Shown: piece by piece, positions 1 to 64,000 of the stretch
Numbering within the stretch: the stretch's first letter is position 1
Layout of the letters: every line of letters begins with the position of its first letter
Source: Raillietiella orientalis
Lineage: Eukaryota
Assembly (NCBI GenBank): GCA_036172245.1
Contig: JAYWIR010000045.1
Coordinates: forward strand, 1,426,001 to 1,490,000
Length of the DNA stretch: 64,000 bases
Direction of reading: 5' to 3'
The notes under the pieces: generated by a model
What the model was told of the DNA's origin: nothing
Database searches by the model: none
Seen by the model: only the letters and a program-made list of their open reading frames with translations
Program-made: the position numbers and the translations under genes

Positions 1-3000
1 ACGCTGCAGGACTCTTTCTCGAGAATCTCTCGATTTTTCGATTTTCTTTTTTCCTTTTCTTTTTTTTTGCCTATGTTTCTAAAGATGGGGACAATAACCT
101 ACTCACTGGAAAATTCTCAAACGGCATCAGAGCTCATGTTCCGATCCGAGGGAATCCCGGAAGACCCGCTTTTTCAGAAGGGGAAAGTCGTTTCCTCGTG
201 CTACGCTCCCATTTTTTCCCCGGTCGCGTGCTTTCCGTAATCTCTGGTCTCTTCCCGATGCTGCACTAAAGCTTCGTGCACTTTCTCGATTGATGCAGGT
301 CGTCATCTGGAGCTTACGGCAATGCTTGAGAGTCTTTCGGTTCTTAGAAGTCGCCTTTCAGGAAGGCTTGCTCTGGCCAACTCTGGGCATCGGACATTCT
401 CCGATCTCGAATTGGACTCGCGGCGCAATCCCTGCTTTAACCCAGGAAAAGATTCCTGCTTCGTCTCTACGTGTAGCCCCTCCACGACGCGCAGTTCCTT
501 TTCCGTGGTGTCCTAAAGAACCACTCGCCCATCAACCGTCGCTGCTCTGACCGAGCTTCGACGCCCGCGAGCATCCTAGCAACCACGTTTTCGTCAAAGT
601 ATTCCTCAGGCGATTTAGGGTCAGAAGTTTTGTGGCCGTCTGACTCGGAGGCATCGCCCAACTCGGTGGACCTGACAACGGACGGCTTTTTATTCCGACG
701 GCGCCCGAAAAGGAGGCATGGATTTCACGTGGAGACCTGAAGATTTCCTATCGGTCGTCGGAACGAGTTCAACCCGACCTTCTGTATTTTTTGGCTTTCC
801 CTTTGTTTTTCCTGTTTTCCTTTCTCCGCACGAACCCATTGCATCCTGATTTATTTGGCCACGTCGAGCCTTCCCCAGGTCCGGCAAGCACAAGGGGGAT
901 GGATTCACTGTACGCAACTCATACACGAACACACCGAAACAGCATCCTTCACGTCACCATGTAACATTTTTCCGGATTTTCGTCAGTTGAAGTTATCGAA
1001 CATTCCGCTCACTCGGGTTGTATCCATAGTCCTTCTCAAGATGTAGCGATGCACCCAGGCTGGGATTCCGCCGCTGGTCCAGGTTCCGACCTCCCTCTCA
1101 GGATGTTCACTGCAGGCATTGTTTCCCTTGCATTCCTCATTTTTGTCCTTATCACGATGCTCGTGATGAAAAGAGTGGTGGTCGTTCTCATCGTGGGATG
1201 TACTGGGAGAGCATTGCAGTTCCCTTCAAGCAGTCCCTCCAGGATTTCCATCCTCGCTCTCGGAGGCCATGTGCCTTCTGAGGTCTCAGCGCGTGGCACC
1301 AGTCGCTGCGGGTTCGAATACTCCGAAAGAAATCGACGCAGAGCGTCATGGGTTCCGAGTTCCTCCCGCAAGATGGCGCTGGTTGGCCTGCATTCACTCG
1401 GGTGCGGCATTGGTAGCGGTTCAAACCGGATGCCCCCGGTTAGGGCCGGGACAACGGGAGTCGACCTTCAGGTACTTCCAGGAATCAAGGAGTGAGGAGT
1501 TCTTCCCCTCCGGTTGTGCAAAGGAGAGCGGACCCCCCAGTGTGGGGGACCCCTCCTGTCCGTTCAGATGGAGTAGGTGTGTAGCCTCCTCTCCAGAGAG
1601 TGCAGAGAAGCGGGCCGATCCCTTCGGATAAGCAGCGCCCTTCTGAATTTCGGAAGTGTCCCTTCAGGATTCCCTTCAGAGTAACAAACAGGAGCGGGAT
1701 CCCTTGCGGAGGGTCCCTCCGGAGAGAATAAGGAAGGAGATTCCCTTCGCGGTTCCTCTTCGGAGACAAGCAGGATGGAGGTGATCTCCATTCCGGGGAT
1801 CCCTCCCCAAGAGTGAAAGGAATGGACTCCGAGCCCTTCCTGGATTCATAGTGCGGACCCCCTATCTTGAAGAATTACCACACTCTCGGGTGGCGTGGAA
1901 CAGCGTTCAAGAGCTGAGTGAGTCGCGAGGCGCGCGACGGCTCCTGAGGTGCTCAGCGAACCAAAAAAAACAAAACCCGAAAAAAAAAAAAAAATGCCGA
2001 CTCGGTCACAGCCTGCAGAGGGCTGTCCAGACTCGGCGCAGCGTCGAGCACGTGGAGATGGGTTCGCTTGTCCCGGCACGCCGTGCGGACTTCATCTTGG
2101 ATATTACACCAGTCCAGTTCTTGATCCTCGAGCCATTCTGTATGCCATCGTGGTCAAGTGCGCTGCTTCGCAAGTGGATACCTTGCGGTTACCCTGCGAA
2201 CCTCGTGGCTCGAAAACCGGACGTTTGTCCGTTTTTTTTCTCTCGTCTCTTTCGTGGATCCTTGCGGCTGCCCTGCTTTGATGCGCCACGTAGCCTTGAT
2301 GAATGCCTTCCTCTTACAAGCATTCTCGAGCTCATGGGAGTAAAAGAAGAAAAAAAAGAAAGGCATCCTGTGTTGTTGTCCTGTGCCTCCCCGGTGGTGA
2401 CCAGTTCCCTGCTCTTCATTTTTCCCTCGGCTCCAAGCACACGGAATCTTCACACGTCTTGCTTTGGAGTTTTCCCCTTGCTGTTTTTCGCTGGCACTCC
2501 CGACAAAACTCATTGCCATTCATCTCCAACTAGAACAACCAGTTCTCTCTAGTGACTTCCTTACTGGCATCCTGGAGAGGCCAGATAGCTGTGTGCGGAC
2601 CCTTGAGCCAGTATTCTGCATTTTTGGTGCTTCTCGAGTATGCGTAAGCTGGTCTGCTGATCGAACCCTCCACCTTCTCAGCTAACCGAACCGAATCTCT
2701 CCAGCTCGCTCTTCCTTGGTACTGGATGGAAGAGGATGAGGAGCAACGTATCTCCCTCCTCTTTCGGAGTCGGTGAGCGCTCCCCAATCACGCGAGCGAC
2801 CAGAAGGGGGAGGGGAAAAAAAATCTAAACGTGAGTAATAGAGACTCGGTGGAACATCTCAAAGCTCAACCAAAGGACGAAAGCCCCCCTTGCAGGTCAC
2901 CAGAGAATGTGACGGCTGAGCGCGAGCTAAATCCATCACATTTTGGGGACTCCATGCTCTCCCTCAGGGGGTTGGGCTTCTCTTCAGTGTTCAGTCGCGA

Positions 3001-6000
3001 AGAGGGGGGAAGGGAAGAGTGAAAAATTCCAGCTGCTGTTGAACTTTTGTTTTCCTGCGCGCGCGAGAGAGAGTGCATCTGAGGAGAGCATGACGCCCAT
3101 TCTTCGAGAGAAGTGCATTTCGTGGCGTTCTGTCGGAACCTGCACTCTTTCTCCCATCCTCATCGGGAATAGGGCGGGCTTCGACTGGGGAAATGACCCC
3201 AGCTCCTCTCTGGTCATTCGAGTTCACGTTGCGCGCACATTTTACGACGAATCTCCAGTAGGCAAGAGGCGCAAAGATGTTCGAGGGACCGAAGGTGCGC
3301 CGAATGGCATCTCCGGGTGCATGACGTGCTCTGCAGCGAGCCATGGTAAGCTCCCATAAGGCAAAGGGATGTCCAACTCTTCTAGCGCAGCGTTTCTTTG
3401 CGTCCAGGGAATCACTTCCGGATGAAGCGAGCCTCAAGGTCCTCCAGATCCAAACCCGACTGTAGGTCCAGAAAAGTTCATTCAGCATGTACGGAGGCAT
3501 CGCGGAGATGCTTCGCTTCACCGCACACCGACGTCTGACGGGACCGGAAGAGGTTGACTGAGTGTTCACTAGCTTTGTGGGCTTTTAGATCACAGAGACG
3601 TGAGATCCATGGAGATGAAACGGGAAACGATCAAGTCACTGGCGATTCCTGATTCCGTCGGGGGTGGGGGGGAAGAAAAGAAGCTTCTCTGCTTACCAAG
3701 CTCTGAAGGAAGACGTGAGGACACTCCTGTGGTACGAGGACGGCACTCAGATATGGATGATCATCTCTCTTCAGGTATGAGCGGCTCGTAGAGGAGAGAA
3801 GATAATTGGGATCCATCAAGCAGCCAGATTTTGAACCCATTCCGATCTCCAGTCCGTGCATTGGACCAGACTTCGGGGAACAGAAGAAGAAAGGTGATGG
3901 ACGGAATCAAAGCCACAAGAAAGGAGCCGTCCCCTGCGTGGACCCATTCGGGACACTCGTATCGGGGAGGAGGAAGAATGGGGACTGAAACTCCTGCAGC
4001 TGTGGGTCCCATTGCTCTTTCGATCAGCTCCTGAAGACTGAGCGTTCGTGCAGTTTGGAGTGGCAACGCTGCTCCGCATTCCTTCAACCTTCCCGCTGCT
4101 GCTGCGGAGGAAGCGAGAGAGTTTCCCTTTTCCTAAGCAGCAGACAGGAAGAAAATTCCGGAAGCTCGCCGGCGACACACAAAAAGGAAAAAGGATGAGG
4201 AAACGAGAATGGCCCGTAGTTCCAGAAGAGATCACCCGTCTAGTGGAAAGGGAGATTCCTCAGTGGAGCAGCAATCGCCAGGTGGGGAGAGGCGCGAACT
4301 GGGTGCGCAACCCAGCATCGTTCCCAAGAGAGGAAGCACGGGTGCGGGTCATTCTCGTTGCAGGTGAGTAACGGCATGGTCTCCAGTGCCTCCGGCTAAC
4401 AGTCTGGAACGGTAACGAGGAAGAATTCCAGGCACACAGATGAAAAAAAACTGCGGTGCAGAATTTTCAGGAACCGAAATCGCCTGAAGAAGAGAAAAAG
4501 GTAGCGAAATGTTTTTGCCCCGAGATCTCCTTCTTCGGCCTTCGTTTGACAAGTTGTCCAGCAATCGGTGCTCCTCCTGCGGGATTGTGATGGCATGGAG
4601 CGAAGCCAACAGAGGAACAAACGAAAGGGACGCCATCCAGTTCGCAGTTCGCTTCCTGAAGATAGCCACCAGATGGTCCCACCTGGAAGTTATTCGGACG
4701 GACATTGCTGGCGTCCTGCAACGGATACAAACTCCTTCCAGCGGGCAGTGATCCCCTCTCGACCCTCCAGAGTATTCTTATTTATTTTTATTCATTATTT
4801 TATTTTATTTTATTTTTTGCTCTTCTCATCTCCCTCAGCTGCCGAGGTGAGCGCAGCCGGTCTGCGTACCGGCCACCAGGCAGGTCCATGGAAGAATCGG
4901 TTGTGGTGGGACTACTTGCCCCACCACGGTAGTTGTAGCTTGATTGTGTTTTTTCAATAAACGCCCAACCGGGTGACCTGGCGTGACCAGGTGGCGACTC
5001 CGGAGTGGACTTGTCGAGGCGATGTGGTCAAGACTCCCGAAACAAAGATATCAGTTGGCAGCATCAGCTCGAACAGTAATAACGAGAGGGAATGAAGGAA
5101 AGAGAGAGGTCTCAGGAAGAGGTAACTTTTGCAACGAAACGGGATAAACCTTCGGCAAACGGGGGTAGGTGGGGGTGGGTGGAAATTAAACACGATCTCA
5201 TTGTAAGCCGCCATTTGATTGCGGCCTTGACGCGCACGTGCGTGAGAAGCTGCGTGAGGGGAACGGAGTTCAAGCTAGGAAAGCCCTCCCCTTCATACGC
5301 GTGTTTTCACGATCGCGTCTCAAAGCGTGCACACGCACACATACACAGAGAGAGGGAGAGAGATTTTTTTCCTTCACTTTTGAGCACCAACGTGGATCTT
5401 AACGGAAGAATTCCGCCTTTCCGTTGCTTGGCCACCACACGTGCTGAACGTTTCCGGTTGCAAGGATTCGCTGCTGCCAATTCCATCCGCTTCCTGCCGC
5501 TGTCCACCTCCTGTCGGGCGCTCCTCAGCCCCTCACAGTGCCTTTCCCGTCCTTCTCTTGATTCCGATCGTCAGGCATACGAATCCCAGAGAAGGGCGAT
5601 GAAATTTCGTCGTCACCTTGTCTGCCTGCTTGCTTCCCCCTCTTCCCGAAATCCTGCGCGGGAGACTGCGAACCTTCCGCTTCCTTTGAGCTGGAACCTG
5701 GATTCGTCTTCACACGGTTCCTCACTCTCGTTTCCAGCACCAAGAAAGGACTCTCTACCTACGAACAGGATTTTTTTCCCTTTGAAGCGCGCTCTGGAAT
5801 GGCTAGGCGGTTGCAGATTCTGCTGTGTTCTCGATTAGCGACGAGGAACGTTTGCAGATGGCGGGGACATCTGTCCATCCCCTCTTTTAGTTTTGAGGGG
5901 GAGATTCGTCGGCGTCGTTTATTTCGTCCGAGTGAAAGTAGACTTTTATCTCGGTAGACTTCGCAAGCATCTGCTCTGTATCAAATCTTCAAGGCATCAC

Positions 6001-7699
6001 CGAGGACGGTGCCTTCGAGCGTTCAACTGCTGATGCCTCAGCACGAAGGGAGCGGGCGCGCTTTTGGCACCTGCGATTTCACTTTCACGGCCCCGAGGCA
6101 GAGCACCTCGTGCGTGGGGATGTAGGGAACCCTGCGCCCGCGCAGCAGAGGGCGGGAGGAATCGACGGTTTTCTTCTTAGGGAAAGGCACCGATTATCGG
6201 CAATCCATCCATCCACCCCAATGCCCTCTCTCTTCCTTCCTTCGATGAAGGCTCTCCGGAAGTATGGCAGGTGCGGTTGTCTTGGGAACGGGGCTCTGAG
6301 ACGATCTCAAAACAGTTAGCTCATCGATCCGATCCCCTCTGCTCTTGGGAGCAAGACGAAATCCTGCCTGCACAAACAGGAAGAGGAAGCGGCAGCACTG
6401 CTGCCCTAGAAGCGACCTTCCGGTTTCCACCAATGCGGTGCGTCATGTCTTCGTGATCTTCATGCCGTCCGATTGCACTCTATCGCTTTCCCCCCCTGAG
6501 ATGCGCCACTATGGTCTTTTGGTTGCTGCGTTACCTGTCGTGCGACGTTGCTATGTTGCGTGCAGCGGTATGTCGACGATGCCAGCACCGGGAGATCTTG
6601 GTAATCGTACTCGGTGTTCTGGAACGGGCAGGGTCCACTTGCGTGCGTCTGCGGCGATGCTCTCGTTGCGGCGTGCGTGTGATCGATTTTCGGGTCGGAA
6701 AGGGACTTGCAGAGGATTCCCTTGAAGGTGATCGGCGCGCCTACTGTTCTTCTGGCTGTTGCCGATGCCACCACGCTTGGGCGTCTAGGAGATCGAGCTC
6801 GACGAGCAGCAGGTAGAGTTTCCTTCGGATCGTGCTGGGGACACGTGGAAGTATTCGGCTGCTCGATAACCCGGAAGTGCACGAAGAAGCTGGAGTAACA
6901 GGAAGGCGTGTCTTGCTGTCGTTTCGACCGAATCTTCACTGCGGGTCGGTGCAAGCAAAGATGTGCGACACTCGGGAGGCGGGGCACAGCAACCTGTAAG
7001 AAACGTGGCACTGGAACTTGCCGCCAAAACAATCCTCATTGGCCCGATCGCTGGGACAGGTCGCGGCCGAAGATGGAGAGGCCCACTGCCACTTGTCAAC
7101 TGCTGACCTCATGAGAGCAGCATCTTCCGAAGGCATCATCAGCATCCGATTCAGGAAGACTCGACCCTCATCCTTTCAGGTTGTTGTCGCCAGCATCACG
7201 GTTATTGAGTGCACCTGGTATCCGAGAGCTGTACTTCGGTTTTTGGTCCCTGGATGCGACCCACCTGCTGTCTTTGGAATCTCGCAAAGCACTACGTCAT
7301 CCAGCATCCACCGACCCCGATCTCCTCGCATCCTGTGCTCGGTAAGGAGTTTAAAATCGGCACTCATCTATCTTGAAGAATCAGCGACGAATCCTGGAAA
7401 ACACTGCACGCTTGTAGTCTCCCCCTCCACCCCAGTGGTCCAACTGCGGCAAAAAGATTGGCACTAGATCCATAGGAGGAAGGGGTTTGTTCTTTAGTTC
7501 AGGTGAGTCACGCCGTCTCCATAGGAAACGGCTCACCAAACGACTGCAGTTACTGTGCCCGTCATGGGCGTCCACCTCCTCCCCTTCTTTTCCTTCTCCC
7601 CCAGAGTCAGCACATTGTGATTCGGAACCACTTGCGTGAGACCACTGCAGTGTAACAGCCGGGGTCGCATCCCTCCAACCTCCCACCCCCTCTCTCCTT

Positions 7700-10600
7700 C
7701 CTCCTGCATCCCGACGTCCCTGCTTGCACGTGGTGGACGCGGCGGAGTGGACCCTGCATCCACGGGAAGGCGCTCCCGAAGGCACATCCACCGGGAGATA
7801 CGTGGAGCGCCTCCGCCGCCGACGCCACCACCACGCCTCGCCTCTTCCTTCCTGTAGCCCACCGTCTGCCGTCTCGAGGACTGCGGTCGTCACCGGCGAG
7901 TTTCCTCAAGAGTCCAAGGAAAGGAACGCGCAGGTATTTTCCTCCTTTCTTCCCTCTTCCCCTTTCCTCCCGCTCCTGCGTGCCTTCGGGGTCTCCGAGA
8001 GACCAATAAGAAAGCCTCTACATCACGCCGCGCGACTTCGCGCGGTCCGGCTCGTAAGAAACCACCGGCTGACCCTGTTCTTTGTCCGCACGCTCGTTTG
8101 TCGTCCCGCGGTTCACTGGAGATGATTTTCTCACGGGTGCGCACACGCGCCGAGTGATGCTGATCGCCTCGCGAGGGGAACCTCCATCGCGGGGGGGGGG
8201 AGGGGGAGGAAGCGAAGATGCTCACCCCGGGAATGCAGGGGAAAGGAGTTCCCACGGACCGTGTCCACTTGGAATGGCCGCAAAGTTCTTCCGGAATGAC
8301 CAGGAAGGAAGCGCGCGCCGCTCCCAGGGAAAAGAAGGAGCCTCCCTTTCCCTCGGAGCGGCACGCGCTTCTGGTTTCTTGCGCATGCTCAGATGTCTCC
8401 AGGTGAGGCTCGAGCGCAGCTCGCGCCGGTCCGCGAGGTCTCCGCGTCGTCCTCCGTCCTCCGAAGCAGCTCCGGCGACCGTCCAGCTGCGGGGGCGCGC
8501 ACACCTCCGCAAAAGCCAGGTGACTAAGGAAACGGACGCGGATGCGGTGCGCTCGAGGGAGGCACGCGCCTTGTCGTAACCTTGGGTTTCACCCGAAGCG
8601 AACCACGGAAACAGCGGGGGCCGGAAAGCGCCAATTTTCTGGAAGCCTCTCGTCGCACTAAGGCCCTGCGAGGAGATGTTCGATGGGAAGAAGAGAGCAG
8701 TCTCCGGACAGGCGGGAGGCACTCCCACCGGGAGTGGACCAGCCGGAAGCAGCGGGGATGGAGGGGAGGGTTGCAAAGATTTTTTTTTTTTTCCCACCAC
8801 AGAGTCCTGGGCCAGCAAGCAGGGGGAGTGCAGGGGGCATTCCAACGAACACCGGGGCACGCGCCCAGCTCATCCTCCGTCAGGTGAGATGATGTTGCTT
8901 GCCTCGGGGGCGAAAGCGACGCACCTTCTCCGCCTCCCCTCTCTCGGCCTACAGAGGCTGGCAGCGGGCGGTGCCGAAGAAAGTGAGGAGGAGGAAGGTG
9001 TAGCAGGCAAAGAGAGAGGGAGAGAGAGAGATGTGGACCCCCCCCTCTGGCCGCGGTGCCACTCTGCCACCCCTTTTCTCCGCTGCCGCCTCCGCCGCCT
9101 TCGGTGCGGCGGCGGCACAGCAGGCGGGTGGCTTGCGGAGGCCCCCGGTGGCCCAGTTCGCGTACGCCCACTCGGCAGCAACCAAACGCCGCGCGATCGC
9201 CGTGGCGGCCGGAGTTTTGCCGCTGCTGGCAGCGGTGCGTGAGGCCCTCGCGAGAAGCGGTGCGGGCGCAGCCGCGGCTGCTTCTAGATCTGCATCCGGT
9301 GGCGGCTGGCGGTGGTGCGTAGGGCCCGCTGCTTTTCCGTCTGCCCTCGGAGAGTGTGGACGCCTTGTCGGCCATGGACGCGCGCGCTCACCCAGGCGGA
9401 CGCGCTGAAGACGCCGGCAGTAACGCGCTCACGCAACGGTACGTGCCCTTTCACGCTCCCTCCCCCGTACGTTCCCTGGAACTGCCCGCTTGCCAGCCCC
9501 CTCGCGAGCTGACGACCTCCAGCTTTCCTCCTCCTCCGGCCGGCTTTCCCGGTGGAGGAGGAAGGGGAGGTAGGGGGACTTGTACCCCTTGATTCCCGGT
9601 TCTCCCGTCCCTTCCTGGTTCCGTTCGGCAGACGGAAAATCGGGCGTTTTTCCACGACGGGAATGCGGAAGAGGAAGGGCGCGGCTGGAAAAGAGGAATC
9701 AGGAGGCCTCCTCGCGGCTAAATAGGAGGCATCTCCTGCCCCTCTCCCAACGGTTCGCACCGCGCAACGTGCGGAGCGTCCACGGTGTCGGAAGGAAAGT
9801 GACTGGATAGAAAGAGGAGGGGGGGAGGAGAGAAGAGGAACCGGAGAGATTCCTTCCGACCCGTCACGGGTGTTGACGGATGAGGGAAGATTCGCTCCGT
9901 GAGTGCCGGGTGCGTGCGTCGGGGTCTGGCAAACAGGGGTGCGCCCCTCCTAGGAGGGAACCCGAGGAAACCCTGCGCCGTTCTCCTGCAGGTGCCTCGC
10001 AGGTATCAGCAGACACTTCCGGAACTAGGGAAGTTCACAGGAGCGGAAAAAGTCCTCCTCTCCGCGACGTGTGGGAGCCAGCGACCATTCCCGGGCGGAC
10101 GCCGCTCCCGATGGAAGCGGCCGAGACTGGGACGTTTGCCGCCACGCACTGAACCCACTCTTCGAGGGGAGGCGGGTGTGGGTGGGATGAGAGAACGCCT
10201 TGCTGGACCGGTGCTGAAGCGTGAAAGGGGAAGGTCTCCCGAGTCCCCTCCCCCCGCGCATGCGCGGTTCCTACGCCCTCGGGGAGCATGCACTGGCTCG
10301 GAGGTCCGCTTCCGCCTCGTCTGCTCGCTCTTACGCGCTCCTGATGCCATTCGCTCGCGAACGCACGTCTGCAGTTCCTCTTCCCGGCTTCGCTCCCGTC
10401 CAGGCGACAGCGATCCCCCCCCTCCCCCTCCAACAAGCCTCCGCGCGTCCGCTGCCAGCAGGGCGGTTCCCGCCCGGCGCTTTCTGGTGCGCCGCTTGGC
10501 CGGGTGCGGCGCTGCAGCCTCGCCAGCTTGCGCGACGTGTGTTGCCACGCGCCTTGTTTGTGGCGAATGGGTGTGTATGTGGTGCACGAGTATTTGTGGT

Positions 10601-10800
10601 GTGTGTGCGTTCGAGGTGTGTGTGTGGTGTATGAGCGACGCGTGTTGCCGGGCACATGTATGGGTGCGTGCGTGTGTGTGCTTTCCAGACGCGAAATGAC
10701 CCTTGCGTTTTTCCTGTCTCTCGCTCGGCCACTTTCCTTACCGACATCGTGCAGGCGCAGTCTGCGTTGCGCGATGCAGGACCGTTCGCGAGATTTCTTT
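7700..10800. other. GC/CpG-rich island (possible promoter or 5' region of an unidentified gene)
   Basis: Dense CG dinucleotides and G/C runs, with many overlapping low-complexity ORFs on both strands. A TG-rich stretch lies at about 10540-10680. Boundaries are approximate and no protein family was recognised. Confidence 0.45.
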
Positions 10801-11749
10801 TTTTTTTTTTTTTGAAAAAAGTCTCGGGATTTGCGCACAACTCATTCCACTGCTCGCGTGATCACTAGGGCGAGGGTGGACCAAAGCGGGCGAAAGGAGA
10901 TCTCGGGTAACCTGGAAAGTGCTGTGGTTGCGATTTCCTAGCAAACTGTTGCACTGATCCGGACATCGATCCGGATCAAGCGTTGCGACCACGCCCTTCA
11001 TTTGAGTTCGGTTCAACTGAAGACGTACTTCTTCGACACCCGTCGCTGACCACGGGACGAGCGAAGTCTTCGATCGAAACCCACAAATAGCAAGTGACCA
11101 TCGCTTTCTTCCACACTTTGCCGTGGCAAATTCCTCGAATGCTCTCTGCTGCTTATGATGAAAAAATTTCTTGCCTGTGGAGGAATGCAGTTCGTAGTCA
11201 TTTCCTTGGCGGGGTCATTCGGTGGGATGCAACGTGAATGCGCGGACCGTAGCCAATTATTCAGATTGAAATCGTTTTTTCTTGATTCAAGAACAAAGTA
11301 GGTGCAGACATCAAGCAGCGATGATGCTCTACGCTGGCTGCCGATCGTTTTTACGTGTGATTTGTGAACATCCCGCAGGCGCGCACTGGATGTCGAAATC
11401 CTCTGGATGGCGGTGGAAAGTTGACCAGTCGTAGTATCTCCGATGGCAATCCCCAGAAATATGAACAGAGAATGGAATCCGTGTTTCAAAGGAAATTCCA
11501 GAAGATCGCTGATTTTTCAAAGCCGAATAAGTGGATATTCGTTCATACGTTTCCGCTGAACGAACAGCATCGAGTATCTTTGAACTACCCTTGGTTTCCA
11601 GTTGCAAGTAAACTGTGTTTCCATGTTTCGTTTCTGTGTTCTGCTGAACAGATCCCTCGATGATTCTGGGTCAAGAAAAAAAGAAAGAAACAATTAGGGA
11701 TTGTCGGTGTCCCAGTACATATTTCAATTTCCTAACGATTATCAAATAG

Positions 11750-11870
11750 TGCTCCTTACAGTGTTACCGGTGCAACCCGTGGCTATCGGAAGAGTGCAAA
11801 CAGAAGCCGCAGGACTCTTTAAAATTTACCTGGCAGTGAAAAAGGCAAAGCGTTTGTAAAGTTACAAAAG
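11750..11870 (+). pseudogene. Exon-like fragment resembling the start of a Ly6/three-finger (quiver/sleepless-type) domain, with an in-frame TGA
   Basis: Branch-like CTAAC at about 11732, acceptor TAG at 11747-11749 and donor GTACGT at 11871. Translation: CSLQCYRCNPWLSEECKQKPQDSLKFTWQ*KRQSVCKVTK. The rest of the domain (terminal CN motif) was not found. Confidence 0.3.
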
Positions 11871-14726
11871 GTACGTGCTGCTAGATGGAATGCAGCTTCA
11901 GAGAACGGACAACCAGTACCAAGCTTACCGCAACTCACCAATTTCCCCAAAATTTTGTCGCCTTCCTTGGTAAAAAAAATCTTGAAAAACTGCAAGCTGG
12001 AATGTCCGATTATCAGACCTTGTCCGGACAGCGATTTTCAAGTGGAGGATTTCGTCACAGCAGCCAAGAAGACAGTAGTTTGTATTCTCGTGGACATTTG
12101 GATCATCTTGCACACCTATTAACTCCTGATGTCTTGATGAATTGCAGCTCAGTCTCTCCGTAGCTTTCGGACACATTCATCAACGCTTCCTTTATGAACT
12201 GGAAGAGCTAATGCTTGAGAACTTCCCAAAATGTCTTGTCACAGTACAAGATCTTCAAGATCTGGAAAAAAAGAATAGACAGCTTGCACAATGCCCAAGT
12301 TCTTTTTCTTGAGAACCGCTAGTTTCGACAGTTTGAGGAAAAAGTGGTTCACCTCAACAGTGATTCCATCAGGACTGCAGCAGCCTCTGAGAATGGGTCT
12401 AGAAACGAAAACTCCTTGCAACTGCTTGCTTCTTCTTCGACAGAACAGTCGTTGTGTTCCACATCCTCGAGACCCTTATTTCAAGGTGGGATGTTCATTG
12501 GCTGGGTGTTTTCATGCCTTTGAAACTGCTCGTAACATTGCTGCAAGCACAGCACCAAACCGCTCTCATCACTCATTGCTCACAGAAATGCTTGACTCCT
12601 GGTCTGAGAGACCGACGAATCAAAGTGACTTGATTTAGGAAAACGTGCAGGAGGGAACTTCACGTATGCTAAGTTTGCTACCTCCCTTTTTGAGGAATCT
12701 GTGGAAATGTGTTCACTGCGTTTGTTGACAAGCCTGGGAATTCTACTCGAAAACTCCTGCTCCTACTCTACGGTCCTTCAACAGTAGAGCGGCCCTGTTT
12801 TGGTATTTCAACTGGCGTGGCTCACCTGTTCACTGACCATGCAAGGGTGCGATCCTAATGTTGGTGCGCGGTATCCTGAACAAGCAAATTCATCCGCAGT
12901 TCCTTTTCTGTGTAATCTTACTGGTCTAACTCTCACTACACCGGTTCCTTGGTCGTTAGTTAACGATCTTTGTTGCTCCCTGCAGCACCGATACTCATTT
13001 CAGTTGCTGCCACTTGGAAGGTACTCTGATGTTGGGATGTGAAAAAGTGACTTTTCGCAATTTTTCTGTTGCCTGCTGATTGTGCCAAATCTGTTTTCAA
13101 ATCCAAGCTACCCTCCGAAGACCCAGTGAGTGCCAGGAGAAGAAAGCCTTGGCATGAATGAAGTCCGAATGAAGCTATACACAGAGGCGGGACATCGCCC
13201 TTGCCTGGAAATTACAGCAGAAGAGAAGGATCCGGTCAGAAAGTCGCGCTCAAGAAGGAGCAGAGCGCTCGGCTTTCCACTCTCCTCCAACTCTGTGAGC
13301 GAAGAAGCCGTTCAGCGCCAAGAGAACATCTTTCTGCTCTTGAAACAGAAGCTGCATCCCTCATGGATTCCTAATGGACTGCGAATGGTACTGAAAGGTC
13401 GAAAGTGATGAAAAGTGGACGATGAAAGATGTGGCTAGCGTGATACCCAACGGCGAAGGCCTGTTGTTCCTGGGTCGCAAGCCAAACGCCGGGCGTCACC
13501 CCCGCGCGCACACCGCCAGTTTCGAATCCTCACTCGTTCCTTAGGCTTCGAGGCACAGAAAGGTCGTTCGTTCCTCCTGGTTCCGATTCGAGAATACAAA
13601 GCGGAACACTCCAAGATTCTAATAAGAGAAATGATAGGCAGACAGGAAGCAGCTCACCAGCGCCTTGTGCTAGAAAGTGTTGAACAAGACGAGCTAAGCT
13701 GGGAAGCCCACGGTGTTTTTTGAGGCGAAGACGCTTGGAAATTGTGGTTCCCCCGACTAGGATCGAAAAATCAAGCCGCATTCCGCAAACTTTCCTCTCC
13801 CTATCGAAGTTCCTTTGTTTCGAAAAATGTGAACGTGGCGTGGATCACTATCTGGAGGGCAGAAAGCCGGTCCCACCGAACTCGTTTTTCGTGAGCGGAA
13901 AGAGGATGTTGCTACCCAGGCAACGCGTAGATGGATCCAGTGGATCCTTGTTCTGAGTGCCATCTGGTGAAGAAGTGCCGTGCGAATGAGATCGGGGGAG
14001 GGGAGGGGGGAAGATGCATGCGACTGTCGAATTGTGAACCAGTTTCTTCAGCCGAGTGACGAAGACGGGAAAGTCTTGCTCACGTCTTGTTTTTGTGGAT
14101 TCCGTGTTAAGAGGCGATTTTTCTCACCAAGGAGTCGTCGCCGCAGAAATTTTTTTCCGAGGACAGGATCCAAGTTAGTTCGGCTGCAATAAAGGAACAT
14201 ACTCACATCATCATGCCGAATCGAAGGGAAGACGCGTGAATCCATGCTTAAGGCCGAGACCACAGGAAAAAAGCTATTACCATGTTTTGGGCCGTAATAA
14301 CGCTTCGGAAAATTCAAGGACGCACTACGCCTCGTGATTTCAGATTTTTGCCTCCCAACCGGTTCCTATGGCAGCCTCCGCAAATCTAAATTCCAGAGAA
14401 TCGTCCGACGTCGTGAGCTTCCCACGTGGGCAGCTCTTGGCCGTGTTATTTACTTCGGATTTCTTGCAGTCTACTTTATTATCCCTCATCAGTTTTTTTT
14501 TTTTTTTGCTGTTGTTGTTGGTTCCGTTTTTCTCATGCGTTACTTCGATGAGAGTACAGCATGCGCAGTTGTTTCCCAATGCCATCCAGAGAAGCCGAAG
14601 TATGCTTTCGGGAATCGTGTCCTGCGCGTTTGACACGAGAGAATTCATCCCACGTCTGCTGACAGTCCAAACTTTCTCCGCGATAACATGTAATAGCCAA
14701 AAAATGATAAACAGTGGCACAGGTTG

Positions 14727-14730
<4 letters not shown>

Positions 14731-14768
<38 letters not shown>
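14731..14768. repeat. (AC)19 microsatellite
   Basis: Perfect AC dinucleotide run read directly from the sequence. Confidence 0.95.
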
Positions 14769-14771
<3 letters not shown>

Positions 14772-17700
14772 GTTCGTTTCTGCTTAATGCGTCTTCCTTT
14801 TTGATGTCTTTTTTTGTTTGTTTCCCTTACAGTCGAACACGGCATGAAGAAAAGAGGCTGAAATTTTCCACGCATCTGAAAAGCGAAAGTGAAATCAGTT
14901 TCGAAGATGAAGCCACTTCTGGGAGCGGCCGTTGTTCACCCAAACAGACAAATACTTCCCTCATATGGTCCACTTATCAAAACCTTGTGAGGGAATACAG
15001 GTGAGTCCTTTCGTGCGGTCGGGGATGCGGTCGGGTTCGCGCTTGGTTGCGAACCCGCTCCAGAACGGCGACATTGTGGGTTCTGCGACGCAATTCCCGG
15101 AGTCCCCCTCGGGCTGCGTGGCGCGCCACTGTGTCATCGAGCATAAGGAAGCTGGTCGATTGAGGGTGACACGGAGGAAAAATTAATCAGCACAATGAGG
15201 AAATGAGGAGTACGATGTAAATTCACGATGGGGAACAGTAATGAGCAAGGCTGATCGGTCAAATTCACAGCAAGGTCAAATTCATTACAAGGACAAATTG
15301 ATACATGCGTCTGCAACAAGAAGAAATAACTCACGAATTCATAAGAAGAACAAAAACTTATTTTTGTAAGATTAAGTGTTCCCATAGTTCAGTTAATGTG
15401 TCCACTACCGATCAACCTTGGTCGACGAAGCACCATATAACATGTCATTTTCTTGTTCGTACGAAAGGATATTTTCTTCACACACCCTAAGGAAGGTCAT
15501 TCAGGCAGTGCTTGCATCCAAGTGCGTGAAGGCACTAATGCTGCTGACTGTTTGTGGGATGCCTTGCTGTGTTTGTTCTTTTGTTTTTTGCCCTTGGAAG
15601 ATTTGTGGAAAGAAGATGTAGTTTTCGTGAATCTCAAAAATTATGAGCAAGTTGTTTTTGATGATCAAAAAAAAAAAAAAATGGGGAGAAAAAAGTGACA
15701 TTGAATGAGGGGAGGGGGAGAAAGCTCTGCCTCGAGCAGTGGATTCTGCATCTGCATACGCCTGTTAATACCGATAAATAAGATTCGGCTAGCAGGGCCC
15801 CGCGCGGCTGCCTTTCAAGCGCCGGGCTGGGTATCACGACCGTACACGTATACAATGCGTGCAGCATCAGCATTCACATGGCATTGAATGTATTTTTTTT
15901 TTTTTTGTTTTTTTTTTTTTTTTTTTCACAGCTGAAAGTGTACAATTGGGCAATCACATTCGGTGGCTGCGTGCGCGAGCGCACGAGTAAAGTCGTACGC
16001 GGCGGAAGCCTCGCGTTCCTCTTGCACTGCGTGGCCGTCTTGCAGTACAAAGCAAGTGTACTATTCGTCACTCTGTGCTGTTTATACGACGTGGATGGAG
16101 GATGCGGGAAGGTCTTAGATTTGGACTGCTAATCCGAACAGGTCGCGAAGGTCTTTCCCGCTCTCATCAACTCGTCTGCCACTTGGAGTGTTTGTTACTC
16201 AACACGTGTTTTTTTCCCCCCGATGTGTGCACGAGTAGTGCGACTGACGGCGAGACGCGACATCAGCACTACAGGCCACGCTTGTGCTCATTGTGGAAAA
16301 AAAAAAAAGAGAGAGAGAGAGGGAGAGAGAGAGAAGAAATAAATAAAGTGATCTGCTGGTGAACGTTCTCTGCACGAGGTTCCATGGCCGGCATTAGAAT
16401 AGCTCGAGGCTCATCTGGAAAGCGTCTCTCAGCATACGCAAGATGTGGTCCGCACGTTTCTTTTTTCGTTTCCCTCTCTCGAACAACCACCTGCGGGATG
16501 TCTCGGCCATGTTCCCTTTCCTCCCCCGAGCGTAGTTTCCGACCAGAGATGGTGCCGAGCTGCCTGGTCGTCGTGCCGTCGGTTGCTATCTGATGGCCGC
16601 TTGCCACCACCATCCACCTGTTCCAAGCGTCTGCTGCCGCCTCTTCGGACCGAGTAGGCGCGGCGTGGAGAGCGCTGAGGCGGTGGACGTCCTTCATTTG
16701 CATTTTAAATGGAATCTCAGCGCGTTCGGCCTGAATCCGCCTTTTCCCACTCGTGGGATGGAAGGGCAGGCCGCGTTGCTTCTTTTCAAAAAAAAAAAAA
16801 AAAAGACAAGAAAAGTACAGTAAGAAGCGAAGGCGCGCATCCTACGGAGCCCACTGGGGCGAAATTGCAGTTGCACGGAAGAATTTCGCAGGCAGAACGC
16901 TTGTCGACCGTGTCGAGGTGAGCCGCGCAGGGCCAACAGCTGCGGGCTAAATTCAAGGAGGCCGGAAGGATGATGTGCCGACACATAAAAAAAAAAAAAA
17001 AGAAGGAAAAAACCTGGACTCGCATGGACCGAAAGGTGGAGTCTCATCCCTGGGGAGTAGGTCTCCAGGGGTAAATATACGGTGAAGATGGACCACGCAG
17101 GGGAAAGAAAGCGCCCAAGGACTTTCACCGTCACAAAAACGACGGGAAGCGCTTTTTCTGCCCTCCTCTTTCTTTTTCAAACCCAACTAACCGGTTCTTG
17201 GAGCCCCGAGTGTTCTTGTCACTTGATGGAGCTCCACGCACTTGGTGATTCGCGAGGCACCTCGCAAAGAGTTGAAGCTGGTCAGTGAGTTCGGCTCTGC
17301 ATCCCCTCTCGCTCCTCCCCCGTCATTGGTGTTTTTCTTCTCAAGAGTGCTTCAGCGGAACTGCGGAGGGAGCCAGTTGGGAAGGAAACGAGTGCTTCCT
17401 CAGGAGACTGATGGCTCCCGCAGGACTCGAAGCGAATCAGGAACGAGTCGGGAGTCCGCTATGATCTCAAGTAGGACTGCCAGATCAGGCTGTCAGGCAG
17501 TTCCGAGTGTCCACACCGTGATGGCACCGGCACACGGGAAAGAAGAGTGCAAAAAATGTCTGCGATGGGTGTCCTCCGTGCGAAGCTGCGCGCAGCACTT
17601 ACAAAGATCAAGTGGTTTCACCATGGAGGCAGTGGATGGGGGGTGAAAAGGGGTTGTTGATTCTTCGTGCCTTCGACTCGAAACCAAACTCGAATCGTGG

Positions 17701-20291
17701 AGTTCCACTAATCGTACTTTTGCCCACCATTCGTCTACCTCACCAAATCCATCATTCCCCACCTCAAAAAGCTGAACCTTGACCTGATACAGCATCCTCA
17801 TGACCTGGGTCCTCATCTCATATCACGCTCTCACATGCACGATCCTCCTCCAACTCGTTACCACCCCTTCGCCCCCATTTACCAAAGGGTTAATGGGGGC
17901 CTTGCGCACGGGCAGTATCGTAGGCGAGGAAGGTGACTGAGCCGCGATTATTGCTAGTCGAAAACTTAACCCTTTGGGTGCGGAGCTCATCAGATTTAGA
18001 TGTTCCGTGTTGGCATGCAAGTCGCAGTTGCGACCTCTATGGACGGCATGCTCTTTCACGTACCGCCGACTCTATCGATGTACCGATTTACTTTACACAG
18101 TTACTGTTGTAATTGTTTATTTACACCGCATTTAATAAAATATTTTCGCTTTTCCCAAACATATATTGTTTATTTAACAATTATAATTTTAATTCGAACA
18201 AAATCGATAATTCATTCACATTTCTCAAGATATCACAAAGATGAAAAACAGTATAATAAATTCTATACGACACCGAGAAAAATAACGAGTAGTGTAACGA
18301 GTAGGAGTTTTCTTGACCGTTCAGCTCATAGCAGAGATTATCATCGTCATGTATAGTACACCTCTCTCACACGAAAGAGGACACCCTGCCTATCATCAGT
18401 CCAATGACACAGCATCGGTGACGGCTGACTCCTACGTTGCTTCCACTCCAGCGCTGCTCTCTATTTTTCCAACCAATCTATTTTCTCATCGTCCGCTTCT
18501 TATACCAAAGTCTGCGTTTTAGAATTGCTCCTCTTCCTTTTCTCAGTAATGTCACTTCGTAGGGCGGGTCTCCTCTGAAGGCGAACGTCATTCGGAGTTG
18601 CCAGAGCCATCTGCTGCCCGCCTCTCCCCTGTAGCATAGGACTGACCACATCCTCCCTGAGGAGGAGTAACAAAGAAGAGTCACATTTGCTCGGGCTCGA
18701 GAGAGAGAGAGAGAGAAAAAAAAACAACCTTGCCGTTTCCTTGGCAGCGCTTCCTCCTTTTCCTTCTTTCCCGATAGTCCCTGTCTCCTCCATCCTCATG
18801 TAGGTGCCCGGGTCAAGCGCAGGCCTTGCTCTCCTTCAGATGCGTTTCAAGATGGACGTGATCTTCGGCGGACGTATCCCAGAGTGCGATCTCCTAGTCA
18901 TCTTGGATCCGCGGAGTCTGAGCTTCCCGGCTGCGACCTTCCCTCCCCCTCCCCCCAACTGCCGCCCTCACCCGCGTGGCGTTCCTCCTCGCCCCTTATC
19001 CAACAGGTGCAGAAAGGCTGCAGATTCGTCTCCAAGCAGCCCTGGGCACAGTCCCTGCCACCGTGCTTTGCTGCTACTGCTGTTTCCCAGCACGGCAACT
19101 TCTCCCCCCCCCCCACGCGGCGAATTCCTGTTTGGCGAGGGAGCATCCTACCCCGAAGGGATCCCGCTCGCGATAGAAGTCTGTAGCTGCGCGCGGGATT
19201 GGGACGAGCGACCTCGGAAAAACCCTCGGGACTTCTGGGCTGCTTTCGAGAGACAACATCCCAGCTTCTCTTCCCTTCGCATGGAGATAGAAGTGGGGAG
19301 GAGGGGAAAGAATGCGGAAGGCAAAAATCAGCCAGAGAGAGGAGCATCCGAGGCAGATCGCGAATTCTGTTCCCACTTGGTGACACGTAGGGGAGAGTCG
19401 GTGTTGCCACACATGACACCATCGCCAACTACGAAGCCTACTCTGGTCCCATGGACCGCATCATCCTCCCGCGTCCTCGGCTTGCTCACCTTTTTGCTTC
19501 CCACCTAATCCTGGTATAGCGCGAAGGAAGCAACGTCTCTTCTGTCCTTTCCTGGATTTCAGATCCGCGCCCTTAGAAATCTCTGTTAGATCTCTGATCT
19601 CGGGAAGAAAGTCTACAAGAGGATGTTCCAGGCTGGAGTCAGGGGCGTTTTCCACTCCGCTCCGGTTCATCTTCCTTCTCATGAGAGCTTTCTGGTTTTC
19701 ATCTTATATCGGAAATCAGCTGGATGATTGTCTCAACTCTCCCAAGCATCAAGTGCCTCGGATGCTGGGACACTGGGCCACTCAAAGGAGCGCGTGCAAG
19801 CAACCGAGGTTACAGGTAACTGGGATCCAGGTTGTACCTAGAGCGAAAGAGAAGGATAGAATCCGATTTTAAAGAAAGAACGCGTGGTTTTGGAGCCACC
19901 AAAGAAAGCAGGGCCTCTTGTGGTCCGTCTATCTTGCAACCAGGAAGAAAGAGAAGGATGCTTCAACTTTATAGAGGAAGCTATCCAAGGCGATGGGCTC
20001 TTGCAAGAACCGAGGAATGGGATTGCGACCAGAAGAGTAAAGGGAACCGCGAAGCAGGGATGCTGTAATTCGAGTACGACAGGGGGTCGTTAGAAAGCTA
20101 GAAAAAGGGGTACATGAACCAGTAGGTAAAAGTTAAACAGAGGCAACTGTCGCCAACTCGGTACGAGAGGAGGAGAAAAGGGAAACATTGAATCTCGGTT
20201 TACCGGTAGCGGAGTGCTGCAGACTGAAGGGAGCCGATTTTCCTTCACTCTGAAAGGTGGGAACGTGGGGAACACCCAATTGACTAACTTC

Positions 20292-21085
20292 CCCAATTTC
20301 ATTTCTGGATTCAACTTAGTTGCATTGCGAGAGTTGGAGGGTGAAAGGCTCTTCTCTTCTGAATGATTCCTTTCTCTGTTTTTGAAATTTCCATGGGCCT
20401 GTCTCTTTATTCATACCCATTCGAAGAAAAAAAGAAATGAATCCGATTTTTGATGATGTTGCGATGCCATTTTTTGTGCATGAATACTTTTACAAATATT
20501 TTTCTGGCACCTTAGTTTGCCGACTCTCCTTCCTCCTTCCTTAAAAAAGGGCTAGGGCGAAAACTGATACGATGTAGTGAAAAAAATAGCTGTAGTATGG
20601 TATGTAGAAGCAGTTCAAGATAATACTGAAGGCGTGAAGGGTGATGCAAAGCATCAGTGTTTTATCGTAACCAACAGGAAACTTTGCATCTTGCCTGGAC
20701 CTATTTTATTGCAATTTCACAAAGGAGGAGACAATCGGAGAGAGAAAGTGTACATTAAAAAATTGCTTAGAAGAAAAGCACACTCGTTCGGCGTGCTCAG
20801 AGTTAGAAATGCATTTTTGGAATGAAGCCGTAAGGAAACGGTTTGAAGGTTGTAGTCCATATGGTTATTCAACTTTAAGAGTTCTGCAATTTCATCCACA
20901 TGGACGGGAAACGGAATGCCATTTGTAATTCCTGCAGGTCGCTCGCTGTTCCTGCGATTGATGAGAGAAATTTTCTGCTGTCTTCCTGATACAGCTCTAC
21001 CTCCAGATCCGTTATTTTCTGTGACTGATGGATGCACAAGTGTCCATAAGATTTCATTCTCACCCAATTTCATTTCTGGATTCAA
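20292..21085. repeat. Pair of identical 23-bp direct repeats (20292-20314 and 21063-21085)
   Basis: CCCAATTTCATTTCTGGATTCAA occurs twice, 771 bp apart. Both copies read LNPEMKLG on the - strand (ORFs 20090..20314 and 20717..21109). Confidence 0.85.
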
Positions 21086-22342
21086 GTTGGTCAAGAACTC
21101 GGGCTTCATTCTGAAGCGATGGGCAGGTGAGATGCAAGATCTTTAATACCCAGGTTCGAAGGCTTCATCGGTTTCAGTAGCATTCCACATCCTAATCTAA
21201 GACTGACCTAAGACTTCGCTTTCATGTGTTCTCCGTTCCCTTGAGTCTTGAATTAAAAGATTTTATATCAGTGGCGATTATAAGATTGAAAACAGCTTGG
21301 ATAATTATCAATTTGATGCAAAACATCATTATGTAAGGGTAAATAGCAATGAATTCGTGGGTGTGCTTCAAAAGTATCCTTCACTGAACAACCACAAGAA
21401 AATAATGGACAACCACTCGCGAAGCAACGCTGAATATCATCCAAGCAAACAAAACTTCTTTGACTGAAATGGGTTGGTGAAGAAATGCTTGCATTTTTTT
21501 TTTTTTCTTCTGACGGTATCGAACCAAACCAGCAAAAGTCCATTTCGGGGCGTTGGCGTTTGTTCTCGCACTAGAAAAATCCTCGCGAGTTCAAAGGATG
21601 GAAATTCCTGATTCAAAGATTCAATGGAAAAAATCCATTTGCATGGAAGTTCGAAAGAGCAAATTTCAGACGACCGACAGACTCGCGTTGTACGAGAGTT
21701 TCCTCGATTCCCTTGCGCAATTTGACCCTAGCAATTCAATCCAGGCTCGCGTTCGGTCCGACGCCTGGGAAACCGCGTTGCCATGCCCACGCTCTCCGTT
21801 TCCGCTTCGGCGGTCATTGTTGGCTGGTTTCGACATCATGGGCTCGTGTGTTTACCGACACTTAGCAACTCATTGGCCCTTCGCTTGGCAATAGAAATGA
21901 GGGAATGCATTTCAAAATCAGTTTATATGCTTTCAAAAGCAACTTCACGAAATGCACCAAACAGGAAACTTCAAAAATATTTTGCTTTTAAAGTGTGCAG
22001 CTTTTTCATTTGAAGAAATACCTCTAATTATCGGACCAGCAGGTAGGTTAATTACCATAATCCATGACGATGCTATCCATCAGTTTTATTAGAATCAAAT
22101 TGAGAATACGTACGTACATATGCAAATGTTTACATGCGTATTTCCCATAGACTTTCCATGTATAATCTAATGTGCGCTCAGTATTAATGTCTTGTTGGTA
22201 TAGCCATCACTCTGATGATATATTAAATGGAGACAAGTAAATTATACTCACTGATTATTTGCACATTACAACATATATTTTCAGTGCATTAATGGCTCTG
22301 TGTTGAAGTTTTAGAAATTTTATTTTATATTCCAGCAAAGGA

Positions 22343-22412
22343 ATGCCTGTGAAATCAAAGCAATGCAACCCAATTACTGTGGAACCTTTTCGTGACCTCT
22401 ACATTCCTAGCA
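22343..22412 (+). CDS. Putative first coding exon of the giant repeat-protein gene
   Basis: Acceptor TTCCAG ending 22335, ATG at 22343 and strong donor GTAAGT at 22413. It reads MPVKSKQCNPITVEPFRDLYIPS, and its phase-1 end joins in frame to the phase-1 acceptor at 22973/22974. Confidence 0.45.
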
Positions 22413-22973
22413 GTAAGTATACTTATTAGTAGCTTAACTTATTTTTATAACTTAAATTTAAAAACACACACACAAATTGGTATGAAATCACTTATAAGCT
22501 ACACTTGATTTCTTAAGTACATTGAGAAAAGCTTACAATCAAACGAAATCAAATCATACGTAAAAGTCCAAACCAGTTGTGAACATCCATATTTAGACAA
22601 AGGTAATATAATCAAGATTACTGTTCATGAAAACTTTTTTTATTTCAAAAATTCCAAAGAACCTTTCCATTCAGCTGGAAATCTGCCAATCATAATTGAA
22701 AAGTACATTATCGGCCATATATCCATACATTGCAATATGTAGAATCTAAAAATTAGAAGCAATACACTCCACACCACAAAGTACGTAAAATAAAAACACA
22801 ACAAAAACTTGAATCGAAGCGAAATCCACCACAAAAATCTTTCAAGCCATATATACTTTTAAAACCCTAAACGGAAAAAGGCGTGAAGCAATTTAAATTC
22901 ATCGAGAACACGTTTAAAAATAGCGCCCAAACGTACAAGAAATACAGCAAAGACTAATAATTTATTTCAAAAG

Positions 22974-25900
22974 GAGATCCAGAACGAACAGAAGAGAAAA
23001 GCTCATATTTGGAAATCCACAAGAAACCAAGGGAAACAGCGGAACACAGCATTTATCAAAGTACAACGGTTGCTCAAGCAAATCGGATTCAGCAACAACA
23101 ATCCACAAAATCCATTCAAATAATAACTTTAGAAAAGACAGAATATGAAACAAAACAACAACCAAATCAAACGGAAAAAAAGAGTACCAATCAGTCACAG
23201 TCGTCAATGCATCGATACCACAAACACCATGAAAATAATACCAAACAACACCAAGCAATTCAGGAACCACTCTCACTCCAAGGAAACCGATACATCATGA
23301 ACACATCGTTAAAAGAGTCATTCCACGAGGAAACCAATCAATACGACACACATTATCAAACAAGGCACAATAGAAAAGATGAGGAAACAACCCACCACAC
23401 ATACAGCCGAAACAACATCCAGCGAGAAAAAGAAACAAACACAACAGTCGAACCAGAAATGAAAACTCTGACAAGCGACTCAAACTTCCAAGCCATGAAA
23501 CAAATCAAAAGGAACGCAAACGACGAAAAGTATTCAACAGAAAATACTAAAGATACACCACTAAAACACAAAGAAGCATCAGCTAAAGAAACCTCTAAAC
23601 AAATCAAGGATCTACACTACAAATGTGAGAGAATTCCTTGCTTCATTTATGCAGAAAATCTAAAACTTAACAAAATATGTGCAACCAGAAACCAACAGCT
23701 CACAGAAAAAATTTACCAAGCAAACGTACACACAAAGTTAAAACCAAAAGAAAAATCTCCAATACAAAAAAATCAAATATCAATTCTAGAAAGCACTATA
23801 AACAAAAACACACCAATTAAAAAATCAGAACACAAACCAACTACCAAACCAAAAACTCCCACAAATATACAAGAATCAATCAGTCCAAGAAGTACCAACA
23901 CAGGCAACCAAAGGCTCCAATACGGAGGATATCACAAGACAGCCCCTCCCACAGCTTACCCTCACAAGGAAAGCGAGTACGCCAGCGGCAGAACATTCAA
24001 TTCGAACGACATTAGAGAACATCAAGCAAAAAGCTCACCACCTATAATGCAAACAAACACACTAAAGGTGGAAGAACAATTCTCTTCCGTGTCGGTGGCG
24101 CGGAGCGAGTACCGGGAGTGCCAGGGAGAACGAGCGCCGCGGGTGGTGCACGCGGACCATCTGAAGCCGGAAGGCGACTTCGTGGCGCGGAGCACGTCCA
24201 GAGAGGACTTCAAGGAGAAACGTCGCGGCGACAGGGAGAAGGCGAAACGTCACCGGGACAACCTGAAGCTGGAAGGCGACTTCACCGGGGAGTCTGTGTC
24301 GCGGAGCGAGTTCAAGGAGGTGCGCGGCGATACAGCCGCGCGCGTGCCGCACCCTGACCACTTGGCGCCGGAAGGCGAGATGTCCACGACGACGAGCAGC
24401 CGTTCGGACTACAAGGAGGTGTCTGTGCGCCGGGAGTTGCCGAAGCGCCACGAGGACCACCTGAAGCCGGAAGGCTCCTTCGAAGGGCAGTCGGTTTCGA
24501 AGGCGGAGTACCAGGAGTGCCAGGGAGAGCGCGCCGCTCGAGTGGTGCACCCGGATCAGCTGAAGACGGAAGGAGAGTTTAGCGGCGTGAGCAGCACGAG
24601 CGCCGACTTCCGCCCGATGGTGTCTACCCCGCGAGCGAAACCGAAACCCCACGAAGACCACCTGAGGACGGAGGGGCCGTTCGTCGGAGAGACGGTGGCC
24701 ATGTCGGAGTACAAGGAGTTCCGCGGGGAGCGTGCTCCGCTGATCGTGCGACCGCAAGACGCCAATCTGCTGGTGGACGGCAGCTTTTCCGGTACGACGA
24801 CGACCGTGGAGGCGTACTGGTGGCCTCGCGGGGAACGCGAGAAGCCGGCAAGTCCATCGGACAACCTGAAGAGCGAGGGCGAGTTCGTCGTCGGCCGGAC
24901 GGTGGCCCAGAGCGACTTCCGGGAGTTTCGCGCGGACTGTCTTCATCCCTGCCGATCCTCGGACACGCCGAGCCGGAAAGAATGGCTGCGGGCAGACAAG
25001 TCGTTCGTGGGCGCTCCTCCTCTCCTGCGGCCGAGCATCTGGCTGCCCACGAAGACAACCTTCGAACGGAAGGCCCCTTCGAGGGACAGTCGGTTTCGAT
25101 GACGGAGTACCGGGAGTACCGCGGGGAGCGTGCTGCCCGTGTGGTTCACGGTGACCACCTGAAGGTTGAAGGCGACTTCGTGGGAGTGAGCAGCGCGTCG
25201 ATGGACTACGCCGCTCCGCAGCCGAGCCCCCGGGACAAGCCGAAGCGACGTGAGGACAACCTGAAGGTGGAAGGGGATTTCTCCCCGGTGTCGGTGGCGC
25301 GGAGCGAGTACCGGGAGTGCCAGGGAGACCGAGCGCCGCGGGTGGTGCACGCGGACCATCTGAAGCCGGAAGGCGACTTCGTGGCGCAGAGCACGTCCAG
25401 AGAGGACTTCAAGGAGAAACGTCGCGGCGACAGGGAGAAGGCGAAACGTCACCGGGACAACCTGAAGCTGGAAGGCGACTTCACCGGGGAGTCTGTGTCG
25501 CGGAGCGAGTTCAAGGAGGTGCGCGGCGATACAGCCGCGCGCGTGCCGCACCCTGACCACTTGGCGCCGGAAGGCGAGATGTCCACGACGACGAGCAGCC
25601 GTTCGGACTACAAGGAGGTGTCTGTGCGCCGGGAGTTGCCGAAGCGCCACGAGGACCACCTGAAGCCGGAAGGCTCCTTCGAAGGGCAGTCGGTTTCGAA
25701 GGCGGAGTACCAGGAGTGCCAGGGAGAGCGCGCCGCTCGAGTGGTGCACCCGGATCAGCTGAAGACGGAAGGAGAGTTTAGCGGCGTGAGCAGCACGAGC
25801 GCCGACTTCCGCCCGATGGTGTCTACCCCGCGAGCGAAACCGAAACCCCACGAAGATCACCTGAGGACGGAGGGGCCGTTCGTCGGAGAGACGGTGGCCA

Positions 25901-28900
25901 TGTCGGAGTACAAGGAGTTCCGCGGGGAGCGTGCTCCGCTGATCGTGCACCCGGACAATCTGCTGGTGGACGGCAGCTTTTCCGGTACGACGACGACCGT
26001 GGAGGCGTACCAGGGCTCTCGCGGGGAACGCGAGAAGCCGGTGCGTCCATCGGACAACCTGAAGAGCGAGGGCGAGTTCGTCGTCGGCCGGACGGTGGCC
26101 CAGAGCGACTTCCGGGAGTTTCGCGCGGACAGATCTGCGCGCGTGGTACACTCGGACACGCTGAAGCTGGAGCTGCTGGCGAAGAGCCGTACGAGCGAAG
26201 ACTACAAGGCGTCCCCCGTGCAGGCACGCGAGCACCCGGCTGCCCACGAAGACAACCTTCGAACGGAAGGCCCCTCGAGGGACAGTCGGTTTCGATGACG
26301 GAGTACCGGGAGTACCGCGGGGAGCGTGCTGCCCGTGTGGTTCACGGTGACCACCTGAAGGTTGAAGGCGACTTCGTGGGAGTGAGCAGCGCGTCGATGG
26401 ACTACGCCGCTCCGCAGCCGAGCCCCCGGGACAAGCCGAAGCGACGTGAGGACAACCTGAAGGTGGAAGGGGATTTCTCCCCGGTGTCGGTGGCGCGGAG
26501 CGAGTACCGGGAGTGCCAGGGAGACCGAGCGCCGCGGGTGGTGCACGCGGACCATCTGAAGCCGGAAGGCGACTTCGTGGCGCGGAGCACGTCCAGAGAG
26601 GACTTCAAGGAGAAACGTCGCGGCGACAGGGAGAAGGCGAAACGTCACCGGGACAACCTGAAGCTGGAAGGCGACTTCACCGGGGAGTCTGTGTCGCGGA
26701 GCGAGTTCAAGGAGGTGCGCGGGGATACAGCCGCGCGCGTGCCGCACCCTGACCACTTGGCGCCGGAGGGCGAGATGTCCACGACGACGAGCAGCCGTTC
26801 GGACTACAAGGAGGTGTCTGTGCGCCGGGAGTTGCCGAAGCGCCACGAGGACCATCTGAAGCCGGAAGGCTCCTTCGAAGGGCAGTCGGTTTCGAAGGCG
26901 GAGTACCAGGAGTGCCAGGGAGAGCGCGCCGCTCGAGTGGTGCACCCGGATCAGCTGAAGACGGAAGGAGAGTTTAGCGGCGTGAGCAGCACGAGCGCCG
27001 ACTTCCGCCCGATGGTGTCTACCCCGCGAGCGAAACCGAAACCCCACGAAGATCACCTGAGGACGGAGGGGCCGTTCGTCGGAGAGACGGTGGCCATGTC
27101 GGAGTACAAGGAGTTCCGCGGGGAGCGTGCTCCGCTGATCGTGCACCCGGACAATCTGCTGGTGGACGGCAGCTTTTCCGGTACGACGACGACCGTGGAG
27201 GCGTACCAGGGCTCTCGCGGGGAACGCGAGAAGCCGGTGCGTCCATCGGACAACCTGAAGAGCGAGGGCGAGTTCGTCGTCGGCCGGACGGTGGCCCAGA
27301 GCGACTTCCGGGAGTTTCGCGCGGACAGATCTGCGCGCGTGGTACACTCGGACACGCTGAAGCTGGAAGGGGAGCTGCTGGCGAAGAGCCGTACGAGCGA
27401 AGACTACAAGGCGTCCCCCGTGCAGGCACGCGAGCACCCGGCTGCCCACGAAGACAACCTTCGAACGGAAGGCCCCTTCGAGGGACAGTCGGTTTCGATG
27501 ACGGAGTACCGGGAGTACCGCGGGGAGCGTGCTGCCCGTGTGGTTCACGGTGACCACCTGAAGGTTGAAGGCGACTTCGTGGGAGTGAGCAGCGCGTCGA
27601 TGGACTACGCCGCTCCGCAGCCGAGCCCCCGGGACAAGCCGAAGCGACGTGAGGACAACCTGAAGGTGGAAGGGGATTTCTCCCCGGTGACGGTGGCGCG
27701 GAGCGAGTACCGGGAGTGCCAGGGAGACCGAGCGCCGCGGGTGGTGCACGCGGACCATCTGAAGCCGGAAGGCGACTTCGTGGCGCGGAGCACGTCCAGA
27801 GAGGACTTCAAGGAGAAACGTCGCGGCGACAGGGAGAAGGCGAAACGTCACCGGGACAACCTGAAGCTGGAAGGCGACGTCACCGGGGAGTCTGTGTCGC
27901 GGAGCGAGTTCAAGGAGGTGCGCGGGGATACAGCCGCGCGCGTGCCGCACCCTGACCACTTGGCGCCGGAGGGCGAGATGTCCACGACGACGAGCAGCCG
28001 TTCGGACTACAAGGAGGTGTCTGTGCGCCGGGAGTTGCCGAAGCGCCACGAGGACCACCTGAAGCCGGAAGGCTCCTTCGAAGGGCAGTCGGTTTCGAAG
28101 GCGGAGTACCAGGAGTGCCAGGGAGAGCGCGCCGCTCGAGTGGTGCACCCGGATCAGCTGAAGACGGAAGGAGAGTTTAGCGGCGTGAGCAGCACGAGCG
28201 CCGACTTCCGCCCGATGGTGTCTACCCCGCGAGCGAAACCGAAACCCCACGAAGATCACCTGAGGACGGAGGGGCCGTTCGTCGGAGAGACAGTGGCCAT
28301 GTCGGAGTACAAGGAGTTCCGCGGGGAGCGTGCTCCGCTGATCGTGCACCCGGACAACCTGCTGGTGGACGGCAGCCTTTCCGGGTACGACGACGACCGT
28401 GGAGGCGTACCAGCCCTCGCGGGGAACGCGAGAAGCCGGTGCGTCCATCGGACAACCTGAAGAGCGAGGGCGAGTTCGTCGTCGGCCGGACGGTGGCCCA
28501 GAGCGACTTCCGGGAGTTTCGCGCGGACAGATCTGCGCGCGTGGTACACTCGGACACGCTGAAGCTGGAAGGGGAGCTGCTGGCGAAGAGCCGTACGAGC
28601 GAAGACTACAAGGCGTCCCCCGTGCAGGCACGCGAGCACCCGGCTGCCCACGAAGACAACCTTCGAACGGAAGGCCCCTTCGAGGGACAGTCGGTTTCGA
28701 TGACGGAGTACCGGGAGTACCGCGGGGAGCGTGCTGCCCGTGTGGTTCACGGTGACCACCTGAAGGTTGAAGGCACTTCGTGGGAGGAGCGCGTCGATGG
28801 ACTACGCCGCTCCGCAGCCGAGCCCCCTGGGACAAGCCGAAGCGACGTGAGGACGGATCAGCGCGGCGGATTTCTCCCGTCGCGCTGTGGCGCGGAGCAG

Positions 28901-31630
28901 CACCGGGAGTGCCAGGGGAGACCGAGCGCCGCGGGTGGTGCACGCGGACCATCTGAAGCCGGAAGGCGACTTCGTGGCGCAGGAGCACGTCCAGAGAGGA
29001 CTTCAAGGAGAAACGTCGCGGCGGACAGGGAGAAGGCGAAACGTCACCGGGACAACCTGAAGCTGGAAGGCGACTTCTACCGGGGAGTCTGTGTCGCGGA
29101 GCGAGTTCAAGGAGGTGCGCGGGGATACAGCCGCGCGCGTGCCGCACCCTGACCACTTGGCGCCGGAGGGCGAGATGTCCACGACGACGAGCAGCCGTTC
29201 GGACTACAAGGAGGTGTCTGTGCGCCGGGAGTTGCCGAAGCGCCACGAGGACCACCTGAAGCCGGAAGGCTCCTTCGAAGGGCAGTCGGTTTCGAAGGCG
29301 GAGTACCAGGAGTGCCAGGGAGAGCGCGCCGCTCGAGTGGTGCACCCGGATCAGCTGAAGACGGAAGGAGAGTTTAGCGGCGTGAGCAGCACGAGCGCTG
29401 ACTTCCGCCCGATGGTGTCTACCCCGCGAGCGAAACCGGAAACCCCACGAAGCTGATCATCGGAGGACGGAGGGGCCGTTCGTCGGAGAGACGGTGGCCA
29501 TGTCGGAGTACAAGGAGTTCCGCGGGGAGCGTGCTCCGCTGATCGTGCACCCGGACAATCTGCTGGTGGACGGCAGCTTTTCCGGTACGACGACGACCGT
29601 GGAGGCGTACCAGGGCTCTCGCGGGGAACGCGAGAAGCCGGTGCGTCCATCGGACAACCTGAAGAGCGAGGGCGAGTTCGTCGTCGGCCGGACGGTGGCC
29701 CAGAGCGACTTCCGGGAGTTTCGCGCGGACAGATCTGCGCGCGTGGTACACTCGGACACGCTGAAGCTGGAAGGGGAGCTGCTGGCGAAGAGCCGTACGA
29801 GCGAAGACTACAAGGCGTCCCCCGTGCAGGCACGCGAGCACCCGGCTGCCCACGAAGACAACCTTCGAACGGAAGGCCCCTTCGAGGGACAGTCGGTTTC
29901 GATGACGGAGTACCGGGAGTACCGCGGGGAGGTGTCGCCCGTGTGGTTCACGAAGACCACCTGAAGGTTGAAGGCGACTTCGTGGGAGTGAGCAGCGCGT
30001 CGATGGACTACGCCGCTCCGCAGCCGAGCCCCCGGGACAAGCCGCCGAAGGATGCGAGGACAACCTGAAGGTGGAAGGGATTTTCCCGGTGTCGGTGGCG
30101 CGGAGCGAGTACCGGGAGTGCCAGGGAGACCGAGCGCCGCGGGTGGGTGCACGCGGACCATCTGAAGCCGGAAGGCGATTCTGTGGCGCAGAGCACGTCC
30201 AGAGAGGACTTCAAGGAGAAACGTCGCGGCGACAGGGAGAAGGCGAAACGTCACCGGGACAACCTGAAGCTGGAAGGCGACTTCACCGGGGAGTCTGTGT
30301 CGCGGAGCTAGTTCAAGGAGGTGCGCGGCGATGCAGCATCGCGCGTGCCGCACCCTGACCACTTGGCGCTGGAAGGCGAGATGGCCACGACGACGAGCAG
30401 CCGCTCGGACCACAAGGAGGTGTCTGTGCGCCGGGAGTTGCCAAAGCGCCACGAGGACCACCTGAGCCGGAAGGCTCCTTCGAAGGGCNNNNNNNNNNNN
30501 NNNNNNNNNNNNNNNNNNNNNNNNNNNNNNNNNNNNNNNNNNNNNNNNNNNNNNNNNNNNNNNNNNNNNNNNNNNNNNNNNNNNNNNGTGAGCACGTTGC
30601 TCAGGTGGTGCATGCTGGCGAGCTGAAAGCGGATGGCTTTGCTCTGGGTTTAGATAAGTCGGTTGTTTTGAAGGGTGAGTCAAAATCTCAGCTGAATGGT
30701 GTTGGTTCGAGTTCAATTGGGAGTTTGAATGCGGTAAAGTGCAATGTGATGGGAGGTAAAGTTTCGCTTTCGAAATGTGTGAAGAAAACTGTTGCTGATA
30801 AGGAGGTTCCGTGTTCGGCTGAAGTTGTTGATTCTCATCGTGTGAGGGATATTGGTGGAGTGGATGTTCCGGATAGTATGGTTTCGAATTGTGGTGCTTC
30901 TGCTAGTGTGTTGTCTGTTGCTTCCATTGTATCGAAGGTTCCTGTGGATGATGCGAGAGCTATGTATGTTTCTGATTCGCCTTCGAGCTGTGCCTCTGTG
31001 GATAAGATTTCGATTTCTCAGTCTGGGAAAGGTGTGGATAATATTCGTGTTGGTTATAAAAGTAGTGCTTATTTAAATCGGTCACTACGTTCTACTCCTT
31101 TGTTTAATAATGATGAAAGTAGAGGTGGGTTCCTTGCTAACAAAATGAGGAATACTGGAAGCTCTATCTGTTTTGATTCCTCTATTGAGGTTGTTGGTTG
31201 TGAGGTAAAGCGTTCTAATCTTTCCAGTGCTCATGTTTCCTCAAAGTCTGAAGGTTTTGAAAAGAGTTTGAGGAATTTTTCTTCTTATGGCTCTGTCACT
31301 AAATCTTGTGTTTCGTCTAAGTCTACCGAGGCGGGTCGTTCTTTAACTGTTCACTCGAGTTTGTTTGGTTCGGAACCTCATGTTAAGGAACCCTTATCTG
31401 TTTCTGGTAAGAATGGATGTTTGTCGGGGTGTGTGGATTTGAAGAAACAGGAAAATTTCCATTCATCATCAAGTACTTGGACGGATGCTGAATTTGTTAG
31501 GAAACCTAGGAAGCGTTGGGCGGAGAGTGAGAAATTTACCGAATTCTCTTTCAAATCTTCTGGATACAATGTCAGAAGTTCTTCTGAATCTTTGTTCCTG
31601 AATCCGTTTGCTGGGAAAAATTCATCCTAG
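22974..31630 (+). CDS. Giant exon of a large repeat protein with SAXO/MAP6 (STOP) Mn-like repeats; frameshifts and a gap in the array are probably partly assembly errors
   Basis: Branch-like CTAAT at about 22954 and acceptor AAG at 22971-22973. Consecutive + ORFs (23009..25102, 24820..26298, 26295..28460, 28439..29152, 29091..29456, 29494..29964, 30605..31630) encode the same 33-34-aa unit, consensus D[HN]LKxEGxFxGx[ST]xxxx[ED][YF]. The [ST]-x4/5-[YF] core after F-x-G resembles Mn motifs of SAXO proteins. Strong GC3 codon bias in this frame; stop TAG at 31628-31630. The family assignment is by motif recognition only. Confidence 0.75.
24063..30488 (+). repeat. Coding tandem array, 1203-bp (401-aa) period, about 5.3 copies, each made of 12 units of 33-34 aa
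   Basis: Identical shadow ORFs recur at 24118, 25317, 26513 and 27716 (spacing 1199, 1196, 1203). Unit lengths 33,34,33,34,33,33,33,34,33,33,34,34 sum to 401 aa. Copies are nearly identical at the DNA level. Confidence 0.97.
30489..30587. other. Assembly gap (99 N) at the right end of the tandem array
   Basis: Run of N read directly; the true array length is therefore unknown. Confidence 0.99.
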
Positions 31631-34585
31631 CCTTTGACTTTACCGAAATTGATTTTAGATTGGTCATCGGTGTCGTTCTGATTGGAATTTCGAATGAATC
31701 AGTTCAGCGTTTTCCCACCTCTGCGCGCGCCTCCTTTATTGAGTTACCCCTTTCGGTGTTGCCCGACTTTGTTTCCTGGAGCAATGGCTTCCAAAACAAG
31801 ATATCTACGAGGATGCGCAGCATGAAAAACGGTGCTTTCTTCGATGGGCTTGAGGCCTCTCGTGTCTGTGCTTTTTCTGCGTTTTTAAACTAATGCGACA
31901 GTTTGTTGGCGAAATTTTTGCTATGCTGTTACTGCGTTCTTTTGGGTTGCAAATGGAGAACGTGTGATTGCCATATTTACCATATTGCTCATGCAGAGGG
32001 TCGTTTCACACTTACGAAGTGTCTTGTTGGATCTTTGAATTCGGTTAGACATTTTTGTTTGTTTGTTTGTTTTTGATGTACATCATTTGTTTCAAATGCT
32101 TTATACTCCAATAAAACATTGAATATATTTTGCTTACATGGGAATTGCTCATTGCTTTTATTTTGAAATACTGAATTCCAAAATAATTTGTTTTTGCGAG
32201 TAAATGAAATTACTTTTGTTATTTTTTTTCTATTTATTTCTCCATGGTTTTTTTTCCTCGATAATGTCACTGCAAAGGATCCCTCCGCTTTGAAAATTTT
32301 TGGCACCGCCAGAATCTTCTATGCCGAAGGTCAGTCAAAGGCAGTGGGAATTATGTCCAGTGTATTATGATTATTTCGTAATTTCTTATTTTCTTTTGTT
32401 GAGTTGAGGAAACATCTCCTTATGATAACTGGCCTATGCCTCTTGCAAAATGGATTTATTATCACACTCATTAAGTCCCTTATTCTCTGTATCCATATTC
32501 CCACCGAATAATGATGATCTATAACTGTGATAATCTGTTTATTCTGCTTCGAATACAGCAGCAGGTGGTGGCAACAAAATTATTGTAATTAGGATGATAA
32601 AATGTTGAATTCTATCCACTCGTCTATCCATTGAATGTATTCGATAATAGCCATTATGCGAAATTCAGTGTAACCCGATATGTTGAGGCACTTCAACAGT
32701 CTCCATGGCGGCTTATCCGAACCTATCTGCTGTTATCTGCATTCATCGCAAACTACAAGTCCTCCCCGTCATCATCCTTTGGAGATGATTCAGCACATAT
32801 GCAAGAAATGATAATCCAGGCTTGATTTTCCGCAAAAGCATTATGTCAAGGTTTCTTCCATTTTTCAGTCTTCACCGACACCTGTGGATACTTTTTTGGT
32901 CACATTCTTCGCCTTAGCACTAGTTGCAAAGCGTGATTTTCTTTTTCTAAATATCACTCCTCTTATATTGACGAAAGCCCTCAGCCAGCTTGATTTGTTA
33001 TCCTTCTGATAATGCTGACGCTGTGCAAAATGCGGGGTTTCCAAATTCGATCTAGATATGTGTTTAATCCACAAGATGGCTGATGATAATGCATGCTGGT
33101 CGCCTATGGATTTTTCTCCCCACCAGGGGAGCTTATCCATTAGTACGCTCTTTGCCATCGCACTGAAGATTCCGATTTCGCTCCTTAAGTGCTTCTAAAT
33201 TCTCTTGGTCCGGCGGGGAGGTACATTCGAAGTCTGTTTCAGTGCTCTCTGAAATCACCTTCTCCAGATTCTTGTCTCTAAAAGCAAATCTATCAGAGAA
33301 TCCGAAGCCAAACCTACTACCAAGCGAACTGTGTGATATGAGGAATTGTCACCATCTCGGAAGGTGATTGCCAGTCTTTCCGAACGACATCAAAGCAGAT
33401 GTCATTTGGAAAGAACGACACCGGCAAGAAAGTTTATTCGGGAGTGTCTTCCCCTCATTCTGCTCTTGATTTCCATATCTCTACTGCTGCTGAGCACTCG
33501 GAGGATCCGAAAGGAACCCACATCCTCCTCAGCTTTCTGAACCGTAGTCTGGCACCCTTCTTTCGGAACTGCCCTGCTTGATGGTGTGACCTCCGATCCC
33601 CACAAACTGCACCGTCTTGCAGCTTGAGTTTCTCGCCCGGCAGTTTTATTTCTCCTCCAGAGGTTTTCTTCTTCTTGCTTGCCACAGAACAATGGAAGCT
33701 TCGCCGGAAGAGAGCTGGAAGCAGAGAACGAATAACAAAGGCGCACAAATGAAAGGACCGACGGAGCCCATTTTGGTATTCGAAGATGGAATTCCTTAAT
33801 TGTGCGTAAAAGCAAAACTTGCAAAGCGTGCAGTGGCTGCATGCTTAAAGCTTCCGGAAAAAAGCAGAATCCGAAAATGCGAAAGAATCAACCACCTGCA
33901 TCGAGGAATAAGAAGCCCAGTTTTTACTGCAACGGCCAATTAAGTGTGGGGAATTGTCGGAATTTCAAAGCATGCTTTCTGCACATTGGAACGGTAATTC
34001 ATGGTATACATTGAGAGGTTAGGAATCTGTCTCGCCCGAAGGATACAACGAACTCAAATTAATCATTTGTTCTTGACAAGTGGCACATGATCGAATAACT
34101 CACGGAGTTAAGATCAAAGACCCATCAAGAAACTGATATTGTTTGACACACACACTTGTGCAATTTCTATTGTCTTCCATAAAATTCATCTGTGCTAACA
34201 AATTCACTGTGAGAACAGTTCGCTTCAGAAGAGGAAAACATGTTACCGCCAAACTATCAAACACAACGCATCTTATTTATTTAAGTAGTCATTTTTCCTT
34301 TTTCAGCCTTCGTTGCTTACGTTGCTTTTTATTTGCTTTTCACGTGTGGTTTCATCACAATTTACAGTCATTAATGAGTCTTTCACGGGGGGATGGGAGT
34401 TCAGGATGACTTCATCTCTGGTGAGGAGCAGTAGCAACAGTATTTTTCATAGATACGGCTTATAGTTTCTTGTGATTGTTTGTCACTTGCCCGATTTTTC
34501 CATGGTCACAACCATTCCAGCAGCAATTACTGAATAGTTATTCAGTCCTACTCAGATAGGATACACACATCCTGTTTGATCTCAC

Positions 34586-34921
34586 CAGCGAATGGGGTAA
34601 AATCATAAAGGAAGCTGTTGGAATAGTCCACAAAAATCCACAAAAGCTTAGTTTCTACCTCTAGACTTGCCCCCAAAGAACTTGATTTAGGTAATATATA
34701 ATCATTTCTTGACCCATACTGTTTCCTATTTTCCAACTCTGTAGCTTTCCATGACTCCTGGGCTTCTGGGTTTAATCTCTTGAGAGAGGATCTAATCTTT
34801 TTCTAGGAAGCTAACATAGCCAAGTCTTCGATGTCATGACCATTAACGGACTTTAAGGATGTTCTTAAACCAGGATTTTATAAAGTCCCTCGAGGAATTT
34901 CAGAGAATACTCTTCAGTGAG
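34586..34921 (-). pseudogene. Exon-like fragment with in-frame stops (decayed gene copy of unknown family)
   Basis: On the - strand it follows a CCAAG acceptor and ends at a GTGAGA donor. It reads LTEEYSLKFLEGLYKILV*EHP*SPLMVMTSKTWLC*LPRKR and continues after a frame change as ...PEAQESWKATELENRKQYGSRNDY...SFLYDFTPFA. Confidence 0.25.
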
Positions 34922-35720
34922 CTTGGAATTATAGGTCTTTATAGATTTTGGAATCAAGGCAGTTGGTGCTCACCAGTCAATTCCAATACCATCCGGGCAC
35001 TTGGAAGTTCTTCGACTCCAGTTCCTCTTTTCGTTCCCTCCTATAGAGGCTCACATTCGGACATCATAGCACTCCATTTCAAAATCAGTAATACTGACTC
35101 TCATCGAGATGCAGTTACTGGAAAAGCAAGGGTTTAGTCTGACAGCACAGGCATTGACGATGAAGACAGTCGACAAGTAGGAGCAGCGATAGGACGATCG
35201 CTTCGTACATCATCATCACGTAAGAACTGCGCTAAAATGTTGAAAACTATTCTATTCTATAGTTGAAAACACCAATAATAGGGTTCCCTTTTCAGAAGCA
35301 TAACCCAGGTTTCTGAAACAGTGATTGTAATTTTTGAGAAACTTCGAGGCTCTGTGAAAGGAAATAGGATATTGCGAAAGAGTGTTTATTTCCGCATAGG
35401 CAAAGATAGTTAAAAAGTAAAAATATTACAGCCATTTGTAGGTACAAACTCTTACACTGTACAACTGGACTACTCAAACCACAACGCATATCTAAGGATC
35501 TGTTTTCTTATTTCAGCAACCATCCTTTTCAGGAAGTCTTCTCTCTACAAGCTGAACAACTGCAATGCTTATTGTAGATCGATTTTGTTACTGCAGACAG
35601 CAGATATACTGATCGTTTTAGCTGAAGCATCAGTGAATGTAAAGACTTACCAAGAAAAGGGAGCAGTTTTTTATTATTGAAAAGAAAGCCATGAGCAGAT
35701 ATGCATATGATAATTTATCC

Positions 35721-36295
35721 TTGACAAATTATTATTTTTCGTTTTTATAGTGAGTAGCATTCTGAAATTATCCATCCAATTCTCTTATTTTGATGCTCTT
35801 CAAAAATGGATTTCATTTTCCCATTATTTCAATGAATTTTTCAGTTTTTCTGCGCTTCATGGGAAGGTTGTTCAAAAATACTCGAAAGCACCAAGCTTGT
35901 TCGAACTTGAAAAGATATATTTACCACATTAACAAATGAAGCGTAATGTGGCCTGAAATTAAAAACAGCATTCCAGAATGATGCCAATCTTGGAATTCTG
36001 TGATAAAATGGTGAGAGTATTTTGCTTTTAGTTTCCATGATCGTATTCCAAAATTTGATGTTTGTAGACCTGGCAGTTCACCTCCACAAATCTTAGCAGG
36101 CCATCTGCATAAATGCTGGAGATAAACAGATCTGTTGTAGAAACAAAGTACAAAATTGTGATTCTTGAAGTCCACTGAAGCAACACGAATACGGAATGCC
36201 TTTTTCCTAGTTTTCTGAAGATCATCATAAATCTAACTTCAAAGAGGCTTTTGACAAATTATTGTTTCTCGTTATTATAGTGAGCAGCATTCTGA
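35721..36295. repeat. Pair of 45-bp imperfect direct repeats (35721-35765 and 36251-36295)
   Basis: TTGACAAATTATTATTTTTCGTTTTTATAGTGAGTAGCATTCTGA versus TTGACAAATTATTGTTTCTCGTTATTATAGTGAGCAGCATTCTGA: 41/45 identical, 530 bp apart. Confidence 0.85.
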
Positions 36296-39200
36296 CAAAT
36301 TATTTTACTGTTTTAGCATAAGTTACACACACACATGCTGGTGCCATTTTAGAAATCTTTTCACCTCTGGCTAAAATCGAGAAAGCATCAGCATTGCGGG
36401 TTATCAGTTTTTTTGCTTTTCGTTCAGAAGAACTAAGCACATAAATTTTTCCTACATGAATTTCTTAATGACCTAGGACAGCAGAGCGGTATTGTGACCA
36501 TTGGGAGTCTTCGGTCGAGCAAAAACTGAACGTAAAAGTCAGAAAGCGTTTCCCTCTCAGAACTGCCGTATTCAGATCACCTGGAAGAGTGCTTTCGTTT
36601 CTTGCTTTTCATTTTATTCTTGTAGTAACATTGACAATCGATTCCTATCTTTCTAGTGAGATGTCTTATCTTTATAGCTGCCTTCTTCTATCGATTCCAT
36701 GGACCCTATCCTCCAAGATACCAGTGTAAGAAAAAAAACCTTTCCACGAATCGCATGACGACTTGTTCCTTAGGGATTCCCATTTTCCCAACTGTTTCCT
36801 TGTTAGCATTTTATGAAAGAATTACGTTTACTTCAATGCTTCTTTGGTATTACAGCATGTTTAAAATCTCTTTACAGAAAACAATCTGGATGTCCATCGT
36901 CATCCAGATTCATGTAATTCAGTCCAGTCTTAAATGACGATTTTTTCGTTTTACTCTTTGTAATTGCAAGCTGATTGTAAACACCGATGGACTCTGACTT
37001 TTTTTTTTTTTTTTCCCTTCTTTTATCCTGTGCGTGCCTGATGCTGCTTGTGTCTCGATTTTCCTTTCGGTGGTTCTCCCTGCTGCCTTCTCAGGAGAGT
37101 TGACGTTTCATTTTTTCCGGTTGCATCCCCCCATCTGCAAATTTGCTGATCTTCCAGTTAATTCCTATTTGTATTTTCGACAAAAAGAGGTAATGCCCCT
37201 TCCCTCTCACCCTTTTTCTTTAATGAAGAATACATTTACATACAACAAGCAGAAAGTGCCTTCAGTGTTTTTTCTACCTTCAAGAACTCTTTTTTTCTCT
37301 CTGAGACGAAAAGCACGAATTCAATTCTGTACTCTTTCATCCCCCCCCCCCCTTGGAATGCGGAAAATTTCTCCAAGGAGGCAATTTAGATTTTATTATG
37401 ACTTTTGTGTTCAAAAAAAAAAACAAATAAAAAAACAAAAGCGTAATGGCCATTATTTACTGATAGAAGCGGAGCATGAATCAGATGTTTCCTCCAAACG
37501 AAAGATCACCGAAAAGGTGTTGACTTTCTGTTATGTGATAACGTCATGAACGGAGGAAGATGCTCAGAATTGCCGCCATATTTTCCTGTGTTTTGTGTGA
37601 ATTCACACTCTAATAGATAACTCCTCTATGTTGCGACCATCTAAGAATAAGCATTCTGGGAAGCAACTCTTTCCTTTTCGTCTGGCTGGTAAGCCATTCA
37701 GAAAATTGGTGCTCCCTGATCCAAATAAATTCAGATCGACCTTTTTTGCACAGCCTCATGCAATCAATTAGAGGTTCCTGCAAGAGTAGCAAAAATCATC
37801 TGCTTTCACAACACGACCACCACCAGAATTTGCTGCTTTTGTGCATGCAGCTCTTTTGTGCCCGTGGATCGATGGTTGTGGGAAGTAATTCTCGAATTTC
37901 AATCCGAGTTTCCCGATCTGCATTCCTCCTGACGTGTTGTCATGGAGACAGTTCGGGATTAATTTCTGGCAGTGTTCTCGACGATAATTACTTCCGTGCA
38001 CTGTGACGAGGGAGCATTTTGGGCGGAGTGTTCTGCGAACAGCAGCAAATCTTCTGCACTTATTATTGCTGGAGTGTACCCGAATGCAATTAACTAGTTA
38101 CGTGCCCAACGTGTCGTGATGTGTGAGGTGGTGGAATGCTTTTGTGTGGTGGAAAGCCTTACCAGCTTTGTACTGATGACGAAATTGGAATTTCGTTAAT
38201 TGCATTGTGGGTGAACGTGCGCTCGAAATTCATGCAAGGGCCTGTGATAGTTCCGACTTTGCATCAGTTGGCAGGATTAAATACATATGTGTGTGTGTGT
38301 ACATCGAATAAAACATTTTGCATTCTTATACAGTCAGAAGCTCCAACAGAATCATATACGTACAACATACATTTTATTATGTAACGTCGTGCTTTACACG
38401 GTCGCATGCATAATGTTTGTGAATGTGTACGTGTTCGTTTGCCGGGACACAGTCAGTCATTTGAAGTGTTTTTAGTTTCTCTGCATTGTACTTCTCTATT
38501 GGTGGTTTTGGAATGATTTCATGCAAATGTTTGCTTTGTTTCCTGTTGCAAATGGTTTCAAGTGCCAAGCCCAATGTGCATTCATTAGGTTTGGCAGAAA
38601 AATATAAAACATGCAACAGAAGTACAAAAATAAAATTCAAACCTTATTCACTTCATTAATTACCGAATCACTTATTCCCTGTCTTCCTCTTTTTCGCATT
38701 GCCATTGTGTAGTGCATTTAGGAAATCTACAGAGCTGTCCCCTGTTATTGTAAAACATAATTTTGGAGTTTTGAAATTTTCCAATAATGTTGACCTGTAA
38801 TCGGAATAGTAAGAAAACTCATTGCACATGTTACAGAAAGGGAGGTGCATAGGTATGTGCATTAATGTTTACAATTGAGTGAGAAATTATAGCTTATGAA
38901 GTTTTCGTCCACCGAAACTAGTATCCACCAACGGTTTCTTATTAACGACTGTTCATTGTATGTTCTTTCAGGAATTCAGTTCAGAAAGTTAGAAAATAAT
39001 GTTCGTATACACATATATGTTACAGTTCGCATTTCAACACAGTTTAACTTAATTTTTACGGTTGTTATAGTTCAATTTGGAAGGGAAAATCATGATGTAA
39101 ACATTACTCCATCATTGCCACGTTTCGAGCGCATGTAGTTACTCTAGACATGTTTCTTTTGACATGTAAGCATCCAAATGAATAATAATTCATTTACGTG

Positions 39201-40062
39201 GAAAAGCCAAATTATTTTGCTTGTTGCAATTCATTAGTTTGTTTCAGAACGTTTGATGCACAACATCAAAATATAATCTATCTGATTAGTTATTAAATGT
39301 TTTTATGCTAGTTTTTAAATACAGCTGATGTGCATCATTTGTTAGAATGTGGTTCTGTCATTGTATGCTAGTTTGAGATACATGAATTCATGAGGTATAG
39401 TTTTCTTCTATTATTTTAATTTTTTTTAAGATTACTGATATCCTGAATTGACTTTGATTCCCATTACAAAAATAAAATGCAATCATCTTTTTATGAAAAT
39501 GTGGACAGAGAACTTTTAATAAGTCTTTCAATAATCTTGGAGTGATGATTTTTCAACAAAATAGATATAAACCAAAAGTAACTCGTTTCTATTACAACTA
39601 AAAATAAGTCATTTCTTTTGTATGAAGTGTTTATGATGTTTATTATGAATTGCAAGGTACTCACATCAGGTATATATGCCATAAAAACAAGCAGTGAAAA
39701 TAATGAATTGTAATTTTTCCTAAACATCATAAAATGAATTATTTTGTCGGATCAGCATTACACCAAATGCTAGGACAAGCTTTATGTGGGCTTTTGCAAT
39801 TAATACTGCAATGTGTCCATTTCTAGAACTGTGAATTTTAAACTGCAAATGTAGTCCTAGTAATTGATCGTTGCTTGTATTGGGGTTTCGTTTGATGGTG
39901 TTATATCTCTAGCGTTTACAGTAGTAGATTTTTAATAAAAAGCGTTCGGTAAGAACTAGAGGTTTAAAGGAAATTTATATGCTGTGCTTAAGAAATTTAT
40001 GTTGTAATTCAGCAATTTATTTGTATTGAAAGTCAGTTCTTTTAATGGTAGATTTCAACAAA

Positions 40063-41850
<1,788 letters not shown>

Positions 41851-42600
41851 TTTTATGAGACTTTATTCTTTGCTAAAATTATATTATAACTGCTTATAAG
41901 TAAAGGTTAAAGGTGTTTATGAAAATAGAACTGAAACTGAAAATTTAAATGATCAACTGAATTCTCATTTCCCCCAACATTTTCTTAATATAATACAAGT
42001 TTTGAAGACTGTGTGTAGTTTCATTAGCATGGCTGTTGACATGGCATGGGGTTACGCAATCCGAGAGCAACTTTGAACGGGCTTCGCATGCAGAGCGAAT
42101 CTGAGGGAAACGTCTGTTGCCCTGCCAACATCTTATCGTGCGTTCCGTTCACCTATTTTGCGGAAATTGTTCAACGTAGGCGATGGTGTTATGAAGACAC
42201 AACAAATATATCTCACACTCGTTGCTTTTGGAAGACGCTTGCCCCGTTTTGTTTTGCTTGCAGGATCGTTCTCCTGATTCAGTCGTCTCGTGTGATAAAT
42301 GTGTACTTTTGACTTTCATCCCGAAATCCGAGCAACTGGTGCACACAGGGCTTTTATAGCTCCACCCTGCGTCAGGGTTTCAACGAAAAATCCCAGCCGT
42401 TGTTCTTATCCGTTGTTCGGGAATTGTATTGGATTCGTGGACCCAGTACGCAATGGCAGATGTGTAAAAAGTGGTTCCCCCAAAAGTTTTTCTTCTGAAA
42501 CCGAAACAAATAATTTCGGTGCTTGCGGATTACGCAAATGTGGCTCTGCATGTTGCCACCCTCGTGTTTACAACGTGAGGTCACGACACATCAAACTCTT

Positions 42601-42619
42601 GGGGGGGGGGGGGGGGGGG
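42601..42619 (+). repeat. G19 homopolymer
   Basis: Nineteen consecutive G about 750 bp downstream of the GOLPH3 stop. Confidence 0.9.
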
Positions 42620-45600
42620 ATGTTCTTGTGTGTTTGCAAGTGCTGTGAAAATGAATAAAATGGATTTCATGCATCGTTTCCTTGAATAAAGCGTCCGTTT
42701 CCCTGGATGTTGGGTTGCCGTACACATTTGGTTACCATTCATATTGCAAACTGTTTTATTACGTGTTGGTTAGAAAAGTTCGTGGGAACCGTTTCACATG
42801 GACCAGTTTTTTTTTCTCGAACGCGGTTCCCTTTTCTCTGGAAGCTATGATTCTCGTGTTGCCAGCGTTGCCCCATCCGATATCCAGTTCGAAGAAAGCA
42901 TTGAGCCTGCTCTCGACGTACGGCCCTCGAGCAGCCAGAGGCAAACTTTATGAAAATGCACAAAATTTTTAGATCGGAGTCCCGCATTTCGTGGTTTTTT
43001 CCCTTGTTTGGCAATTTTGTGCCAGCGCTGTGTGGCTATAATTATTTTCTGAAGATGTTTGTGGCATCGTTGAAACTTGGGAACTTTTCTGATGTGTCAG
43101 TAAATGCATTCCAGAACTGCTTCCTCGTTCGGGGTGCTACAAAAATGACTTCGCCTTCCACGAAACCTTTGCTAATTGTATTTGATGCCTTAACAGTTTT
43201 CCCCTAAGCAAACTGCTGGAGTGTGCTCAAGCGATCGGGATTGGCATTGCAGCTCAACCGATCCAAACTCGTTCGAGATTGATTTTTTCCGGTATTGGAT
43301 TGGGCCTGTTTGACCCCATTTTGTCGAATTTTCTACCAGCATTTTAGTCGCATAGGCAACGGAAACCGTGGTATCAAGTGAAGTCGTCTTTAACTCAGGA
43401 GATCACCGCGGGTTTTTCTGGGAACAGCGCTGTCTTTGAAATGTCGGGCATGTTCTCATGTTCCTTTCACATTAACAACGTGAGCCACAAAAGTCGACAT
43501 TGCCCAAGGGAAACTGTTCCGTTTCTTTGAAAAAACGTCGGTTAAGGTCTTGAGCAATGCTGAATACTTAAACAACATCATTCATATTTGTTCTACATTT
43601 TGCATATCGCAGTGTGTCGAAAGCTCTTTTACGAACTTGTTGACCATGCTTCCAGCAAGCTCCCCATTAAGCCCTTGTCAGGCAGGAAAGCTTTTCTCCT
43701 TGGTCTCTTACAGAAAAGGAAGACACGGGGAAGTCTGTTGTATGTGTGTGTTTGTGGTTCGAATAAATGTGGCTCTGATTCACCCCTATCTTTTAGCGTA
43801 TTCCGACATGAAGTCCAGAATTCCTCTTCCAAAAAGTGCTTGCGAAAGTCAAATGACTCATACGGAACTGTAGCTTCATCTGTCACCTTACTTTTCGAAA
43901 ATAAATCCCCACTCCCCTTCCCCTCCCAAAAGACAGGGGGAAAAAAAAAAAAAAAAAATCAGCTGCATTCTCAAGGTGACTGAAGGATTGGCGAATGTCT
44001 GCTTCCATGTTTTAGTGATTCATTCCCTATTATTCTTTATCGAAATTGCGTTCACTCATTTTTTTCCCCTGCTTTTTTAGGATCAACTGCTAGAATGGCA
44101 GATCAGTTATTTCGTGTCATGCGTGTCAGTGTTTGAGTGTTTTCTCATTCTCCGCTTGTACAGTGAGGGAGCATAGTATTTTTCAAGAAACTGTGAATTC
44201 AAAAAAAACAGGCGTTTGCCATTATGTAACCCCCACTGATGTGTTATCTCAAGAGAAAATAAGCAAAGGATTCAGAGTTACCGTTTCTTTTTGTTTATGT
44301 CAGGGCTTGGTAGCACATTAAAACGAATTCGCTCATTACAGCAATGCAATTGAAGGCAACGATTTCCAAAACGTTGCGGGCACGCAAATTTTTTTCAAAA
44401 TTATCCTGTGGACGCTCCTGGCACAGAGAGCAAGGAATTGGAATCAAAGCGGAGTTTGATCTGAAAGGCTTACTGATCCTGAAAGACTTGCCACCGAGTA
44501 GTGAAATACACCCGAAAGCATCTTAAAGAGGCATCTACAAGGCATCGGAGGGGCTAATGGATTTCTGATGAAGCTTCTCTTCACAGTCAGTTTGGTCCGT
44601 AATTCACCTTTGAAACGATTGGGAATTTTGAGCGGACTGACTGCTGCTTTCCGGAGAAAGTCTATTGAAAGGAGCGTCAACCAGTGATGGCGATGTAAGT
44701 GACGAGGAAGCTGAAACAAAATGGGTCGTACCCATGATTTTTACCCAAAGTGAGTATCGTCACTGAGCGGGAAACGGGAGGAGGGGGGACCTTTGCGGTT
44801 GAAGATGGCAACGGCTGAAGCAACCTTGGCGCGGGATCCTTCGATTGGTCAGTTCACGAGAGCAAGAACAGAGGGTAAATGTAAAAAAATGAGTGCCTGG
44901 CTTTTTTGCTTGCAGCCATGAGAGACTACGCAGCCACTTCACAAAAAGCAGATAAGCAAGCGGCTTGACAACAGTTTTTTTTTTCTGAAGAACTCTCTCA
45001 GTCCAAATTTGATTTTCTCCTCCACGCTCCAGCAGCACCCCGGACTGCGAAAACTCTCCTCATCATAGCAGTATTCCAACAAGCCGAACTTTGTGTTCTC
45101 AACGAGTTGTTTGCGAATCGTTCGCTTTTTTTCCTGGACGCCTTATTTTATCCGTGGCAGAATCATTCATTTTTCACAAAGTTCAACTTGCCAGATCTTA
45201 TGCTAGATGTTGGGTGCTCCTCTGTGCCTCGCGTCAAAAGGTGAAGCAGCTGGATTCTCGCTCACTATCCATGGAGATGGTGGATTCGAAAGCAGCACGT
45301 GAGACCTCTTTAGACGGCAAGCCCCCCCATCTTGCCTTTTCCAAGAATGGGACGGTCAGCCGATGAGCAACTTGTCTTAAGGCTCGTTTCGGCTCACCTT
45401 GGCCTTTCAACTTTCACATTAGCGATCTATTGCACGAAATCCACAACCTATTCCAATTCCGATTTCTTGTCGAACGGTTCCACCAGGCTGTCTCAACTTC
45501 GGAGCGAATCATCCTGTGCGATTGGAATGCCTTCTTACCAAAGCTTACATCCTAGATCGTGCAAGCACAGTGATTTGAATTTTTGGATGCACACAACACT

Positions 45601-46230
45601 CAGTAGGGAAATTTTCTCAGCCGGTGCCTCCGAACTTTGCACACTCCGAGCAGATGCTTCCTTTCCACATGCGTTCCTCTTCGCGAATGATTATGGATTT
45701 TTCGATGCAAAGTTTCTTCACGAAGAAGCTCATAATGATTGTATCTTTCGACATCAGAGCTCTCAGATTCCTCATGCTTATTTTTGCTCAAGGATGGCGG
45801 AGGCATCAATTGGCTGTGTCTGCTCACAGGTACCAGTAGATAAGGATTCTCAGTAAGGTGCTAGAAGATCACAACGGTGCAGAATCACAGTCAAATTCTG
45901 TTCGTTCGCAGAGCTCGTCAGTTCTCGGTTAAACCATCCGAGATGCAGACAGGCTCCAGACTCAGTCATCAGATGGATGATCTCAACATCTTCAGCTGGT
46001 CTGACGCCTGGATGGCATCCGTGCAAAATTTACCCAGCAGCCAGCCATATCGACTCTTGCACTCGAACTTAGGGAAGAGCTGTCCTTCCTATAAGGACAG
46101 GATCGCCCTGGGTCCACAAATATCATCTAATGCGAAACAGTTTTTGCTTATACCATAAGCAAAACCTTTTTTTTGTCACATCAGGCTGACGGTCTAGGAA
46201 ATTAAGTGAATCGGCTGGTCCAACAGCATT

Positions 46231-46754
46231 CCGGAACGATCTTAAAAATAAATACACATGCTTATTATATATATTAACATATAAATTTATATGTAAATTA
46301 ATCTATATATTAATATATATTATAAAGTTTATAAAAAATATATGCACGCTTATTATATTTATATACAGATTAATATACAAGCTTATTTGAACATGCATTT
46401 TTATTATTTATGAACACGCATATTCTGAATATAATCTATAATATGTTTATTATATATATATTTATATGCGGAGAAATGTATATTGCAAAGGTTATAAAAA
46501 TTAATACGCAAGTGTATTTTTGTAACATTTATCTGTATAATACACATGTGTTTCAATTTATCGTGAATATAATGAATACGCATGTTTAAATAAATTCGTG
46601 CATTAATCGATACACAAATGTGTATATTATGTGCATAATAAGCACACATATATTATAATTTTTATAATATGTATAAATTTAATTCAATCTCTATATAAAT
46701 TCCTATACTAATATACATAATTGAGCATATGTATTTATTTTTAAGGTCTTCCGG
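46231..46754. mobile_element. AT-rich foldback / MITE-like element with long imperfect terminal inverted repeats
   Basis: Left end CCGGAACGATCTTAAAAATAAATACACATGCTTATTATATATATTAAC matches the reverse complement of the right end CCGGAAGACCTTAAAAATAAATACATATGCTCAATTATGTATATTAGT. Similarity continues for about 170-200 bp inward. Sharply more AT-rich than its flanks, non-coding, no clear target-site duplication. Confidence 0.7.
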
Positions 46755-47214
46755 GATTTTGATGGGCACAGAAGTGAATCACGTCGAAGCAGTGGAAAGC
46801 TTCACCCAGTCCAAAACTCCAGCGTCGAATAGCTGGAATTCTGGAAAAAAGTCGGGAGAAGAATGATTCCATCCGTCTTCGTCATCTACACCACTGCCTC
46901 ATTTTTACTTTCTAAGCGTACGGACAGGAAGAGCATCCTTAATGACCATTCTCAGCAGAGGCTGGGAAGTACCTGCTTCTTCTGCAAACTTTGAGAGACA
47001 GAGAAGTGTACAGGCGCTTCCGCTGGGGCTGCGAGGCGAACTCGGCATTGCTACAGCAGCAAAGGTGAGTCATCTCAGGATTCCTTCGATTTTTCCAAAA
47101 CCTGGTTTAGTTTATGTCGACTGAGGAGGAGTGAGCTTGCACCTATTTGTAGTTAACCTGAGGGAAAAGTTCCTTGACAACGATGAATCGCAGTTGCCAA
47201 CCAGCGCCAGTTCA

Positions 47215-47705
47215 TCATATGTAAGCTACCCAACAGCTGTGGGCAGTGTGGTGTAAAAGTCCAGTGATCTTTTGGACTTGCGTGCAAGAACTTGAGTACT
47301 GATCACTTTGGTACTTTGGTGACTCATCGATCACGAGCAGAACTCCTGAGAATTTCTCATGGACGATCCATTCTCTCAGGCGAAGGTTGTGCTGGACCTT
47401 CTCCATGTCTTTTACGAGCATTAGAAACGAACAAGACTGGGAAGCAGGCTAGTCGGCGAAACTACTCCCGTAAGCTAATAGGCAAGCTAAATGCCCACTG
47501 CCAAGCAGTCTCCTTGATCTTGAAAAGATCTGAGAAAGATCCCGTTCAAGTAATTAGAGCTGTGAAAACGAGTCAAGCGGCTAAGGAACCCATAAAGACG
47601 ATTAAAGTAATTCTTTCCAGTAATTCCTCATCGTTGCTACAATTCCCAAAAGTTATTCTGGAACAGCTTAAACAGTCGAGAGAGAGAGACTTCAGCGGTG
47701 TCTTC
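47215..47705 (-). pseudogene. Two exon-like fragments, the first with in-frame stops (decayed gene of unknown family)
   Basis: After a CCAG acceptor (47709-47706) the - strand reads EDTAEVSLSRLFKLFQNNFWEL*QR*GITGKNYFNRLYGFLSRLTRFHSSNYLNGIFLRSFQDQGDCLAVGI*. It is followed by MEKVQHNLRLREWIVHEKFSGVLLVIDESPK (ORF 47215..47421). Confidence 0.25.
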
Positions 47706-50700
47706 CTGGTTGTCCTCAAGGGACGTGTTCAACACATTCCGGGGCATGTTCCTCCTTCCCTGTTCCTGCCTGCTTGCCCGGGACGCGCTCGGGGGAAAAA
47801 GAAAGTCGCTCTTCCAGAGCGACTTTCTTTTTCCATCTTTTTCCAAGGAGGAGGGCTCCATGGCGGCGGGAGGGGAATACCGGGGGATATCTCCAGATAC
47901 AGGACGAGGCGTTAATGACTCCAGAATGGGAGGCTAGTGAGAAGAAAGTTTCGGGGAACGCCAGCTACTGTGTTGAGCGCCGGAGAAGTCTCCACTTCTT
48001 CACCTCCTCCAGGAAAATGGAAAAAAGCTGTGCACCAGAGGACTCGTGTCCTCGAGCGATCGAGGATAGAGGGAGCTCTAGAGCAAAGGAAATTCCAGAA
48101 GATCCCAGCAGTTAAATATCCTAGCTGCGGCGGTGAAACAGCGCGGTGATTCTATCAATTATACAGGGATTGGCGCTTGCGTCTGGGACTCTGCAGCTAC
48201 AAAAGGGCTCATCTGGGGGTATGGAAAAAAGAGTGGAACCGGAAGTGCTCGGAAGGATCTCGGGAATGGCCTTGAAAAATTTTGCTTCAAGTGCGAATTT
48301 TCATCCTTTTCAGAACATTCCCTTGTTCCAGAGCAGATTTACGTTTTCGGTTGGGAGTCAGAGCACGGCCTCGAAAACGGGGTCTCAGACTATGAGGGTT
48401 TCGAATTTTGGTTTCGATGCCTAACGCAAGGCCTCTGAACCCGTGGGGAAACCCCATCAAGCAGACAGAAGGAAACGCCGGAAAGGCTCAGAAAACCAGA
48501 TTGCCAGGCGATCGAATGTGGCGGGGAGAAAGGAGATGGGACGATGAGAGAAAGGGATGTTGGCAAGGGGGAGACGAGAGCGACGGCTTTGCCGACGAGA
48601 AACCATTCCGTGTGCGAGACTCTTTCCGCACCAGTAATCTCTAGGAGCATCACAGACTCGGTGAAGAGCTGTCAGAGGCGTATCCGTGAGGAGGGGAGGC
48701 GACGGATCAACCGCTTCAGGCTACTCCGGGAAAAGTGATGTCTCATCACCAGGGTTGGACTCCACGACTTTGGATGCAGGACTAAGCTCTACAGGAAGGC
48801 AGCCGAGTTACCACATTCCCTGACCCCAAAAGAGTTTGTAGGCATTCTTGGAAGGGACTTAAGGATGAAAGGCGAAGTGCCGGGAACCTCTCCCTTTTGC
48901 TGCCAGAGGAGCAACTGCGTCGGAGCGGGAGTTGGCGGTCGAGTTCCTGGGGGGCCTGCGAATCGAAGAACGACGAGGTGCTCAGAAAACTCAGATCTCT
49001 TGCACGCATAAACAGAGGCGGCAGCAATCAAAATTTCGAAAGGTCATAAAAAGCAAACGCATATCTCATTCTCCATGGATTCATAAACAACCTTAGTTGA
49101 ACGCACATAGTTATTCATATTTATCAATGTGAATATTATTAACAGTAATATTCTTCGAAGATTATTAGGAACCAGAAACATGTATTCATACATCATGAAA
49201 GACTGGACCAGATCCAAACAGAGGTACCTGAGGTACCTCTGAGGTGCAGGACAGCCATGGATATGCATCCCACAGCACAGCTACAGTCTGGGAGACACCG
49301 GGAGGCATGAACAGCGCCTACGATAGCCACAGATTCATCACCTCTCTTCCGACCAACTCACTAAATGGAGGAAATGGTGGAACATTAATTTTGTGTACCA
49401 AAATCTTAAATAAAAACTCTGAGACTCATCGCTGAACTCCTGGACGAGCGAATGAAAACGGAGAAGATTTTTTAATGGAAGCGACCTTCCTTGAGGAAGG
49501 CAAAGATGACGTCAGGGCATTGTCAGGCATTTGGGCATTTGATTCAGGAGAACAGCCAAGGGAGTGCGAGACAGACATCCATCGAGACGTCATCCATCCT
49601 TCTTCTCTTAGACCCCGATGATGCTTACCTTCTCCGGACGCAGGGCTTCTGGTCAGAGAGAAAGACTGGGATCGCAAAGAAATCGGCTGGCAGTCTTGGT
49701 AAACCAGGCATGCGGAATGGCCTTGCAGCTCAGGAATACCAACCAAGAATCTCTGAAGGAGCCAGTGGCAATGCGCCCTTCTGTACAGACAGAAAGTCCT
49801 TCGTCTCCGAAAACGAAGAAAGGATGTGCTCGGGAGAAGAGCCATCAAACATCGTAGCCATCGAGAGGTTCGATCTTTATCCGGAACGAAAGTGGGCGGA
49901 GAGAAAGCGGATCTCTGCAAGGAGAGAGAAGCCGTCTCTCGGCGTCACGAAGGGCAAAAGACGAAGCAAGCAAGATGCACGGAAGCTGTGCCGGAAAGCC
50001 GCCCCGGTGAAAGGAGCCACCTTCTCTTCCAAAAGAAATCTCGTATTTACTGGGAGATAGTCAAGGGAGGGCTCAAAGTATAAGACCTGAAGGCTTGGCC
50101 AGCTTTCTGAGAAAATGACGAAACGGCCGGGCATACTTTTTTCCTTCCAGACTGCCACATCACTAACAGGGGCTTTCCCTCTTAGTGATCTCGCCCGCTT
50201 CTGGCTAGATCTCTAAGAGGATGCTGGGAAGCAACCTCGAACGATCTGCAAGGCAGGGTATCACTGGAGTATGGAGAGAGAAAAGGGAATCTGGAAACAC
50301 ACCCCTCCCATCCTTGGGGGTGCATCCTTTTCCGGCGCCTGGCTGAGAGAACGAAAGAAGGATTTCCGAAAGGAGTTAAGGCTGAAAGGCCGGAAAGGGC
50401 TCAGACTGCCGAGAGAGGAAGATGGCCAGAGACTTCCGAAAAGACTGAGACAGATAATCTCCTGGTTACCTTGGTGATACAGGATCCAGTTTTCCCTGCT
50501 TTGCGATGAAGGCACTCTTGAAACTGGAATCGTGACGCCACCGAACTGCTATGACGGCACTGTAGAAATCAAAGATGCAAGAGATCAAGGATCGGAATCG
50601 ATCTTAGGAACCGGTCGATGTGGTTATTCAACTCCGCATCGAGATCCTGCTCAGGGGATGCAAGAAAGTGACCTGAGAGGGGAACTCTGAGTTCCTCGTC

Positions 50701-53700
50701 CACAGATCCAAATTCTAAAGTGGAGGATGGTTTGTGGCAACATGCAACAAAATGGAAACATGAAGTAGGGCACCATCTGATCTACCTTCCAGGATGAGGT
50801 CTGGGGAGCACCCACGATGGTTGCAGCATTGCTCTTCCGACTGGGTGATCAGCTGGCGATAACAACTCCAGTTTGGCGAACATCACGAGGGAGGGATAGA
50901 GGCGGGCTCCAAGGGCTATCGCTTCAGACAGCGAGATGGAATAATCGGAATGTCTGACTGGCTGCAGCAAGGACTTTGCTACTAGTGGGAGAAGATTTCA
51001 CTTCTGCTTCTCTTCTTCGAGATCTCTTTCTCTGTGCATGATATGCGTTGCTCCAGAAAATATCCTCTTTTTTTTTTCCTCGTATCCTCGAACCAGATCC
51101 ATGAGAAGAGATTGAAACTTCCAGTGCCCGGTCATCAGCTCAGGAGGGACCTGTGCCATGACTGTTGAACTGCAATAGGACGCAAGCTCCGAATAGTTCC
51201 ATAGTCAGGTTTCTTCAAAGGCAAAATAGGAGCGGCGGGAGCGCGTGTGCCGCTCGCTACCCAAAGGCAGAACAACCCTAAGCCGTTGCTCAAGTCCCGA
51301 ACCTACAGGATCGACAAAGTGCCTAGCTGCCATGTTGTCTTCATCGAAGGAGGGGCTCCTCTGCCGAAATGCTCCGCTGATCATTTAGCCTATCTGCTTT
51401 GGGATTTCACAGAGTTTTTGTTGCCGATGCAGGAACAGGTTTTTTTTTTTTTTTCCCCTGCAGATGGAAGAACTTGGCACCATCGCAAGGAACGCAGACA
51501 GAATCTCGAATGTTCGGCCAAACACTCCCGTGACTTCTGGAGATCCTTACTAGTGGAATGTGGTTCCTCCTGCCACGATGGACACGAAGAATGAATCTCG
51601 AAGCTGTCAAAAGGAGCCAACTCATGGGAATTTAAGGAAAGACTCCTAGGAGCTGGCACTACATTGGATGGATGCGCATCGGATCCCACAGAAGGCGTTA
51701 GTTGCTATGGGCAGCAGAACGGTGACCATGGAAGTCGGAATTCGCTAATGAGAGTGTAATAACTCACTTGCCGAAGCAATCGGCCCTGAAGATGGGTGGT
51801 GCGCTCAAGCGTCGAGTCTCTGTCTAACCAACGGGACAGAGCCATTCCTGTCTTCCGGCGTTCCGCCGCCAGGTTCATGCTCAGGTTCCGGAGAGGAGGA
51901 TGGTAGCGCGCAGAAGAAGGGTTCGGGCGCGAGCTTGCCTGGAGATGCTGTCGGCACAGAAAATACTCCAGTAGGATCCTATAGGTCCGATGCGGAGGAG
52001 GACTCCATGGGAACAGCCTTTGAGCATGCCTGGGTCTAGCCCCCAGGGAAATGGGTTCCAGAGTGCACAATAAAATGAATAAAACAGAATTTGGAGTGCG
52101 CCTCTGTGTGTTTGGTGTCTAAAGTGATCTGTTCTTTGTGAAATGTGCTGTCTTTATTCCCAGGGGAGAAGAGCAGACTCCATGAAAGAGCTTGGATGAG
52201 GTTGATGGCAAAGGATTCCCGACCACCATCATCCTTTCTTTGTGCAAAGGACTTCTACCGGGATTCCTTGTTCTCGGAATCCACAGAAGAAGAGTGGCTG
52301 GTCTACAATGATGCCTCTGCATGTAACCAGGTATATGATGGTAGGTAGGGATTCTGAGAAGAGTCATTTCGAAACGCGAGCTCATCCGCTGCTTTATTTA
52401 TGGCATGCGTCCCGGACTCGCAAGAGAACTCCCGAGAAGATCCAAAAAGGTGAGGGTGAGATCGTGCGAACAGAGAGTATTTTGGTTGTAGAAAATAGCA
52501 ATGGAGGTTCTCCATAGAGTGATATTTCAGGAGTCAACTTGCGCGATTCTGAATTCGCCATCCGTACTTTGTCCGCGACCCGTTCGCGTGGGACACAGGA
52601 CTGGGAAGCGGAAACTCCAATGTAGATCTTTGCTTCCGGGTGATCAAGCCGAACAATCTTCCCTGTTGGATGTCCGAGGATACGCAACAGAAAAGTTCTC
52701 TTCTGCTGAGCACGTTAGGAGCCCTGGAAGTTACATTCTCTGGGAGTGTGCCTTCTGATTGAAAGAGATATCTCTGCAGAGCAGAAAATTTTGCATGGTT
52801 CCTTGCCTAGCAACAATTAAAATAAAGCGCTGGTTTGCTTTAATAGAATAGCCTCCTGCTACAACAGAAGCCATAGAGACCAGAATCTTGTTTTCGATCC
52901 TTTTCTTCCTCATTCTTTCCTTCCTCTCTTATTATTTTAGAACGCAAGAAGACTTCCACCGTTTCTTGTTCGAAACAGTCTGGGACGAGGAGGCCATTGC
53001 ACGCGCAGCATCACACATGTCTTACTAACGTTTACCATCTTTCATGCAAAAGAGTTTTTGAATGACCTTCAGGATTTGGTTTTACCAGTGCATCTTTCAT
53101 TTTCTATTTTTGGAAATGCTGTGCCGCCTACAGCTTACTTTCTAGTCGCGGGACACCATTTCAGACCCTCTAAAGTTAGGGTTCTTCCTCTTATTGCCGA
53201 AGAAATAGAAACCATGCTTTCACTTTCGTAGCCAAAAAAAAAAAAAAGTATTGTTTGTATGCAGTCCACACTTCCTCCCAGAAGCAGCAGCCTTGAAAAT
53301 AAGAGCTGAAGGGAATAAATAAAGACATATATACATAGGAAACACTCTTCCCTCTTATATTTGCTTTAATGAAACGTTTCCAGCTATGCCACAGCTCTAG
53401 CGACAAGCAAACCTCGCAGACAGGATGCAGTTGCTGATCTTGACAACAAGAGAGATGCCCTCTTGTGCGTGTGCCTGCTTGGAAGAGCTTTCTTCCAAGT
53501 GAGGAGCACCGTCCACGAACCTGCACCCTGAGTCATCCGTGGCTGCATGTTCCAAAGAAGTGCTTGGATGCAGCTGCAATCTCACAAGAAATCTCTTCAT
53601 GCACAGAGCTGTTCAGCGCTACCATTTTCACACAGGCGACTGGAGGCATCGGACCCGCCCAAACGGCAGAGTGGAGGGGGGGAACGGTGGCTGCTTAAAA

Positions 53701-56700
53701 ACCGGATAGTTTCCAAGTGTGGGCACAAGAAGTGAGCTTTACTTCGATGCCTTCGAAGATTCCCTGACCACAACAAACAAACAAGGCTAAATCGCTTTAG
53801 GTCAGGTAGAAGACGAAGCTGGAACGGATGAAACGCCTGGCTTCTTTCTTCGTGGACGATAAACGCGCACATTAGGGGGACCAAATACTGGAAGGAGCCT
53901 TCAAACAAAAACATGCAGCATTTCGTGAAACAAAACGTAGGTGTTGATGCTGATGTTATCGAGTGCTGCTTCACATTTCTCCATCTTTTTTTTAAGGCTG
54001 CTTTGATATCAGAGAAAAAGGAAAAACTGCCACGCACTTTCTGTGCATCAGCAAAAAGCGGGCGTCCAAGATAGTTGACAGAATTCTGGTATTGGTTGCT
54101 CAGCTAGGGAGGACACGAGTAGGTTCGCTTCGAGTCGCAAAAACATCCGAATGCTATATGGGGACGGTATTTGTTCTCGGTGGCACAGTGAATGACCTTT
54201 CGTCAAGTGTGTTCATGGCGCATTCAAGATTTCCTCCCTCGGGGAAATAAGCACGGTGGGCTCATCTGCCGAGAGCAAAAATAGCATTCTTAAAGCGTCG
54301 GTTGAATTGTGCTGCTGTTCACTACCGCTGGCTCTGGTGAGAGAGGCACCTTCAGAGGAACCGGACGTATATCATGAGCAGAAGCCGATACCCACTTGGG
54401 CAGCACTTGACATCCTGCTCGTTCGGGTGACGTAATTGGTTTCTTTAGCTGCGACGAGGTATCCATTCGAGTTCGAGCCACTGCTCGCCTCGCCACGGGG
54501 TCTGTGATTCTCGGATCGAAAGAGGAGCCGGGGATTTTCAAGAGGGGCACGCGAACCGAGTTACGGTTTCCTCCACGAGGGGCGTTTCTTTCTTCGTTCT
54601 TGAGCTTTCCGTCTCTTTGCTTCCAATCCACCTCAGTAAGTGATTAAGTTCCTGATTCGTCTTCACAAGGACGTCACGCATCACCACGCTGCGTTGCATC
54701 CTTGTCTATTCACTCCAGCGGTGGTGCTGCTTAGTGCGGAGAGATACAATCCGTATCCCATTGGTGCACATAGTGTTACATAATACGATGTCGTACTGCA
54801 TGCCGTCTCGCGCCAGCCATAGCGAGAACGTGCATGACGTCAGTCAGTCAGTACGTTCGTTTGCCTTTGCAGCTGCTCACAGCGTGCTTGCGTGGCCGAT
54901 GTCGGCCGAGCAGCTTCCCTGAACGCATGTTGATCTCTCCATGCATGTCGTTGTAAAATTCTTCCCGAAAGATAGGCGCACTTTAAACTTTAGACGGAGG
55001 TCGTGAGTTCTAAACCCTCTCTGGCGCAACCAGCAAGTCAGCATACCGAATGCTCCCCTGAGCTTGTCACGTATTCAGATTTATCCAAAACAACGCTTCC
55101 CGTCCCAAAGAAGACAACTTTCGGCTCTTGGAACCACGTGAGATGCAAGTTGAGTAAAGTGGGAAGGTCGCAGATATTGCAGAAGAATTCCTTCCTTACA
55201 CAATACGAAGACCAGCTTTGTTTCCTCAAATAGGAGTAAAATAGGATTTCGGGTCTAGGGACTGAATGACAAAAATCATTGTTTTTTCCGCTTGGTTTTC
55301 CGATCCTTTGGGGACGATATTTACCGATCCACTGGATCAGTGAATGGAACTGGAGAGATGCTGCCTGCTTCAAACCTCGTGGGCCACCTCAGGCAAAAGC
55401 ATCGTTTGTTCATCCACATTTTCCACGGGAGAAGGTAATTTGCAGATCAGTGCATCCCGAGAAAATTTCAGGTGCTTAAGAATATCTCATTATCAAGCAT
55501 TCGATCTTGTTCTTGTGAGCTTTTGTCTTTCAGCAGGTAGGATCGTATAGACATCTGCTCTCATATGCGTTTTCAGGACTTTCCAATCACAGTAGCGGGG
55601 CTGTAATCCCTCCTCCCCCCTCAAACCGAGTCGTTGTTCTTTACTTCGGCAAATCGCAACAGTTTCTTGGAGCCACTGATGACAACGGGATCGATCGCTT
55701 CCGCCGTCAGTGGTATTCTGAGCAAAAGTAAGGACCAAAGAGCCAGTTTTGTCTGTGCACTTTCGACCATGCCTGCATCAGTGGCGCCTTCAAGGTTTGT
55801 GGGAACACTACTGCTCCGTGGTCATGGTAGGCCGTCAGTTTGGCCTTCAACGATGGAACGAGCAATATATGGGCTTTCTCAAAGCCTTGCCGGAGCTCAA
55901 TAATGCTCCTAGAATCAAGTGACCATCTCACATCGCTCCATCCTTTACTCACTGTTCAGCTAGCCAGAGAAGAAAACGGGTTGATTTGTTTAGCATGTTC
56001 CCTGCGACAGTGCCGGCTTAGTGTGCACCGCGTCAGATGGAGCCCTCCAGACCCAGTCTGGTGGGTGATACGAAGAGCTGGAAATCCGGAGAAAGCTTTC
56101 GGAGAAGCCTTACGGACACCTCGTTAAAGTAGATTCTGGTGACCTGCATTGTTTTGGTTGACTAAGAGAATGCTCTTCCTACGCTTAGCCACCGGCTTCC
56201 CCTGTTACTAAAGCAAAAATTGCAGACGCCTGCAAACGACAAGACCTTCATCTTCCGTCGTGCTTTTCGTCTTGGATTTTCCCTCTCCCTGAAAGTCCAG
56301 CAGCGGCCGCTTGCCTCTTACAGCCTCGATCGAAGAACCAGAAGAGCTCCACGGATTCACTCCTGCTCCTTCTGTTTCTTCGGTTCAGTCAAACCCATTC
56401 GCATCACCTAGCAGATGTAACGAGAGGAGAAGGGTTTTCCATTCACAGGTAGGCGTGTTGCCCAGGTTACCAATCTGCATGCAAATCACTCGCAGGTCTG
56501 CATCTCTCGAGTGAACCCACGGCAGTGAAAGCCTGCAAACATCGAGGCACCTTATCTGTCCATTTCATCGATCATCTGCAGCGAGACGAAATTTCTGGCA
56601 CGCAGAGTTGTAGGGCTCTGTAGGTGGCGGTGCAGCCATGCGCCGGTCTGCTGTCTTTCTTCCCGGCGCAGGCGTGCAAATGGGGACGCTCGGTCGGTAG

Positions 56701-58764
56701 TAGGGGACACTTTAGCGATCCCTGTCTCGTCGCAACAGGAAGGGAGGGAGGAGGTGGGGGGAGCAATTGCTTCCTAGTTGGATTCCTGAGAGATAGAATC
56801 GGCCTGCCAGAACCTCGCATGGTCGAAAAGGATGCGGAAATGGACATCGTCGGAACGGCATCCGTCCGGAGAGCAGACACATCTGGGATCGGAACAATCT
56901 GTAGGTGGCGACAGAAAATCCCGGGTATGTGTCGATGGTGCTCACTCTCCCAAGCAAGGGAATGTCTCCGTCGCTATCCTTAGTATGGCCAAAAAAATAG
57001 AAAACAACTTCGAAACGAGGCACCCATGTACAGATGGAAATATAACAGGATGAATACACTCTCGGTCGCCTGCACAAAGTCATCCTCGTTGCGCCGCTCC
57101 GCGCGCGTCCAGGCCAGAAGACATCGTCATCGCGTGAGTCTGCTGGGGGGAAAACCGAACAGGCAGACTTTGATATATGAGACCAAACGAGGTTTTTCCC
57201 ATCTGGAGTCTAGCTGACCCGGAGTAAAAAGACGTGTGGATTGGTTCGAGACTCGAAACCAAGGACGCTGCGGAGCTTCGGCGGATGAATGCTTATTAGG
57301 ATTTGGGTAATCTGGCGATGACCTTGTGCTACTACGTATTTAATGTTTTCTTTTCTAGACAGCTCTCAGTGCTTCGAAGATCCGCGGGAGTGTTTGCCGC
57401 TGGACCATTTCCTCTCTGTGCACGCCGTGAGAGTTCTCCTACAGGTAACTAAGCGAAGTTTCCTCTAGGAGGGAAGAAGACGCAACGGCAGATGGGGATG
57501 ACCGTAAGATGCGGGATGGGTTGCGCCTATTCGGCTGCTTGTGACGCTGGACGCAGCAGAAGCGATTCCGCTCAGCATCCGCTTTCGGAGCGCCCGACAT
57601 CCGACGAACGTGTGGGTGGTGGGTGGTGGATACGGAGCCTCGAAGATGAATACTCCTTCCTTCTCTTCCTGTCGATGCTGGGAAGTTGACCTAATAATCC
57701 CACTGGTGCATGAGTGTGGGAAGTGGAGGAAGGGGGAAGTGAGACTGAGGGCCCACCCGCGAGAGGATGGAGGGGGCTGAGGGTTGCCTGTGTCTTTCCC
57801 ATTTGGAAAAGGTTGATCCGAAGCGCCGCGAATGAGTGACCCGACCCCCAGGCACGACCCCCTCTGCACCGTTCCATGTCACGATACTCGAGAAGTGGTG
57901 GAGCTCTGGGGGTTTGGAGGGGTTCACCTTGAGGCTGATGGGGGCAGGGAAGACCTACGTCCGCAGACTCGGATGGAGGAACATCCCTGAACTTCCATCC
58001 TCCAGGCCGGTCGCTCCCTGGAGATCCGGGAAGGATCAGTTGCTGCTCCTACCGCAGCCACAACCACTCGTCATCCGCTGCTTCCACTCTGGCGTCTCTG
58101 TGAGCTGGGATCGAAGAGGGGAGAAATCTGGATGATCTGCGATCCATGACGCATGTTCACGTAGTCCAGGCCTCTCGAGGCCTCCAGGGTCAACTTCCTT
58201 CCCTTCTTGCCGAAGCTGTCCTTCCACGCTTTCACCTCAGCTTCCCTTAGAGGAAGAGACAGCTCCATACTCTGCCTGCTTTGTGGATCGATGAAATACC
58301 CTCCGACAACTCTTTGCTGTTCCTCTTCTTCTCCTTCCCCTTCCTTTCTTTTCCTCCCTTTCTTCCTCGGCGCGGTCTCGGAACGAGCGGGTCCACGCAG
58401 CCACAAGAAGGATTCTTCCTGGCAACTCCAGTTCCTCCCCATCCTCCCCCTCTCCGGTGGACAAGAACGCGTCCGGTGACGTGAGGTAGGGTGTTTTTTT
58501 TCTCCAATGCTTGCTCGATCCTCTCGCTCCTTCCCCTGCGCCTGCTTTCCTGGAAGATGCCCCTTTTTCCCCTCTAGCGCCGAAGGAGCTCGATTTTTCA
58601 GTCGGCTCCTCGACTCGCGGAAGCGCAGGGAATGCGGACGCTTTCGTTTGCGGGAGGACTCAATGCTCTCCTCCCCCTCCCTCATTCCCTGGGTGTGAGG
58701 GGAGCGAGCTCCTCCGGGCATTTTCTGACGAGAGTCCTGTCTCCCCTCTGATTGCAGGCACCCG

Positions 58765-60644
58765 ATGTCCCTACGCGTTTTCCTCTTGCTTCTGGCAACC
58801 ACTTCGGTCCTCTGCCGCCCAGAAGAAGGGTCGATCCAGTTCGAGGGGGATTACGAGACCAATAAGACCTTAGAAGAGGAGGACGAGGAGCTAAGGAGCT
58901 TCATCCCTTTGCGCTCCTGCGGGATCCGCAAGTGCGTCTGTGTTCCCCCTTCCCAGTGCAGCAGGGTCTGCCCCGGAGTGGGACCCGGGGGTGCGCTGCA
59001 AAGCAGCCAACAGTCCAGTAGCCAGCAGTCTTCGTCACAAGAGTCCTCGAGCGTCGTGTCCGGATCCTCATTCTCCCACTCTCAGTCGTCGTCGTCGTCC
59101 TCCTCCTCCTCCTCGTCGTCCTCCTTCCAGAAAGCAGGCTACCCCATTCCTTTGCAGCCGTGTCCTTCTCTACCCGGAGGTGACGGGGGGGTTGTTCCCG
59201 GAGGAGGCCGTCCCGGGGGAGGCGTTGTTCCCGGGGGAGGCGTTGTTCCCGGGGGAGGCGTTGTTCCCGGAGGAGGCGTTGTTCCCGGAGGAGTCCTTCC
59301 CGGAGGAGTCCTTCCCGGAGGAGGCCGTCCCGGGGGAGGCGTTGTTCCCGGAGGAGTTCTTCCCGGAGGAGTTCTTCCCGGAGGAGGCCGTCCCGGGGGA
59401 GTCCTTCCTGGTGCTCCCACTGACGGCTCGGGTCTCATAGACATCCGGATAGTCAATACGAAGGTAAGCAGCAGGGCATTCCCCGTTCCGCTCCCAGAAC
59501 CCACTCTTCGGATGCTGACCAGGATACGAAGTTCGGCCAGTGCGCTCCGGGGTTGGTCTTGTGCTGCGCCGGCATCCCTGTGCCCAGGCCCCCTGGCTCC
59601 AGTCCCGGCCGAGTAAGCGCCGTCCTCCGGGACGAAGGGGGGTCTCTGTAGCCTTTTCTCGTTCTCTCCCTCTCGCGCAGGCGGAATTCGGGGAATACCC
59701 GTGGCACGCGATCATCCTGACCGTGGACGAGCACTACGTGGGGGGTGGAGTACTGATCAGCCCCACTCGGGTACTGACTGCGGCCCACACGGTGCAGAGG
59801 AGGTGAGTCGTCCTCGGAAGTGGATGTGATTGGAGTTTCTTGTCTTCCTCCCCCTCCCTTCCCCCTCCCTCCGCACCGCCTCTTCCGTCACCGAAGCAAC
59901 AAGCAGCTGATGGTCCGCCTGGGAGAGTGGAACGCCGGGGACAACACCGAACCGTTCCCCAGCCGAGACTTCCTCGTGACCACCGTCGTCGCCCACGAGA
60001 GGTTCAACCCGGAGAACCTCTTCTACGACGTCGCCCTGCTCACCCTGGAGAAGCCCGTGGACGTCATCAACCTGCCCCATGTGTCCTCGGCGTGCCTGCC
60101 GAACCCGAGGTCCAAGTTCGCCTTCAACAGGTGAGGGCAGGGGACTCTCCTCCTCATGCGGCGCACGCGCCTGTTCCCTTTCCCTCCTCCAGGTGCTTTG
60201 CTTCCGGGTTCGGAAAAGACGCCTTCAATGGCAGGTTCCAGATCATCATGAAGGAGGTGGACGTCCCGCTGATACCCCCCGACCAATGCGAGGCGCGGCT
60301 GCGCAACACCCGGCTGGGACCGACGTTTACCCTCAACCGGGAGAGCTTCATCTGCGCAGGAGGAGAGGAAGGGAAAGACACCTGCCAGGTAAGCATGGCG
60401 AAGGCCTGAAGGGGAAGGGGGGAGAAGGATCTCCGGGAGGAAAGAACGTTCTCTCACCCTCCTACCTCTCCGTATCCAGGGAGACGGAGGGTCGCCCTTG
60501 GTGTGCCAGGCCCCCAACCTGCAGTTCTATGTTGTGGGTCTCGTGGCCTGGGGGATCGACTGTGGCAAGGAGAACTACCCGGGAGTCTACGTGAATGTCG
60601 GCAAATTCTACAGCTGGATCGTGGACAAGACGGGACCCCTCTGA
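58765..60644 (+). CDS. Clip-domain serine protease homolog (non-catalytic, phenoloxidase-activating factor 2 / masquerade-like), 501 aa, secreted
   Basis: Exons 58765-59463, 59523-59612, 59681-59802, 59897-60130, 60193-60388 and 60480-60644, all GT-AG and phase-consistent (1506 nt). Hydrophobic signal peptide MSLRVFLLLLATTSVLC. Clip-type motifs CVCVPPSQC, TDGSGLIDIRIVN and CAPGLVLCC. Trypsin-fold motifs [56 protein letters not shown] and GLVAWGIDCG...PGVYVNV. The catalytic Ser is replaced by Gly. Confidence 0.95.
59002..59124 (+). repeat. Ser/Gln-rich low-complexity coding tract
   Basis: SSQQSSSQQSSSQESSSVVSGSSFSHSQSSSSSSSSSSSSS, encoded partly by TCG/TCC triplet runs. Confidence 0.9.
59185..59412 (+). 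repeat. Coding minisatellite of 15-18-bp units encoding GGVVPG / GVLPG / GGRPG
   Basis: Units such as GGCGTTGTTCCCGGGGGA, GTCCTTCCCGGAGGA and GGCCGTCCCGGGGGA are tandemly repeated in exon 1 of the protease homolog. Confidence 0.92.
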
Positions 60645-60891
60645 GCGGCGTTCCTTTCCCTCACACCTGCCTGTCGAAGGCTTCTCTTCAATGTTCCCTT
60701 CCTCATCCCCTCTCTTTTTCTTCTTCCCTCCCTCCCTTTTTCTTCTTCCGCTCCCTCCATCTTCCTGTCCTCCATCTTTCGTCACGGCCCTCCTTCGCGG
60801 GGCAGGGAAGAGTCTGGGGGAGGAGGAGGTCAAGGAGGATGTCCTGTCTCTCCTTCCCACACGCCGCTTCCTCTCGCCCTAGTTTTCGGCT

Positions 60892-60897
60892 AATAAA
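60892..60897 (+). promoter_or_regulatory. Candidate polyadenylation signal of the protease-homolog gene
   Basis: AATAAA about 250 nt after the stop codon, followed by a T-rich tract at about 60940. Confidence 0.55.
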
Positions 60898-63800
60898 GAT
60901 TCCAGGAAGTCGACTTGCTCCTCCTCCTTCTCCGTTCTCGTTTTTTTTTCTTTCTTTCCTTTCCGCTCGTCTCTTCCGGGCCTTTCTCAAGCTCCGTGAG
61001 CGCGCACATGGACCCCCCAGGAGAGTGTGCAACTCATCCTTCCCATCCAGGGGGGGTCGTGAGGTGGGTACCTGGTGAAAAAGGGAGGGAAGAGGGAAAG
61101 GGCAGGTGTATGTGCGCTAAGAGGGGGTCGGTTCTCCTCCGGATCTCATCCAAGAATCCGGATGAGGGGTCCTTTTCAGGAGGGCTTCTTCGGAGAGCGG
61201 CGCCTCCCGAGCGCCCTCAGAAAAAGAGAGCTGGGTTGGAGTCGGCGAGGTTCGTTCGATCCAGTTGAACTCCAGACGGTGTCAAGAGCCCACCGTCCGG
61301 AAGTTTCCCTCGGGAAAGAAACGGAAACAGTCGCGGGTCGAGATAATCGGAAGAGAGCGCCCTCTCCCCCGTTTCCTACCCCCCTCCCCCTCTTTCGTCT
61401 GAGCCGTGCATCCTCTCCCCAAAACGGCGAAGAGACGCGGAAGGGTGGGTGGGGTGGGAGGGGACCGCAAGCGGCGATGCCTTGAACGAAGATGCTGCCT
61501 CAAGCACGGGGCCTTTCCTCTTCCTGTTTTGCGTGTTCTCTTCTCCCCCCTTTCCCGAGAAAAAAGGAAGTCCGATCAAACAGCCCCGGTGGGGGGACGG
61601 ACTCATGCTGGTACTCCTGAACGAACCAGAACCCCCAAAGGAGACGCGTGCCTTGCTGGGAAGATGACCTGAACTGGTTGGTTGAATCCGCTCTTGAGGC
61701 AGGAGCCCTATCCCTTCCTATCCCCGTCATCGGCTGCAGGCAGAGTGGGGAGACAGGCTCCAGATGATAGGCGGAGGGGTGCCTCCGACGATGGCTGGTG
61801 TCCCAGGAAGAGGTTCTGCTTGTTGAGATAACGGAAGGCGAAAGAAGGACGAAGATGCTTGTTCCTCTTCTCGTTCTCCATCTCCATACACGCACCGCCG
61901 CAGGGAATTCCCTTCCATTCTCCGAAGCAGCTGCTCAGTAGGTCTTGCACTCTCCGGCAGTGTCTGTGGCAAGGCGCCGAGGAGACCGCAAGACCGACCG
62001 ACTGAGAGAGGTCAGCAGGCGGCATCGACCCTAGTATCCTTCCTTCTCGTCGCCTTCGTTTCCGTCCCTTGGGGCTTTACTTGCCCGGCGGTCGGTCGGC
62101 CTCCGCCAACGCAGTGACTTAGCGCGCCGTCGCCGGGCCAACGCACACTGTGCTTGTGACTCCTTCCTCCTCCTCCACAAAGCTCTACCCAGCGTACAGT
62201 ATTACCCTCATCCCCTCCGCACCCCTCTCAGGTCATGATCAACAATACCTTGCTTGCTTCCCCGTCTCCCCTTTGGCCCGCTGCGGCGGGAGGGGACGGA
62301 GATCTCCGCTTCCCTCCAGCCCTGACAAGAGGGAAGTTGAACGGCAGAACGTTGGGAACGACCGGTTACCGCAGCCAAAATAGCCTCGTGACCCCCTCCT
62401 CCTCTTCGGGATGGACGTGAATTCTGGTTCCCAGAACGCCCCCTGGGGTGCTGCGCGAACCGCCCCAGAGGGAAGCGACGGGTTTCCTGAAAATCCTTTC
62501 GGGATTTTCTCCGAGAGAGAAATAAGTGGAGTGTGGGCGGACTCAGGGGAATCCTGCTCTACCCCCTCCCTTGAACTCTCCTTGGAGACTGTAGGTCCGG
62601 TTCTCAGTTTCATCACAACAGTCCTTTCCAAGGGCCACGCGACCTCTATTGGCATTGCGTAGTGCCACTTGGGGAAATCAGGAGAGGAGGAACGAACCTA
62701 CGGACTGGATGCCTGAGGGTCGAACATCCTCCGTCCTCTCATGGGAGGAACGAGTAGTCACAGGAACTCCGGAGAGGACGGAATGTTTGCCGCAAGCTCT
62801 TCTCGTTTACCCTAATTGAGGTGGCCCCTGAGGAGTGCTCCGGATTAAGGATTCCGACCACCCTGTTTCGCGTGCGGGAGGCTGGACGCTGGGATGCGAA
62901 GGATCCTGAGGTGGATGCTAGATGGAAGTAGACGTGAATACAAAGCCTACTCCATAATCACTCCACGTGTCTTCGTTGAACCATCCACGAATGAATCGAT
63001 CGAATCCATTCCAGTCCTTCAGGGTTCCCACTGTTCCGCAAGCTCTGGAAGCTCCGCTTCGAGCACTCCAAAACGTGATCCCGAGCAGAGATCATCTGCA
63101 GTCTCGGTGATTATGAAGATTTAGCCGCTGTAAGGTGGCGCCTCTTGGCAGCGATAGGCTGCTGAGCTGGAAAAGACCCTTTCTTGGAGACCCGCGGAGG
63201 ACTTGTGCGCGCGGGCAAATAGCGCGGTCGTGGCTGAAGAGAGGGGCGCTGCACCGTGCCTGTCTCTGCAGGGAGGAGGGGGAAGAGCGAGAGCTGGCTA
63301 AGACGAAGCGAAAGCATTTTCTGCATCGCTTGGGTTGCGTATAGGAATGCAGCTGTTCCGGAGCTTTGAATTTCAAGGTCAGCACAGAGGCAGAGAAATT
63401 TCAAAGGAGAGAAAGATGCTCCACGTTTCGCAAATCCAGATACGACTCAGCGTTCCGTAGAGCACCCGTCCTTGGGTTCCTGAAGTTTGGGGAGCAGTCG
63501 TTGCTGCGATTAGCCGATAGCTGTTTGAACCTGAGCAAACAGGAGAGTCTTAGAAAATGCTTCGTTCCTCGAGCACTCGGACAACTTTGGAAATGGCGAC
63601 GATGGGAGGATGGAAATGATGATCGTTATGCGTTCCTGTGTTTACTTGGGTCCCCAACTCGAGCACCCTTCAACATCTAGGTTTTCGAGCATCTGAAGAT
63701 TATTGAGTTAATCAACTTATTTGAAATCATTTCTTCACGTGTTCAGAGAAGAACTCTTTCCACTATCGAGGTGGTTTTTCGACTACGTTCCGCATCCGGG

Positions 63801-64000
63801 ACGCATCTGTTTGTGGGCACCATCGTCCATACTGCGGTCGTTGTTGCGGCGTTCGCTAGACTTTCAGAAATGGAACCATGCCTGGTCGTGCACAAGGGAG
63901 AGTGCCTCGTACAATGGTCTTATACACGAGACAAAAGTTCATTTCAAAACGCTCCATCGACCTCTGTAAAAGTCCCTGCATTGGAAGTTTTATGCTCATA

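Follow-up and report, generated by a model that had tools for sequence, protein, structure and literature searches.

The repeat array and its 12-module block

The 64-kb window (i.e., the whole stretch of DNA that was analysed) contains a tandem array of Mn-like repeats at 24062-30488 on the forward strand, in which a block of 1203 nt is present at least 5.34 times. Each block consists of 12 modules of 33-34 aa (34, 33, 34, 33, 33, 33, 34, 33, 33, 34, 34, and 33 aa over one period), 401 aa in total, and the copies lie head-to-tail as one partial copy, four complete copies, and a 621-nt copy, with DNA identities of 94.9-100%. The edge copy c0 (24062..25064), which matches the reference copy at 96.9% identity across 877 nt, begins in unit 3; its units 3-11 share one frame, and in the alignment its tail (24935-25045) is diverged. 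The three full copies c1, c2, and c3 (25065-26261, 26262-27463, and 27464-28665) are 99.1-100% identical at the DNA level, carry 12 Mn-like units apiece, and differ from each other by 4-7 substitutions and a few indels. Copy c4 and the partial copy c5 (28666..30488; 96.8% and 94.9% identity) extend up to an assembly gap. All copies are on the forward strand. A unit profile search of the window gave 67 matches within the array and no credible match in the window beyond it, while Tandem Repeats Finder misses the array because its period exceeds 500 and its sub-units are too diverged.

The measured 5.34 periods agree with the 12-unit, 401-aa period in about 5.3 copies that had been proposed in a first, sequence-only reading of this DNA. 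Since the array stops at a gap of 99 N inside the gene (30489..30587), the 5.34 periods are a provisional minimum. Compared with the ~55-75% DNA identity among modules inside a block, the 99-100% identity of block copies indicates that the 12-module (1203-nt) block was amplified or homogenised very recently, and the 12-module period is best read as a product of unequal crossing-over in register.

Reading frame, flanks, and gene model

The array is preceded, in phase with its first repeat units, by a low-complexity N-terminal coding region (22974..24061, forward strand) that is A-rich (~48% A), encodes a stretch rich in T, K, E, S, Q, and N, and matches no Pfam family. The repeat phase contains no stops in the 367 codons of 22961-24061 (14 and 12 stops in the other frames), and none of 5000 shuffles of this interval was free of stops. 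A candidate first coding exon (22343..22412, forward strand; an ATG and 23 codons plus one base) ends at a GTAAGT donor (22413), and its phase fits an AG acceptor at 22972-22973, from which the frame runs on into the large ORF; this candidate exon has no homologue match. On the far side of the gap, an S/V/K/G-rich C-terminal coding tail (30590..31630, forward strand; stop at 31628-31630) opens with the final part of an odd-type unit plus a degenerate unit start; the resemblance of its start to the array (z 6.5) is accompanied by a clear 3-base periodicity. Its repeat phase likewise lacks stops over 346 codons, compared with 16 and 36 stops in the other frames (0/5000 shuffles with none). For the tail, no relatives were found among proteins of 607-2000 aa, there is no Pfam family, and Atlas scores are low (<=0.81).

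Other explanations of the flanks were rejected. The A-rich upstream flank was considered as a G>A-hypermutated version of the array, but its collapsed-alphabet alignments score no higher than codon-shuffled controls (z -1.2 to 1.7) and it has no residual 99/201-nt periodicity; the idea that the two flanks are mutual inverted repeats was rejected on comparison. A search of the window for exons related to homologue ends gave one weak match (11951-12205; E 0.003 with ~200 queries), the translation of which is unconvincing. Clip-domain and trypsin ORFs, an arthropod context, lie at 58.7-60.4 kb of the window.

One giant protein over 24063..30488, as first proposed, is not what the assembly contains: the assembled array has 12 frame changes and hence no single open frame. 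The longest clean frame in the array (26271-28358) encodes 696 aa, and of ~64 unit positions, 52 can be read through in a single frame (a manual count from profile matches). The indels are concentrated in c4 and c5, the two copies adjoining the N gap, where many indels of 1-4 nt, often adjoining G/C runs, change the frame repeatedly. Comparison of c0 with c2 over units 3-8 reveals 8 synonymous and 5 non-synonymous differences (pN/pS 0.19), and over units 4-8 there are 4 synonymous differences and no non-synonymous ones. This synonymous bias, together with the stop-free, in-phase flanks, favours a genuine gene whose assembly is noisy. If the gene were instead decaying or a pseudogene, with real frameshifts and no giant protein made, the 12 frame changes and the diverged tail of c0 would be accounted for; this explanation is nevertheless unlikely, given the 99-100% identity of the three central copies and the clean 696-aa frame found there, the bias of differences to synonymous sites, the lack of stops from both flanks in the repeat phase, and the crowding of indels beside the assembly gap. 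Consensus errors, made where the repeat was poorly assembled, are the preferred explanation of the frame breaks.

The same poor assembly raises the question of whether the copy number and the exact 12-unit tandem are themselves partly artefactual, arising when reads of a shorter array were duplicated or wrongly joined, or through the collapse of a longer one. The N gap lies within the array, consensus quality drops towards it, and the one public sequencing run found, which contained 6% of the sampled words, yielded over 28370-29560 a single 151-nt contig at 29079-29224, covering 146 nt, too little to bear on the frameshifts or on expression. Specific substitutions are nonetheless common to some copies (e.g., 594 T>C in c1, c3, c4, and c5), and the edge copy c0 is genuinely diverged, as in a real tandem array; an artefact of this kind is considered highly improbable. 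A minus-strand ORF at 26202-29456 (1084 aa) was also considered as a gene, but has no Pfam family and is read as a by-product of the repeats, which are GC-rich and stop-poor.

Relationship to SAXO proteins and their giant relatives

The sequence-only reading had recognised SAXO-like Mn motifs in the modules, and this recognition is borne out by several comparisons. SAXO / MAP6-related proteins are described as repeating a 15-aa Mn-like motif, in which T/S and F/Y are conserved at a spacing of six residues, each time followed by an 18-20-aa inter-repeat (Dacheux 2012, PMC3280300). The pattern [ST]x5[YF] is present in 12/12 window units, fixed at unit position 11 (position 12 in unit 11), and the stricter [TS][TS]x4[YF] in 5/12, all of them even units. 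A profile of 19 canonical SAXO1/2 proteins matches the window repeats with 200 bits in total, the best domain scoring 90.2 bits over positions 91-412 (321/469). Amongst the 20 best homologues, 13 pass Pfam SAXO1-2, and homologue P0010 matches bovine SAXO1 in PDB 8OU0 (8ou0_D) with an E of 9.9e-35. Support for the window itself from the Pfam SAXO profile (PF05217; gathering cut-off 26.5 bits) is thin: pieces of 399 and 302 aa, i.e., a single period or less, scored below the cut-off (18.1 and 15.5 bits), while a 726-aa stretch (1.8 periods) scored above it (30.1 bits). The N-terminal cysteine cluster that is motif 1 of SAXO / MAP6-related proteins (C-x-C-x2-C-x-C; PMC3280300) is present in homologues P0003, P0007, P0013, P0018, P0156, and others, and C.C..C.C is absent from all six frames of the 64-kb window. 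Querying the PDB with 301 aa of window sequence gave no match at E<=1. SAXO proteins have a short helix at the Mn motif while the rest of the chain is extended; a low-confidence AlphaFold2 model of four window units (mean pLDDT 57.9, pTM 0.13) has 3-residue helices in 3/4 Mn motifs and no globular fold. As judged from sequence, the homology of the array to SAXO/MAP6 Mn-motif proteins is solid.

Many proteins resemble the array, with 222 homologues at E<=1e-3 and 22 at E<=1e-30. One is named 'SAXO downstream of blistered' (Sdb; Kallima), and others from fig wasp, phylloxera, ant, beetle, psyllid, flies, and spiders are named 'titin' or 'uncharacterized'. The window is 36-38% identical to insect proteins of the DNLKxEGxF type, versus 24-30% to the Cys-motif SAXO type, and its units share the DNLKxEGxF anchor with P0001, P0002, P0005, and P0155. 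Like the window, Drosophila Sdb and its insect relatives are giant (1,800-3,100 aa), with long central DNLKxEGxF-anchored arrays and S/T/K-rich N-terminal regions without the SAXO cysteine motif; the corresponding features of the window (giant size, central DNLKxEGxF array, low-complexity N-terminal region, no cysteine motif) belong to a list drawn from the homologues studied here rather than to a published definition of an Sdb type. Insect Sdb-type modules differ in being mostly 29-31 aa long, often without [ST][ST]x4[YF], and in having higher-order periods of 1, 2, 3, or 5 units, compared with modules of 33-34 aa, [ST]x5[YF] in 12/12, and a period of 12 in the window.

Canonical SAXO1/SAXO2 (PF05217; bovine SAXO1 in PDB 8OU0), SPM1, and FAP363 have the same 33-34 aa of motif plus inter-repeat as the window. 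Canonical SAXO1/SAXO2 also display the two-unit (67-aa) alternation, and their ~12 units (~400 aa) equal one window period, but these proteins (~460 aa) contain one 12-unit set and an N-terminal cysteine cluster, whereas 5.3 sets or more, and no cluster, are present in the window. The earlier observation of far more repeats than in SAXO1/2 is true, but databases already contain giant relatives, of 1,000-5,512 aa. Giant SAXO proteins, chelicerate and other, such as P0013 of the spider Stegodyphus (1,936 aa) and P0003 (5,512 aa), have very long Mn arrays with super-repeats, and spider SAXO proteins share an NLKxEG-like anchor with the window; giant SAXO proteins with a cysteine N-terminus differ from it in their 24-30% identity, their super-repeats of 2 or 3 units, and the cysteine motif itself. 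Giant forms of the family are thus known already, and the locus adds another member.

By sequence likeness, the gene appears closest to the insect Sdb type, and the array is likely to be the central repeat part of one very large arthropod SAXO/MAP6 Mn-motif gene nearest to that type. This giant gene is probably mostly single-exon, and its predicted protein would begin with the low-complexity region, continue through 64 or more Mn-like modules (33-34 aa each), and end in a tail rich in serine. By analogy with the structures of SAXO1, SPM1, and FAP363, each module may place a short helix at the tubulin intradimer interface; by extrapolation from relatives, which bind and stabilise microtubules (cold and nocodazole resistance) from the lumen with one motif per 8 nm, the chain would lie in the lumen along a single protofilament, each 8-nm dimer taking one module, and might stabilise microtubules that are long and load-bearing for at least 0.5 micrometre of their length. 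Drosophila Sdb is described as a microtubule-binding protein needed for pressure-resistant dorso-ventral projections, with SRF/blistered-dependent expression in wing and haltere epithelia, where it acts on cytoplasmic microtubule projections rather than axonemal doublets (10.1101/2024.11.22.624869). Among the thread-like proteins that line microtubules, those with Mn motifs are now seen as the principal kind; most of their giant arthropod relatives carry the wrong label, 'titin' or 'uncharacterized', Drosophila Sdb alone having been studied. Taken alone, the locus is an ordinary, imperfectly assembled family member, and it shows a route by which such giants grow, namely the recent amplification of a 12-module block.

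Module types and nested periods

Odd and even modules are two distinct alternating types, as the 2-unit period of the sequence-only reading implied. Units of the same parity are 47.3% identical in protein and 62.6% in DNA, compared with 33.9% and 55.6% for units of different parity, and the unit tree separates odd from even units with support of 95/91. The 6-unit half-period that had been suggested from the likeness of units 1 and 7 and of units 2 and 8 is weak in the window, those two being the only reciprocal best n/n+6 pairs. The n/n+6 pairs have a mean identity of 0.506, a value that 4.9% of the 225 parity-preserving pairings attain in protein and 32% in DNA, and the proposed check of the pairing in the unit tree largely fails, with only 1/6 pairs recovered (u02+u08, support 82/74).

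The canonical SAXO1/2 proteins show a lag of ~199-208 aa as the top lag in 12/20 and within the top three in 19/20, along with lags of 67 and 33/34 aa (a hierarchy of 33/67/~201 aa). Six divergent homologues (25-33% mutual identity) each contain recently homogenised blocks of ~200 aa, and one has a 407-aa period; within the 6-unit block, unit identities are conserved in phase between P0011, P0034, P0137, and P0108. Of the 57 homologues examined, however, 28 are periodic, and their periods include values of 1, 3, 4, and 5 units as well; the top-scoring homologue, P0001, has one of 155 aa (5 units). The unit order of the window matches the family 6-unit super-repeat no better than parity-preserving permutations do (a fraction of 0.07-0.96 of these attains the observed score), and the same holds for the canonical SAXO order (0.32-0.54), so that unit-by-unit order relative to canonical SAXO1/SAXO2 is not detectably conserved. 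Typing homologue units by the odd and even profiles of the window gave too few adjacent matches (17 alternating versus 15 same-type).

These comparisons bear on the proposal that the 1/2/6/12 hierarchy was selected to match the 8/16/48/96-nm microtubule periodicities and that the protein serves doublet microtubules as a lumenal ruler. In its favour are the length of the modules, which suits one Mn motif every 8 nm, the lags of canonical SAXO1/2, the ~200-aa and 407-aa periods, and the conserved phase of the 6-unit block; Leung et al. remark in a preprint that a 96-nm period could arise from the 12 Mn repeats of SAXO1. On the other hand, the 6-unit level is weak in the window, its unit order tracks neither the family nor the canonical SAXO order, other homologue periods exist, in-register crossing-over maintains an established higher-order repeat without selection, and Sdb is reported to work on cytoplasmic microtubules (10.1101/2024.11.22.624869). 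The comparative sequence data are mixed and do not appear to support the ruler, which is regarded as very unlikely. Together with the canonical SAXO1/2 lags, the locus may point to a nested 2/6/12-module design across the family; the fuller claim of a conserved 1/2/6/12 design (~33/67/201/402 aa) tuned to the 8/16/48/96-nm lattice, with the 12-set multiplied at least fivefold here, is equally doubtful. If it were true, the giant protein would resemble nebulin: a thread lying along a single protofilament, over a distance of at least half a micrometre, that establishes or strengthens long-range order within microtubule bundles of great stability. Nebulin, with ~35-aa modules in super-repeats along its filament, is the usual precedent for a filament ruler; the likeness is conceptual, as its sequence is unrelated and its filament is actin rather than a microtubule.

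Array copies, reading frame and coding evidence

On the forward strand, a block of 1203 nt is repeated in tandem through 5.34 periods (24062-30488). BLAST of one block (26262-27464, the reference copy) against the window located a partial first copy (24062-24937, block positions 196-1065, 96.9% identity to the reference), full copies starting at 25065 (99.1%), 26262 (the reference itself), 27464 (99.1%) and 28666 (96.8%), and a last copy of 621 nt (29868-30488, 94.9%), all on the forward strand; the array ends there at an assembly gap of 99 N (30489-30587). The G+C content of the array is 64-66%, compared with 35-47% in the flanking DNA. Tandem Repeats Finder, run on the window, did not detect the array because its longest period is 500. 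The longest ORF in the region (26202-29456, 1084 aa) runs over the array on the minus strand; no family matches it, and it probably just reflects the GC-rich, stop-poor repeats.

In the assembly the array does not form a single continuous ORF: tracking of unit matches revealed 12 coding-frame changes between 24062 and 30461. By a hand count from the unit-match table, units are intact in a single frame at 52 of about 64 positions, and the longest clean run (26271-28358) encodes 696 aa. In the copy alignment, the three full copies starting at 25065, 26262 and 27464 show 4-7 substitutions and between one and three indel events relative to one another. The two copies adjoining the gap (28666-30488) carry many indels of 1-4 nt, and runs of G or C adjoin many of these. 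We read the indels as probable consensus noise of a hard-to-assemble repeat. The one sequencing run identified for this DNA contains 6% of the sampled words and yields a single contig of 151 nt.

Evidence for a real gene comes from both the copies and the flanks. In units 3-8, the partial first copy and the reference copy are separated by 8 synonymous and 5 non-synonymous changes, a pN/pS of 0.19. The five that alter the protein all fall in the junction unit, and units 4-8 hold 4 synonymous and 0 non-synonymous changes, all of these being small numbers. Upstream of the first unit, the in-phase frame is open for 367 codons (22961-24061), with 14 and 12 stops in the other two frames; after the gap, a frame is open for 346 codons (30590-31627), with 16 and 36 stops in the others; and for each flank a stop-free frame appeared in 0 of 5000 shuffles. 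The post-gap piece opens with the end of an odd-type unit, where its similarity to the array has a z of 6.5, and displays a clear 3-base periodicity. A candidate first exon can be placed at 22343-22412 (+), with an ATG start, a GTAAGT donor and a phase that fits an AG acceptor at 22972-22973. The predicted product would exceed 2,800 residues, its 64 or more modules lying between a head rich in T/K/E/S/Q/N and a tail rich in S/V/K/G.

Three sharply unlike codon regimes occur within this one apparent exon (22800-24060, 24062-30488 and 30590-31630). At third positions, A makes up 49% upstream (GC3 33%) and T makes up 52% downstream (GC3 35%), so that the skews of the two flanks are opposite; within the array, G+C makes up 82%. 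The G+C-rich third positions of the array could result from GC-biased gene conversion in a recombining array.

Units and family membership

Translation of the clean stretch gives a block of 12 units (34, 33, 34, 33, 33, 33, 34, 33, 33, 34, 34 and 33 aa; 401 aa in total), each opening with an L-K-x-E-G-x-F-like anchor. A profile of the 12 units has 67 matches within the array and no credible match across the rest of the window. Unit tails are as the sequence-only reading described them (R-V-V-H-like in odd units; basic, K-P-K-R-H-E-like in even units), and the two-unit alternation that it proposed is real, with protein identities of 47.3% for same-parity pairs (30 pairs) versus 33.9% for different-parity pairs (36 pairs), DNA identities of 62.6% and 55.6%, respectively, and a split between odd and even units in a maximum-likelihood tree of the 12 unit DNAs (support 95/91). 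The proposed six-unit half-period was to appear as pairing of unit n with unit n+6 in a unit tree; by that criterion it is weak and largely absent, since units 2 and 8 form the sole such pair recovered (support 82/74) and the odd units were not resolved. Reciprocal best matches among the n/n+6 pairs are limited to 1 with 7 and 2 with 8. Of the 225 pairings that preserve parity, 4.9% in protein and 32% in DNA do at least as well as the six n/n+6 pairs (mean identity 0.506). The original observation is partly confirmed: the array, its 12 units and the odd/even alternation hold, and the half-period is weak. Fifteen residues of unit 3 (around 25324-25368, recurring in every copy) match the end of the Pfam family Integrase_p58_C. 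One period scores 27.3 bits, against a cut-off of 27, and 1.8 periods score 41.1 bits; this short and repeated match is probably spurious.

The 726-aa clean stretch was run with HMMER against the full set of 1.84 billion representatives and yielded 222 homologues at E<=1e-3, of which 65 reach E<=1e-10 and 22 reach E<=1e-30. Lengths of 1,000-5,512 aa are common among the homologues. One homologue (from Kallima inachus) is named 'SAXO downstream of blistered' (Sdb), while others are labelled 'titin' (Ceratosolen, Daktulosphaira, Cacopsylla) or 'TXND2, partial' (Pseudoatta), or are uncharacterised (a beetle, flies, a mosquito and three spiders). Identity to the window is 36-38% for insect proteins of DNLKxEGxF modules (P0001, P0002, P0005) and 24-30% for forms with the SAXO cysteine N-terminus (P0003, P0007, P0009, P0010), whose cysteine motif occurs in none of the six frames of the 64-kb window. 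The homologue P0010 matches bovine SAXO1 in PDB 8OU0 at 9.9e-35. Judged from sequence, the closest kin of the array gene is the arthropod Sdb type.

The SAXO-like assignment made in the sequence-only reading is supported by the Mn signature, by a canonical SAXO1/2 profile and by the homologues. The signature is defined as T/S and F/Y six residues apart (PMC3280300, PMC10973386 and a 2026 Xenopus preprint), and it occurs at a fixed position in 12 of 12 units; 13 of the 20 top homologues scanned pass Pfam SAXO1-2, several with more than 300 bits. Our own profile of 19 canonical SAXO1/2 proteins gave a 90.2-bit domain over 321 of 469 profile positions. The Pfam score of the window is marginal (30.1 bits for 1.8 periods and 15.5-18.1 bits for single-period pieces; cut-off 26.5). 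With low confidence (pLDDT 57.9), AlphaFold2 modelled four units as an extended chain that has 3-residue helices inside three of the four Mn motifs.

Periodicity across homologues and its interpretation

Of the 57 homologues examined (>=600 aa), 28 have an internal period, taken as a top lag with an identity of 20% or more. The fundamental period is about one unit in 10 entries (four being isoforms of one gene), two units in six, three in two, four in one, five in two (including the best-scoring homologue, P0001, in which five units of 155 aa are directly readable), six in six (199-211 aa) and 12 in one (P0053, 407 aa). The six proteins with a 6-unit period share no more than 25-33% identity with each other, but the copies inside each protein agree at 39-100%. 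Among P0011, P0034, P0137 and P0108, one block rotation aligns clearly best (e.g., 280 versus 103 and 158 at two-unit shifts), and the six unit types are therefore conserved in phase. Blocks of ~200 aa have been independently homogenised in several divergent relatives (among P0010, P0011, P0034, P0085, P0108, P0137 and P0053).

The canonical comparison set consisted of 20 SAXO1/2 relatives (P0160-P0179, 455-676 aa) from molluscs, a hemichordate, amphioxus, a sea urchin, fishes, sharks, birds and flukes. Self-similarity peaks at a lag of 199-208 aa in 12 of the 20, and this lag ranks among the top three in 19, followed by lags of 67 and 33/34 aa; a ~201-aa (6-unit) super-repeat thus overlies the 67-aa pair in canonical SAXO1/2 of many animal phyla. 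Since canonical proteins and relatives share these lags, the 1/2/6(/12) hierarchy is a property of the family rather than a peculiarity of this gene. The conserved 2/6-unit design emerged as a by-product of the array comparison. Within the passages of SAXO literature consulted, the one related remark is that the 12 repeats of SAXO1 could give 96 nm.

The 12-unit span of canonical SAXO matches the 401-aa period of the window, which is suggestive but lacks a supporting unit-by-unit correspondence. Against the 6-unit super-repeat of six proteins, the unit order of the window gained nothing over permutations that keep parity (a fraction of 0.07-0.96 of them reached the observed score), despite a segmentation that had been fitted to the true order; against the canonical profile, 32% of permutations reached the best-domain score and 54% the full score. 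Odd/even order adds little (correlation of 0.14 between alternating-junction count and score). The 12-unit block was recently amplified or homogenised, because copies are 99-100% identical versus ~50-75% DNA identity among units within a block. In-register unequal crossing-over suffices to create and maintain the period, and a random block size has no small chance of being divisible by 6 or 12.

Published work describes SAXO proteins as binding lengthwise along protofilaments, and a preprint (10.1101/2024.11.22.624869) describes Drosophila Sdb as microtubule-binding, expressed under SRF/blistered, and needed by dorso-ventral microtubule-actin projections of the wing and haltere against hydrostatic pressure. 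By analogy with these relatives, the mechanism considered most likely is that the array protein would form a thread along a protofilament, with one module per tubulin dimer, and would stabilise long microtubules. The proposed ruler interpretation, which would match 1, 2, 6 and 12 units to microtubule periodicities of 8, 16, 48 and 96 nm, is at most weakly favoured.

Other features of the window

The region at 6400-11500 reaches 65% G+C, and each of its strands holds many ORFs of 150-290 aa, which overlap and have no Pfam match. At 58729-60409 (+), ORFs have a weak Clip-domain match (16.4 bits, below the cut-off) and a trypsin match (28.5 bits, above the cut-off). These matches point to a clip-domain serine protease gene of an arthropod and are consistent with an arthropod genome. 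Inside this region lies a tandem repeat of 15/30/63 nt (59191-59408).
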